Shown here: positions 1 to 64,000 of the stretch, piece by piece | How positions within the stretch are numbered: the first letter of the stretch is position 1 | How the letters are laid out: each line of letters begins with the position of its first letter | Assembly (NCBI RefSeq): GCF_964213995.1 | Contig: NC_135812.1 | Location: forward strand, 43,586,001-43,650,000 | Source of the DNA: Mustelus asterias | Lineage: Eukaryota | Direction: 5' to 3' | DNA: 64,000 bases | Notes under the pieces: generated by a model | Told to the model about the DNA's origin: nothing | The model's database searches: none | The model's input: only the letters and a program-made list of their open reading frames with translations | Translations under genes and position numbers: made by a program

Positions 1-335
1 GATCCATCGTAGCAGCAGTGTGTACCATCTGAAAGATGCAACGGCAGGAACTCAAGATTCCTTAGACAGCACCTTCCCAAACCCACGACCACTACCATCC
101 AGAAGGATAAGGGCAGCAAGCAATTGGGAATACCACCACCACAGGTTTTCTGCCAGCCCACTCACCACCCTGGCTTGTAAATGTATCGCCATTCCTTCAC
201 TGTCGCTGGACCAAAATCTAGAAACTCACTCCCTAACAGTACTGTGGCTGTACAAAAACCATATGGACTGTAGCGGTTCAAGGCAGCTCACCACTACCTT
301 CTCAAGGGCAGTTACAGATAGGCAATAAATTCCAG
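1..335 (+). mobile_element. 3' end of a LINE (CR1/L2-group shark family), truncated by the window edge
   Basis: The same sequence family recurs at 8650-8880 and at 20617-20755 plus 21950-22395 in the opposite orientation; it ends near GGCAATAAAT. Family assignment is by recall. Confidence 0.55.
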
Positions 336-337
336 CC

Positions 338-642
338 TAGACTGCTGCCTCAGAGCGTCAGGGACCCGGTACGATTCCCGGCTTAGGGAACTGTGTGTGT
401 GTGTGGAGTTTTCACGTTCTCCCCATGTCTGCGTGGGTTTCCTCGGGGTGCTCCGGTTTCCTCCCACACTCCGAAGATGTGCAGGTTAGGTGGATTGGCT
501 ATGCTAAATTGCTCCTTAGTGTCAGGGGGACTAGCTAGGGTAAATGCATGGGGTTATGGGAATAAGGCTGGGTGGGATTGTGGTCGGTGCAGACTTGATG
601 AGCCAAATGGCCTCCTTCTGCACTGTAGGATTCAATGATTCT
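338..642 (+). mobile_element. HE1-like tRNA-derived SINE
   Basis: Conserved core GGGTTTCCTCxGGGTGCTCCGGTTTCCTCCCACA, B-box-like GATTCCC, and CR1-like 3' tail (AATGGCCTCCTTCTGCACTGTAGGATTC). More than 12 copies in the window. Confidence 0.85.
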
Positions 643-2429
643 AGACAGTGAAGCCCATATCCTTTGAATGAATAAGGAAAATATACTGAATGATCTCTGG
701 TTCAATTGCTAATTTTGTGCAATTCACAGCTTCACAACACTCTGCTTTTTCCTGCTCTCTTTCTTAATTCCAGACACCATAGTATTGATTCAGTCTCACC
801 TGCGAGGTCCAGTAATGTTTTGGGTTAAATGGGCAAGGAGAGGAACTCCAGACACATTCATCAATATCATTGTTTTGAGACTGACACAACCAGGAGGAAG
901 TCCTCTCTCTATGGAACAGTTATTTTCAGAAGCGTCCAAACAGGAAACTGTAGTTGCACAAGAGTTATCAGACAAAAGGATGCATCACAAAGTAGCAGCT
1001 CAAAGGTCCCAAGAAGACAATCTAGAGGAAGAGCTAACTTTAGCAGCTAAGCTCTCACAAAAATAGATCGTAAATGGGAAATATATGAATTCTTTGGCTC
1101 CATCACTTGCTTCAAGCACCACGCTAATGCTGATTTGCAAAATAGAAGTCCTTCAAAGCAGTTAGTGGTAGAACAGAAGGTAAAATGTTGTTCAACCTGT
1201 ATATTATAGGTGAGAACAGGATCAGCTGTAATGGCTGAAGATCATCACAACTGATTATCTTAGTGTTAAATTACGAAAGGAGTCATTGAATAATAAAGAA
1301 TGGGAACAGAGGCTCATTTTGGCTACCCCTAGTCAGAGCAACCCTACCGCCAGGTGAAACCAGCCAAAGTAAATAACTTTCTGGTTTTGTGTTACACCCA
1401 TCAGGATAGCTCTATATTTTCCAAGTGCTTCAGCCAAATAAATGGCTTCAGATGTCTGAGACACACAGAAACCATGATTAGCCATTCATTATTGAAATAC
1501 TGGCAGAACAAAATTCTGTTCTTCACTGCTAACAGCAACTAACATTTGCTTTGCTGATCACGTGGCTAAAAACACTGCACACTTACACCACAGCAGCAAT
1601 TTTTAGGTGGGGTCAGGACGGGGAGAGAGGGGGAAGAGAGTGATATTGACGTGATATTATATCATGTAAGGCTGCAGGTAGATTGACCTAAAGAGCAAGA
1701 ACAAACATTTTTCAGGCTTGTTATGCACACAGAGGCTAAACTCTGGAGGGAATGTATTTAATTTATCCACTAGCTTATATGGTATTTAGCGTAACAAGAA
1801 GAGTACATTCCTGCAAGACTGTCGATTCAGCTACAAAATTAACCCACAAAACAGACTCTGTGGAGGCCTAAAAAATAAAGAATCCCTGATCAGTCACAGT
1901 CCTGCAAATGGACTCAGCAACAAGTTATTGGGTCGAGTAAAGAGAAAATAGACCAGGACTGAAATAAGCAGGCATTGATGTTGCAGGAGAATAGAATTGG
2001 ACCCTGACCTGACCCACTATCTGGATGCATCTGTAAAGAATGGCCACCGAGTCTGATCAGATTGCAACCTTGGACTTGACACTGAGTCATGACTTTAGAC
2101 AGCAACAGACAGGGCCTATGGGTTTGCCATTCACCCTATATACAAATGAACCAAACTGCAACATTAATTAATGGAAACAACCACCAACATTTCCATCAGC
2201 CCACCATCCTCCAGCAAAATGATTTGGCTATAGAGAAGATAGAATAGTATTAATAGCATTTGGCAAGCATAAGTCAAACAGGCTTTATCCATCTTTTCCC
2301 CACTTCTCCCATTCCCATCCGCAGTTTTCTTTTCTCATTTCCTAAAATACTTACAGTATGAATCATTGTAACTTATAACCATATCACCTGCCGTGTCTCT
2401 GTTGAATCTTTGGAAGAGCTGTCATATTA

Positions 2430-2590
2430 GTCCCACATTTCTGTCCCACTTTTGTGCCCATAACCCTGTAAACTCCTCATCTTCAAGAAGGTCTCCAATT
2501 CCCTTTTAAAGTTATTTATGGAAGCCACTTCCATCGCCTTTTCAGTTAGAGTGTTCCAAATCCTGACGACTCTGAATGAACAAAATTTCA
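2430..2590 (-). mobile_element. CR1 LINE 3' fragment
   Basis: Translation RVVRIWNTLTEKAMEVASINNFKRELETFL is the typical CR1 ORF2 C-terminus. Confidence 0.75.
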
Positions 2591-3629
2591 ATGCAGTGCA
2601 CATCCGCGTGAAACAGGGATCCATCACATGACTACAATTTGGGTGGGGTTTGGTCATTCATTTGTGAGAAAGCAAACTAGTTAAAACATCAAAGCCCAGC
2701 CCTATCAGTGACAGTGGCCAGGAACAGAAGCCTTGCTCAATTCGTGCACAGGAGGCAAATATAGTGTTCCCATTGCTGCCCAGGCCAAGAGCTCAAAAAT
2801 TGTTTTATTTTAAGTGTTTTGCTTAAGCGCATTCATATTTTTAAAAAATACACATGGCTGACTGTTTTCTGCCTAAGTAAGGCTGCTACCTCATCCACAG
2901 CAGTGACAACATTCATCCAATATTTGACGATAATGAGAGTAGCTGTCACACTTCAGACATCACGTGTCAAAAGTATGGACATAAATGAGAAATGGTGCCT
3001 ATGTTCATTCCTGACATGGAGCCAAAACTTCACAAGTTCCTGGCAGACTTCCCTCAGCAAACAGCTGCTAAACCCTGGCTGACCTCAGGATCTACTTAGA
3101 CCACTTCCCCACAGATTACATCTGCCTTAAAAAGCCAAGAGCTAAACATAACGGTCTTCCAGGCACGTGGTGATCAAAGCCACAGAGCCACTTGTATCTA
3201 AAAATTGAAAGAATTGGCTCTCCTTGTAATGTGCGTCTTTTTGTCAGGGTTATTGAACATAGCTGGTTAAAAACAAGTGTTAAGAGTTGCAAACAAAGTG
3301 TTACAGGAAGCAGCTTCACATCTTCACCACAGACAAAGCCATGGAAGATCATTTTGATGCTTTCAGTTCTCCCTTTAAAAAGAGTAAAGTTCATTGGTTT
3401 GTTATAAATCAATAATTTTTCTTTTGATAGAGCCAGAGGTGCCGCAACTGTCTGATATGGTGGAAATTCCCCACGGTGAGGAAAGCAAAACTACATAATT
3501 GGATTGAAGTAAAACATTTTGCCTCTTGGCCCATTGGACAAGTTAGCTCACTGTGCAAGAAAACCTATTAGATAAAAATAAACCCCACATATATGCTGAT
3601 AACACCCAGCTCTGTTTTACCACCAACCC

Positions 3630-3982
3630 ATAGAACCTCTACAGTGCAGAAAGAGGCCATTCGGCCCATCAAGTCTGCACCGACAACAATCCCACCCAGG
3701 CCCTATCCCCATATCCCTACATATTTACCTGCTAATCCCTCTAACCCTCATATTTACCCACTAATCTACGCATCCCGGGACACTAAGGGGCAATTTAGCA
3801 TGGCCAATCAACCTAACCCGCACATCTTTGGACTGTGGGAGGAAACCGGAGCACCCGGAGGAAACCCATACAGACACGAGGAGAATGTGCAAACTCCGCA
3901 CAGACAGTGACCCGAGCCGGGAATCGAACCCAGGTCCCTGGAGCTGTGAAGCAGCAGTGCTAACCACTATGCTACCGTGCGC
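3630..3982 (-). mobile_element. HE1-like SINE
   Basis: Reverse complement of the same SINE core, head and tail. Confidence 0.9.
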
Positions 3983-4039
3983 CCCTTGGCCAATCAACCT
4001 AACCCGCATTTGTCATGCTGTTTGTCCAGTTTTCGATTA

Positions 4040-4590
4040 GCACAAACTTCCACTCTGGAGCATCTTTGGCAGAGCCAGTTTGCAACTACAATTTCTGACT
4101 CCATATCCTCTCCATAACTGACCCCTATTTACACCTGTGCAACATCACCTGACTCCACCCATCTCAGCTGATCCACTGGTGAAGCCCACATCCACAACCT
4201 TGTTGTTTCTAGGCTCAACCATTCCAATTCTTTCCTGATTGGTCACCAACTGTCCAATCTCAGGAAAGGAGCTTTCACCATGTTCCATTCACACATCACC
4301 TGCTGATCTACAATGGCTTCAGGTCCACAAAGTTTTGAATTTACAGTTCTCATCCTTGTGTTCAAATCCTTCCATGGGCTTAACCCAACCTACCTCTGTA
4401 ACCTCCTCCAGCTCCACACTCCTCTCTGATATCGGCACTCCCCCAATTCTGGTCTCTTTCACATCCCCAATTTTCCACACCCACAGGTGGCAAGGCCCCA
4501 CTCTCTGCACTTCACTCCCTTGACCTTGCAACCTCTCTACTGCTCTCTCCTCCTTTACATCACCCTTAAAAACTTTAACCAGGCATTTGC
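4040..4590 (+). mobile_element. Degenerate L2-type LINE 3' fragment
   Basis: Decayed match to the L2 ORF2 C-terminal motif region (GAAGCCCACATCCACAACCTTGTTGTTTCTAGGCTCAACCATTCCAAT); a related copy lies at about 11510-11900. Confidence 0.5.
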
Positions 4591-5886
4591 TGAAAGGATT
4601 GCTGAGTCTTGTGACACAATTTTATCTTTTGTTAACTGCTTCAGGAGATGGTATTTCCAGTCATGTTTATAAGGTTACAGGGATGCTTGATGGTTGTACT
4701 GGGGGTGGATGTGCAACAGGTCATTTGGTCTGTGTATTTAAACATGAGATTGAGAGCTAGATCCCCAAAATGGATGCTTGCTTCTGACTTCAGTCACTTT
4801 TGCAATGATGCTGATCATAACCAGCTCTCCAGCTATTCTCAGTCCTATTGGTGGAGGAGCCTGACTAAGAAGTTGCGTGGAAAAATTGCAGGAAAGGGCT
4901 ACAGCTATCAATGTGGGCACAATGCTCTGGAACACTGTTCGATCAGCTGATTGCAAAAGTTTCTTCAATTCAAATTTGGCAGCCTCACGAGGACTGCAAT
5001 TGCTTAGTGCATGAAGACCTCATGTGCAGGGTCAAACAGGGGCTTTTGGCAGGATATTTGACTCTGGGCAGAATCACAGCTAGGGTCGCCAAACTGTCCT
5101 CACCTAGCACGAGGACAAAACAGGATCCATTCAATATAGACCAAGTGTTAGAACACACAGACAATTGATTCCCCTCTCTCTCTTCCCAATCCTTTGGCAC
5201 ATTGATTCATCTCAGGCAGTGAAGCAGTTGGGAAAATACAATTGGTCTTAGCATTTCTTCACTGGCAAAGAAAATGTCAATCAGTTGTTCTGAGCTTGGT
5301 CTACATTTTGTAGAACGGAAGGATGGGCATGTGAGAATAATAGACAGGGACGAGTCAGACCATACTGTGATTTGCTTTGGGGTCAAATGTCCTGGCAGCA
5401 CTTGCCATTCAGGCGCACACAAGAGGAAGCTCGATTTGGGAAGGGCACCTGTGAAATTGCATTCCAGCAGTAACATGAGGGTGAAGAAAACTGAAAGGAA
5501 AGAGCAGAAAGCAACATCTGGCTCTAGTGTGTAGAGTGATGTTTTAATATAAATTGCCAAAACCCCTTCAATTTTTAAAAAAACTTTGCCAAGCTGTCAG
5601 GGGGCTGGGGGGATTTCTGGTAAAATCAATGAAAGTGATACTGCGCAAATGGCTTCACGCGGCCTGCCATACACAATATTGTGTAGAGAGGTTAGTTGTT
5701 GCTGCAGGGATATATCTTGGCTATTTAATGATTGACAGGTTATTAAAAATCAGGAACTTCATGTTGCAATAGTTATCTTATTTATTCATATTCTATTCAT
5801 AATACATCCAAAATCTTCACCTCTTGGCCAATTTTTTCCTTTCTCGCTGACCTGCTGAAGGAGCCTGGGGTGCAGTTCTACGAAGA

Positions 5887-6248
5887 CAGCAGCACAGTGG
5901 TTAGCACAGCTGCCTCACAGCGTCAGGGACCTGGGTTCAATTCCCGACTTGGGTCACTGTCTGTGTGGAGTCTGCATGTTCTCCCCGGGTCTGTATGGGT
6001 TTCTTCCGGGTGCTCTGGTTTCCTCCCACAGTCCAAAGATGTGCAGATTAGGTGAATTGACAATGCTAAATTGCCTCTTAGTGTCCAAAGATGTGCGGGT
6101 TAGGGGAATTCGCAGGGTAAATATGTGGGGTACATATTACGTAATACAGAGGAAGAGCAGGGGGTTGGCCTGGGAAAGATGCTCCGTTGAAGAGTCAGTG
6201 CAGACTCAACAGGCTGAATGGCATCCTCTGCACTGGACAGATTCTATG
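5887..6248 (+). mobile_element. HE1-like SINE
   Basis: Head CAGTGGTTAGCAC...GGTTCAATTCCC, conserved core, CR1-like tail. Confidence 0.88.
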
Positions 6249-6477
6249 CCTGGCCACGAGCAAGTGTTCACAAGTTGTTCTGATCACTATCCCAGCAACT
6301 CCCAGCTGAACACGTGCAATGTTGAGTGGACACTGTTTTCTCTCAAGTCAATGCTTAACAGCTTTAGCTCCTGGTAGATCAAACAAAAGCAGAAACATGA
6401 GTGGAAATTTTAAGAACTTCCACTCTAGCTCCTACTTCTGCTTTGGTAATGGTTGCTCTACTTAGCAGAAACAGGGA

Positions 6478-6557
6478 AGAGAAACTGAGATCTTCCAGGA
6501 TGATTGGCTGGTGACACATTCACTTACATCAGGGGAGCTGAATTTATTGGCCCTTCC
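6478..6557 (+). repeat. 80-bp segment duplicated exactly at 8416-8495
   Basis: Direct base-by-base comparison; constant offset of 1938 bp. Confidence 0.95.
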
Positions 6558-7211
6558 CAAATTGCAATCACCAGTGACTTGCATGCCTGTTTTCCTCTTA
6601 ACCCTTCTATCCCAAAGTCCATCACTTTCAGACCTTCACCCAACCAAGTGGCCTTTCTAATATGGATTTTCACAGCAAGCATTGGCAGACTATTTGACCC
6701 TGAAGGTATAGTCTCATGGTTGGGCCAATCCTATTCAGAGTTCAGGCTTGAAACAAAGTGGCCATTTCCATACAAAGAGGACTTCACGGTGAATCAGCAA
6801 ACCATCTGGCCCAGATGAGCATCACAGCATACGTCTGGTTTGGATGCTGTGTGGATCTGGGTGCCCAGCGAAGGTAGATTTATGCTGAGCTGTGAAACTA
6901 AGGGATGACATATGAATCAGTCAGTTTTGGAGGACTGAATATTTGTCGAACTATGCACAGCATGAGACGCAACACCAACTGAGAGATGGAAACAGCCCGA
7001 AACCATCTGATTCCTATACCATAATATCTAAAGTGAAGCTTTATTTTTAATGATGTGGATGGCTCACAGATAAATGTCTACTGCACAATGGAAAAAGACA
7101 GGTAGGCTACTTGTTGATATTAATAAGTGATGCATATGTCACAACTATAGGAAATGTGCTGCTATTCCCATCTTCACTATTACTAGGTTTACAGACAAGG
7201 TGGAAAAACCT

Positions 7212-7340
7212 ATTCTGATCAAAGTCACAAACTTGAAATGTTAACTCGGTTTCTCTCTCTCTCTCCAGATCTGTGGAATATTTCAAGCATTTTTTACTTT
7301 CTACTCCAGATTTTCAGCATCTGCAAGTTCTCATTTTGTG
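7212..7340 (+). mobile_element. Degenerate PLE-terminus repeat (family B)
   Basis: Similar to the arms at 47820-47910 and 61130-61210; decayed CTGAT..A...GAAA motif at 7215-7245. Confidence 0.5.
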
Positions 7341-8415
7341 AAAAACACCTCGAACTGGATCTGCCATAACCTTGATTCATTGCAGGTTTATCTGCAAGGA
7401 GCTGCAAGCATTACTCACTTGCCCAAATGAACAAATTCCAAAAATCATTTATGTAACAGCATCTTTTTCCGTCCAGCCAGTGGCTTGAGAGAAGACTCAG
7501 CTTACTGCTGCAAATAAAAACCACCCACTTTTTCTCTCAGTAACCTCAAAAAATACTCGCTGGCAGCTGGGATCTTCTCACCTACTATGCTGGTGACCAC
7601 AGGAGGCTCTGTTATCAGGTGGTGGCGTCTGTAGCCAGTTAAGCAGGCAAGACGCAAATGTGGTAGAGACAAGAGGCAAAGGCAGAAAAATACATGCAGA
7701 GGCAAGAATCAAAGTATAGGTCAGAAAGGAAAGTTAGGCAGCAAATGTGGGGAAAACCAGATGACAGTCAATCAGCATTTCAGGTCTGAGTTCAGAGGAA
7801 ATGTCTCAGATTAGAATCATCAACTGGCTGAATTCGGTTTCTCCACAGTTTCTGTCTTAAGTACTGATTATATCCAGTTCTTCAGTTTCATTTTCTGATC
7901 TGCTGTGTGTTGCTCTGAGCTTTCTGATCTTCTTCTCAGTTTGACTGCATTTGAGTGGTGGGACAGGTGGGAGTGTGTCTGAGGGGACAGAAGTGATTAG
8001 AAGCAACTGTGGGGATAAGGATGAAGGTGACAAGGATGAGAGCAGATAAAGCAGAAAGAGAAAGATATATATTCTGATAATAGGGTCAGGAAAAGTAGAA
8101 AGCTCAAAAATCATTTGTTAGTATAGAATGAGATAAAGTTGTGTTGCATAAAACAAGCCTGGGCACCAGTTGGATTATTAAAATGAGTAATTAGTCCAAT
8201 AGTAATTATAAGAAACCAAGAAATTATCCAATACAGACAACCTGAAAAGTTAATATGCTGCAAAAACTCCAGAACTTACAGGTTCTCTCAAACATTCTAA
8301 TCCACAATTAAAACTACCGCTAAAACTGAAAGGCAGAAAAGTAAACAAACATGTGGAAAAATTAAATCAGTGACTGTAACTTCTGGTGTGTTTATAGACT
8401 ACATTAGAGGCAATT

Positions 8416-8495
8416 AGAGAAACTGAGATCTTCCAGGATGATTGGCTGGTGACACATTCACTTACATCAGGGGAGCTGAATTTATTGGCCCTTCC
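8416..8495 (+). repeat. Second copy of the 80-bp exact duplication (6478-6557)
   Basis: Identical sequence AGAGAAACTGAGATC...GGCCCTTCC. Confidence 0.95.
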
Positions 8496-9210
8496 AACAT
8501 CCCACCAGCTATTATCAGACAGATAGTGAAACACCGCAGCCCCCCACTCCCTCCACGGCCATTACCAGACAGGCAATGATTTGCAAACATGGAAAATAAT
8601 CTAATGAAAAAGCACTATTCGGGTTGAAGCTTTCAGTGTAAACTACTCATCATGGGAGGTGGGCGTCGCTCAGCATTTGTTGCCCATCCCCAATTGGCCT
8701 CAAGAAGGTGGTGGTGAGCTGCCTCCTTGAACCACTATAGTCCATGAGTTGAAGGAGCATCCTCAGATTAGAATCATCAACTGGCTGAATTCTGTTAGGA
8801 AGAGAGTTCCAGGATTTTGACCCAGCAACAGTGAAGGAACAACATCATAGTTCCAAGTTAGGATGGGAGGGGAATTTGGTATATTGCAGTTCCTTTTTGC
8901 CAATAACTTTTAATTATGTATACTGTTTGCCAGAGCTGAACATAGCAGATAAATATAACCAGGCAGGCAGGAAGAACAAAACTTGGCTATCATCATCGGG
9001 AGGAAAAGCCTCAGGAAGCCTAGCAAATACTGTCCAGTATAGATTCAAAAGAGGCTAATATTTATTTTATTATTCCAAAGAATAAGGTACCTTAAAGATT
9101 TCCACATTTTAAATAACGTTCCTGTTATTGATCAAGCAAAGGAGAGGAAAGGAGGACAAAAACAACAGCTTATTTCAAGTGATTCCCTCATGTCAGCGTG
9201 AAAGTAGGAA

Positions 9211-9233
9211 GGGGGGGGGGGGGGGGGGGGGGG
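9211..9233 (+). repeat. Poly-G tract (G23)
   Basis: Seen directly. Confidence 0.9.
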
Positions 9234-9515
9234 TGCGGTTGTGAGACGGCTCGGATACAAGTAATTGAACGGATAATGCAAAGTCCCTTCTTTTAAGATC
9301 AGCCATGATCTTATTGAATGGGGCCAGATGGCCTACTCCTGTTCCTAGTTCTTGTGTAATTATTTTAATTGAGTGGCATCTGATTAATGATATCCTAAAA
9401 CAACATGCACATAAGTCAGGCGCAGGGTCTCCCACCCATCAATTCAAGCATCACTTTTGCCAAGAATGACAACTGAAGCCAACTTGTCTTTGGAAAACAG
9501 AATACTAGTCCTAAT

Positions 9516-9537
9516 CCCCCCCCCCCCCCCCCCCCCC
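9516..9537 (+). repeat. Poly-C tract (C22)
   Basis: Seen directly. Confidence 0.9.
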
Positions 9538-9987
9538 AACGCAGAGCAGCACAGAATCTCACTCCAACTAGAGTTCTGCTAAACTGCCCTGCAGAAAGTA
9601 TGCCTAGTTTCTTTGCATGGGCTGTAGTAGATCCGAAGCACTTCATGTTAAACTGAAGTCACAGGCTGATGCACAGATCACCACGTGGTTTACAAGTCAA
9701 TCATTTACCTTCTCTGTGATCAGTGCCTCCAGCAAATCGGGTTCCACCTGTTTCTTCAACCAACCTCCCGAAGAACATGTTTAATTTAAACCCATTCAGT
9801 ATCCAACCTAACGTCTCTCAAACTGGCTTCTGACTGGGAACAACTGATGATGACGACTGACAGGTGAAAGCACTCCATTAGTGGCAGGTTGAGAGCAAGT
9901 AGCTATAGTATTCAACATTTCTGTTCAGAAATTTATAAAGTTTAAACATAATTCTATGGCTATACACAAGAATAAAAGTAGGAGGAG

Positions 9988-10330
9988 AATCATAGAATCC
10001 CTATAGTGCAGAAGAGGTCATTTGGACCATCGAGTCTGCATCGACTCTCCAAAAGAGCATCTTAACCATGTCCACCTCCTCATTCTATCTCCGTAAACCC
10101 ACACATTTACCATGGCTAATCCACCTAACCTACATATCATTGGACACCAAGGGATAATTTAGCATGGCCAATGCAACCAACCTGTACTTCTTTGGAGTGT
10201 GGGAGAAAACCAGAGCACCCGGAGGAAACCCATGCAGACACGGGGAGAACGTGCGACACAGTCATCCAAGGCCGGAATCAAACCAGTGTGCCTGGCGCTG
10301 AGACAACCATTGAGCCACCATGTTGTCCTT
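9988..10330 (-). mobile_element. HE1-like SINE
   Basis: Reverse-complement core GGGAGAAAACCAGAGCACCCGGAGGAAACCCATGCAGAC and tail CATAGAATCCCT. Confidence 0.85.
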
Positions 10331-10884
10331 AACCGACCGTGCCACAGGAGTAGGCCACACAGCCCATCAAGTCTGCCCTTCATTCAGCAATACCATGACT
10401 GAACTTCTACATTAACTCTACTTTCCCCACCCAATGTCAATATCCTTAGATTCCCCTAGTTCCCAAAAATCTATTGATCTCAACCTTGAATATACTCAAT
10501 GACTGAGGGTGCACAGGTTTAAAATAAAGAACACCGAAAATTTCACACACGAGTGAAAAAATCTCTTTTGGTCCATTCCTTATGTGGCACTTCTATAGAT
10601 GATGCAATATGAAGAGATATATAAAAGAGACAATGCAATTAATGTGGCCCTTTTGCAACCTTATCCATGTCAATAGAATAAACTTGCTATGTTTTACCTG
10701 TTCATGTTCTCACCACTACCTCAAACCAAACATATTAAAATAGCATCTTTCAGAATTTCAGGAAGTCTCAAATACTTCTCAGCCAATGAATTTCTTTTGA
10801 AATGTAGTAACTCTTGTAATGTGGGGAAATTTGACAGCCAACTTGCATACAGCAAGATCCCAAAAACAGCAATGATATAAACTT

Positions 10885-11312
10885 CAGTTACAAAGATAGA
10901 CTGGAGAAGTTGGGACTATTCTCCTTGGATAAGAGAAGCTGAGAGGCGATTTGATGGGAGTATTCAGCGACATGAAGGGTCAGGACAGACTACACAAGAA
11001 ATTCTTCCCATGTGTGAATAGATCGAGAATGAGAGGGCACAGATTTAAAGTAATTGCCAACAGAAGCAAAAGCAACTGGAGGAAAAACCTTTTCGTGCAG
11101 CAAGTGTTTAAGATCTGGAATGTACTGCCTTGAGTGCGATGGAGGAAGGTCGAGTCGAATCATTCAAAAAGGAATTAGACTTATCTGAAAAGGAAAATGT
11201 GCAGGGTTATGGGGAGAAACAGGGGAACGGCACTACGTGAATTGCGCCTTTGGAGAGCTAGTGCAGACATGATGGGCTGAATGGCCTCCTATTGCACTGT
11301 ATCAATTCCATG
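10885..11312 (+). mobile_element. CR1 LINE 3' fragment inserted in a Deu-type SINE
   Basis: Translation SRMRGHRFKV...RKNLF.QQVFKIWNVLP followed by a CR1 3' UTR. Confidence 0.8.
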
Positions 11313-12229
11313 AAATGACCAGATGATTTGTATTTCAAGGATGCTAAATGAGGGATAAATGTTTGCCAGACACAAGAACATTTTTGCTTTTCTTCAAATT
11401 TTTTACATGCTTTTGTTGCTGTATTGTGAATTATCTACAATAGCATTGGACTTGTTTGGTTTTTTGTGCTCCCTATGAGAGCGTCTGTACTCTTGTATCA
11501 ATCCTCAAATAGGAATATCCTAACCAAATTCTGCTCACCCATCATCCCTGCATTTACTGACTTACATTAACTCTCAATTTGGCAACATGTTGATTTCAAA
11601 ATTCTTAACCTTGTTTTCCAATCCCTTCAATGGTTTGGCTCTCCTCATCTATGTAACTTTCTCTGCCTCTCAATCTCCAATTTCTGTGCTCCCAATTTTC
11701 ATCGATACACTGTTGGTGGCTGGAGCTTCAGTTGCTTTGGCTCTAAGTTCTGGAATTCCCTCCTTCAACCTCTTTCTTCACAAATACTGCCCCCATTGGC
11801 TTGTGTATCCTCATGTGACTTGATGCCCAATTTTGTTTGATAATGCATGAAGCACCTTGGGATGTTTTATTATGTACGAATGTGTATGTTGCTGTAAACT
11901 TGGTTTAAAACAGAATTAGCTCAAAAGGTGGGTTTAATGCCAATTGGACACATACATTTCCCCGGGCATGTTGAGACTGCTACAATGCACGGCCAGTCTA
12001 CTGTTCCCAAAGTCACAATATAGGCTAGGCAGTCAAATATATGGGAAAAACAATGCACCAATTGTTATATCACTGTGCCATTGAGTGCATTCAATACAAC
12101 TGCAGCTACTAATTCACCCTTGGTATTTCCATGTAGAGCCTAGATTAAGCCGAAAGGTTCTGTATCATCGATTCCTCAATGTCCTTTCAATTGTAAATGA
12201 ATGTACTGCATTAATGTTTAATACTATAC

Positions 12230-12791
12230 CTTGAACCATTGGTGAAATGTGAACCAGAAGTTGCTGTAGTACCAGGCCAATTAGAACTTGTGAAAGGCAT
12301 TGGGCCCATAGATGCTGGCCTCTTGCTATAAGGGGAGTATCCATGGTTATGAGACATCATTAGAGATGACCTGTTTGAAGTCAGCTGAGTAGAAGGACCT
12401 GCTAAGTTGGAGACAATGTGTCGACTACGATTTAAAATGGGGCCAGAACCAGTATAAGCTAGACACTGATTGCAAGAGCAGATCTGACCTCTGTGAATTG
12501 GTCCAAGAACAGCTGACGGATAGGGTGCATCAGAAAGTCTTTGAACTCGTCTCCTGAACCCAGTGATTCTATTTATTTGAGATGAGCTGGTCAAATCCAC
12601 TATGTAATTGTAACCAAATTGCCCCAAGTCAGCTATCTGCTGCCGTCCAGTGACGCACTCCTCTATGAAAACGGAGATATTCATTTCATAGGCTGTCCAG
12701 CCACCTTCATCATTCTCCCATTGCCAGAACAATCCCTGTCCTGGTGCAGATGACTGAGCGTAAAGCTGCCTCCTCACTCGTCGCATTCTTC
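12230..12791 (-). CDS. DTX2: Deltex E3 ubiquitin ligase 2, coding exon 2 (second WWE domain and linker)
   Basis: RMRRVRRQLYAQSSAPGQGLFWQWENDEGGWTAYE...LGQFGYNYIVD...CSCNQCL matches the DTX2 WWE2 region. Acceptor tttacAG ends at 12792 and donor GT starts at 12229. Phase 1 joins exon 1 (D-T-G|R-M). Confidence 0.93.
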
Positions 12792-13109
12792 CTGTAAAGA
12801 AGATTGTGAAATAGGGAAATTAAATTAAATTGAGAACACACAGTAAAACACAGATTTATGATCACACAGCCAAAAAATATGAATCCTCCCCTTTAGAAGG
12901 CTTGTGCTTGTAATGTTTCACTCTGTAGACTGAGTAAAGATTTACTCCAGCACTATCCTTCACTAACTGGCTTTATGGAGCACAACAGTGCAGGGAATAC
13001 CGGATGCATCTGTAACAGGTAGACTGGTGGTTACAAGGTCAAATAGATTTTTCCCTCATGTTGGTCTTCTCACCACCTGTTGCAAGCCCAATCTGGTAGA
13101 TTTGTCCTT

Positions 13110-14210
13110 CAGGACTCAGCTTGATTAGTATATTAGAGGAGTTGGTCATTTGGCCCCTTAAGACTGTTCTGCCATTCAATAAGATCATAGCCCCATTTTC
13201 CTGCCTGTTCCTTTTAAACCTTGACTCCACTGTAGATCAAAAATCAGTCTAACTCAGCCTTGAATACATTCAATCTTAACTGTCTGTTGGGGGAGAGAAT
13301 TCTAAAGATCAATAAACCCCAAAGAAATTTCTCCTCGGATCTTTCTTAAACAGGAAATCCCTGATTTTGAAACTATGGCCCCTAGTTCTAGATTCCCTCA
13401 TGAGGGGAAACATCATTTCAGCAGGTACTCTGTCAACTATCCTCAGAATCTATATGTTTCAAGGAGATCACCCTCATTCTTCTAAACTCCACTGAATACA
13501 GGCCCATTTTTCATTAGACAACCCCTTTGTCCCAGGAATTAACTATCTCTGAACTGCCTTTAATGCAAGTATATCCATCCTTAAATAAGGAGACCAAAAC
13601 TGTACACACACTTATAGGTGTGGTCTCAGCAATGCCCTGTACAGCTGCAGCAAGACTTCCCTATGTTTACTCACCATCCCTTTTGCAATAAAGGCCAAAA
13701 TTCCATTTGCCTTCCGAATTACATGTTGTACCTGTGTGCCAATTTTGTGATTAGTGTACAAGGTCACCCAGATTCCTCTGTACAGCAACGGACCTGGGTT
13801 AGATTCCCAGCGTGGGTCAGATTCCCAGCTTGGGTCACTGTCTCTGCATGGGTTTCCTCCAGTTTCTTCCCACAGCCCGAAAGACTGGGAGGCCTGACAG
13901 CCCACAGCCCGAAAGATGTGCTGGTTAGGTGCATTAACCATGCTAAATTCTCCCTCAGTGTGCCCGAACAGATGCCAGACTAGGCAACTAGGGGATTTTC
14001 ACAGTAACTTCATTACAGTATTAATGTAAACCTACTTGGGACACTAATAAATAAACTTTAAAAAAAACTTTTCTGCAGTTGCTATTAATTTTTAACACAT
14101 GTTCTGCTTTTCTATTCTTTCTGCCAAAGTGGACAAACCTATTATATTCTTTGTCAAATGTTTGCCCATTCACAAAATACCTATATCCCTTAGTGCTGCC
14201 TTGCATTGGA
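13110..14210 (-). mobile_element. CR1 LINE 3' portion interrupted by a SINE (about 13785-14060, plus strand)
   Basis: Translations IRKANGILAFIAKG...VLLQLYRALLRPHL and VHFGRKNRKA. The SINE ends in AATAAATAAACTTT. Confidence 0.8.
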
Positions 14211-14289
14211 CACTGAGGTCCCTAGTACATTATGCACCAATGCTTTATTCCAAATGGTGTTCAACATGGAGAAGTACTAATTAATTAGA

Positions 14290-14700
14290 GGGTAGTAGGT
14301 GATAGTCAGCAGGAAATCTCCCTGTCCATGTTTGACAATGTCATGCGACTGTATGAGAAGAGTCACTCCCTCCAGACCGTATATAAATGTTCCATTATCT
14401 TTGGTGGGTCTGTCCTACAGGAAGCTGTCTGGGAAGTTGGCTGAAAGGTAGGATTCTGAATGACTACGTTGGACTGTTTCTTGACTCATCTGTGGGTTAT
14501 CACTTCCAAATTTAGCATCACGTGTTCGTGAGGAGTTTGCAGGGTTTGATTAGATTGTGTGCGCTTTTGTGTCAGTACCTCGGTTGATATCGGGTGGTTC
14601 ATTCAGTTTTAATCTTGTAGCTGTTTAACTCAACTGAGTAACTTGCTAGACCAATTCGGAGTGCAGTTCAGGGTCAACCATATTGTGGTGGGGCCACTAC
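14290..14700 (-). mobile_element. Degenerate LINE endonuclease-region fragment
   Basis: Decayed similarity to a shark LINE APE region (GACAGACCCACC...CAAACATGGACAGGGAGATTTCCTGCTGACTATCACCTAC on the minus strand); identified by recall only. Confidence 0.4.
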
Positions 14701-15869
14701 AAAATGACGTAACACACAAGTTAGTCATAACCTCCTTGGCCTTTCCAGGTCTATTCCAACAGCACTGTCAAATTTACACTGTTCCTTTTAGTTGCACAAA
14801 ACCTCATCCATCTCAAACCCTACGAACCAACTGCAGAAACACGTGCAATTCATTTTCTAATTGTCTAACATACAAAACAATTAAATGTCGCTGGACTATT
14901 CTGTGGTTGCAACAATCACCTTTGCATTCACAAGTTTCCTGTTATTCTTTCTGGCTTCCTGTGAAGGCCATGGTGTCAGTGTGCAGACAGCTGTAAAACC
15001 ATTCTGTATAATCTGGCCCACGTGTCTGTCAAATAATATTTTATCTATACTTCCGAGCAGCCCAACCCTATTGATATTCCAACAGTTTAAAAACCTTGCA
15101 CACAAAATAGGTTGGACATTCCTCAAAGCATTGGAAAATAAATCAGGAATAGTGATAACATTAAGTAGTGGCTGTTATTTTAGGTTAACATACAGTCCTT
15201 TCACCTCTCAGGCCGAGACAAATACAAAATGTCTCCTCTTTTTTTAGCTGCATATTGGTGCTACGTAAAGGCCTCCCAAACTGGTCCCATGTAGGGATTC
15301 CAAAGGACAACATGACCTATAATTCAGTACAAATTAGCTCTCATTTAAAAAGGTACAAGAGGGCTGACACTGAAGTTACACTTGGGCTCCCTGTCTAACA
15401 TTCAGATTGTCCTAAACCTAACAGGACATGCCTGATCCTGATGCTGGAAGTCAATGTGGGAGTGTTCCATTCTTTGGCACTATTATCTAATGACTCAAAA
15501 TTCATCCAGAAATGTCATGATTTGTCTAAAACCTCTCCTATTTGTATAGCATCATGGAATATTCTTTACTTTCAAGGCAGTACGTTATTCTTGCAGCTCC
15601 CAATGTAGTAGAGAATCTGACCTTCAGCTTCCTGAAATGGGACAGAGATCTGGTGCTTTCCCAGAAGGAAAGTTTGGGGAGAGTGGCAATGGTCTGGGAG
15701 CTGATCCCTACTAGAACCAGTGATGTCAGGACCCACTTTTTCACAGAAAGGAAAATCTGAAACTCTTCCCCCAAAAAGCTGCTGACACTAATTCAACTGA
15801 AAATCACAAAACTGACTGCTACTTTGTTTGTTGAGCAAAGAAATAAAGAATTATGAAACAAGGTGCGCT

Positions 15870-16674
15870 AGAGGAATGGACTTCAACCCAGATAAATGCG
15901 TAGTGGTCCATTTTGGCAGGTCAAATGGGATGAAGGAGTACAATATAAAGGGAAAGACTCTTAGTACTGTAGAGGATCAGAAGGACCTTGGGGTCTGGGG
16001 CCATAGGACTCTAAAATCGGCCCCGCAGGTGGAGGAGGTGGTTAAGAAGGCGTATGGTGTGCTGGCCTTTATCAATCGAGGGATTGAGTTTAGGAGTCCG
16101 GGGATAATGACGCAGCTATATAAGACCCTCGTCAGACCCCACTTGGAGTACTGTGCTCAGTTCTGGTCGCCTCACTATAGGAAGGATGTGGAAAAGATTG
16201 AAAGGGTGCAGAGGAGATTTACAAGGATGTTGCCTGGATTGAGTGGCATGCCTTATGAGGATAGGCTGAGGGAGCTCAGTCTTTTCTCCTTGGAGAGACG
16301 TAGGATGAGAGGAGATCTAATAGAGATATACAAGATGTTGAGAGGCATAGATCGGGTGGACTCTGAGGCTTTTTCCCAGGGTGGAAATGGCTGCTACGAG
16401 AGGACACAGGTTTAAGGTGCTGGGGGGTAGGTACAGGGGAAATGTTAGGGGGAAGTTTTTCACACAGAGGGTGGTGGGCGAGTGGAATCGGCTGCCGTCA
16501 GTGGTGGTGGAAGCAAACTCAATAGGGTCTTTTGAGAGACTCCTGGATGAGTACATGGGACTTAATAGGATGGAGGGTTATAGGTAGGCCTAAAAGGTAG
16601 GGATATGTTTGGCACAACTTGTGGGGCCGAAGGGCCTGTTTTGTGCTGTAGTTTTTCTATGTTCTATGTTTCTA
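15870..16674 (+). mobile_element. Young 5'-truncated CR1 LINE nested in an older CR1 3' end
   Basis: ORF FNPDKCVVVHFG...LVRPHLEYCAQFWSPHY...RRMRGDLIEIYK, followed by a (TTCTATG)n tail. Confidence 0.93.
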
Positions 16675-16927
16675 AAATATAGATCAATCGTCAAATTGAA
16701 TGGCAGAACTGGTTTTGAGAGACTGAAAGGCTCACCCCCGTTCCTTTGCAAATCAAACCATGGTTAAATAAGCATCCAAAATCAAAAGTAAAAACTTCAG
16801 ACTGTTTTAACAATTCTTACAATTGGTGGATTTTAAAAGGGATCTTAACTTGACATGACTCAGAAAAGAACTACAAAGAATCTTCAGATTCAAGACTAGA
16901 GCTGGAATACAGCACCACTTTTATATT

Positions 16928-17280
16928 GGGGGAGGTAATGACCCAGTGGTATTATTGCTGGACTATTAATCCAGAAACTCAGCTAATGTTCTGGGGACCT
17001 GAGTTCGAATCCCACCATAGCAGATGATGGAATTTGAATTCAATAAAATAAAAAATCTGGAATTAAGAATCTACTGATGACCATGAAACCATTGTTGGAA
17101 AAACCCACCTGGTTCACTAATGTCCTTTAGGGAAGGAAATCTGCTGTCCTTACCTGGTCTGGCCGACATGTGATTCCAGAGCTACAGCAATGTGGCTGAC
17201 TCTCAACTGGCCCCAAAGGAAAACTAGGCTTGAGCAATAAATGCTGGCCAGCCAGTGGCGCCATTGTCCCACAAATTAAT
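16928..17280 (+). mobile_element. tRNA-derived SINE sharing its 3' tail with the LINE family at 1-335
   Basis: Head CAGTGGTATTATTGCTGGACT...GAGTTCGAATCCCACC; tail GCAATAAATGCTGGCC. Confidence 0.7.
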
Positions 17281-18249
17281 TTTTAAAAATTAATGGTTTC
17301 ATTTATCCATTTTTACAGAAGTGGCTGTATAAGCCAGACTTCAGAACACATCTCACACCCACCTGCATTAACCAAAGCTGAGAGAGGTCTCTGAATAACA
17401 CATGGTTTAAGGACCTGATAGGTCAAAAACGCTAGTTCTTGAGTTCACAGTAGCTGTAGTTTAACTCTAAATAGCCCAGGTGGCCCACTGGATCCACTTG
17501 AAGCAGTGTGTGGGAGATCTTTCAAATCTGATACACTGGCATTACTGTTCTACTCACTTTGTTTATAGTATTTCTGAAGCCAGTACTAGAATGGCTCTGC
17601 ACAAATGATCAGTGTCTGTGTAATCATATCAATAACAAACCTGATCTCTGCGCATGATCATCATTTCAGGCAGCAAATTACCAACAGGCACTAAACCCTG
17701 ATCACAATTTCACTGACAAATGTCAATTTGAGCAATTCAAAAAGCACTAACAACCTATTCTGGAATATAAGACTACTTACTAAGAATTAGAAATCAGTGT
17801 TTGGTAGCTCTTTTTATATTTGCCCCCTCTTGGTGTTTATGGGAAATTAAGTGTATTATTTTGCAAAATTCTGGATCATCAGTATAACGTTGCAACAAAC
17901 TCCATCTGCACCTGAAGGAAATCAGGAACAGGAGCGAGCCTTTTAGCCTCTTGGGCTTCTCCACTTTTTCAAAGAGATTTTGGCTAAACTGTAGCCTAAC
18001 TCCAAATATCCTCCTGTACCCCAAATCCCTCAATACCACTGATAGATTCTTGTTAATCAATCTCAAATTTAAAAAAAGTTACAATTGGCCCAGCATCAAT
18101 TGCCATCTACAGGAGTGTTCTAAACTTGTACCACCCTGTGTGTGCAGAAGTGTTTCCTAATTTCACACCCAAAAGATCTGGCACTAAATTTTAGTAAGAG
18201 TTCTAACAACACCAGGTTAAAGTCCAACAGGTTTATTTGGTAGCAAATA

Positions 18250-18286
18250 CTATTAGCTTTCGGAGCCCTGCTCCTTCGTCAGATGG
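18250..18286 (-). ncRNA. Minimal type-I hammerhead ribozyme motif (one stem-I mismatch)
   Basis: Minus strand reads CCAT-CTGACGA-A-GGAGC agg GCTCC-GAAA-GC-TA-ATAG. Confidence 0.7.
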
Positions 18287-18352
18287 AGTGGATATCTGCT
18301 CAAACAGGGCATACAGAGACACAAAATCAAGTTACAGAATACTGATCAGAAT

Positions 18353-18853
18353 ACCACACAACCTCAAACAGACCACTGTCCGCAGCAAACTACCCAGCCT
18401 TCAGGAGAACAGTGACCACGACACCACACAACCCTGCCACAGCAACCTCTGCAAGACGTGCCGGTCATCGACACGGATGCCATCATCTCATGTGAGAACA
18501 CCATCTACCAGGTACACAGTACCTACTCTTGCAACTCGACCAACGTTGTCTACCTGATACGCTGCAGGAAAGGATGTCCCGAGGCATGGTACATTGGGGA
18601 AACCATGCAGACGCTACGACAACGGATGAATGAACACCGCTCGACAATCACCAGGCAAGACTGCTCTCTTCCTGTGGGGGAGCACTTCAGCGGTCATGGG
18701 CATTCAGCCTCTGATCTTCGGGTAAGCGTTCTCCAAGACTGCCTTCACGATACATGACAGCGCAGAGTCGCTGACCTGAAACTGATAGCCAAGTTCCGCA
18801 CACATGAGGACAGCCTAAACCGGGATCTTGGGTTTATGTCACACTATCAGTAA
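18353..18853 (+). pseudogene. PLE C-terminal GIY-YIG endonuclease (frameshifted, one internal stop)
   Basis: Cys-rich linker CHSNLCKTC, then NVVYLIRC...WYIGET...LRQRMNEHR...VGEHF...LNRD; TAA at 18851-18853. Confidence 0.88.
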
Positions 18854-19064
18854 CCCCCACAGCTTGCCTCCTGGATTTGCAGAATCTCACTGGCTGTCCT
18901 GTCTGGAGACAATACACATCTCTTTAACCTGTGCTTAATGCTCCCTCCACTCACATCGTCTGTATCTTTAAGACCTGGTTGGCTGTAGAGGTTCGCATTC
19001 TAATCTGTATTCTGTAACTTGATTTTGTGTCTCTGTATGCCCTGTTTGAGAGCAGATATCCACT

Positions 19065-19101
19065 CCATCTGATGAAGGAGCAGTGCTCCGAAAGCTAATG
19101 G
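19065..19101 (+). ncRNA. Minimal type-I hammerhead ribozyme motif (intact)
   Basis: CCAT-CTGATGA-A-GGAGC agt GCTCC-GAAA-GC-TA-ATGG. Stem I is CCAT/ATGG, stem II is 5 bp, and helix III is reduced to a palindrome. Confidence 0.82.
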
Positions 19102-19594
19102 CATTTGCTACCAAATAAACCTGTTGGACTTTAACCTGGTGTTGTTAAAACTCTTACTGTGTTTACCCCAGTCCAATGTCGGCATCTCCACATCATGACT
19201 AAATTTTAGACCATGCCTCTTAGTCCTTGCCTTTCCAACCAGCAGAAGTATTTTTCTCTGTCCACCCCATCAGTTCTCCTTAATACCTTGAAGATTTTGA
19301 CCAAACTCATGAGTGTAAAATGAATGTTTTAACTTTAATTTGCCGCAGATCCTAATTATTTCCCACCATCTCCCACAGCTCGATTTCAGAACAGTTTCAT
19401 AAATTGGCTTTTCAACATTCAATTTTTGCTGGAAACGTGATGTCACTAAGCACAGAAAACAAAGGGAATTTATACCTACTCAAATGGAGCAATACTGTTT
19501 TGTATTATTACAGTGGCGCCAAAGACCTTCTGCCAAATGGATTGCTATGAATTTCTTTCATCGCCAATCCACGGCACCCTGTATCTATCTGCTT

Positions 19595-19789
19595 GATGTG
19601 GAGATGCCGGCGTTGGACTGGGGGTAAGCACAGTAAGAAGTCTCACAACACCAGGTTAAAGTCCAACAGGTTTATTTGGTAGCAAATACCATAAGCTTTC
19701 GGAGCAAGGGGCAGCGCTCCGAAAGCTTATGGTATTTGCTACCAAATAAACCTGTTGGACTTTAACCTGGTGTTGTGAGACTTCTTACT
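19595..19789 (-). mobile_element. Short non-coding PLE fold-back element (family A)
   Basis: About 75-bp near-perfect inverted arms plus the family-A tail; flanking duplication CTATCTGCTT; hammerhead core truncated in both arms. Confidence 0.85.
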
Positions 19790-20754
19790 CTATCTGCTTG
19801 TTGCAGAGAGCACTGCTAGGTTTTGCTCAGTTCACAACTGGACTGGCCACATTTAAAACCAGTTTGTAGACACAGAACAGATCTGCACATATCCGTACAA
19901 TTTTGTAGTTTTGAAATGTAATTGCAAAATGAAATTTTGGTTTTCCAGTCTCAAAATTGCTGCTGGCTATCCCTTAATTTAGACTTTTGTTATTCCAACT
20001 GTTTCGCAGGCTAGACAGAAAAGTTCATTTTGTTTCATTTTAGGGTTAAAATTGGATGCTTAATTGAAAGAAATTTGGTCAAGTAAAAAATTAAGAATAA
20101 ATTTTTTAAAAATCAAGAACGGGTTTTGAATATCCATCACCTCCTCCAACCAACACCACCACCCCCTCTCTAAGGCCCTATTTGCCCTCCCTCAGTGGTC
20201 GGCTCTGACTGTTGTACCCCTACTGCTCTCCATTGCCCTTCCCCAGCACTTCTCCCTTCCACTGCTCAACATCACTGCTGACTCCTCCTTATCTCACACC
20301 TCCTCCCTTCTCCTCCCACCCCACCCCCACGTTGGATTCATTACCTCACATCCTCTAACCTCAAAAGTTTAAATTGATCTTGATTGCTTGTAGGAGATTT
20401 TGTAAGTTGTGAACATTCATATAGCATATGTCTCAGAAAAGTACTTTGCATGTACGCACACAATGAGTTGCAGACTAATGTTAAGTGGGTGGATGTGTGG
20501 GTGCCTGTGGCAACGATGATGCACAAACAGCAATTAAATTATTGAAAGTTGTACTATATTTGGTGGTGTTTGAGGGGGGGGGGGGGGTGGAATATAGGTC
20601 AGGATTATTTTTAAATTCATCCTTGAGATGTGAGCATCATGAGTAAGGCCAGCATTTATTGCCCATCCTTAGTTGCCATTGAGACGACAATGGTGGGCAC
20701 TTCTTGAACCACTGCGGTCCATGTGTTGTAAGAACACCCACATTGCAGTGCTGT

Positions 20755-21945
20755 TAGAAGCATAGAAACTAGGAGCAAGTGTAGGCCATTCGGCCTTCAA
20801 ACTTGCTCCAACATTGAACACAACAATGACTGATCCTCTATCTCAACGCCATATTCCTGCTTTCTCCCCATACTTCGTGATGCCACTAAACTCGAAAAAA
20901 AACTTCTTGAATAAATTCAGTGACTTGACCTCCACAGCCTTCTGTGTTAGAGAATTCAACAGATTCATTACCCTTTTGAGTGAAGAAATGTTTCCTCATC
21001 TCAAGTGGTCTATCCCGTATCCTGAGACTGTATCCCCTGGTTCTACATTCCCCAACCAGGAAAAACATTCTCCCTGCATCTAGGTTGTTCAGCCCTGTCA
21101 GAATTTTATATGTTTCAATCAGATCTCCTCTCATTCTTTAAACTCTACCGAATATAGGCCCAGAAGAGTCCCACCAACTCCAGTATCAGCTTAGTGAACC
21201 TGCGCTGCACTCCCTCTATGGCAAGTATATTCTTCTGAGGTAAGGAGACCAAACCTGCATGCAATACTCCAGGTGTGGTATTACCAAAGCCCAGTACAGC
21301 TGCAGTAAGATATCCCTTCTTCTGAACTCGAATCCTCGAGCAATGAAGACCAGCATATCATGAGCCTTCATAATTGCTTGCTGCACCTATCGCTCCACTT
21401 TCATTGACTAGTGTAAAAGGACACCCAGATCCCTTTATACATCCACACTTCCCTATATATCACCATTTAAATAATACTCTTCCTTTCTGTTATTTACACC
21501 AAAGTGTATAACTTCACATTCAGCCACATTGTACTACATCAGCAATGTGTTTGCCCACTCAACTTGTCTAAATCAACTTGAAGTTTCCTTGCATCCTCCT
21601 CACAACTCCACCCAGTTTGGTGTCACCAGCAAACCTGGAAATGTTACATTTGGTTCCCTCATCCAGATTAGTTATACAATATATCTATATACATTGTAAG
21701 TAGCCGGGCTCAAGTGTTACCCCACTCTGTTTCCTGTTGGTTAATCAATTCTTAATCTATGCCAATACATCACCCCCTATACCTCTTATGGAGGAACCTT
21801 ATCAAAACTCAAAAGTCCAAATACACCACATCCACTGGTTCTCCCTTATTGATTTTATTCATTACATCTTCAAAAAGCTCCAGTAGATTTCTTTCATAAA
21901 CCCATGCTGGCTTTGTCCAACCCCGCTAATGCTTTCCAAATGTTC
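20755..21945 (-). mobile_element. 5'-truncated CR1 LINE nested in a LINE 3' fragment
   Basis: Translations MRGDLIETYKIL...RTRGYSLRIR and SQHGFMK; the host repeat continues at 20617-20755 and 21950-22395. Confidence 0.85.
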
Positions 21946-23616
21946 TGTAATGGGAGAGAATTCCAGGATTTTGACCCAACGACAGCGAAGAAACAATGAT
22001 CTAATTCCTAGTCTGGATGGTATGTGGCTAGAAGGAAACTTGCAGGTAGTGGTGTTCCCATGCATCTGCTGCCCTTGTCCTTCTAGCTGGTAGAGGTTGT
22101 AGGTTTGGAAGATGCTATCGAATGAGCCTTGGCAAGTTGCTGCAGTGCATCTTGTAAATGTTATGCACTGCAGCCACTGTATGTTGGTGGTAAAGAGAAT
22201 GAATATTTAATATGTTGGATGGGGCGCCAATCAAGCAGGACATGTGTCTTCGAAGGTGTCAAGCTTCGAGTATTGTTAGAGCTGTACTCATCTAGGCAAG
22301 TCACATTCCTGACTTGTGCCTTGTAGATGGTGGAATGGCTTTGGGGAGCCAGGAGGTGGGTTACACAGTGTAGAATTCCCAGCCTTTAACCAGCTCTCAT
22401 CATCTCAACAATCTGAAGGGGGTCACTCATTAGTGTGCCAGCTTTAACTTGTGCTGAGGTCCTGGTGTAAGGCTCAAATCCACAACCTTCTACTCACTTA
22501 TACAAGATCCTTCAATCATTTCGCAAACAATGAACATGTCGTGCAGTGCAGCAAACTGGATCACAAGACACATTCCAATCTTGTGTCAAAAGTGTACTTG
22601 TGTAGAGCCATATGGTACTAAATTTATTTCAGCTGCAGAAAATCTCAAGTCAACAGTATTACATTATTTGTACATTCCAATGCTAATTCATGACACAATT
22701 GCATAGAAATAATTTTGGAGTTGGGTACTGGTATCTGTACCTTGTCTCTATTTCACAATACTGGTGTTTAATCATAAACACGTAGCTACAGGCAATAATA
22801 GTGCCTTAGTAATATAAAATAAAAGGTAGCGCTGCTGATATGAATGTCTTGGCTGCAGGGTAAACATAACATCAAACTGCAAGAGTCCTGAATAAGGGCA
22901 TTACAGCCAAATTTCTTTCCTGTGTTGTTTCACCAGCATTTCCCATCTTTATTTCAGATTTTCAGCATGTTAGACAAAACTTAATTTTGGGAAATGGGAG
23001 CATACATTTTGGAAAAAATATTGAAGGAAGTATTTCCCTTTAATAGCGAAAAAAAAGAGATCTAGGAGTTCCGAAATATTAAATGTGACATGAATTTGCA
23101 TTGCATCTTTATCACAGGGTAACATTCCAAGATTCGCAAAAATGTCTTGGAAGGGTACTCCAGAGATAGAAGCAAGGTTGCTAACGGCTTACACCAACGA
23201 AGAAATGAAGGGAAGAGAGAGTGTACACAGAAGCGCAGAAGAAAGGAATACTCAATAGGGATTTATAGGACCGGAACAACCTGTGGAAGCAGGGGTAGGG
23301 AAGATTGTGGAAGTATTTATAGACAGTGACAAGGATTTTAAATATACTGAAAAGAACAAAAGCAAGGTGATAATGTCCACCTCCACAAAATCATTATTTA
23401 AACATCAGTTGCAATACTGCTTCCAATTTAGGATTGCCCACTTTAGCAAGGGAAACAGGGCCACAGACTGAAGGGCAGAAAAGAATTTTTAAGATAATAA
23501 GGATTAGAAACAAAAACCCATGGAATAAAAGTGACTTTGCATGGATTCAAAGTTGGCCGAGTGACAGGAAACAGCAGAGCATGGTGCATGTGCAGAGCAT
23601 GGGAATCTGATTGAGG

Positions 23617-23916
23617 TGGCACAGTGGTTAGCACTGCTGCCTCACAGCCAGGGACCCAGGTTCAATGCCAGCCTCGGGTCACTGTCTGTGTGGTGTTTGC
23701 ACTTTCTCCGAGTCTGCATGGGATTCCTCCGGGTGCTCCGGTTTCCTCCCACAGTCCAAAGATGTGCGCGTTAGGTTAATTGGCCATGCTAAATTGACTC
23801 TTGTGTCAGGCGATTTGCAGGGTAAGTGTGTGGGATTACAGGAACAGGGCCTGGGTGAGATTGTGTTGGTACAGACTCAATGGGCCGAATGGCCTCCTTC
23901 TGTACTGTAGGGATTC
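23617..23916 (+). mobile_element. HE1-like SINE
   Basis: Complete head, core and tail. Confidence 0.9.
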
Positions 23917-25582
23917 TGTGGTGAACGGTTGTTTTTTGGATTGGAAGATGATAAACAGTGGGATTCCCCCAGAGGTTGGTCTAAGTAAGGATCACTGCTT
24001 TTCTTGATCTATATTAATAATCTAGATGTGTGGGGGGCAGGGCAAGATTTCAATCAGCAGATGAAACAAAACTTACAAGTATTTTGAACTGTGAAGGGGA
24101 TAGTAATAGATTCCAAGAAGATAAAGGCAGGTTGGTGGAATAGGTTAACATGTGGCAGATTAATTTTAAGGCAGAGAAAGTGTGAAGCGATATATTTTGA
24201 TAGCAGGAACAAGAAAATGTAATGTAAAATAAAAGGTACAATTTTAAATTCGTGCAAGAGCAGAGGGACTTGGTAGTGTATGCACACAAACCACTGAAGG
24301 TGGCAGGGCAGGTTAGAATAGAATAGAATCCCTACAGTGCAGGAGACCATTCGGCCCATCATGCCTGCACCGACCACAATCCCATCCAGACCTTATCCCT
24401 GTAACCCCACGTATTTACCCTGCTAATCCCCCTGACACTAGGGACAATTTAGCTTGGCCAATCAACCTAACCCGCACATCTTTAGACTGTGGGAGGAAAC
24501 TGGAGCACTCGGAGGAAACCCACGCAGACACAGGGAGAAAATGCAGACTCCACACAGACAGTGACCCGAGGCCAGAATTGAACCCGGGTCCCTGGCGCTG
24601 TGAGGCAGCAGTGCTAATCTTTGCTGGCCCATGATCTTTCTCTCAGAAAGTTCCCACAGTAAATTTATTCCTCAGCAGCAGTGAAAGGGAAGTGGGGGTT
24701 GCTGGCTCCATCCACAAGGTTAAGTGGCTTTCCCAGCAGCACTCAGGAGCCAGGAACTGGAGCCTCCTCTCTGCCAATCACCATTTTTCTCCACGCCATA
24801 GGTGACTATCACCCCTTGTCCCACAATAGCCTCTCTCGCCATGTCCCGATTGCAGTCAACCTTCCCTTCTCATCCCCACAACTGCAGCAGTGAGCCGGCC
24901 TTTTATCCCACCCGCCCAACAAGCTGCCTCCTGTTGTTGAAAAAGCAATTAACAAGGCAGACAGGATTCTGATCTTTATAACTGGAAGCACAGATTACAA
25001 AATCAAGGAAGTTATGATTACCCTTTATAAGACACTGGTTCTGCCTCAATTGGAGTATTGCGTTCAATTCAGGGTGCCAAACTTTACAAGGATGTGAAGC
25101 CATTGCAGAAGGTGCAGAAAGATTTACAAGAATAATTCCAAAAATTAGACACCTTAGTTCAGTGAACAGATTGACAAAGCTGAGGCAATTCTCCTTAGAA
25201 AAGATTTGGATTGAGGTATTCAAAACCATGACAGGTCCGTTCAGAGTAGATAGTGAGACAATGTTCCTATTGGCAGAAGAGTTGAGGACAAGATGACAAT
25301 TAATTAAGGTGACTAGCAAAAGAACCAAACGTGACATGAGGGAAAACTTTATTATGCAGAGTGTGGTTAGGATCTGGAATGGATTGCCTGAGAATTTGAT
25401 TGAGATAGGTTCAATCGTGGTTTTCTAAAGGGAATTGGATTTTCATCCAAAGAGAAAGATTTGTAGGGCTGTGGAGAAAAGGCAGGCAAGTGGGACTAGG
25501 CAAGTTACTCTTATAGAGAACCAGCACAGACAAGTGGGGCTGAATAGCTTCCTCCTGTGCAGCAACCATTCAATTATTCTAT
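23917..25582 (+). mobile_element. Degenerate CR1 RT/3' region interrupted by an HE1-like SINE (about 24320-24620, minus) and other sequence
   Basis: Decayed NSGIP..G / YINNLD / ADETKL motifs; YKTLVLPQLEYCVQF; CR1 3' UTR. Confidence 0.7.
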
Positions 25583-26214
25583 GAAATTGGTTAAAAGGAG
25601 GTTGGATGGAAATCAAAATTGACAAATCAGGAGGTATTATCACTGGTGGATCAGTAATGAGGGGGGCCATAAAATGAACGGTAATTAGCAAAAGAACAAA
25701 AGGAGAAGTTAGGATTGCTTTCTTTTTAAAAAAAATAGGGCCTGGTCGGACATGAAATGCCCTAAAGACAGCTTGATCCTAGATGTTGGAATATGACCAA
25801 TTTCAGGCTCTGAAATTACCCCATTACCCAATACTTCTACAAATGTGGCGAGTCATATTGGTTTGTGGGACAATTCCATGGAGCCCAAAATAGCTGCCTT
25901 TCAGTCTCCAGCATGAGCACACTTATGTTGGGAACGCAAGTACCATACTATTTCAAAAATTACCAAAGGAGCTTCATTCCAGTGGTGAGATGAGAATGAC
26001 TGCCCTTGAAATCAAGGCAACATTTGACTGAGTGTGACATCAAGGAGCATTCAGCTAAGAAGAGAGGCTGGGTTTGTTTTCCTTGGAGCAGAGAAGGCTG
26101 AGGGGGACCTGGTTGAGGTGTACAAAATTATGAGGGACAATAATAGGGTAGATAGGAAGAAGCATTTCCCCTTCATAAGGGGGGGGAAAGGCTTGCAACG
26201 GGATCTTGATCATT

Positions 26215-26487
26215 TGCCCCATCGAGGCTGCACCAACAACAATCCCACCCAAACCCTATCCCCATAACCCCACATTTACCCTGCTTATCCCCCTGACAAA
26301 ATGGGGCAATTTAGCATGGCCAATCAACCTAACCCGCACAATTTTGAAGTGTGGAAGGAAACCGGAGCACCCAGAGGAAACCCACGGATACATGGGGACA
26401 ATGTGCAATCTCCACACAGACAGTGACCCGACGCTGGAATCAAACCTGGGTCCCTGGCACTGTGCTAACCACTATGCCACCGTCCCG
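26215..26487 (-). mobile_element. HE1-like SINE
   Basis: Reverse-complement SINE core. Confidence 0.85.
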
Positions 26488-26570
26488 TCCCACTAAATGT
26501 AACTAAAAGTGCTATTGTCAACAGACCGATCTTGTCAATTAAACAGGTGGAAAGGTTCCTCAAAGAACTC

Positions 26571-27822
26571 AAATTTGATTGAGTTTTTTGAAGGGGTAAC
26601 CAAGAAGGTAGATGAGGGCAGTGCAGTTGATGTTGTCTACATGGACTTTAGCAAGGCCTTTGACAAGATACCGCATGGTAGGTTGTTGCATAAGATGAAA
26701 TCTCACGGGATCCAGGGTGAGGTAGCTAAATGGATACAAAATTGGCTTCTTGACAGAAGCCAGAGGGTGGTTGTAAAGAATTGTTTTTCAAACTGGAGGC
26801 CTGTGACCAGCGGTGTGCCTCAGGGATCAGTGCTGGGTCCACTCTTATTTGTCATTTATATTAATGATTTGGATGAGGATATAGGAGGCATGGTTCGTAA
26901 GTTTGCAGATGACACTAAGATTGGTGGAATACCGGACAGTGAAGAAAGTTATCTCCAATTGCAACGGGATCTTGATCAATTGGGCCAGTGGGCTGACGAA
27001 CAGCAGATAGAGTTTAATTTAGACAAATGCAAGGTGATGCATTTTGGTAGATTGAACCACGGCAGGACTTACTCAGTTAATGGTAGGGCGTGGGGAGAGT
27101 TACAGAACAAAGAGATCTAGGGGTACATGTTCATAGCTCCTTAAAAGTGGAGTCACACGTGGACAGAGTGGTGAAGAAGGCATTTGGCATGCTTGGTTTC
27201 ATCGGTCAGAACATTGAATACAGGAGTTGGAATGTCTTGTTGAAGTTGTACAAGACATTGGTAAGGCCACACTTGGAATACTGTGTGCAATTCTGGTCGC
27301 CCTATTATAGAAAAGATATTATTAAACTAGAAAGAGTGCAGAAAAGATTTACCAGGATGCTACCGGGACTTGATGAATTGAGTCATAAGGAGAGGCTGGA
27401 TAGACTGGGACTTTTTTCTCTGGAGCGTAGGAGGCTGAGGGGTGATCTTATAGAGGTCTATAAAATAATGAGGGGCACAGATCAGCTAGATAGTCAATAT
27501 CTTTCCCCAAAGGTAGGGGAGTCTAAAACTAGAGGGCATAGGTTTGTGAGAGGGGAGAGATACAAAAGTGTCCAGAGAGCAATTTTTTCTCACACAGGGT
27601 GGTGAGTGTCTGGAACAAGCTGCCAGAGGTAGTAGTAGAGGCGGGTACAATTTTGTCTTTTAAAAAGCATTTAGATAGTTACATGGGTACGATGGGTATA
27701 GAAGGATATGGGCCAAATGCGGGCAATTGGGATTAGCTTAGGGGTTTTAAAAAATAAAGGGCGGCATGGACAAGTTGGGCCAAAGGGCCTGTTTCCTTGC
27801 TGTAAACCTCTATGGCTCTATG
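26571..27822 (+). mobile_element. Young 5'-truncated CR1 LINE (RT and C-terminus)
   Basis: YMDFSKAFDK, GVPQGSVLGPLLFVIYINDL and FADDTK motifs; frameshifts; CTCTATGG repeat tail. Confidence 0.95.
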
Positions 27823-28774
27823 ATAACTAGAATTAAAATAACATTCAGTTGATGTAAAAAAGCCAATATAAAAGGGAGGCAAACTAAGATAACTGTGCTT
27901 TTTTCCTCATCTACCTAGAGACAGCCTGCTTATTCAGTCTGAGGTTGCCTTCTTTTGCTTTTTGGTTCAATGGGTAAGCCCAATTATTCCCTCCACACCT
28001 TCCCAATTCCAATATTGAGATAAAGCTGCAGAAAAAAAAACTAAACTTGAAATTTGCTGTTTTGAATCAACACAATTGCTTTGCCCGTTTGCTCCAGGGA
28101 CCACTCAGCTTTCTCGACAGCCAGCTTTGAAACGGAACACACCTTCAATTGTCTGGTCATGCACAGTGAACCGAACAAAGTTCCACTGGGGAGGAGGTAA
28201 TGGCAGTACATCTTGACTCCACTTAGCTTTATACTTTGCAAAGAGAGCTTTATGAAAACACATCTTTACTTCAAGTGTTTGAATAATTCCTTCATATCAT
28301 TTTGCTTATTACAGATCTAACGTTAGAAAGCACGTTTTTCCTCAGTCGATATCACTTGCTTCTTTTCAGACTTGAAAAATCCCTGGAAAATCAAAATCCG
28401 CATCATGTTGCTACGTCAGATTTCCACAGCACCGCACAATTTTGGAATAAGAAAACCCAAATGCACAGAGCACTGACAACCTAACTCCCTGTTGCACCCA
28501 TTGGAAATGAGTGAATACAGTGCTCCAAATACGGAAAGAGGGCTCAAAAGGTAAATCTGACAAATATATATCTGAATCAAAAGGGCATCAAAATAGCTAC
28601 AAGAAGAAATGACTAGTCTCTTAAATCTGTTAAGTTTTATTTTAAGATAAAATTGTGAGAGTGCATTTGTTTAGGTGGCCCAGAGGAACTGTGGTGCTCC
28701 GGGGAGACCGTGAACCTCCAAGGTGATAAAACAGTGGTGTTTAGTTTCTATTTTTGACATAAGAAACCAGCTAG

Positions 28775-29050
28775 TTTAAAGTTTATTTATTAGTGTCACA
28801 TGGAGGCTTGCATTAACACTGCAATAAAGTTACTGTGAAAATCCCTTCGTCGTCATGCTCCGGCACCTGTTCGGGTGCACCGAGGGAGAATTTAGCATGG
28901 CCAATACATCTAACTAGCACGTCTTTCAGACTGTAGGAGGAAAGTGGGGCACCTGGAGGAAACCCATGCAAACACGGGGAGAATGTGCAGACTCCACAGT
29001 GACCCAAGCAAGAAGTGAACAGATCCCTGGTGCTGTGAGGCAGCAGTGTG
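28775..29050 (-). mobile_element. SINE (HE1-related head, AATAAATAAACTTT tail subtype)
   Basis: Same subtype as the copy at 13785-14060; it accounts for the spurious C-terminal half of ORF 28813-29679. Confidence 0.8.
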
Positions 29051-29258
29051 CCAAACAAAATACATATTTTTTGGGATTGAAAACAGAAATCAGCAAAGTA
29101 ATGTGAGGGAGGAAGAAAGGAATCAAATATTTTAAAGCAGATTTGCAGCTGGAGTAAATATTTAGTTGTAATGGACAATAAAGAGTAGACACAATGGCAG
29201 AAGTTTGAATTTTCATGGATAGCATTGATGCCAGCTGTGGCTGAGTGCCTGGCCTTAC

Positions 29259-29583
29259 CCGTGTCCTGCCGGAACTGGCTGAGTGTGGGGATGTCAATGA
29301 TGTAGGGTGCCAGCCGGGGATCGGCCTGGCCCAGGGAGATGCTGCTGGCTCCTTTGGCCGCCGCTCCGTGCGGCTGCTGGAGGGAGCGCTCGATGTGCTC
29401 GCTCACCCGGCTGCTGTAGGGCCGCCAGCGGGCCGCTTCGTCCTCCCACTCCCACACGGCGACCAGCGGTGGCCCCAGGGCCGGCCCGGAGCCCGACATC
29501 ACCGCCAGGGAGAAAGCCGAGCCGCTGGCGCCGAGGCCTCCGCCGGCAGCTGCCCCTCCGCTTCCGTGAGGCGAGGTGGCCAT
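29259..29583 (-). CDS. DTX2: Deltex E3 ubiquitin ligase 2, coding exon 1 (first WWE domain)
   Basis: MATSPHGSG...VAVWEWEDEAARWRPYSSRVSEHIERSL...SISLGQADPRLAPYIIDIPTLSQFRQDTG. Donor GTAAGG at 29258; 325 nt (phase 1); lies in a CpG island. Confidence 0.93.
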
Positions 29584-29734
29584 ACCCTCCTGTTGCCGGC
29601 CCCCGGAGTTAATACTGAGTGAGTGTGAGAGGGGGGGGGGGGGGCGGAAAAACAAACGCTGACAACTTTCCACTGCCAACTCCTCCCTCCCGCTGTCTCC
29701 CCCACTCCCGTCTTCAAGGGTGTCCGCACCTGCG

Positions 29735-29823
29735 CTGCCTTCTGGGAGTTGTAGTTCCTTCCGGCCAGCATCGCCGCGGGGTTTGATATCCGGTTCGCCA
29801 GCTGCAAACTACAATTCCCAGGA
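29735..29823. promoter_or_regulatory. DTX2 CpG-island promoter with two oppositely oriented ZNF143(SBS)-type motifs
   Basis: ACTACAACTCCCAGAAGGC on the minus strand (about 29737-29755) and ACTACAATTCCCAGG on the plus strand (about 29808-29822). Confidence 0.75.
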
Positions 29824-30419
29824 GACCCCGCGCCGGTCCGGCCAGTGCCCTCTGTTGACGGCTGGTGTCAGGTGCGAGGCGAGAAATGAAACTTAGTGAG
29901 AAAACTTTTATTGCAGTATAACAGTGCAAACCAGGCGGGGCAGATCTCACTGCTCCGGGCGTGTAAAACAAACGCTGCAGTTATAAAGATTAGGAGGGTG
30001 TTGATCATGCAAACGCCAAATGCATAATCACTTCTGCAGGTTTAGGAATGAGCTGTTATTGAGAAATTGGGGCTATTTTCCTTGGAGAAAATAAGTTGAG
30101 GGATTTGATTGAGGTATTCAAAAATCATGAGGGTTCTGGACAGATGGGGGAAAACTGTTCCCACTGGTGGCAGGCTTGGGCAGATTTAAGGCAATTGGCA
30201 GAAGAATCGATGACGACACGAGGAAATGCTTTTCCATGTAGCCAGAGGATAGGCTCTGGAATGCAGTGCCTGAAAGTGTGGTGGAGGCATTCAAGAGGGA
30301 ATCGGATTTTTATCTGAAAAGTAACATAGAAAATAGAAGCGCAAGTAGGCCATTCAGCCCTTCAAGTCTGCTCTGCCATTGATTTTGACCATGGCTGATC
30401 ATCAAATTCAAATTCACAG

Positions 30420-30916
30420 GCAGCACAGTGGCACAGTTGCTCAACTCCTCACTCACCTGAAGAAGGAGCCTGAGACTCCGAAAGCTTGTGCTGCCAAATA
30501 AACCTGTTGGACTTTAACCTGGTGTTGTGAGATTTCTTACTGTGCTTACCCCAGTCCAACGCGGGCATCTCCACATCATGGCCTCACAGCGCCAGGGACC
30601 CAGGTTCAATTCCCGGCTTGGGTCACTGTGTGTGTGGAGTTTACGCAGTAAGAGTTTTAACAACACTGTGTGTTGTTACATTGTGTGGAGTTTGCACATT
30701 CTTCCCATGTCTGCGTGAGTTTCCTCTGGGTGCTCTGGTTTCCTCCCACAGTTCAAAGATGTGCAGTTTAGGTTGGTTATACTAAATTGCCCCTTAGTGT
30801 CAGGGGGACTAGCTAGGTTAAATACAAAGGGTTATGGGGATAGGGTCTGGGTGGGATTGTGCTCGGTGTAGACTCAATGGGCCAAATGGGCTCCTTCTGC
30901 ACTGTAGGGATTCTAT
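30420..30916 (+). mobile_element. HE1-like SINE carrying two PLE family-A insertions
   Basis: The SINE head is split by a PLE terminus (about 30440-30578) and by a micro-insertion at about 30647-30682. Confidence 0.8.
30454..30490 (+). ncRNA. Minimal type-I hammerhead ribozyme motif (family A variant)
   Basis: CAC-CTGAAGA-A-GGAG cctgaga CTCC-GAAA-GC-TT-GTG. Stem I is CAC/GTG, covarying relative to the CCAT/ATGG copies. Confidence 0.75.
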
Positions 30917-31699
30917 AAGGGTTGAGGAGAGAAGTTGGGTGAGTGGCTCCAGGTAGATTGCTCTTACAAAGTGCCAGCGCAGAAATTATGAGACGAATAG
31001 TTTCCTTCTGTGTTGTAACAATTTTCTGATTCTGTGAAGTAATATAATCTGTTGTAATTTATGCTCTTCTCAGCATTGTTGCACAGATTTTTACTGAATT
31101 CAGTGTTACATTGTCTCATAATTAAATAATTGTAACAAGGTTGATGGGAAACGTTGTGTTCCCAAGACGTTTTATGGAAATTACTACAGTAGTCGAAAAT
31201 GGATGCTATGTTCACAAAGAACGCATGAACTAGTACAAGGGCAAGGAGATCCAGCCAATGCATGTAGGTACGTACACTTCTAAAGCAATGCTGGAGGAAA
31301 AGGAGTAAGGGACTGGGATTACAAATCTACAGGGGTAAAAACAATTCTCAATCTGGGATTAAGTCACTGCAGCATTACTGCAGTACAAAGAGTTTCTGGG
31401 ATTTTTTTTACAAAGGTAAATTCATCCAGGAAATGGATTCGTGTTCTTTTTTTAAGTTTATTCTGCTCTAGTTTTGCAATAAATCATGCCCCACAACCTA
31501 ATTTTTATGAAGTGATGCTTTGTTCATACAGCTCCACTATTTACATCATTATTCAATCATTACTACAGCCATATACATTTCAGAAATCTTCATACTGGTC
31601 CACATTGTCTTCTTTAGTAGCTTCTACTTATAAGTTTGATACCACGCTGTGGAAGTTACTGTAATAACCGAGGTACAATCTTCAGCTGAGATGTCATAA

Positions 31700-32350
31700 A
31701 ATCGCAGAATATCCCAAAGTGCCTTTCAGTCAATGAGGTACCTTTCAAGCACAGTCACTTTGGTAATGTAGAAAATGCACCAACCAATTTGTACACAGCA
31801 AGATTCCACAAACAGAAATGATCAGATAATCTCTTGTTAACTGTGCTGAAGGAAAAATATCAGTCAGGACACCTCGCGAACACTCCTGCCCTTTACATGG
31901 TCCCATGGGATCCTTTACATGAGAGGAAAGAAGGATCCTCAGTTTAATGTCTCATTAAAAACACTCCCTCAGTACTGCACTGGAGTGTCAGCCGTACTCT
32001 GGAGTGAAATTTAGACCCACAGCATTAGATTTAAAGGGATTACTACAAACTGAGCCATGACATAGGCATAGACCTTTTTTGCCCTCTCAGGTGAATAATA
32101 AAGATCCCACATCATTACCTGCAGAGTAGGAAAGCTCTGCTGCCATGTCCAGCCTTTATCCCTCAAATAGCACCATCAAAAACAGATTGAATTGTTACTC
32201 AGCTCATTGTTGTTTGTGGGATCTTGCTGTGTACATTTTTGGCTGCCATATTTACCAAGACAAGTGATTACACTCCAAAAAGTATTAATTTGGGTGTAAA
32301 GTGATTTGGCATGACATGTGGAAGTAAATAATGCTGTACAGATGCAGTTC
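31700..32350. mobile_element. Deu-type SINE fragments (SacSINE1/AmnSINE1-like), adjacent copies in opposite orientations
   Basis: CATGGGATCCTTTACAT...CACTCCCTCAGTACTGCACTGGAGTGTCAGCC; related copies at 33500-33907 plus 38444-38605 and at 41990-42350. Family name is by recall. Confidence 0.55.
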
Positions 32351-32569
32351 TTGCATGATTAATAAAAAGATCAGGGTGGAGATAAACTATTTTAAGAAAA
32401 AAGGGAATATTCCAATCTGTTAATTGTTTTTATGATGGTGTCCTCCCTTCATGAGTAAAAATCTTTTTGACTTTCATTTTGAGAAGAAACTTAATAGGTG
32501 TTTAAACATTTCATAATATAAAGCAAATCAACCTTCCTATTCTTAACATTTCAATCCCTATTTTAAGTA

Positions 32570-32755
32570 CAGTAAGGAGTCCCACAACACCAGGTTAAAG
32601 TCCAAAAGGTTTATTTGATAGCACGAGCTTTCAGAGCGCTGCCCCTTCATCACTCACCTGAAAGCTCTTGCTACCAAATAAACCTGTTGGACTTTAACCT
32701 GGTATTGAGACTCCTTACTGTGCTTACCCCAGTCCAATGCCGGCATCTCCACATC
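32570..32755 (+). mobile_element. Short PLE fold-back element (family A, older)
   Basis: Inverted arms CAGTAAG...GCTTTC and GAAAGC...CTTACTG plus tail TGCTTACCCCAGTCCAATGCCGGCATCTCCACATC. Confidence 0.82.
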
Positions 32756-32809
32756 TGTTTTAATGCACTAGAGGTGAAAATCTTTGAGAGAATTTACGAA
32801 GAATATTGC

Positions 32810-33020
32810 TGAAAAAAGAGACATGCTATCAAATCTTTTTGTCTTGCACTCATCAGGACAGTTAAACCAACAGTTAAGGGAACAACAATTTACACTGCAA
32901 AAGAAGAGAGTGCTGATTGGTTGGCAAACGGACTCTGATTGATAGAGGTGTTGCCATGGAGAATGCAGCAGAGAACAGTTTACTGGCCAGCCTTCATTAA
33001 AATTCAAACCAGGCAGGTTG
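32810..33020 (-). mobile_element. Putative PLE terminal repeat (family C) with decayed hammerhead
   Basis: A second copy lies at about 41620-41830; the minus strand reads TGTC-CTGATGA-GTgcaagAC-AAAA-AGAT-TT-GATA. Confidence 0.55.
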
Positions 33021-34294
33021 CACTTGGAACTTTTTGATTGATCTAATCTGAAACAAAATCAACTAATGGCTACGAATGGAGCTTTGAAGAAATAACATTC
33101 AGCAGAGACACCTGGGAGGCCACAACCCATAACTAAAAGCAAACACAGCAGTGGAATGCAGTGACTGCAGAGACCCAAATCAATATTGGAAATGTATATG
33201 TGTCGGAGGCTAAGATCAGGACATCAGAATAGCAGAGTGAGGGGGAAGTATGGAAAATCGGGCTCCTATGGCCCTGGAACGTGGAAGAATAAAAGCAGCC
33301 AGACCATGTGTACTGTATACTGATAGGGGCTTCCCAACCCAAGTAACAGCGCATACCTTTCCCATTCCCTATTGCTCGAGTGTATCCATTCAACATTGTC
33401 AACATGTGCTGTGGAAAAGAAAATGTAAGAGGTGTGTATGGTCTAAAGTTGTTAAAGTTAATGTTAAGATCAGAAAGCTATTAAAGTGCGTAAATAAATT
33501 TTTAAAACTGACATTTATATGATGCCTTTCACAACCACTGGACATCTCAAAGTGCTTTAGAGCCAATGGAGTATTTTTGAAATGTAGTCTGTTTAACATA
33601 GTTTTATTTCTGATTAACAATAACGTATAGAGTTATGGGGACAGTGAGTGTAAAAGGCATTGAAATGTCCAATCAGCAATGATCATATTGAATGGTGCAG
33701 CAGCCTTGACATGTTGAATGGGCTACTCCTGTTCCTATGTTATACCTAAGGAACATGGCAGCCAATGGCGCACAGCAAATCCCTTCTTGCAGCAATTTGA
33801 TAATAATCAGATAATCTGTTGTTGTGACGTTGATTGAAGGATAAATAAATATTAGTTAGGATATTGGGATAATTCCCCTGCTCTTCTTTGAAACAGTGCT
33901 ATGAGATTGTTCCAGAGGAGCAGCTAGAGTGGTGGTTCAAGTGAGGAGGGCTAGTAGGTAAGAGGTATTTTTAACTTACACTTTTTTTCGGAGTTTTTTT
34001 TTCTCTAAGGCAGCCGCGAGTGTAAAACTGGAAGTAGGCCCCAGTGAATTTTTTGAGTCGGAGCAATGGAGGCAGCGAGTGGAATGCGAGACTGCGCAGG
34101 CGCCTGACGTCAGCCAGTAGCGCACGGAAGGTTTAAAAAGCAGGCTGCTCTATCCAGCGGGCAGCGTTGTGAGCGGGCCGCATTGTGAGAGGGAGCAGAG
34201 TGGGACGGCTTTGGCTCAAACAGGCTTTGGCGTGAACAGGCAGAGGCGAGGGTAGGTTCCGGTAAGTTGTTTTTGTTTCTTCAGAGTAGAAAGA

Positions 34295-35229
34295 ATGATA
34301 GGCAGGATGTTGGAATGCTTCTCTTGCAGGATGTGGGAAGTCAAGGAGACCTCCGGTGTTCCTGACAACGACACCTGCAGGAGGTGCATCCAGCTGCAGC
34401 TCCTAACAAACCGCGTTAGGGAACTGGAGCAGGAGCTGGATGACCTCCGGATCATTCGGGAGAATGAGGAGTTTATAGATAGTAGCTTCAGGGAGGCAGT
34501 TACGCCAAAGGCACAGAGCACAGGTAATTGGGTTACCGTCAAGCGAGGGAAAGGGACAGGGCAGGCAGAGCAGGGTTCCCTGTGGCCATTCCCCTCCACA
34601 ACAGGTATACCGATTTGGATACTGTTGTGGGGGATGCCTTACCTGCGGCAAGCTGTGGCAGCCGAATCTCTGGCACTGAGTCTGGTTCTGCAGCGCAGAA
34701 GGGAGGGTGGAAGAAGAGGAGAGCGGTAGTGATAGGGGACTCAATAGTCAGAGGTACAGACAGGAGGTTCTGTGGTCATGACAGAGACTCCCGGATGGTT
34801 TGTTGCCTCCTGGGTGCTCGGGTCAGGGATGTCTCTGTTCGCGTGCACAGCATTCTGAAGTGGGAGGGTGATCAGCCAGATGTCATGGTACACATCGGTA
34901 CCAATGACGTAGGAAGGAAGAGTGAGGAGGTCCTGAAGAGTGAGTATAAAGAGCTTGGTAGGAAGTTAAAAAGCAGGACCCCGAGGGTAGTAATCTCAGG
35001 ATTGCTACCTGTGCCATGTGCCAGTGAGGGTAAGAGTAGGATGCTCGGGCGGATGAACATGTGGCTGAGGAACTGGTGTAAGGGGCAGGGTTTCAGATTT
35101 CCAAATCATTGGGACCTCTTCTGGGGCAGGTGGGACCTGTACAAGAGAAACGGGTTACACCTGAACTACAAGAGGACCAATATACTTGCAGGGAGGTTTG
35201 CTAGTGTTATTGGGGAGGGTTTAAACTAG
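34295..35229 (+). pseudogene. CR1 ORF1: zinc-finger/coiled-coil plus SGNH esterase (one frameshift near 34550-34600)
   Basis: CFSCRMW...CRRC, LTNRVRELEQELDDLR coiled coil; VIGDSIVR, HIGTND and GLHLN esterase blocks. Confidence 0.88.
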
Positions 35230-37152
35230 ATTTGCAGGGGGATGGGAACCAGAGTGCCAGAGCAGATAGTGGAGCGGGGGGGGTGAAAATAAATGTTAGT
35301 AGTTCATGCAAAATCACAAATAGAAGGGTTGTGTGTGGTGGTAATAATCTTCTCAGGTGTGTCTATTTCAATGCCATGAGTATTATGGGGAAAAGAGACG
35401 AGCTGAGGGCGTGGATTGACACATGGAATTATGACATTATAGCCATTAGTGAAACTTGGCTACAGGAGGGGCAGGACTGGCAGCTCAATGTTCCAGGGTT
35501 CCGATGTTTCAGACGTGATAGAGGCAGAGGGATGAAGGATGGGGGGTGGCATTGGTAGTCAGGGAAAGTGTTACAGCAGTGCTCAGGCAGGACAGATTAG
35601 TGGGCTTGTCTACCGAGGCCATATGGGTGGAGCTGAGAAACAGGATAGGTATGACCACATTAATGGGGGTGTATTATAGACCACCCAATAGTCAGCGAGA
35701 ATTGGAGGAACAAATCTGCAGAGAGATAGCAGACAACTGCAGGAAACATAAAGTTGTGATAGTAGGGGATTTTAATTTTCCACATATAGATTGGGACTCC
35801 CATACTGTTAAAGCTCTAGACGGGTTAGAGTTTGTAAAATGTGTTCAGGAAAAGTTTCTAAATCAATATATAGAGGTACCAACTAGAGAGGATGCAATAT
35901 TAAATCTCCTATTAGGAAACGAGTTAGGACAAGTGGCGGAAGCGTGTGTAGGGGAACACTTTGGTTCCAGTGATCATAACGCCATTAGTTTCAACTTGAT
36001 AATGGATAAAGATAGATCTGGTCCTCGGGTTGAGGTTCTAAACTGGAAAAAGGCCAAATTTGAAGAAATGAGAAAGGATCTAAAAAGCGTGGATTGGGAC
36101 AGGCTGTGATTGGTAAGTGGGAGGCCTTCAAAGGAGAAATTTTGAGAGTGCAGAGTTTGTATGTTCCTGTCAGGATTAAAGGCAAAGTGAATAAGAATAA
36201 GGAACCTTAGTTCTCGAGGGATATTGGAACTCTGATAAAGAAGAGAGAGATGTATGACATTTATAGGCAACAGGGAGCAAATAAGATGCTTGAGGAGTAT
36301 AAAAAGTGCAAGAAACTACTTAAGAAAGAAATCAGGAGGGCTAGAAGAAGACATGAGGTTGCTTTGGCAGACAAGGTGAAGGATAATCCTAAGAGCTTCT
36401 ACAGGTATATTAAGAGCAAAAGGATAGTAAGGGATAAAATTGGTCCTCTTGAAGATCAGAGTGGTCGGCTATGTATGGAACCAAAAGAAATGGGGGAGAT
36501 ATTAAATGGGTTTTTTGCATCCGTATTTACTAAGGAAACTGGCATGGAGTCTATGGAAATAAGGCAAACAAGTAGGGAGGTCATGGAACCAAACAGATTA
36601 AAGGGGAGGAGGTGCTTCCTGTCTTGAGGCAAATCAGAGAAGATAAATCCCCAGGACCGGACAGGGTATTCCCTCGGACCTTGAAGGAGACTAGTGTTGA
36701 AATTGCAGGGGCCCTGGCAGATATATTTAAAATGTCGGTATCCACGGGTGAGGTGCCGGATGATTGGAGGATAGCTCATGTTGTTCCGTTGTTTAAAAAA
36801 GGCTCAAAAAGTAATGTGGGAAATTATAGGCCGGTAAGTTTGACGTCAGTAGTAGGTAAATTATTGGAAGGAGTACTAAGAGATAGGATCCACAAATATT
36901 TGGATAGACAGGGACTTATTAGGGAGAGTCAACATGGCTTTGTGCGTGGTAGGTCATGTTTAACCAATCTATTAGAGTTTTTCGAGGAGGTTACCAGGAA
37001 AGTGGATGAAGGGAAGGCAGTGGATATTGTCTACATGGACTTCAGTAAGGCCTTTGACAAGGTCCTGCATGGGAGGTTAGTTGGGAAGGTTCAGTCGCTA
37101 GGTATACATGGGGAGGTAGTAAATTGGATTAGACATTGGCTCAATGGAAGAA

Positions 37153-37374
37153 CAGTAAGAAGTCTCACAACACCAGGTTAAAGTCCAACAGGTTTATTTG
37201 GTAGCAAATACCATAAGCTTTCGGAGCACAGCTCCTTCGTCAGATGGAGTGACGAAGGAGCTGTGCTCCAAATGCTTATGGTATTTGCTACCAAATAAAC
37301 CTGTTGGACTTTAACCTGGTGTTGTGAGACTTCTTACTGTGCTTACCCCAGTCCAACGCCGGCATCTCCACATC
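37153..37374 (+). mobile_element. Short PLE fold-back element (family A) inserted in CR1 ORF2
   Basis: About 90-bp inverted arms plus tail; target duplication (TC)AATGGAAGAA at 37141-37152 and 37373-37384. The CR1 frame WLNGR|SQRVVV resumes after it. Confidence 0.92.
37211..37247 (-). ncRNA. Minimal type-I hammerhead ribozyme motif (intact)
   Basis: Minus strand reads CCAT-CTGACGA-A-GGAGC tgt GCTCC-GAAA-GC-TT-ATGG, with palindrome AAGCTT. Confidence 0.82.
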
Positions 37375-39464
37375 AATGGAAGAAGCCAGAGAGTGGTAGT
37401 GGAGGATTGCTTCTCTGAGTGGAGGCCTGTGACTAGTGGTGTGCCACAGGGATCAGTGCTGGGTCCATTGTTGTTTGTCATCTATATCAATGATCTGGAT
37501 GATAATGTGGTAAATTGGATAAGCAAATTTGCTGATGATACAAAGATTGGAGGTGTAGTGGACAGTGAGGAAGGTTTTCAAAGCTTGCAGAGGGATTTGG
37601 ACCAGCTAGAAAAATGGACTGAAAAATAGCAGATGGAGTTTAATGCAGACAAGTGTGAGGTATTGCACATTGGAAGGACAAACCAAGGTAGAACATACAA
37701 GGTAAATGGTAGGACACTGAAGAGTGCAGTAGAACAGAGGGATCTGGGAATACAGATACATAATTTCCTAAAAGAGTCGTCACAGGTAGATAGGGTCGTA
37801 AAGAGTGCTTTTGGTACATTGGCCTTTATAAATCGGAGTATCGAGTATAAGAGTTGGAATGTTATGGTGAGGTTGTATAAGACAGTAGTGAAGCCGAATT
37901 TAGAGTATTGTGTGCAGTTTTGGTCACCTAATTACAGGAAGGATATTAATAAGGTTGAAAGAGTGCAGAGAAGGTTTACAAGGATGTTGCCGGGACTTGA
38001 GAAACTGAGTTACAGAGAAAGGTTGAATAGGTTAGGACTTTATTCCCTGGAGCGTAGAAGAATGAGGGGAGATTTGCTAGAGGTGTATAAAATTATGATG
38101 GGTATAGATAGAGTGAAGGCAAGCAGACTTTTTCCACTGAGGCTAGGGGAGTAAAAAACTAGAGGACATGGGTTAAGGGTGAAAAGTTTAAAGGGAATAT
38201 TAGGAGGGGCTTCTTCACACAGAGAGTGGTGGGAGTGTGGAATGAGCTGCCAGATGAAGTAGTGAATGCTTTTAACATTTAAGAAAACATTTAAGAAAAA
38301 CTTGGACAGGTACATGGATGAGAGGGGTGTGGAGGGATATGGTCCAGGTGCAGGTCAGTGGGACTAGGCTGAAAAATGGTTCGGCACAGCCAAGAAGGGC
38401 CAAAAGGCCTGTTTCTGTGCTGTAATGTTCTATGGTTCTATGGATCTTCTACATCCACTTGAGCAGGCAGCTGGGACCTCCAACAATGCAGCACTCCCTC
38501 AGTACTGGAGTGTTAGGGTTGATTTTTGTGCTCAGGTCCTGGAGTGGGTCTTGAACCTGGAACCTTGTGACTCAAGAGGCATAAGTGCTACCAACTGAGC
38601 CATAGCCAAGACGAGGTGCTGCTCCTCAAGCTGATTTTCAACTAAATTGCAAAAGAGGAGGATACCAAGGTCAGAGTCTTTGATGTTGCCCAAGTTTCTG
38701 CACTAGATAACAAGGCCTGGCCCTAATTAAAAGTGATTAAATTGTAATGTCTTCCAACTTTGATGAAATGTTATTTGCCTTAAAAATTAGTCCTTTATTT
38801 CTCTATCAACAGATGCTGGTTAACCTCTGGTGGGTTCTCAGCATATTGTTTTTACTTTAGGTTTTCCAGAATCCGCAATGTTTTGCTCCTTAGTATTTAA
38901 TCATTTACTTGAGCCCTTAATTATATTGTATTAGCGATTGGAAATTTGAGAGTTTAGTTTGCTGAAATGAATCGATGCTCAGGAATATAACTATTTTACA
39001 CCATGAATTCATCAAGCTTCCCAGGTCAGACACAGCAAAGATCAGAAAGAACAATCAAGCTCTCAAAGGTACATTAAGGCAATGCCCAACCCATTAATTT
39101 GGGCTAGTCCCAAACATTTGCTATAGTTTTTACCAGAGGAATGAGAGATTATTGAAGATAACATACCAATGGTTTTTACAATTAAGAATTTCAAGTTGGT
39201 CATGACTGGGGTACAACGTCATTTGGTACACATCACGAGACAGTTCTGGAGGGTGGAACTTGTGTTTTGTTTCTTCTGCTGGGATAGACCCTTTTCAATC
39301 ACATTCCAGTTCACCACTATAGAATTTTCAATCTAATTAGAAATATATACATTAAATGGGGAAGAATGTTGAATTTTAAAATATTGACTTTGCCCATGAA
39401 ACAACTTGTGTTCATCTCTCTCTTCTCCCATTTATTTAACCACTCTGTTGTAAATGGCATTATG

Positions 39465-39750
39465 GGCAGCATGGTGCTATAGTATTTAGCACTGCTGCCT
39501 CACAGCGCCAGGGACCCGGGTTCAATTCTGGCCTCAGGTGACCGTCTGCGTGGAGTTTGTACATTCTTCCTGTGCCTGCATGGGTTTCGTCCCACAGTCC
39601 CAAGATGTGGTTAGGTGAATTAGCCATGGTTAATATGTGGGGTTATGGGGATAGTGCTGGGTAGAGAGCATGAGTAAGAATTTCTGTCAGAGAGTCGGTG
39701 CAGAATCGATGGGCCAAATGGCCACCTTCTGCACTGTAGGGATTCTATGA
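39465..39750 (+). mobile_element. HE1-like SINE
   Basis: Head, core (with a small deletion) and tail. Confidence 0.85.
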
Positions 39751-40876
39751 TGTCGTACAGACTGAAACTTAGTTAAAACCATTTCCATTGTTATTTATTT
39801 TGCAGTAATTTTAGTCCCATACCTGTCCTAAAACACCAAAAATGAAAACAGATACAATATGTTTATTTAGCTCATCAACTTCTTTATCTCCATAAATAAT
39901 CTGACCTGCTAATTTATTTATAAAAACTGCTGACTTATTTCAACATAGAATTTGTTCAAGAATGTGATAAAAATAGCCTGCAAAATAAAATATATATAAT
40001 TTCATAGAATTCCAATATTAAAACTAGACATAAATTTGATAAAATATCACTTTCATTGTCCCATTCTCAAATAGCCATTTTACAATACTGAAGTAGGCAG
40101 CAAACCAGTTTAAAAATCAAAATTAGTTTAAACTTAAGCTCATTTGGAACAGAATTTCCAAAATGCTAACTTTAATCATCTTGACATAATATCCAAAGTT
40201 ACATTTGAGCACACAGTTAATTTACAATATATTAATACTTACATAAATCAAAATCTAAATATTTGAAAGTATAACAGCTAAACCATCACACTTCCTTGCT
40301 AAGATAAAACCAGAATCAGTGGTTTCTAAAGAGGTAGTTTGATGGATTGGAACAATTTGAGCTTGTGCTCAGTTTATTATTGAATAACAGCCTAGTCCTC
40401 TTACAACGGATCAATACCCAAACCACCACCTATTTTCAGTAAATTTGGATAAACTGATTCTGGATTCTCTGAGCTTACTTTTAATCACTTCCCTCACCAA
40501 TAAAAGCTTTGTTATGGCTCACATGCACAGCGCATTAGCAGATAATTGTGCCATGATATGATTCTGATTCCATAATTACGCCCTAAAAGAAAAGCACCTG
40601 CTTATGGGGGCTGGACTGGAGAGCAACTGTTTCGCCAATGGTGCGGCAGAAAAAGTCAGGAGATGAAGAATCTCACTTTTCTTGTACATCTCTAAGCTAA
40701 CATTTATAAAGTTGCAAAGGCCTGGAGGCGCACACACATACACACCCATTGCATCCTTTTTTAACCAGGCCACTGCACAGGGGTATGGGTTAAATAACTT
40801 AAATAGCGTATTTTTTGCGGCTTTCCCAAAGCTGAGTTTATACTGGAATCACCTGTGCCTGATGCTTGTAGTAATT

Positions 40877-41545
40877 TTACACAGGAATACCCTGAAAGCT
40901 CAGTGATAAATCCAGGAGCTCTTTCCCCAGTGTCTCTTGATTCCCTCCATGGCTGAATTCTTCTGATAGCTCCCTAAAGGTACTGCATATCCGCCTTGAC
41001 TTGATATCTTCCCTATATATGCCATGTTTCCATTTATATCGTGCATCCCCATATAAAGCAATTAAAGATCTTCTTGGCAAATGGATAGCTACCTCTACAT
41101 CTTTGTAAGGGACTGGCCTTTGACCTGTATCACTCGTCCTTTTCACATTACACTTGGCTGTGCAAAGAACTGGAATATCATCTCCATGGAAATTTAAATT
41201 GCTCTCCGAATTACCAGTTACTGGATCTGGTGCCTTGCACACCATTTCATGATGCTGTAGCTGAATGAAATCCTCTGAGTCACAAGACATTGCTAATATG
41301 GTTTCAGACAGCAGATTGATGCTGACCAGACGCTCACCCCACAGCCACCAGTCATCAAAGTGTGGGTCAATGGAAGAGCCTCGTTCTGGTCTATAATCCA
41401 GGTTACATTGCTCCACAGGAAGGAAGTCTTTCAACACAGGATGTTGCATCATTCGGTTTACGAGGCGGTGGCTGAAGCATGGCAGGCCACTGAAGTTTCC
41501 CATTTTCAACTTGTGCTTTTTAAAATTCACTCTTGGGCCATAATC
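40877..41545 (-). CDS. ALKBH4: AlkB homolog 4 (Fe/2OG dioxygenase), exon 3 (last)
   Basis: DYGPRVNFKK...VEQCNLDYRPERGSSIDPHFDDWWLWGERLVSINL...ARYKWKHGI...RRICSTFRELS. HxD...H triad and 2OG-binding Arg; acceptor AG ends at 41546; TAA at 40877-40879. Confidence 0.96.
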   Translation of the reverse strand, partial: DYGPRVNFKKHKLKMGNFSGLPCFSHRLVNRMMQHPVLKDFLPVEQCNLDYRPERGSSIDPHFDDWWLWGERLVSINLLSETILAMSCDSEDFIQLQHHEMVCKAPDPVTGNSESNLNFHGDDIPVLCTAKCNVKRTSDTGQRPVPYKDVEVAIHLPRRSLIALYGDARYKWKHGIYREDIKSRRICSTFRELSEEFSHGGNQETLGKELLDLSLSFQGIPV

Positions 41546-42979
41546 CTGTATGTTGACAAAAAAACAAATGATTAATACTGGATAAAAATCCAAGAAATAT
41601 AACTACAGTGTTGTTGTAGAGAACAGGGACATTGCTGTCGAAGCATTTTGTCTTTCACTCAACGAGATAGATTGCAAGAAATTACCAAACAGTAACAGGG
41701 GAACAACAAGTTACACTGCATGAGAAGAGTGCTAATTGGTTGACAGGTGGACTCTGATTCATAAAGATGTTGCCATTCATGGAGAATGCAGCTTGGAATA
41801 ATTAACTGTCCAGTTTTGCTCAAATTCAAATATGCATTATAAAAAAGCCAATTTGTGGCAGGTGTAACATCACAGGACCAAACAATACAAAGCAGCTTTA
41901 ACTGATGTTTTGAGAAAAAAATGCTGTTACTCCCTCCCCATCCCCCCCACCCAAAGTGGCGTGCACAAAATGTTTTGAATTAAGTAACCTTTATGGAGAG
42001 ATTGCTGCAGTTTTGGAAATGCCACCTTTTGGATGAGATATTAAACAGAAATCCCCATTTGCTCTCTTAGGAAAATGTAAAAGAACCAATGGAACTGTTC
42101 AAACATAGCAGGAGAGTTCTCCCAGTGAGTTAACATTTAGCCTTCTACCAATATGACTACAAAGGAGATCATCTATTCACTGATTATTAAAAGTTTATTT
42201 ATTAGTCACAAGTAGGCTTATATTCACACTGTAATGAAGTTACTGTGATTCTTTGTGTAATCTTACTGTACACATATTGGTTCCCTTGTTTCCCTGCGTT
42301 GCAGTAGTGACTGTACTTCAAAAAGGTACTGATGGATGTGAAAGTTACTGGATAAATACAACATCTTTCCTTTCATTTCTTGACGCCACCAGGCTATGAC
42401 AAACATGCCAACTTGCTCAACTAACTGCAAATTCCAATGTGCTATTAACACGTTTAAACTGTGTTCAAAAGAAAGGAAATTTGATTAACGATTGTACATC
42501 ATGTTGATGTTTGCTTGTGGTTGCCAGTCTCAGTAACTCCTTCAACGCAATGAATTGTTTAAACAAAAAGGAAAGTGAAAGCTCAATGGAGTGTTTCCAA
42601 ATAGCTGACATGGTGTTCAACATCATGTCCCAAGAGATTGAGGATATTACTACATTGAGGATGATAGAAGACGGAAAAGCAAACTTCAAAGCTAGGAAAC
42701 CTGGAATGATCAGTTGAAGTATGAGTGTATGTTTTTTTAAAATAATAGTGACAGGTTGCTTTTGAATCCTAAACTAGATTTGTATTAAATAATACTTGGA
42801 AAGCATCAGCACGTAGCCAAACATGTATCTGTAAGAACTACATCTAGTCACTCAAAATATCAGAAAACCTAATACTCTGTCAATCACCAAGGAAAAAAAA
42901 CCAATAGCTGGCTGTACAAATAGTGTTCTAACAGTGACCCATACATAACATGGTTTTCTCCGCGACAGGGACCCCTAAC

Positions 42980-43177
42980 CTGTTTCTTGCGTCCAGACTG
43001 CGAGGGCTTCCACTCGTCGCTATCCATTAGGTTCACCAGTTCTGTTTCCTCCTCTTCATTCACAAAATTGTCTGATAAAAATACTCCAGGAAATGGGAAA
43101 GTCCAGCCACTTAAACTAGAGGAGTCATTCGCTACTGCCAAGCCCGATGTGGGATGATAAATGAAGTGATACTTTCT
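42980..43177 (-). CDS. ALKBH4: ALKBH4 exon 2
   Basis: RKYHFIYHPTSGLAV...GWTFPFPGVFL..FVNEEEETELVNLMD..WKPSQSGRKKQ; 198 nt, phase 0/0, AG/GT borders. Confidence 0.93.
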
Positions 43178-43811
43178 CTGTGGAAAGAGCATTTGTGACA
43201 ACGTTGTTTCACCTCCTTCAGGAACACTGATAAAATGAAAATTTAGTCCAAGGGAGTTAATTCATATAGATGCAAGAAAACATCAGCGATAATCAGACTG
43301 TGACTTGTTAGTATAAAAGAAATTACAAAAATTCAGAAAATTAAGACTGAGGGGCAAGATCTGACGTACCGCTACAATGTTCCAAATATTGTATCAGCTG
43401 CTTTGATTCCTAGAAGGGATAGCAAGAATCAATTGCCTGGGGTGGGGTGATTTGTTGGTAAAATACCAAGAAGGAGGGAGCTATTAAAATAAATTGTAAT
43501 AATATTCTGTGGAATATCTAAGTCAGTTGAAGGAGAGCCACTTCTCATTGCTTAATAGAACCGATAACATTATCTAATGGTCTGAGTACAGTACTGCCCA
43601 CACAATGAAGTAAGAGAACACATGACCTGCACCTAAGACTCAGTCTAGTTTTGGACAGAGAAGTGTGTACAAGCAAACAAGAAGACAGTTCCGAACTTGA
43701 ACCCATAGCTCCTATAGTTAATAAATACATACAGTTAAACTACTTAAGACTATGATAACTTCATTTAGACCTACTGAACGATAACTAACAGCCTACAACA
43801 ATCACCACTTC

Positions 43812-44017
43812 ATAGAATCCCTACAGTGCAGAAGCAGACCATTTGAGTCTGCACTAACTCTCCAACAGAGAATCCCACCCAGACCCTAATCCTGTAACCG
43901 CACATATTTACCCCACTAATTCCCCTAACGTGGGACACTAAGGGGAAGCTCAACCTAACCTGCACATCTTTGGACTGTGGGAGGAAACCAGAGTACCCTG
44001 AGGAAACCCACGCAGAC
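43812..44017 (-). mobile_element. HE1-like SINE (partial)
   Basis: Reverse-complement tail and core. Confidence 0.8.
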
Positions 44018-44857
44018 CAACAATCTACAATATGTTTTAAAGTGAAGTGAACACTTATTACATCAGAATAAATGCTTTGACTTTAGGTGGTATGAGGGCA
44101 CAGTCACCACCTGATCCATATGAGCTAGAATTTTCATCAGTTCATTATTGCAAGACTGAAGCCATTCCAACTGGTTCCCAACAGAAATTTCCACCTCAGA
44201 CATCATCTGCTTGCTCACATGAAACCAAAGCTTGGCCACCTGAATTACACTTTAAACATCACAGTTAGTATATTGCCAAGACTGCTTGTGTCCACTTCTG
44301 TTCAAAATTACAAGGGGTCTGGGCAGAGTAGAACTTCCCATTGGTGGAAAGGTCAAGCTTTATGGTGATTGGCAAAAGAAGCAAATGTCTTTCATTATGC
44401 AGTGAGTAGTTACAATCTGGAATCCACTGTCTAGTAAAGGCAGATTCAATCATGGCTTTTAAAAGGGAATTGGATAAGCATTTGAAGGGGAAAAAATACA
44501 AGGACAAAGAATAGATTGATCAAATTGTTCTTGCAGAGAGCCAGCGTACATTTGATAGGTCAAATGTCTTCCCTCTATGCTGTAACCATTCTATGATTCG
44601 ATTCCACAGCACCACCAGGCAGTGCATTGCAGATTGTAACTACATGCTGCATAAAAAAATCCTTGTGTCACTGTTGCTTCTTTTGCCAATCACCAGTTCA
44701 CCACTAACATCAATCCATATCCAATTCTGCACAGTGTGCACATATATCTAAACCAGCCTCCATTATTTCCTCTATTTCTCGAAGTAATCAGTCTCAAGAT
44801 CCTTGTAGTCATTGTCAAATCCCTCCATGGCCCCATTCAATCTTGTCCTCTTCTAGG

Positions 44858-45087
44858 ATGGCACAGTAGTTAGAACTGCTACCTCACAGCAGCAGTCCAA
44901 AGATGTGCAGGTTAGGTGGATTGCCCATGCTAATTTACCCATTAGTGCCCAAAAGATGTGTAGGTTAGGGGATTAGGGGGGTAAATACATGAGGTTATGG
45001 AGATAGGGCCTGGGTGGGATGCTCTGTTAGAGAGTTGGTGCAGACTCAATGAGCTGAATGGCCTCCTTCTGCACTGTCAGGATTCTA
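44858..45087 (+). mobile_element. HE1-like SINE with internal deletion
   Basis: Head fused directly to CAGTCCAAAGATGTG; tail intact. Confidence 0.8.
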
Positions 45088-45637
45088 TATTTTTTGTCCC
45101 AGCACATCCTCCCATATCATCAAAAAATCCTGCAAATCATACTATTACTGTTTAATCATAGTCATTAACTTCTCTCCTACTTGATACCCACCACACCTTG
45201 GAAGCTTTTTCTGTATGGAAAGTCGTTAAGGCAACTTGGACCCATAACTTTCTAAGTACAGTAGGATTTGGTACAGTGGCAGAGACAGAAAATAAGAGGC
45301 AGAGTCAAATATAACTGGGTGTAACATCCTGTACCAGTCTAAGTAAAAGGGTGCATCATGCCCTCATCACTTTTCAGCTGCTGACTGACCTGCTATGTAT
45401 TTCCATCATTGTCTGACTTGGTTTGAGGTTTTAAACATTGAAGGGGTTAAATTACAATTATCATATAATTATATTAACACGAAAGTAAAATACTACTAGG
45501 AATCTAAAATAAAAACAATGGTGGAGATACTCAGCAGGTTCAGGCAGCATCTGTGGGTTGATATTTGTTGTTGCTCTGTCCACTCTATGAATCAGTTTTC
45601 ACTGCCAGTGAATCCAGTATTTGGTTTATTCCCTTAC

Positions 45638-45742
45638 CCGCTGGAACTGGGCGAGTGGTTCAAGCCCGTTCCGCTCACATTGCAAACATGAACGGATCCC
45701 TTTACAGCCGCAGCTTGGCTGTCCGGTGCCTTCCGCTGCCAT
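45638..45742 (-). CDS. ALKBH4: ALKBH4 exon 1 (not in the ORF track)
   Basis: ACCATGG Kozak context; MAAEGTGQPSCGCKGIRSCLQCERNGLEPLAQFQR contains the conserved CGCKGIRxCxxCE motif; donor GTAAGG at 45637. Confidence 0.93.
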
Positions 45743-45749
45743 GGTCATT

Positions 45750-46440
45750 TACTTCTCCTCAGACGCAAAGCCACCACCCCTGACTGATGAGCAAGGCCGC
45801 CATGGCACCAGGCCCGCACTGGGCGCCGGAGCCGCCAGTGAGGGGAGAGTGCACAGGCGCGGGTGCCGGGGCCGTCACAGAGCAGAGAATGGGCAGACGC
45901 AAGTGCCAACCGTCTTCGGAGCGCGCAGGCGTGACCGCCGGCGGCCGTCACAGAGCAGAATGCGCAGGCGCACGTGCCAACCGTCTTCGGAGCGCGCAGG
46001 CGCGACCGCCGGCGGCCGTCACAGAGCAGAATGCGCAGGCGCAAGTGCCAACCGGCCTCTCAGAGTCGAGCGCGAGTGCCAACCTTCCTCAAATCAAAGA
46101 GTGCACAGGCGCGAATGCCGGCAGCCGTCACAGAGCGGACAAAGCACGGGCCCGGACGCTAAACTCCGGCACGGTGGAGAGTGCGCAGGCGTGGGTGCCA
46201 AGCGGGAAACTTTTCATTGAACTCAGCAGCAAGTTAGTGAAAGTGGTTTCAGTCACCGGCCAAGATCAGTAATATAGTGTGGCTAACTCATCCTGGCCGG
46301 GCCTAGCGCGCTGACAGTGTCTCGGGCCGGATTTACATCAGGCTGGGGCCAGCGTGGGCTGTTTAAAGATTGAAGCGTGCCGGGCCGGGCCCTGCTCCAG
46401 CACCAACACCGCCTCAGGCGAGGAGACTCTGCTCAGTACA
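45750..46440. promoter_or_regulatory. Bidirectional CpG-island promoter of ALKBH4 and LRWD1
   Basis: GC/CpG-rich region between divergent ATGs at 45742 and 46564. Confidence 0.85.
45845..46200. repeat. Imperfect tandem repeat (about 71-73 bp unit) rich in NRF1-like GCGCAGGCGC motifs
   Basis: GCCGTCACAGAGC recurs at 45871, 45944, 46015 and 46124. Confidence 0.88.
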
Positions 46441-46563
46441 CTGGCCCTGCCATCAGCACTTTGGTCCATTTGCATTCTGCTGCACAGACTTCGATGAGTG
46501 AAGGAACTGAATCAGAGTTGCAACTTTGCTGATTGTTTTCAAAGGATATAAACCAATTCAAGA

Positions 46564-46643
46564 ATGGCCAAGATCACAAAAGAACTGCTGCTTGAAAAAG
46601 GAGTCCCAAAACACTCCAAATTGGAGCAGGTCAAGAAAATCAA
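46564..46643 (+). CDS. LRWD1: Leucine-rich repeat and WD repeat-containing protein 1 (ORCA), coding exon 1
   Basis: MAKITKELLLEKGVPKHSKLEQVKKI(N); 80 nt; donor GTAAG at 46644; phase 2 matches the next exon. Confidence 0.85.
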
Positions 46644-47052
46644 GTAAGAACAATCGATACAATTTTCAAACAAAACATGGGGCATGTAAAATCTGCCATC
46701 AATTCTGGAAGTAGTTTGCATGACATATATATATGCACCAGTAAATAACCAGGGGACACACTCTCAGAATAAGGGGCAGGCAATTTAGGACTGAGATGAG
46801 GAGACATTTCTTCACTTGGCATGTTGAGAATCTTTGGAATTCCTGCTCCAACGGGATGTGGAGAGTCAGTCATTGAGATTGATAGATAATACATTTTAAA
46901 AACATCAAGGAACACCGAGATAGTGTAGGAAAATGATGTTGACTTAGATTAGCCATGATCTCACTGAATGGCAGAGTGGGTAGAAAGGGTTCACTGGTGA
47001 CTCCTGCTCCTATTGCTTATGTTCTTATAAAGACCTGAACAGCATCTTAAAG

Positions 47053-47910
47053 ATAAAAGCAAAATACTGCAGATGCTGGAATCTGAAACAAAAACAGAAA
47101 ATGCTGGAAAATCTCAGCAGGTCTGATAGCATCTGTGGGGAGAGAATTGTTGTGGGAAATTACCACTGGAGTCAGACTGGAGGTTCAATAATACAGTTTT
47201 ATTTCGGACACAGCTTCGGGGAGAAAGCACTGGTACTTGGCAGCTACTTTCTCAATCATACAATAGCAGTTGATCATTTTTATACCTTTTAGACAATGGA
47301 TAGTCCGGGCATTAGCCGTTTAATACATCGTTATAGTTGAGTAGACAGATCATGGTGATCGATAGTTAACACATCATTACAATCAGACAGGTACAGACAT
47401 GGGCAGTTAACATAGCATTGTTCATAGAATGGATACATTTCCTCTATCAATGGCTGGTTTCGATCTTTACATACAGTGATTGGTTTTGCTGCATTTATGT
47501 ATTTCTGTTCCCATCTATGGCTGATCTTATTATCAGACCTTATTGTCCTGGGTCTGTCCTTATCTTTAAAGTGCCTCAAGCCCTGACTAGCTTCCTGCAG
47601 TATTTTGGTTATTGCATGTTTTACTTTAAGTAGCTGTCTGTGCTGCATGTTTTAACTTTAAGTAGCTGTCTATGCTAAAAGCCAGTGCTTGCTTAATGTT
47701 TCTTCCCAGGTAACCATTTGTGTGTCAGGCAACCATTTTGTGTGTCAGGTACCCATTTTATAATTTTCTCCACTTCAGAATAGAGCCAATGTTTTTGAGT
47801 CTGAATGACCCTTTTGTCAGAGCAGTCATCTAGACTCGAAATGTTGGCTCTATTCTCTCCCCACAGATGCTGTCAGACCTGCTGAGATTTTCCAGCATTT
47901 TCTGTTTTTG
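47053..47910. mobile_element. PLE fold-back element (family B) interrupted by a solo LTR
   Basis: Inverted arms CAAAAACAGAAAATGCTGGAAAATCTCAGCAGGTCTG... and ...CAGACCTGCTGAGATTTTCCAGCATTTTCTGTTTTTG; 13-bp duplication CAGCATCTTAAAG at 47040-47052 and 47911-47923. Confidence 0.85.
47148..47777 (-). mobile_element. Solo LTR (630 bp)
   Basis: TG...CA termini with imperfect terminal inverted repeats; 4-bp TSD GAAT; minus-strand TATAAAA (about 47278-47284) upstream of AATAAA (about 47198-47203); short internal tandem duplications. Confidence 0.8.
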
Positions 47911-48363
47911 CAGCATCTTAAAGGTGGTTATTCTAAACTTATTTCAGTAAGTTAAAGTTCTCGGGGTACATTATGGTGGAGTGTGTGATAGCGAGTTGAT
48001 TTTCAACATCAGAAAAATTACCAGTAGTTTTGTAAATCATTTAGGTCCCAGCAATTTTTAAAGTTTATCTACAAAGCATGCTAGATTGTTCTATGAACGT
48101 GATGTAAAAATGAGCATAAACCTAATCTTTGAAGAACAATCTACTTTGAGGAATAAATTGCCTCATTGCATGTATTTAATTCTTTAGTGAGTAGTAAGAT
48201 GTGCAACCTTTTTGTACTAGGGGCAGTGGGGCATCTTTAAGCATAATGACAGGCCAAGTAGGAACTGCTTGTGTAAAACTTGAGAACATTCCAGTGACAC
48301 TGGAATTGGTGTTCATATTTCTTTCTGATTTAATCAGTCTGTTCTTTTACTGTTTCTATTCAG

Positions 48364-48598
48364 CCTTTCCAAATTGCATTTGAAAACAAGCGATTTGGAT
48401 CCAAAGTTATTTTCCCAGCTACGGAAGTTGGAAGAACTGGATTTGTCCGGAAATCTGTTGACAGAAATTCCAGACAATCTGGGACTTGTCAACCTGAGGC
48501 TTCTCAACTGTGCTGATAATGATATGGAGCAGATTACATCACTGAACCAGTTTAAGAATCTCGAAGATCTGATTTGTGAAGATAACATGTACTTGACA
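48364..48598 (+). CDS. LRWD1: LRWD1 exon 2 (LRRs)
   Basis: LSKLHLKTSDLDPKLFSQLRKLEELDLSGNLLTEIPDNLGLVNLRLLNCADN...; 235 nt, AG/GT borders. Confidence 0.95.
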
Positions 48599-49227
48599 GT
48601 AAGTGATTGAAGACATTGTTGAATTGAACAATACTGTTGTGACCATCTTTCGCCATCATTAAAGCTGTCTGGATTTAATTAGAATAACATTCTGTTTTCA
48701 CATCCACATAACACAGTCCTGAAAAAATATATAGTTTTCTACTCCTCTACAGGTGTTCTTGCCTTCCTCCCTCACTTCGTGACACATAACATTGCCTAAC
48801 TACCCAGATTGGCAAACAAATTCTACAACATCTGGCTAGCTCTTGAGTCTGTCTTTAGGATGTGAAATAATCCCTGAAGGCATAGTCAAGATAAGGCACT
48901 TGCTGTTCAGTGTTCAACATCTTTAACTTGTGTTCGTGGCAATAGGTGAGCATCTGAAGTCAGAATTTCCTGTGGTCTGAAGCTTGCAATCTTTTTGTAT
49001 GTTGTGTTGTGTGGAGTAATGTGTTCAGTATTAATAATTGGCTGCTAATTGCAGTATGTAGTTGTACACTTGAGATCTAGTTTTTACCTCTCTTATCCTT
49101 TACAAAATGTGACAATTAGCAAACTTTTAGACCAAAATCTTCAGGCTAAAGTTAATAGATCAACTTACTAGTTAAATAATATGTGGAAACAGCAAAGTAC
49201 TGGAATACTTAAAAATGCAGAACATTC

Positions 49228-49570
49228 TGGCGGCACGGTAGCACAGTGGTTAGCACTGCTGCTTCACAGCTCCAGGGACCTAGTTTCGATTCCCGGCTTG
49301 GGTCACTGTCTATGTGGAGTTTGCACATTCTCCTCGTGTCTGCGTGGGTTTCCTCCGGGTGCTCCGGTTTCCTCCCACAGTCCAAAGAAATGCGGGTTAG
49401 GTTGATTGGCCATGCTCAAAATTGCCCTTAGCGTCCTGAGATGCGTAGGTTAGAGGGATTAGTGGGTAAGTATGTAGGGATGTGGGGGTAGGGCCTGGGT
49501 GGGATTGTGGTCGGTGCAGACTCGATGGGCCGAATGGCCTCTTTCAGTACTGTAGGGTTTCTATGATTCT
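49228..49570 (+). mobile_element. HE1-like SINE (near-consensus)
   Basis: Complete head, core and tail with CpGs retained. Confidence 0.92.
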
Positions 49571-50682
49571 GAATAAGTCAGCATCCATGAAACATTGATT
49601 CTCACTTAATAGAAGTTTTTGTAAAACATTTTAATGCTTGTGCCTCCAAGCCTGCCACAATGCTTCTCTAATTCACTGCAGTTAGACATGACAGTAACTC
49701 ATAAGATGACTTTGTTTCTGACATTTTCCTCCCACTCCTCTGATAAAGTATCTCAAATCTGTTCAATGCCTCACCATAACAACTCAGCTGAGGCTGGGAA
49801 CTTAGTAGGATGGTTTGAACCTCTGTCTATTACAGTAGCATCATCAATCACTGTTACATTGTGGATAGATCACAGCACTACCATCAGCCTGATTATTTCT
49901 TAAAAAGTATTTATATATCTTTTGAACTGTGAAGTGTCAACACAGTGAAATGTGGCTTAGTTTTTGGATTGGAGCATGACTTGGTGCAGAACCAGCAAAT
50001 CATCTTATTTTACCATTTACGTGTCTCATGCATTTCTGCTGGCTTTCTCATTGTCCTGCTAATGTTGTGACTCCATAATTAAAATGGGATGATTATATGT
50101 TATGTTTTTATTTGTTCATTTGTGTTACATTCTATTAGAGAGAAAGAAATTAAGGACATTCAAAGCTAATAACTAAAGAAATTGAGATTAAAATGAAATA
50201 GAAAAAGGAGGCTTATGATTAATGCTAAGTTCATTCTAAAGCAGAAAACCCAAGCAGGATACAGAAAGGGCATTGAAGAACTGAAGCAGTATTGGATGGT
50301 GGGTAGAGCCACTGTCTCATGATGATGTGATCATTCAGAATCTTTTTTTATCCTGAGATTCCAGAACTTTTAAATGTGTTCTGAAGGTCACATTCCATTA
50401 TAAATTAATAAATGACTGGTAATTTCTGTTTTGATCAAATACAATACATTTTGCACCATTGTAACTGGTGTTTTGAGGACCTGTTCCTCTTGTGATTCCA
50501 GTTATTTATCCATAGAACTGGAAATGATTGATCTTGATGATGGGGAATCCTGAAATAATTCTGCAAACCAAGGGGAAAATATCATTAAAGCATTCAAATT
50601 CTACAAATCTGTAATAATGTCTAAAATGTTTTTATAATATTATTACGTGGATAATATGTAACTCTTGTTTATTTCTTTCCAG

Positions 50683-50802
50683 ATCTGTGACATCCATAAG
50701 ATAATATACCTGTTGCCCAATCTCCAGAGACTCAATGGCAAAGATATAACGTCAAGAGCAAACCACCTGAGATTTGTCAACAGCCAAAAGCTAATGTCTC
50801 TC
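50683..50802 (+). CDS. LRWD1: LRWD1 exon 3 (LRR cap)
   Basis: ICDIHKIIYLLPNLQRLNGKDITSRANHLRFVNSQKLMSL; 120 nt; ttccAG and GTGAGT borders. Confidence 0.92.
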
Positions 50803-51689
50803 GTGAGTGCATGGTCATAGATTATCAGTTTCGCTTCTGTCAGGAAACAGGCAGTTTTAAGTGATCTATAATTGTGTTGCTAAATATTAGGAGAAAAGTA
50901 TAGATTTAAGTGGGTTTAATTTAGTGTTTTTATGTACAACTCTAGTTTCATGTTTAGACAAACACATTTGCATGTGGGGGGGGTGGTTTTACGATGGGAA
51001 AAGTAAATACAAGCATGGGAAAAGAATGAGATGCTGGTTAGCAGCCAGGGGCCACTTTTAGGAGAAGACTTTTTGAATTTTAGTATTGATAACTAGATCC
51101 AGGCAGATGGAGCTAGGAAGCTAGTGAGGAAACAGCTCTCTCAGCCCTGTCAGAAGCAGAAGCAAGACAAAGAAGCTGCCAAAATCAGACTTCCCCAAAA
51201 TAAACACCAGAAATTAAAGAACAACTAGTTATGGAGGCTAGAGAATGAAAGGACAAGTTTCCAGGAAGATTGGAATAAAAAGGAACACAGGAACTGGAAC
51301 AGAGTACTGTTCATTGAAGTTAATGGCAGAGGTGGAGGGTGTCGTGATGTGTGTGGGAATGGCTGTGTTTCTGTGAATTTGGCTAGCGAGAAGCCAGAGA
51401 CACATCTGAAACAGTCATAAGGTTTGGCGTCCTTATCCCCAGTCTTTGAAACAGTAGTTTTCTTTGGGGACTGAGTACTAAGCAGTCTGCAGCCGACTTC
51501 CCTGGCGAGCTTGGGATCCCCTCCCCTTATTCGTGTGAAACTCCCAAGTGCCAAACAAATTGACAGAGTGTGGGAAGATTGCAGTGTCAAACTCATCCAA
51601 AAAACTGGAGTGAAACTCTGTGGTTTTCAGACTTGTATGACATAAGTATATGTTGGACTTTTAACAATTTATGTAATTATCTGAGGTGC

Positions 51690-51878
51690 GTATAAGCGTA
51701 AAGTCGCCATAGTCCCAGATGACCATAGGCGGCTGTCCCCTTTGAGGGGGGAGAGCTGACTGGTGGTGATTCATCCTGAGTGTCACCACACCTCAGGCGA
51801 GGGGCAAGGTTGATAAGGCGGAACCTTCATGAATAACCTCTGCATCATAAACTAGCTGTCCAGCCAACTGAGCTAACT
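51690..51878 (-). mobile_element. tRNA-derived SINE of another family
   Basis: Minus strand starts GTTAGCTCAGTTGGCTGGACAGC (A-box-like) and ends GGACTATGGCGACTTTAC with short repeats. Confidence 0.55.
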
Positions 51879-51969
51879 GATTTTTTGAACTGAAGTTTTG
51901 TAAGAAAGGATGCACCAGTACAGATTTTATCAGAGCATCAGTTTCTTTTTTTGTTTTGGTTTTCTCTAG

Positions 51970-52122
51970 GTAACTGATTTCTGGGAAAAAAAGTTTGAAG
52001 TTCAGCTCACAGAAACCCCTACAGCTGCTGAGATCAAAGCGGTTGCAAAATATTTCGTGAAATCTGCAATTGCTGAAATTAAATATGGTCCAAATTCTCT
52101 GAGTGAATACACAAAATGGAGG
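51970..52122 (+). CDS. LRWD1: LRWD1 exon 4
   Basis: VTDFWEKKF...FVKSAIAEIKYGPNSLSEYTKWR; 153 nt; ctAG and GTAAGT borders. Confidence 0.94.
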
Positions 52123-52659
52123 GTAAGTAGTTTTTACTTTCCACGCACTTTGTTCGTGCTAGCAGGTGAAGGAGTTGATTTGATTATTATGGCATTAAAG
52201 CCTGAGTATCCCACGGGGATTATAATCCATTTTAAATTACTCACTGCAAGCATGCTGCTAAAAATTTAATATAGAAAACAATTACCCTTATTCTTTACTC
52301 GATGCTTCCTGTAGTGAGCTGGTTGACATTGGACAGTCAATGGACCAATCAAACTAACCAGCATTCCATCACTCCATGGATCCATATGTTGGGATCGCCA
52401 AGTACTGTGCATCCATCCTGACCAATTGCATCCTCGTTTCCTTTATTCATTGTGTTGGAATAAATATCCTTGTATGACGCTGCCTACGCTTCAAAAGTAA
52501 CAATTTTCATTTCATTTCTCGACATTCTTAACTTATTGAAATTAATAATTTGGAGTTTTACAAGCAACAATTTGCCAATTTATAGAAAGTATCATTTTAG
52601 AATTAAATTTTAAGCAGGTATTTGCTTCTAATGAATTAAGACCAATATTAAAAACAAAA

Positions 52660-53118
52660 TGGGAAGGAGATTCACAAGAATGATCCCTGGAATGAAGAGC
52701 TTGTCGTATGAGGAACAGTTGAGGACTCTGGGTCTGTACTTGTTGGAGTTTAGAAGGATGAGGGGGGATCTTATTGAAACTTACAGGACACTGCGAGGCC
52801 TGGATAGAGTGGACATGGAGAGGATGTTTCCACTAGTAGGAAAAACTAGAACCAGCAGGCACAACCTCAGACTAAAGGGACGATCTTTTAAAATAGAGAT
52901 GAGGAGGAACTTTTTCAGCCAGAGAGTGATGAGTCTGTGGAACTCTTTGCCGCAGAAGGCTGTGGAGGCCAGGTCATTTAGTGTCTTTAAGACAGAGATA
53001 GATCGGTTCTTGATTAATAAGGGGTTATGGGGAAAAGGCAGGAGAATGGGGATGAGAAAAATATCAGCCATGATTGAATGACGGAGATGGACCGAGTGGC
53101 CTAATACTGCTCCTATCT
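52660..53118 (+). mobile_element. CR1 LINE 3' fragment
   Basis: RRFTRMIPGMKSLSYEE...RRMRGDLIETY...WNSLP. Confidence 0.92.
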
Positions 53119-54100
53119 CTTAAGGGAAGAGAGCAATTATGGGGTGGGAGTGCTGTAGCATTGGGTAACCTGCTGCTAAACATTCTGAGAAGGAGGGGGC
53201 ATCTTAACCCAGATCTGGACCCAGATGAAGCAGCTGGTGATGAGTATGCTGGGTACCCAACTTCATATTTGGATACTAGCATGTCAAGGTGGCTGACACA
53301 TCACAAGTGCACACTTAACCAATTGACGACTGTTCTCCACGGGGGAAGGTAAGCTGGGTGAGTTGGAGCTGAGTGAACAGCCCTGCAACAAATCTTTTTG
53401 TGGCAGACACCACAAGGCAAATGGCTCATTCCTCGGACTTGTATAAAGTAAGATTATATGAAAATACCAAATCATTTAATGGAAGTTATTTTGAATCAAC
53501 CAAATATTTGCAATCCAATCTTTTTAGAATCACAGAGCTGTTACAGCAAAGAAGAAGGCTATTCGGCCTATCCTGTTTGTGCTGGCTCTTCTAAGGAGCA
53601 ATTCATGTACTGTCACTCCTCTGCCCTCTCTCCACATCTCTGCACATTTCTCCTTTTCAGATATTTAGAATTAAATCTATTGTGACTGTGGTCTTCTAAG
53701 GGTTAATATAAATATCTTAAACAGCTTTCTGGTTGGGAAGTCCAGGATTAGAGAGCATAGTCTAAAAAGTAAAACCAAACCTTTCGGGAGTTAAATTAGG
53801 AAACGCTTCTGAACACAGAGTGGTAGAAATTTGGAACTTCCTTCTGCAATTGGCGCTGGACCAATGGTAACTTTTAAATTTGAGATTGGTTAACAAAAAC
53901 CCAATTCTCGGGACCGTGGGGCTAAGGCGGGTAAATGGAATTATGCCACAAATCACTGGTTCCAGTAGGTGATATAAGTGGTATAACAGGATTGAGGTGC
54001 TTAATGGCCTACTCCTGTTTCTATATTCTGGTGGTCTGTATCTTTGTGGACAGAGCCTAGTTTCTTTCACTTATTAATACTTGTGTGATTTGCTTCCTAG

Positions 54101-54202
54101 GTGGAAACGATAGCAACAGAATTTGTGACTTCTCTAGTGCAGCATGAGAACCAGGTTTCCTCTGAGTCAGAGGGAAGTGAAGATGAAGCAGATCACACTT
54201 GT
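54101..54202 (+). CDS. LRWD1: LRWD1 exon 5
   Basis: VETIATEFVTSLVQHENQVSSESEGSEDEADHTC; 102 nt; cctAG and GTAAG borders; resembles the helix following xTxWR in vertebrate LRWD1. Confidence 0.85.
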
Positions 54203-54509
54203 GTAAGAATTTAAAATCTTTTTGGTGTATAATTTTAGGAACATCTCCCTTATTTTTATTTGAGATAATCCCAAACCGGAAGAAATTCATTAAGACAATA
54301 TAACATCTAAGAATGATGCATTCTGTAAAGTTGTGATGTTTGCACTGTTTCCTACAGTGCATATACAGACTGCTTGCAGACTAGTCCATTTTTTCATTGA
54401 CAACAAAGTCTTGATGTTTTTCTTACAGTAGCGGAACATTCTTGAAAGCTTACTCCTCCGCCACCCTGGAGGATTGATGGATGACTACTCTTGATATTAT
54501 TTTAAACAC

Positions 54510-55940
54510 ATAAGATTGAGGAGCCAGGGGTAGGCCATATGCCCTCTTGAGCCTGCTCCACCATTCAATACATTAATGACTTCTACATCAACCACACTTT
54601 CTTGCCCTGCCCCCATATCTCTTGATTTCCTTATTGCCTAAACCTTTATTAATCCCAGCCTTGAATATACTCAGTGACTGAACATTCACAGCTCTCTGAG
54701 GTGGAGTATTCCAAACATTCCCAATCTTTAAGTGATTAAATGTTTTGCTATCTCAGCCTTAGTGGCTGATCATATATCGTGAATCTATAACCCTAGGCTC
54801 TGCAGCCAGGAGTAACATTTCCTCAGTATCTGCTCTATCAAGCCTCTTGACAAGAGTTTTCTATGGCTGGGATTTTCCTCCGCTGTTTGTGACGGTGGGT
54901 TGGAGAATCAAGGAAAAACCCAAAATGGCTTTTACGCCAGTGGGATTTCCCCTCTTGATTTTCCCCGCCAATGACGTACCATTTAAGTATCGCCTTCAGG
55001 CTTTCCCCGTCCTATTATTCCTCCCCACCCGCCACTGCTGATGTGATATCTTGTCAGTGGGGTTTACAATAGGTATGGACCAATAGGGACCTGGTGAACA
55101 GTCCCCGCCAGGGGCGCACAGGGCTGAATGTACCTAAGGGGGAGAGGGTTATACCCGGATTCTGCCAGGGGGCACTACACTGCCTGGAGAGGGGATCGTC
55201 TGTTGTGGAGGTCCATACTCAGCAGGGGAGGGCAGCAACCTATGTCTGTGGTTTTTGGGGGGTGGGGGAGGGGGGAGTGCCACACTAGCATGACATCATG
55301 GAAACTGCCTCCTGATCTCTTTTTGACCAATTGTCAAAAGATATGGCGGAAAAGCCAGCAGAGGAGCCGCTTTTCCTGCCTAAGTTGGCAATTAATCAAA
55401 AAAATGACAAAATTCTGCCCTATGTTTCAAATAGATCACCTCTCATTCCTCCGCTCATTTTCTCCTGACAGAATAGTCCGCTCATTCCAGGAATTAATCT
55501 TGTGAACCTTTGTTGCAAACCCTCTAAAGGAAAATATACTTTTCCTCGGGTAGGGAGCCCAAACTACACAGAAGTTTCACAGAAACCCTATATAACTGCT
55601 GTATTTGCTCTTGTACTGCAACGCACTTGCAGTAAAGACTGAGATACCATTTGCTGTCCTAATTGCTTGATATTAGCAGCATGTTACTTTTAATTTGTGT
55701 ACAAGGACACCCAAAGTTCTTCTGGATTTTAACGTCTGTTAGCCTCTCACCTTTTAACAGTTTTTTGCTCGTCTGTTCTTACGAGCAAAGTGGATGTTTC
55801 CACATTTCTGCATATTATACTCCTGACAAGTTCTTACCCAGTTATCTATCTGCTCTATGTTCCTTTGCAACCTATTTATATTCTCCTTATAACTTTCCCA
55901 TCTGTCTTCAAGTTGACTCAGCCGTAAATATTTTGGTGTT
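54510..55940 (-). mobile_element. CR1 3' portion interrupted by a MITE
   Basis: CR1 3' UTR and ORF2 end on the minus strand, continuous across 54864-55420. Confidence 0.7.
54864..55420. mobile_element. MITE / non-autonomous DNA transposon with TA target duplication
   Basis: TA|TGGCTGGGATTTT ... AAAATTCTGCCC|TA imperfect TIRs; cleanly interrupts the CR1. Confidence 0.7.
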
Positions 55941-56434
55941 GATGCGTATCGACAATTAATCAACTTAAAATGTGAAGAAAATCAGTTGTAATCTTGAAAA
56001 AGGACCATGTTTTGGTTTAAAACTTATAAGTGATATCCCCTCGAGGGGTTTCCCAGAAACCAGTGTTCCTCTCTCGTGTTTTTGTCACTTCCCACCACGT
56101 CATTGTCTCCCATCACTTCGAAAGGGATCCTGAAACAAGAAGCTGGTGATCTCTGTAGATTGCTTGGCTTCATTTGACCTGTTGTGCCCACCAGGTTAGG
56201 AAACAGAGAGCTCACCTGAGAACTGCAGTTGTTAATACAGTTAATTGTTCCATTTCACTAAGTTCACAAGCATAAAACTTGTGAGTACAGACACTCCCCA
56301 TACAAGAGGATCCAAAATGGGAGGGAGAATGCAACTTCTTCGCATATATGAAGGTGACAGAATTGTTTCCCCTTTCAATGTTGCAAGGATGTTGGGTTTA
56401 TCTAGCTTCCTCACACATTCCTGTTTGTATGCAG

Positions 56435-56770
56435 GTCCTTACGAGCTCTGATAGAAGGAATATGCTGAACTCCCAGTCCTCCTCTGCTATGTCTTCAACC
56501 AGAAAGACCAGGCTTCGTGCTGCACAAGACACCACTAAGAGTGGAAAGCAAGTCACATCTGGAAGCGGTGAGGTGTCACAGAATGACACGGAAGACATTT
56601 CCAGAAGAAGTATGAGAATTCAGCGTGGAAAAGAAAGTCAAACTGCGCCGATGGCTAAGCACCCCAAGAAAGACAATAATGTTGCAGTGAAAAAGGAAAG
56701 CAGGACGTCAAAGAGGGATTGTTCAACTCCAACTGCAGGCAGTATTCCAAGGAAGAAATCAAAGTACAAG
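56435..56770 (+). CDS. LRWD1: Probable LRWD1 exon 6 (basic, S/T/K/R-rich linker)
   Basis: 336-nt open exon, phase 0/0, with gcAG and AAG|GTAATT borders. Its low-complexity composition fits the LRR-WD40 linker; no recognisable homology. Confidence 0.7.
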
Positions 56771-58329
56771 GTAATTGGCTTGGAATTACAGCAACAACTT
56801 AACCTATGTTATATTTCCTGAACTTAGGAGAACTCACCAGGGTCAGCTGGATAAGGGCACAGCAATGAGTACATGTTCAGTGAAACCAACAGGCTGGGAA
56901 GCCTTCAAATAGAAACCTAAGAACTCTTGCCCTGTTTAAATGAGAGGTGAATGCTCAAAGCATCTCTTCTGGGAACATGCTTTCACTGCTTCACAGGTGA
57001 TTTCCAACTTCTTGGAAACCAACTTCACTCCCCTTGATCTGCACTTCCTTACTGTAAAACTTCACTTGTGGCATGGGGAGCAGCTTATGCAGCTCTAGCT
57101 TGGTCCTCTGGTGAGGAACAAGAGCAGCAGAAGCAACACCAACATCCTGGCGTGGAGAGGAGAGCAAAGTGCGAGTGAGGCATGGCCACAAGATGGCACA
57201 AAGATGAGAGCGAGTGTGACTGGATGGGGCTGTGAGAAAAAAGAATGATCGGAGCTGCAAGGTGTGCTGCTCGGAGGAGTGCTGTGCAAGAGAGCGCTGA
57301 GAAAGTCAAGAGTGCAAGACTTGACAACTGAAAGTCATATGACACTCCCCTTTCCTGCCCTCCTGAGGTTCTTAACCCTCTTGGAGCACAGTATCTATAC
57401 TCGCGCCACATCCCTGCTGCTTGCTCCTCGACCACTTCCACCCGTTTGAGAATCTGGCCACTTCCTTCAGCTCTTAGCAAACACTATCTTATTTTAATCT
57501 CTCCGATCGTTCTGCAGAACCTCTGGGTAAGAGCCTGACATCTGGGAGATGGCCTTCCCAGGTCTTTTTTCTGTTCCTGCGGAATATTCCTGTTATAATC
57601 AGTTTGGCTATTTTGATGCCTGCTGGGATCCCTTTTACCAGAAATCCTTCCTTTGACTAACTCGTTGCACCCTCCCTCTATCAATAGTCAGGAAACCCAG
57701 AAAGCAGGATGCAGAAGCACTGGCTGAGTTGTGCCCAAAACGGATTCTTGACCTGTTACCAGCATCTGTTAGGGTAAAATTCCACCCAGTTAAAACTTGG
57801 AGCAAGGAAGAAGGGTGGGAAACCCGGAAATAAGTGTTTTCTGCAGGTCCTGCCAAATTTTACAACAGGACCTTTTTAAAATTATCTCAACAAGTTTTGG
57901 AATTTGTGACATATTGTCGTGTTCCAGAACTCTTCGGGTTATCTATTAAGCACCGTAGTAAAGAATCTAGCTATTAATTTCACATGATATTGTAGTAACT
58001 GTTCATTACCACAATGTGGCATTGTAACTCGCATCGACATTATATTGCTGTCAATTGTTCTAATTGAGGTAGAAAAGAATAGTAAGCTTCCAAAAGAAAT
58101 AGTGGAAGGAACTAAACTGAAAACCATTTCAATGTGTTAATTAAGATTAGATTGAAAGGGGAAATTGAGGTGCCACAATGCATTGGAGCACTGATAAGCT
58201 GTGTGTGTGTGGTCCTCTGTTTTGAGAAATGGTGCTCTGTTGAATGCCAATAAAACTAAAACCATGAATTTACTGTACATTTCCAGTGCAAAAGCAGACT
58301 TCAGCAGAGATTGAGGTGTGCAATGACTA

Positions 58330-60110
58330 ATGTACATACACCCCTCTGTTCCTGCACCTCCTTTAGAGTTTCTCCCTTCCTTTTACACAGTCTCTCCACA
58401 TTCTTCCTGCCAAAATAAATCACCTCTCACTTCTCTGCATTGAACTTCATCTGCCACTTGCCTGCCCAATCCACCAGTACATCTGTGACATTTTGAAGTT
58501 TAAGACTATCCTCATCACAGTTGACAATGTTTCCCATCTTCGCATCATCCACAAATTTTGAAATCATACCCCGCACACCATAGTCTAGGTCATTTATATA
58601 TATATATAGGGAAGAGCAAGTGTCCCAAAAATGATCCTTGGGGAACTTCGCTACATCCCACCACCCCCATCCTCAATCTGGAAAACTATTTATCGCAACT
58701 TTCTGTTTTCTGTCACTCAGCCAGTTTCTTATCCAAGTGCCTACTTTTCCTTTTATTCCATGGGCTAGAATTTTGCTCACATTGTGTGGCGCTGTAGCAA
58801 ATACCTTTTGAAAATCCATGAGACATGGTATCAATGACCTTTATCAACTTTCTCTGTTACCTCCTCAAAAAGCTTCAGCCAGTTAATTGCACATAATTTT
58901 CACTTAATGACTCCATACTGGCTTTCCTTACCTATCCTGTATTTGTCTCAATGACTATTGATTTTGTCCCAAACTATAGTTTTCAGAAGTTTCCCTGTCA
59001 CTGAAGGCAAACTGACTGTTCTATAGTTGATTACATCTTTGCACTTCTTTTTTAAGAAGGATGTAACATTCGCTGTTCTCCACTCCTCCAGCACTATCCC
59101 TGTGTCTAAGGAAGACTCGAAGATTATCACCAGTGCCTCTGCAATTTCCACTCTCGCCTCTCTCAATATCCTTGGATGAACTCATCTGGTCCTGGTACCT
59201 TCATCAGTTTTAAGTAACGATAGCCTTTCTAACACCTCCTCCTCATTCTCAATTGTAAATTCCTCAAATGTACCAGTTACCTCCTCTCTTGATCTGGGTA
59301 GCATCCCCTTTCTTTGTCAGGACGGTACAACATACTCATAGAATCCCTACAGTGCAGAAGGAGGCAATTCGGCCCATTGAACCTGCACTGACAACAATTC
59401 CACTCTGCTATTTCTCCTGCCTCTACGTGTAAGTCTCTTTTTTAACCGTAATCAGCCCTACTCTTTCTTTCACCACCCTTTTATTACTTAAGTGCTTATA
59501 AAAGACTTTGGCATTCCTTTTGATGTTAGCTGCCAGTCTCTCTTCATGCTCCCTCCTTGCTTTTCTAAGTAGTGTTCCTCACTTCCCCTTTGGTCCTTCT
59601 ATATTTAGCCTGATTCTCCATTGCATTTCCTACCTGATATCTGTCACACATGTACATCTTCCTTTTCATCTTTACCTCTCTCTCTCATTGTCCAGGTAGT
59701 TCTGGATTTATTTGTGCTGTCTTTCCCCTTCAGGGGAATATACATTGACATTGGCTGCAATACCCTCTCAATGAAGGAGGCTCATTGTTCAGCCACCGTC
59801 TTTTCTGCCAACATTTGAGTCCAACTCAGTCGACTCAGATGCATTCTCATCCCATCGAAGATGGCTTTCCCCCAATTAATTATCCCTGCTCTGGATTGTT
59901 CCTGGTCCTTTTCTGTTGCCAACCTAAACCTTATGATACAATGGTCATTGTGCCCTAAATAATCTCCCATTGATAGTTGATTCACTTGGGCCAACCCATT
60001 CCCTAGAACCAGGTCCAACAATGTCTGCCCTTGGAGCAGAAGCAATCACTGCAGAAAATTATCTTGAACACATTCCAGGAACTGTTGCCCTTTTTGTCCC
60101 TATGCACTAT
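58330..60110 (-). mobile_element. Degenerate CR1 ORF2 (APE to RT) fragment
   Basis: LLDLVLGN...DHCIIRF; EIAEAL..IFESSLDTG...WRTANV...NYRTVSL. Confidence 0.85.
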
Positions 60111-60429
60111 TCCTATCCCTATTCCCAGGAGAAGATATTTTTGAAATGGATTTCTTTGTTCAGGTTACACTTTATGGCTTGTTTGTGACAATGTGCTTTT
60201 TTGTGTTTTGGTTTCTTCAAACCTGCTTATATCCCGAATTTACCCAAACTGAGAAAGGCAGGTCACACTTTAGTTTCAGATTCTGCCCCATGCCACTACT
60301 GAACCTTCAATTCCACACCATGCTAATTTACTCTCTGATTTTTCCCAGTTGCTTAAGAAATATTGCTTGACATGTCAATTGACTGCACTGAGTTTGAACC
60401 CTTGCGCAATGGAGAATAATGTTAAGGAT

Positions 60430-60600
60430 AGATTGATTGACCATGCTAAATTGCTTCTTAATGTCCCGGGATGCGTAGGTTAGAAGGATTAGTGGGGTAA
60501 ATATGTGGGATTACGGGGATAGGGCCTGGGTGGGATTGTTGTCAGTGCAGACTCGATGGGTTGAATGGCCTCCTTCTGCATTGTAGGGATTCTATGGTTC
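60430..60600 (+). mobile_element. HE1-like SINE 3' half
   Basis: CATGCTAAATTG...AATGGCCTCCTTCTGCATTGTAGGGATTCTATG. Confidence 0.8.
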
Positions 60601-61003
60601 AATGATGGTGTTCAGAATAAGAAAATAGGACACCCAATAGAGAACATGAAACATTGGAAATGGAGAGCTATCTGGAACAGACCAGCTGAAAGGATTGTAT
60701 CAAATTCATCCATATGAATTTATAGAAGGTAATTGGACATGTATTTGGAGAGGACTAATTTTCAGGATTATGGGGGAAAGACTAGAACTAAACTGAGCAG
60801 CTCTTTCAGAGTGCCGACACAGGGCACAATGAACCAAGTAGCTGCCCCCTGCGTTGTAAGGTTCTATGATAAATAGATGGAGAAACAATGTGTTGATTTT
60901 AGCTAAGCCTAGATATAAAACACATATGTGATTGAAGTAAGGGATGCTTCTCTGAATGCATCTGCTTCATAGGCAAGTGGAAAAACAAGGAAAGAAGCAT
61001 TAC

Positions 61004-61210
61004 CTAGTAAAATAAAATCAAAATACTGCAATTGCTGGAAATCTGAAATTAAAAACAGAAAATGTTGGAAAAACTCAGCCAGGCTGGCAGCTTCTGTGGA
61101 GCGAGAAACGGAGTTATCGTTTTGAGTCTTGAAACATTGCTTCAATTTCTTTCTCCACAAATGCTGCCAGACATGCTGAGTTTTTTCTAAACATTTTCTG
61201 TTTTTATTTC
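61004..61210. mobile_element. PLE fold-back element (family B, older)
   Basis: Imperfect inverted arms; flanking duplication AAGAAGCATTAC at 60992-61003 and 61211-61222. Confidence 0.75.
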
Positions 61211-61269
61211 AAGAAGCATTACTTGATTAGTTTTTCAAAATGAAACGAAATCAATGATTGCTGTGACAA

Positions 61270-61520
61270 AGGCGGCAGGTATAACACTGAGATGAGGAGG
61301 AAATACTTCTTGCAGAGGGTGGTGAATTTGTGGAACTCACTGCCCCAAAGCTCGGTGGAGTCTGAATCATTAAATGGTTTCAAGCAGGAGATATATTCCG
61401 GATTTTTTAAAAATGGGTTAAAGGGGAACAGGTGTGGAGGTGGATTTGAGACGAGGGAGAGATCAGTCATGATCTGATTGAATGGTGGAGCAGGGCTGAA
61501 TTTGCCTGATTCCTATGACA
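61270..61520 (+). mobile_element. CR1 LINE 3' fragment
   Basis: MRRKYFLQRVVNLWNSLPQ...FKQEI. Confidence 0.85.
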
Positions 61521-62102
61521 GTGGTGGACAGTTTGCAAGTAGCAGCTATAAAATGGGTTCAATATAAGGATAGAAAAGGATGATGAAAGTAAAAGTGCTG
61601 GATTGAGAAAAGGTAAAATTCAGTGAAATAACAGAAGAACTGGCACATGTTAACTGGGCAGTGACGTAATCAAACAGGCTGATAGGTTAATCTAGGAAAA
61701 CCGTCAAGGATGAAATGTATAGAGTCTAAAATTATATAAATTATAAAATTATTCCTATAAAGCAAGTAAAAGTGCAGTGTTCTGTGGATAGAGATTAAAG
61801 TTAAACAAAGATCATGAAAAAGACATTTGCTAAAATCGGGATAATGTAGCAGAGAAGGTGATTAGGAATACAGGAAATGTGGGGGTGGAAAAAGTGAAAA
61901 GGGAATGTGCAAAAATACTGGCAAGTTACAGAAAAGGGAATGCTGTAGTAAAGGATTTTATTAATATCTAAGAAGTGAAGAAATATTTAGAGAGAAAAGT
62001 GGGATGAAGGGGGAAATCTAGTTGCGGAGAATGAAAATATGATGGAGATATTAAATATTTTGTATCAACCTTTAGAAATGATGGTGGAAGGAATTCTGCA
62101 TA

Positions 62103-62408
62103 CATAGAATCCCTACAGTACAGAAGGAAGCCATTCGGCCCATTGAGTTTGCACCAACCACAATCCCACCCAAGCCCTATTCCTATAACCCCACAAATTT
62201 ACCCTGTTAATCCCCCTGACACTTGGGTCAATTTAGCATGGCCAATCAACCTAACCCGCACATCTTTGGACTGTGGGAGGAAACCGGAGCACCAAGAGGA
62301 AACCCACACTGACAAGGGGAGAATGTGCAAACTCCACACAGTCACCCGAGGCCGGAATTGAATCCCGGTCCCTGGCAGTAATGCTAACCACTGTGTCACC
62401 ATGCCGCC
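62103..62408 (-). mobile_element. HE1-like SINE within degenerate CR1 ORF2 remnants
   Basis: Complete reverse-complement SINE. Confidence 0.9.
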
Positions 62409-64000
62409 CCCACATACTAGAGGAGGATTTGGAACAAATTGATGAGTTAACTGCACAAATGTCACTTAGCCCAGATTGCAAGAGCCTGAGCTGTTGAATG
62501 AAATCTAAGGGCAGTAGCAGAGGCTATGGCCTCATTCTTTTGCCATGTGCCTGAAGAGTAGTTGGTGAAGGGAAAGATAACCTTGTAACTAAATATAATT
62601 AGCCATTAGCAAACAGGCAAGTCATATTTGACAACATTCATTTTTTTACATACATGTGACTAGATAGATGAAGGCGGTACACTTTTTGAAGGTAGCAGGA
62701 CAGGTTGAAAAAGTGATTAAAAAGACATATAGGATACTGAGATTTATAAATAGAGGCATGGGAGTGGGGTGGTTTCCGCTCTTCCATGTTGACCAAGGCT
62801 CTGCTGCTCGTTCTATTTGGTCAACACAAACTCCGAATTCATTCAATCAAAATCAATCTTTTATTTGACAAAACACAAGTGACTTTCTCCTGTTCTAATC
62901 TTCTACGATCTATTTCCCAAAATAAGCACTGCTTATCTTCCTGAGTAAGATCAGTGAATTAAGTCCGAGTCACGTTGGCCAGGTATTAACCAATGCTGCA
63001 GTCTCTAAGCTCACAGCCTTCGGGGCTTTAGGTTCGGGTTTCTCCTTTCTTCTTCTTGCGACGGTTGGCCTCAGGTTGCCGCTGCCAGTGTTTTGTTTGC
63101 CATATATTTATACCATATTTCTCAAGGAGCTGTGTGAGTCAGTACCTACATTCCTGCATTTAGCAAACCACCAGACAAATCCTATTGTTTCAGCAGCTAC
63201 AATCTCATAATTCCAGTTAATCAGGTTATCTCCTGGGGTTTTACCTCATCTGACAAGATCTTCTTACTTCAGTTAATTAAGTTATCTTCCGCTGTTGGGC
63301 CTGTAGCTTTTATGCCCGTATTTGTTTAGAGTCACTCGACTCCTCAGAATTGGCCACTTTGGCAGTGGCACCCCAAACAGTCTGCAGCAGGCTTCACCAG
63401 CAAGCTGATGGAATATTCTGTGGGAATGAAGAAAAAAAGGAATGAGAATATACGTGTCATGTGATGGCACTCAACAGTGTGGAGGAACAGAAATACCTTG
63501 GCAAAATCAAGTGGAAAAAGCCACTAAAAAGCCCAATTGAGTTTTGGGTTTTGCAAATAGTGTCATCGTAGATAATAATGAATTGATACAAAATGTTGAC
63601 TAGATTAGGATTGGATTCCTATTGTGTAAAAGGACATTACAGGTGTAGAGGTTGAACAGTTTATTTTCACAGGAGGATTTGAGGGAGGGGAAACTATAGT
63701 TCTGGGGAGAAATTTGAAATACTGGGACTATTTCCAGTTGATTAAAGACGAAGAAGATGTTTGATAGAAGTTTAAAAATTCTTGAGAATTTTGTAGCATG
63801 TATAAAAAAAGACGACTTTCTCTGGTTGAGAAGTTGGTGACACAGGTATTCATTCTAAAATGATCACTCAGAGGATGCAGAAGGAAGTTTGGAGAAATGT
63901 TACAGAGCGGGTTGCTTGACAGAGGCATTGAGATAGATGCCATTATGGGAAGAGAGAAGGGTGTACTTTGTTTCAACAAAGAGCCAGTGCAAATATGATG

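Follow-up and report, generated by a model that had tools for sequence, protein, structure and literature searches.

A truncated, probably Neptune-type Penelope-like element with hammerhead motifs in its inverted arms, located in an intron of shark DTX2

Introduction

What kind of sequence places hammerhead ribozyme motifs on both strands of a vertebrate intron, and do these motifs do anything where they lie? Minimal hammerheads are present by the thousand in the repeats of Penelope-like elements (PLEs) in fish, coelacanth and frog genomes, and the repeats of shark PLEs are probably catalogued in Repbase and Dfam. For the 64-kb stretch of shark DNA analyzed here (hereafter, the window), an initial annotation had proposed a PLE at 18193-19197 whose terminal repeats carry minimal hammerheads on both strands, one of them sense to the pre-mRNA of DTX2. 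Here, we ask what this element is, how its inverted ends may have been formed, and whether its hammerheads are likely to matter for the gene that hosts them.

Results

Anatomy of the element and its target

The insertion is flanked by a perfect 12-bp target-site duplication, absent from the initial annotation, with a left copy at 18183-18194 (83% A+T) and an exactly matching right copy at 19198-19209, which sets the bounds of the element to 18195-19197. The right end thus agrees with the one annotated initially, while the left end moves inward from 18193, since the first 2 nt of the arm (18193-18194) are common to the arm and the target duplication. The element landed in the 3′ portion of an older LINE: both flanks of the element match an uninterrupted paralogous LINE stretch at 53729-53899, where they overlap by 6 nt, and the same four residues are found on both sides of the element in the host reading frame.

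From left to right, the element consists of an inverted partial pLTR arm without the tail (18195-18352, minus strand), which ends at a proximal site (the equivalent of 19156-19158); the 5′-truncation point and the RT-EN linker, with a zinc-finger-like C-x4-C-x2-C motif of the Neptune/Nematis type (18353-18466, plus strand); a GIY-YIG endonuclease remnant with a CCHH motif (18467-18854, plus strand); the 3′ UTR and direct pLTR (18855-19158, plus strand); and a 39-nt “tail” (19159-19197, plus strand) that is present on the direct arm only. Over 162 nt, the two arms (18193-18352 and 18997-19158), which are inverted repeats, show 94.4% identity, and the alignment of the inverted arm with 18997-19156 contains 7 substitutions and one 2-nt indel. 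Between the arms, the coding stretch is split over two frames by a frameshift near 18465 and interrupted by one premature TGA (18755-18757) upstream of the natural stop (18852-18854). The 18195-19197 interval therefore displays the pLTR, the optional inverted 5′ arm, the one-sided tail, and the target-site duplication that characterize EN+ PLEs.

The coding remnant and its relatives

The remnant between the arms is indeed of the GIY-YIG type, as had been noted initially: it matches Pfam PF01541 with an E value of 2e-4, slightly below the gathering score, and is 87-89% identical to full-length shark PLE proteins (Mustelus asterias). Its core, VVYLI...CRKGC...WYIGET, is followed by two His residues downstream, in agreement with the C-terminal GIY-YIG/CCHH endonuclease of EN+ PLEs, and the position of the conserved Glu, as set by alignment to the relative P0002, appears to be occupied by Asp. 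The linker (18354-18464, frame +3) shares 35 of its 37 residues with P0002 residues 234-270, and its C-x4-C-x2-C motif is of the CX2-5CxxC kind found in the Neptune clade and common to Nematis. In a search for further relatives, 38 of the 64 candidate proteins matched at E ≤ 1e-10, the best of them from Mustelus, Scyliorhinus, and Heptranchias. Eight relatives were fetched and six of these scanned; four of the eight (P0007, P0012, P0033, and P0038) carry RVT_1 upstream in the same chain, and the DKG motif is present in three RVT_1 relatives, those whose sequence extends that far. The RT itself is absent from 18195-19197, given that a tblastn search with the 643-amino-acid RT+EN protein P0007 matches the window by residues 473-642 only. 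A PDB search with P0007 returned nothing significant (best E value of 0.49).

Two other identities were tried and rejected: a group I homing endonuclease is ruled out by the 87-89% identity to shark PLE proteins, and a DNA transposon or MITE by the asymmetric ends together with the PLE endonuclease. Stray copies were also looked for in bacterial and archaeal genomes, with 0 loci found. The assignment to PLEs is thus borne out by the inverted arm, the linker and GIY-YIG domain, the pLTR, the tail, and the duplication, and by the RT of the shark relatives. Regarding the clade, the zinc-finger motif in the linker marks Neptune or Nematis and not Penelope/Poseidon, according to the part of PMC8557442 that covers it, and Neptune and Poseidon alone are described as found in vertebrates in the portion of a recent preprint considered here (10.64898/2026.07.22.740005). 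Since only Neptune satisfies both observations, it is the likely clade, with the linker motif and the host group as the only characters used for the assignment. Taken together, 18195-19197 is very probably a dead, 5′-truncated, Neptune-type PLE insertion in a carcharhiniform shark, in an account that also comprises the mechanism of insertion proposed below.

One intact and one degraded hammerhead

On the plus strand, antisense to DTX2, the sequence at 19065-19101 is predicted to form an intact minimal type-I hammerhead, and its initial description is accurate in both sequence and parse. A 4-bp stem I is followed by CUGAUGA, a single additional A, and a 5-bp stem II capped by a 3-nt loop; after GAAA-GC-U-A, the 3′ strand of stem I completes the motif, and the cut is predicted between 19097 and 19098. 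Positions 15.1-16.1 form the loopless palindrome AGCU in place of helix III, so that this helix is unable to close within one molecule; this is the layout to be expected if, as had been proposed, the terminal repeats carry minimal type-I hammerheads that need a partner through a palindromic helix III. The motif also fits the consensus CUGANGAH G...C GAAAN-palindrome-NUH published in Fig. S3 of PMC4209133.

The minus-strand copy at 18250-18286, sense to DTX2, had been taken for the same motif, which it no longer is. Its core (CUGACGA...GAAA, where CUGACGA is an allowed variant) and its 5-bp stem II are intact, but stem I contains a C-A mismatch, and in the folding model the stem I pair probabilities amount to 0.01-0.10, versus 0.95-1.0 in the plus-strand copy. 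Hence, a closed helix I of 4 bp is found in 19065-19101 and not in 18250-18286, while CUGANGA plus H, G10.1-C11.1, GAAA, the palindromic 15.2/16.2, and UH are present in both arms.

It could be argued that the resemblance to a hammerhead is fortuitous, or that the motif is a relic, noncatalytic even in active master copies. We consider this quite unlikely. A strict descriptor (stem II of at least 5 bp, no loop 3, and stem I of at least 4 bp) retrieves 2 sites in the 64-kb window versus 1 site in total over 200 dinucleotide shuffles, and it does so where PLEs are known to carry the motif; with a relaxed descriptor, 5 sites are found in the window versus a shuffle mean of 0.195. The bare core pattern is at chance level, with 3 matches in the window versus a mean of 2.22 over 100 shuffles. 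Among the four copies with complete cores, variation is confined to N7, loop II, N17, and stem I, with one compensatory change in stem I (U-A to C-G), and position 17 is A, U, or C, never G, in all nine arms that reach it. The covariation in these four copies (33 of 36 cells paired, with 1 compensatory change) is not significant, as 116 of 500 shuffles score as high, and this lends some weight to the chance reading. So do the folding z-scores, where three of the four 61-nt contexts give no signal (the motif has no folding advantage in its own 61-nt context, with a z-score of −0.28) and the fourth owes its z-score of −3.0 to a fold-back junction rather than to the ribozyme, and the anole PLE, whose ribozyme mutants left insertion in vitro unaffected (PMC11167929). 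The same reading could draw on Rfam, which returned 0 matches, and thus no hammerhead, over the whole window at the gathering score and 8 matches, none of them to a hammerhead, over 18100-19900 at E ≤ 10. The strict type-I descriptor is matched at this locus and the Rfam hammerhead families are not; hammerheads that lack helix III would be expected to escape the Rfam models.

Related insertions in the window

Five further insertions carry the arm (19596-19788, 30453-30580, 30647-30682, 32571-32755, and 37153-37375), and the six insertions together occupy 1771 bases, or 2.8% of the window. The nearest one, 19596-19788 (minus strand), lies in the same DTX2 intron and is a short fold-back of a second subfamily, with its tail at the left, a 12-bp duplication, and no complete hammerhead core; its hairpin is matched by Rfam miRNA models far below their gathering scores, which reflects shape only. 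Inserted in a SINE, 30453-30580 (plus strand) is a solo pLTR plus tail of a third subfamily, without an inverted arm, and contains a complete minimal hammerhead whose 3-bp stem I harbors the compensatory change mentioned above. The tiny insertion at 30647-30682 (minus strand) consists of a 20-nt arm of the main element’s subtype with its own duplication of ∼11 nt. Two further fold-backs are found at 32571-32755 (plus strand), a member of the third subfamily whose hammerhead cores have been truncated or lost and whose duplication is degenerate, and, in the RT frame of a LINE, at 37153-37375 (plus strand; second subfamily, 12-bp duplication), where the minus strand bears a complete minimal hammerhead (37211-37247). 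Over the six insertions, the exact duplication is 12 nt long in three, 11 nt in one, and 6 nt in two (30453 and 32571).

Judged by their sequences, the window insertions belong to three subfamilies. Over the shared 3′ stretch (∼67 nt), the main element differs from the arms of 19596 and 37153 by 5-7 substitutions, its own two arms are 3 substitutions apart, and the 19596 and 37153 fold-backs have four arms between them, with 0-1 mutual differences; the 30453 and 32571 copies are set apart by a 7-nt indel. Moreover, turn points are copy specific, with different junctions in all four longer fold-backs. Because there are three subfamilies and each fold-back has its own turn point, the main element is best described as a sister copy and not as the parent of the fold-backs. 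The initial annotation had regarded it as their coding parent lineage, of which the kinship remains and the parenthood does not, given in addition the lack of an RT, the frameshift, and the stop.

The short fold-backs appear to have been inserted independently, as short copies of several related masters. Alternatively, they could represent a separate nonautonomous family, MITE-like or retrozyme-like, that is derived from and mobilized by the lineage of the element and amplifies as a unit. The pLTR and tail that the fold-backs have in common and the near identity of the 19596 and 37153 arms would suit such a family, and there are precedents both for PLE-derived nonautonomous retrozymes, one chondrichthyan case included (in the portion of 10.64898/2026.07.22.740005 considered here), and for trans mobilization via pLTRs (in that of PMC3846280). 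We nevertheless find it improbable. Amplification as a unit sits poorly with four different junctions in four longer fold-backs and with three subfamilies, among which the subtype of the main element is limited to the 20-nt arm at 30647; the head-to-tail tandem units of retrozymes were not seen in the window, where copies are dispersed or inverted; and near-perfect arm identity suggests that the hairpins were made at insertion.

Regular arm ends and a possible route of insertion

The ends of the arms are regular across copies. All five inverted arms have their outer end at the proximal site (the equivalent of 19156-19160) and all five direct arms at a distal site (the equivalent of 19194-19197). 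The difference between the two sites corresponds to a tail of ∼36-39 nt, which only one side carries. The inner starts cluster as well, with 7 of the 10 arms having theirs at positions equivalent to 19060-19085, 13-38 nt upstream of the ribozyme cut; of the remainder, two begin farther upstream (18997 and 18353) and one downstream (19139). Not one of the 10 arms starts at the predicted ribozyme cut, though a 61-nt probe beginning there detects all of them. The copies run through the ribozyme site, suggesting that both templates were uncut at this position. At their junctions, the short copies have microhomologies of 1-3 nt.

These end points can be accommodated by a route with two primers. An RT-EN protein from an intact master copy elsewhere would have cut both strands of the AT-rich target, ∼12 nt apart. 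One target 3′ end would then have primed cDNA synthesis at the distal site, yielding the tail, the pLTR, and the EN region until synthesis stopped at 18353, while the other target 3′ end would have primed at the proximal site of another pLTR, yielding the 158-nt inverted arm, after which the two cDNAs would have been joined. The same pLTR would thus have been copied twice, which would incidentally have placed hammerheads on opposite strands, and the short fold-backs could stem from an event of this kind in which both cDNAs stopped early, with templates from related subfamilies. With six insertions to go by, we put the chances of this two-primer route at about even. It has to contend with the finding that start sites are the same on both strands in vitro (PMC11167929), as opposed to the different sites at the two ends here, with the missing inverted arm of the 30453 copy, and with the exact duplications of only 6 nt at 30453 and 32571.

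Its main rival derives the inverted arm from a single cDNA that switched templates or snapped back as a hairpin, or else from a DNA rearrangement that took place later. The microhomology at the junctions of the short copies would agree with such an origin, and the mechanism of PLE inversion is termed undefined in the part of PMC8557442 that deals with it. With snap-back, however, the arm should begin at the turn point and be symmetric around it, whereas the main element contains 640 nt of unique spacer, and its outer ends are fixed and asymmetric with a tail on one side; furthermore, the perfect duplication implies that the structure was formed in one event. We therefore regard this origin as rather doubtful and the two-primer route as the better candidate.

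Extending the two-primer route, it is conceivable that the shark insertions record how inverted PLE ends are formed, namely, from uncut RNA primed by both strands, with the proximal site giving rise to the inverted arm and the distal site to the tailed arm. As part of the same model, the clustered inner stops within or just before the 5′ half of the ribozyme might correspond to the transcript start or to stalling at the ribozyme fold. We put forward both proposals tentatively and with less confidence than the route itself. No statement of this two-primer, uncut-RNA model was found in the literature searched, where PMC11167929 and the portion of PMC8557442 covered here come close.

The hammerheads in their host intron

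The host intron (12792-29258, minus strand, GT-AG) lies between the first two coding exons of DTX2, the WWE exons, which join in frame. The second WWE exon is 100% identical to Mustelus asterias DTX2, and with the protein start at 29583, this is the first coding intron. The body of the element is antisense to the gene, so that the damaged minus-strand motif alone is sense. The location in a DTX2 intron and the sense orientation of this motif, both part of the initial annotation, are thereby upheld; the relevance for DTX2 pre-mRNA that they implied is not, since stem I is broken, an intact sense partner is missing, and the antisense arm comes first.

In the folding model, 34 of the 37 ribozyme bases on the minus strand and 36 of the 37 on the plus strand are paired with the opposite arm, at a mean probability of at least 0.995, and the inter-arm duplex amounts to −59.5 kcal/mol versus about −4.5 kcal/mol for the helix III palindrome. 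In either read-through transcript, the antisense arm would come first and then pair with the ribozyme. Both hammerheads are thus probably inert in place, as passengers. The model is one of equilibrium folding, and processes such as ADAR editing, splicing, or protein binding might separate the two arms. The 158-bp intronic duplex might in turn be a substrate for RNA editing. A weak descriptor match without stem I is present at 13446 in the same intron.

With the DTX2-sense stem I broken and the motif paired with the antisense arm, cleavage of the host pre-mRNA, and hence an effect on DTX2 by this route, is unlikely. In its strongest form, the opposing proposal would be an exapted intronic ribozyme, in which the minus-strand hammerhead cuts or regulates DTX2 pre-mRNA. 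The motif is intronic and DTX2 sense, its core and stem II are intact, and intronic hammerheads of human genes are presented in a review (PMC6155905, in part). Against this, helix III is missing in addition to the broken stem I, no other complete sense core with stem I passes the descriptor within 12792-29258, the antisense arm lies earlier in the transcript, and the insertion is a decaying repeat copy in which no constraint is visible, making exaptation extremely improbable.

Discussion

The element at 18195-19197 is an ordinary example of a described kind of PLE, and the presence of hammerheads on both strands follows from the usual inverted arm. A shark Neptune-type PLE with hammerheads was not found described in the literature searched, with the qualification that the supplementary tables of the preprint 10.64898/2026.07.22.740005 could list the family; PLEs as such are abundant in shark introns (10.1101/443036, in the part considered). 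The locus thus adds a shark Neptune-type example and is of little weight as a discovery. It does provide useful material on two points, the origin of the inverted and tailed PLE ends and the question of whether the ribozyme cleaves RNA destined for insertion, and the regularity of the ends across copies is the part most worth pursuing. If our model of end formation is correct, a family this dense would offer thousands of events in one genome as a test, and the layout of these insertions would silence their own ribozymes through antisense pairing.

With respect to its hammerheads, the element resembles what is known from other metazoan PLEs. The minimal type-I hammerheads of pLTRs show no activity as monomers and weak activity as dimers that form through an AGCU or ACGU palindrome. 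The portions of PMC4209133 covered here report that the single minimal motif of Schistosoma showed no cleavage, whereas dimers cleaved weakly, and that the minimal motif occurs in the Xena, Poseidon, and Neptune PLEs of fishes. The shark motif shares with these the short helix I, the extra base between positions 9 and 10.1, G10.1-C11.1, the loopless palindrome at 15.2-16.2, and the location in the pLTR. Dual motifs on opposite strands, 100-700 bp apart, were published in the same paper in 2014, and the legend to its Fig. S4A concerns a 5′-truncated PLE whose 5′ end carries another copy of the motif, on the opposite strand; in contrast to these, ∼790 bp lie between the shark cores, and stem I is broken in one of them. 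Cartilaginous fish do not appear in the covered portions of its Table S1 and Fig. S3.

The architecture likewise follows that of Neptune-clade EN+ PLEs (PMC8557442 and PMC3846280, in the parts considered), with a C-terminal GIY-YIG/CCHH endonuclease, a CX2-5CxxC linker, a DKG RT in the relatives, 5′ truncation, an inverted pLTR, a 30- to 40-nt tail at one end, and a target duplication. Inverted pLTRs, one-sided tails, and duplications of 8-10 bp have been described for PLEs in the same sources. Two differences concern the target: duplications reach up to 12 bp in the shark insertions, versus 8-10 bp in rotifer Penelope copies, and the shark targets are AT-leaning sites in older LINEs and SINEs and not microsatellites, unlike in the Neptune-clade comparison. 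The animal non-LTR retrozymes (10.64898/2026.07.22.740005, in the portion considered) also have type-I hammerheads of PLE pLTR origin and occur in one chondrichthyan, but they form head-to-tail tandem arrays, while the shark copies are dispersed and inverted.

An experimental parallel is PAc, the Poseidon element of the anole (Frangieh et al. 2024, PMC11167929), whose protein cuts and extends both target strands, prefers AT-rich DNA, and initiates RT at two sites within the RNA, which mark the limits of the tail; the ribozyme of this PLE cleaves only when the protein is added and is dispensable for insertion in vitro. PAc differs from the shark element in that Poseidon lacks the linker zinc finger, while the shark element has the linker motif, and in that the same start sites are used on both strands in vitro, while the two ends of the shark insertions correspond to different sites. 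In both systems, however, the hammerhead lies upstream of two fixed end points that bound the tail, the target is AT-rich, and the copies extend across the position of the ribozyme cut, in line with an uncut RNA template.

Insertion sites and neighboring genes

Older repeats host at least four of the six related insertions in the window, namely the four that we examined (18183, 30453, 30647, and 37153). The insertion at 18183, the main Penelope-like element, lies in the 3′ part of a LINE, and the fold-back at 37153 interrupts the reverse transcriptase (RT) frame of a near full-length LINE at 34256-38154 (+), presumably CR1-like, whose ORF1, endonuclease, and RT frames are fragmented. The insertions at 30453 and 30647 share one SINE copy, 67 bp apart; the latter (30647-30682) is tiny, consisting of a single 20-nt arm that belongs to the same subtype as the main element and is flanked by its own duplication. 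Upstream of DTX2, exons of an AlkB-family demethylase, which we take to be ALKBH4, occupy 40877-43261 (−) (PDB match, E = 1e-36).

The DTX2 intron also contains, 390 bp away from the main element, a hairpin (19596-19788) whose stem pairs perfectly over about 80 bases. Its miRNA-model scores reflect shape only, and it is possibly a substrate for editing or a source of double-stranded RNA. We also observed pieces of the main element's endonuclease in annotated shark isoforms of unrelated genes, among them septin, XRCC5, and USP8 (proteins P0011, P0015, P0017, P0019, P0021, P0023, P0034, P0035, and P0037), reflecting either exonization or gene-model error.

Fixed ends and arm starts

Around the two fixed ends at which the arms stop, the folding model predicts a long stem-loop in two subfamilies (37295-37375, −18.8 kcal/mol; 30500-30582, −21.2 kcal/mol) and a weaker one in the main element (−10.0 kcal/mol). 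This predicted structure is possibly the counterpart of the stem-loop at which the anole RT initiates. Three arms start at a CACTC motif located just upstream of the ribozyme core (region 19060-19066; equivalents 37245-37251, 30448-30456, and 32650-32658). The motif resembles the consensus of an initiator element, and it may mark the transcript start; the sequence TCACT has been noted in a rotifer pLTR (PMC3846280).

Follow-up and report, generated by a model that had tools for sequence, protein, structure and literature searches.

Six insertions of one repeat family (family A) were found in the 64-kb window, that is, the whole stretch of DNA analyzed. They probably represent end-pieces, truncated on the 5' side, of an abundant Penelope-like element (PLE) of sharks, each likely a separate dead-on-arrival insertion formed by a staggered double cut, priming of two cDNAs on uncut RNA, and head-to-head joining of these cDNAs. 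Five of the six carried an inverted arm, and insertion lengths were graded (36 bp to 1 kb). These hairpin inserts are likely mostly ordinary, except that they tend to break inside a ribozyme motif.

The features are listed in Table 1. As described in the initial annotation, three short inserts consist of an inverted arm, an arm, and a tail (32570-32755 and 37153-37374 on the plus strand, 19595-19789 on the minus strand), the inverted arms share the start (C)AGTAAG, corresponding to 19158-19160 of the 1-kb copy, and the insert at 30442-30580 is a single arm. The tail, also present on this arm, measures 35-36 nt. The 1-kb copy has the same layout, but its breaks (18997/18353) are far from the ribozyme. 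The insertion at 30646-30681 had been missed. The family is indeed very large; the number of copies counted in 20 kb, six, is also the number in the entire 64 kb. Base-by-base reading was possible for these six insertions only. A one-sided tail of the 30-40-bp class together with an inverted 5'-truncated copy was present in all four two-armed copies with an intact 3' end. The fixed arm start, the one-sided tail, and the target duplications agree with the earlier proposal that the inserts were made by a PLE. The copy at 32570..32755 represents a subfamily that is 7 nt shorter after the cut site.

Table 1. Features of family A and family B insertions in the window. Breaks are given in coordinates of the 1-kb copy, in the order inverted arm / tail arm.
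Feature	Position	Strand	Details
Duplication of 1-kb insertion	18183..18194	+	12 bp; repeat at 19198-19209
1-kb insertion, inverted arm	18193..18352	-	Equals 18997-19158; 7 mismatches in 160 columns versus partner arm
1-kb insertion, tail-bearing arm	18353..19195	+	5'-truncated PLE 3' end
Broken C-terminal PLE ORF	18354..18847	+	CX4CxxC linker, GIY-YIG with CCHH residues
Predicted minimal type I hammerhead motif	19065..19101	+	C3 19069, stem II 19077-19089, GAAA 19090-19093
Tail of 1-kb insertion	19161..19195	+	35-36 nt; confined to one arm
Short fold-back	19595..19789	-	Breaks 19075/19084; without whole hammerhead
Duplication of 19595 copy	19584-19595 / 19789-19800		12 bp
Single arm with tail and whole hammerhead	30442..30580	+	C3 30457; in SINE; break ~15 nt above C3
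Mini fold-back	30646..30681	+	Break near 19139, ~40 nt below cut; tail arm mostly gone
Duplication of 30646 copy	30631-30642 / 30682-30693		12 bp; same SINE as 30442 copy
Short fold-back	32570..32755	+	Breaks 19070/19061; tail arm without stem II
Short fold-back in LINE RT frame	37153..37374	+	Breaks 19061/19070
Whole hammerhead of 37153..37374	C3 37243	-	On inverted arm
Duplication of 37153 copy	37141-37152 / 37373-37384		12 bp
Family B fold-back	47053..47910	-	36-nt tail, 13-bp duplication; 630-bp insert splits tail arm
Family B fold-back	61006..61210	-	12-bp duplication; junction near 61128

Judged from its sequence, the parent of family A is a GIY-YIG PLE whose linker is of the Neptune/Nematis type, and it shares 89-91% identity with Mustelus asterias proteins. 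The broken ORF contains a frameshift near 18464, as well as stops, and its GIY-YIG match (PF01541, E 1.4e-4) scored 22.5 bits, just below the cut-off of 22.6. Two Cys residues between the VY and YIG motifs and His residues downstream make up the CCHH set, and the CX4CxxC linker was read in the frame of 18354, which points to one of two clades: a CX2-5CxxC linker upstream of GIY-YIG marks Neptune/Nematis and is missing in Penelope/Poseidon (PMC8557442). Close relatives (P0005, P0013, and P0038) encode an RVT_1 reverse transcriptase (RT) upstream of the endonuclease in one ORF, while the window copy is truncated. A PDB sequence search with P0038 returned no matches. The exact 27-nt core had no matches in the viral, metagenome, and genome contigs searched, nor did a degenerate 23-nt core in the metagenomes searched; protein-guided locus searches yielded 0 of 8 candidates in viral contigs and 1 of 11 in genome contigs, the latter with an 18-residue match. 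Contig joints of unspecified kind led from the tail end back to 18554, 18936, and 19039 and may or may not represent partial-tandem full-length copies (pLTR-ORF-pLTR). Penelope has been reported in the whale shark (PMC12910113, PMC8455134).

Exact 12-bp repeats, sharing 1-2 nt with the element ends, flanked four of the six insertions, while the longest flanking match by chance was 8 bp (1,500 random position pairs). The long target duplications (10-12 bp) claimed earlier therefore stand for these four and not for the 32570 copy, where six exact bases only were found (at least six occurred in 40 of 1,500 random pairs) and the duplication is decayed or absent, or for 30442-30580, where flank comparison revealed no duplication. 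In support of the main reading, the duplicated site is present once in intact SINE copies and in a second LINE copy of the window. The AT content of the targets (0.58-0.83 versus 0.575 for the window) was not clearly elevated.

According to the proposed mechanism, the two target strands would be cut by the enzyme of the element with a stagger of about 10-12 bp. Two cDNAs, presumably copied from one source RNA or locus, would be primed at two fixed positions of the uncut RNA, separated by 35-36 nt, and would then be joined head to head. These cDNAs would usually stop after 70-110 nt, so that the join would fall in the hammerhead zone. With the Anolis PAc enzyme in vitro, both strands were cut and extended, reverse transcription started at two sites flanking the tail, and the RNA used as template was mainly uncut (PMC11167929). 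PAc also required sequence beyond the tail (PMC11167929); with their ends at the tail, the short copies likely lack this downstream stretch, and therefore their re-mobilization would be unlikely. Both arms of one copy carry the same diagnostic subfamily variants, which differ between copies, and the tail arm exceeds the inverted arm in length in two copies and falls short of it in two, fitting symmetric twin priming. The following run against this reading: the arms of the 32570 copy (6 mismatches in 64) are by raw identity no closer to each other than to the 19595 copy, and the position pair 19061/19070 was used by both the 32570 and 37153 copies, in mirror order. Self-priming, proposed for rotifer PLEs (PMC3846280), in which one cDNA folds back and copies itself, leaving the endonuclease to resolve the hairpin at the border of the tail, would account for the within-copy arm identity and for the close break pairs (80-186 nt apart) among the listed ORF joints. 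Nevertheless, it is rather unlikely: self-priming of the tail strand needs a longer tail arm, which fails in two of the four copies with unequal arms, the junction overlaps are only 0-3 nt, and the second start site seen in vitro (PMC11167929) is left out.

Separate insertions are also favored over the MITE-like non-autonomous family suggested initially, in which one or a few fold-back masters would be transcribed and re-inserted by the PLE protein. Such a family is very improbable, since all five junctions in the window differ, with none recurring as expected for a propagating MITE, subfamily variants differ among the copies, junctions are distinct even in two near-identical copies (0 mismatches in 76), lengths are graded, and the short copies lack the sequence beyond the tail required by PAc (PMC11167929). 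On the contrary, the predominance of short copies (5/6) would be consistent with a MITE, as would two properties of public run X1, namely the summed depth of the shared core bin, about 4- to 24-fold relative to ORF bins, and one joint (19058/19105) at depth 138, corresponding to about 4-5 loci. Contig depth was not taken as copy number because of its gradual rise over 19032-19143 and the confounding effect of subfamily divergence. In four public runs, 75655, 20376, 45889, and 6445 contigs matched the 837-bp arm, and all 30 bins were covered, those of the ORF part among them. In each of the four runs, loose ends were found behind 19145 and 19161, where unrelated DNA follows the shared arm start. 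Among the 15 of 73 joints listed, inversion joints in these shark contigs occurred throughout the element and mostly had the depth of a single locus, and an identical junction of high copy number would escape notice in short contigs; three of the seven opposite-strand joints listed lay wholly in the ORF. The depth of X1 joints was mostly 27-39 per contig, versus 16-35 in seven of the eight long pieces of this run.

The hammerhead of the 1-kb copy is predicted to cut after 19097. A descriptor search found three complete motifs in the window versus none in 50 Markov simulations, while an Rfam scan of the window revealed no hammerhead and two weak miRNA matches elsewhere. Helix I swaps between subfamilies (CCAT/ATGG, CAC/GTG). 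A whole hammerhead was missing from both the 19595 and 32570 copies. Folds of the hammerhead region were no stronger than those of shuffled sequences (z 0.7 to -1.7). A stem of GUUGGACU with AGUCCAAC, combining the tail and the conserved core, recurred in folds and was rejected owing to weak z-scores and the lack of two-sided pair changes.

None of the 11 breaks of family A arms fell at 19097/19098; nine were above the cut, mostly by 13-45 nt, and the RNA template was therefore likely uncut. All breaks lay within 19050-19097 in four of the six insertions (P 0.03-0.04 for mean lengths of 50-100). In a second PLE-like family, family B, the same held for both readable copies (P about 0.06): the junction of 47053..47910 is near 47823, in a decayed hammerhead-like motif, and that of 61006..61210, near 61128, falls at stem II / GAAA of the decayed motif. 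Matches at 7200-7319, 22920-22967, 45375-45571, 11763, and 17020 were left out of this count as too decayed or doubtful. Pooling gave six of eight insertions (P about 0.005, with a crude null and a zone chosen afterwards). Such clustering exceeds the expectation of plain exponential truncation, which counts against the main reading. The tendency of short copies to break at the hammerhead, noted in the initial annotation, is real for the three short fold-backs (all junctions in or just above the motif), but two of the six insertions break elsewhere and contig joints occur inside the ORF; on these grounds, together with the lack of breaks at the cut site, the ribozyme is at most a possible cause.

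In particular, it is scarcely credible that self-cleavage creates an RNA 5' end where the RT stops and switches. The motif is a well-formed minimal hammerhead, and two contig joints of unspecified kind end at 19098 and 19099, but the position of the breaks indicates that the copied RNA ran through the cut site; besides, in the available text on PAc, ribozyme mutants insert normally and RNA-seq ends were not detected at the cut site (PMC11167929). The bias may stem from stopping at the folded ribozyme, from the 5' end of the RNA, or simply from typical copy length. A stop set by the RNA, with the same integration route and the RT either stalling in the folded uncut hammerhead or running off a 5' end above it, is possible though somewhat unlikely. 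It would explain the pooled excess, as well as the hammerhead-proximal position of the best-supported opposite-strand joints among those listed (19069 with 19106 or 19111; 9 and 21 contigs, four runs), and a candidate 3' splice site ending at 19055, just above helix I, mirrors the intron of D. virilis Penelope. However, the zone was picked after family A was seen, three decayed family B-like matches were excluded, the folds did not exceed shuffles, and 19069, 19106, and 19111 also mark the end of a subfamily's alignment to the reference. Moreover, the hammerhead is equally far from the arm start in families A and B (63 and 65 nt to the cut), and therefore length and structure are inseparable. 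It is a speculative and fairly improbable extension that the uncut PLE hammerhead, or an RNA 5' end directly above it, serves as a built-in RT stop in vivo; most PLE insertions in sharks would then be stereotyped double-armed hairpins of 75-110 nt, generated by an enzyme dimer that primes on both target strands with a single RNA as template. If true, the PLE hammerhead would have a cleavage-independent role, readable in tens of thousands of genomic fossils.

For genome annotation, these short hairpins are PLE ends that could be mislabeled as DNA-transposon MITEs or miRNA-like hairpins. Both the formation of tandem/inverted PLE structures and the role of the hammerhead have been called unresolved (PMC8557442); an abundant family whose starts are fixed and whose breaks can be counted would allow both questions to be tested in one shark assembly. 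Transcribed inverted repeats of Penelope gave siRNAs in Drosophila (PMC3681739), and by analogy the shark fold-backs may possibly do the same.

Insertions of endonuclease-containing (EN+) PLEs are known to show 5' truncation, an adjacent inverted 5'-truncated copy, and a 30-40-bp tail at one end (PMC8557442, PMC3846280). The abortive insertions offered initially as an under-described system are therefore essentially this published pattern. Canonical EN+ PLEs and family A have in common the C-terminal GIY-YIG with CCHH and the CX2-5CxxC linker; unlike the former, most copies here are cut to 75-110-nt arms, and duplications are 10-12 bp, compared to 8-10 bp in Adineta PLEs (Craig et al. 2021, PMC8557442; Arkhipova et al. 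2013, PMC3846280). A lean of breaks toward the hammerhead zone was not found in the available text of these two articles, nor an analysis of inversion junctions in that on PAc (PMC11167929), and no study of shark PLE fold-back breakpoints was found in the literature searched, with most subscription journals outside its scope. The hammerhead, predicted here from sequence, resembles metazoan PLE motifs (Cervera and De la Pena 2014, PMC4209133) in the extra base between 9 and 10.1, the G10.1-C11.1 pair, the palindromic 15.2-16.2, and a short helix I; in Schistosoma, opposite-strand hammerhead pairs are 100-700 bp apart, and sharks are not mentioned in the available text (PMC4209133). Non-LTR retrozymes (Li et al. 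2026, bioRxiv 10.64898/2026.07.22.740005) are also non-coding, pLTR-related, hammerhead-bearing, and present in a chondrichthyan, but their units are repeated head to tail in tandem, each containing a whole ribozyme, while family A is head-to-head and often lacks a whole ribozyme. The head-to-head arms and missing whole hammerheads do not fit the definition of a retrozyme. In L1 twin priming, the inverted segment comes from a different region of the RNA, located upstream. Both family A arms, in contrast, copy the same stretch from fixed starts, although L1 likewise yields an inverted, truncated insert between target duplications (PMC2837659). The Poseidon element PAc of Anolis carolinensis (Frangieh et al. 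2024, PMC11167929) belongs to another clade than the Neptune/Nematis-type linker of family A suggests, which weighs against the main reading, but its tail likewise lies between two fixed ends, and in both elements the hammerhead lies a short way upstream and the template is apparently uncut.

Six family-A insertions, belonging to a Penelope-like element (PLE) family, were found in the window by blastn with the 1-kb copy as query, all within 18193-37374 (see table). With positions numbered along the tail-bearing arm of that copy, the inverted arms of the family-A fold-backs start at 19158-19160, confirming the common start proposed in the initial annotation, and the tail spans 19161-19195, its end varying by about 3 nt between copies. 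Copies 32570 and 37153 share the same pair of break positions, 19061 and 19070, in mirror order. Junctions in or next to the hammerhead, likewise proposed initially, were found in 19595, 32570, and 37153 but not in the 1-kb copy. Two separate insertions lie 65 bp apart in one SINE copy (30417-30930), with a GC-rich stretch (near 29500-29900) no more than about 1 kb away.

Family-A insertions in the window and their break positions (inverted arm/tail arm)
Feature	Position	Strand	Breaks
1-kb copy	18193-19195		18997/18353
Short fold-back	19595-19789	minus	19075/19084
Short fold-back	32570-32755		19070/19061
Short fold-back	37153-37374		19061/19070
Mini fold-back	30646-30681		both arms at about 19139
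Single arm	30442-30580		about 19052-19054

Exact 12-bp repeats flank four of the six insertions, and the longest match among 1500 random position pairs was 8 bp. Within the window, uninterrupted SINE copies and another copy of the LINE have the target site once, which identifies the repeats at 30646 and 37153 as true duplications. The long target duplications noted earlier hold for four insertions, but the repeat at 32570 is 6 exact bases, and exact-repeat comparison of the flanks found none at 30442. The host of 37153 is a long LINE (34200-38400; GDSL-like ORF1, endonuclease, and RT), presumably CR1. An inverted pair of related repeat ends at 44363-44695, whose arms are 73% complementary with 22 bp perfect, is probably two LINE 3' ends. 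Two minus-strand open frames, 12211-12816 and 28816-29808, matched the WWE domain, which suggests exons from one or a pair of Deltex-like or related genes; copies 18193 and 19595 sit between them.

Searching with a minimal-hammerhead descriptor revealed three complete motifs in the window, against none across 50 Markov simulations. The family-A motif has the minimal-hammerhead traits given in PMC4209133, its helix I differs between two subfamilies (CCAT/ATGG and CAC/GTG), and its predicted cut follows 19097. Copies 19595 and 32570 lack the whole ribozyme. A candidate splice acceptor ends at 19055, just above helix I; the branch-point-like motif, pyrimidine tract, and CAG at 18998-19055 form a candidate 3' splice site of an intron in the terminal repeat (pLTR). 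In Drosophila virilis Penelope, transcription is described as starting in the pLTR, which also has an intron that ends at helix I (PMC4209133). A possible 8-bp stem (19123-19177) pairing the conserved core with the tail could form in all four aligned tail-bearing arms and would put the start of the arm at the base of an inner hairpin; it showed no covariation and weak z-scores.

The relation between breaks and ribozyme held as a tendency for the zone but not for the cleavage site: all breaks of four of the six insertions fall within 19050-19097, but none of the 11 arm breaks is at the cut. With nine of them above it, the RNA that was copied must have extended across the scissile bond. Such an uncut template agrees with PAc, the Anolis carolinensis Poseidon element, in which ribozyme mutants are reported to insert normally (PMC11167929). 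The probability of four of six is 0.03-0.04 under exponential truncation with a mean of 50-100 nt and a zone chosen afterwards. Pooled with family B, the second PLE-like family, six of eight insertions break in the hammerhead zone (P about 0.005, zone chosen afterwards, five further weak or decayed matches omitted). Because families A and B have nearly equal distances from arm start to cut (63 and 65 nt), an effect of the ribozyme is inseparable from that of a favoured cDNA length or of an RNA 5' end close by. We consider it doubtful that the uncut hammerhead causes the clustering.

Family B (47053-47910 and 61006-61210) shares the fold-back layout of family A; its tail is 36 nt long and its duplications measure 12-13 bp. 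In both readable copies the break falls within a decayed hammerhead-like motif, and no ORF-bearing copy was identified within the window. One arm is split by a 630-bp insert (about 47148-47777; TG start, CA end, 4-bp flanking repeat) that looks like a solo LTR. Decayed family-B-like ends occur at 7200-7340, 22920-22967, and 45375-45571, including a tail-to-tail pair at 45375-45553.

The initial annotation considered a MITE-like family of re-inserted fold-backs, for which identical junctions should recur; none did, all five junctions in the window being different. At least four variant types occur among the copies, each common to both arms of a copy, and 19595 and 37153 are identical across 76 compared bases, yet differ in their junctions. 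Contigs from 4 of 20 public runs were aligned to 18360-19196 at 80% likeness; 6445 to 75655 contigs per run were placed, covering 30 of 30 bins, ORF included, which shows that copies carrying the ORF are also abundant. Loose ends behind 19145 (549, 84, 452, and 40 contigs in the four runs) and 19161 (136 contigs in one run, X1) represent the common arm start followed by unrelated DNA. Among the best 15 of 73 joint rows, seven were opposite-strand, within the ORF (18563/18680, 18569/18755, 18713/18793) or near the ribozyme (19058/19105, 19069/19106, 19069/19111, 19069/19153). Rows 19069/19106 and 19069/19111 collect 9 and 21 contigs over the four runs, but their positions coincide with the alignment end of a shorter subfamily and therefore show hammerhead-proximal rather than identical junctions. 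In X1, opposite-strand joints mostly had a single-locus-like depth of 27-39 per contig, with one at 138. Short contigs could conceal a high-copy junction, so re-insertion is only weakened.

Separate twin-primed insertions are the probable explanation. The RT-endonuclease would cut the two strands of the target at points 10-12 bp apart, each cut end would prime at one of two fixed sites, and the cDNAs, usually both short, would be joined with a 0-3 nt overlap. For PAc in vitro, PMC11167929 describes cutting and extension of both strands, two start sites flanking the tail, and a requirement for RNA beyond the start site; by analogy, we infer that these properties may apply to family A. If the tail strand primed itself, as has been proposed for rotifer PLEs (PMC3846280), the tail arm should be the longer one, which is true of two copies and fails in two.

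The broken ORF end in the 1-kb arm encodes a CX4CxxC linker and a GIY-YIG domain. A longer-protein search gave 43 matches among 62 candidates, the best being Mustelus asterias predictions (89-91% identity), and several matched proteins have an RT domain upstream. These matches point to a shark host, and the GIY-YIG ORF end and these RT-bearing close relatives identify the predicted parent as an endonuclease-bearing PLE. By the linker definition alone (PMC8557442), the putative parent is placed with Neptune/Nematis and not Penelope/Poseidon. This PLE endonuclease piece also occurs inside several predicted shark host-gene isoforms (P0007, P0012, P0016, P0030, P0031, P0037, P0040, and P0042), reflecting either exonisation or annotation error.

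According to PMC8557442, PLEs typically show inverted 5'-truncated copies and a tail of 30-40 bp on one side. An Adineta PLE copy has the same parts as family A, but a 31-bp tail and a 9-bp duplication (PMC3846280), and in Schistosoma ribozyme pairs on opposite strands are attributed to truncated PLEs (PMC4209133). Retrozymes, unlike the family-A fold-backs, are described as head-to-tail (Li et al. 2026, bioRxiv 10.64898/2026.07.22.740005). Our literature search found no study of shark PLE fold-back breakpoints. The family-A set consists of real, well-preserved insertions of an already known kind, and the remaining point of interest is that breaks gather in the hammerhead zone although the RNA was apparently uncut.
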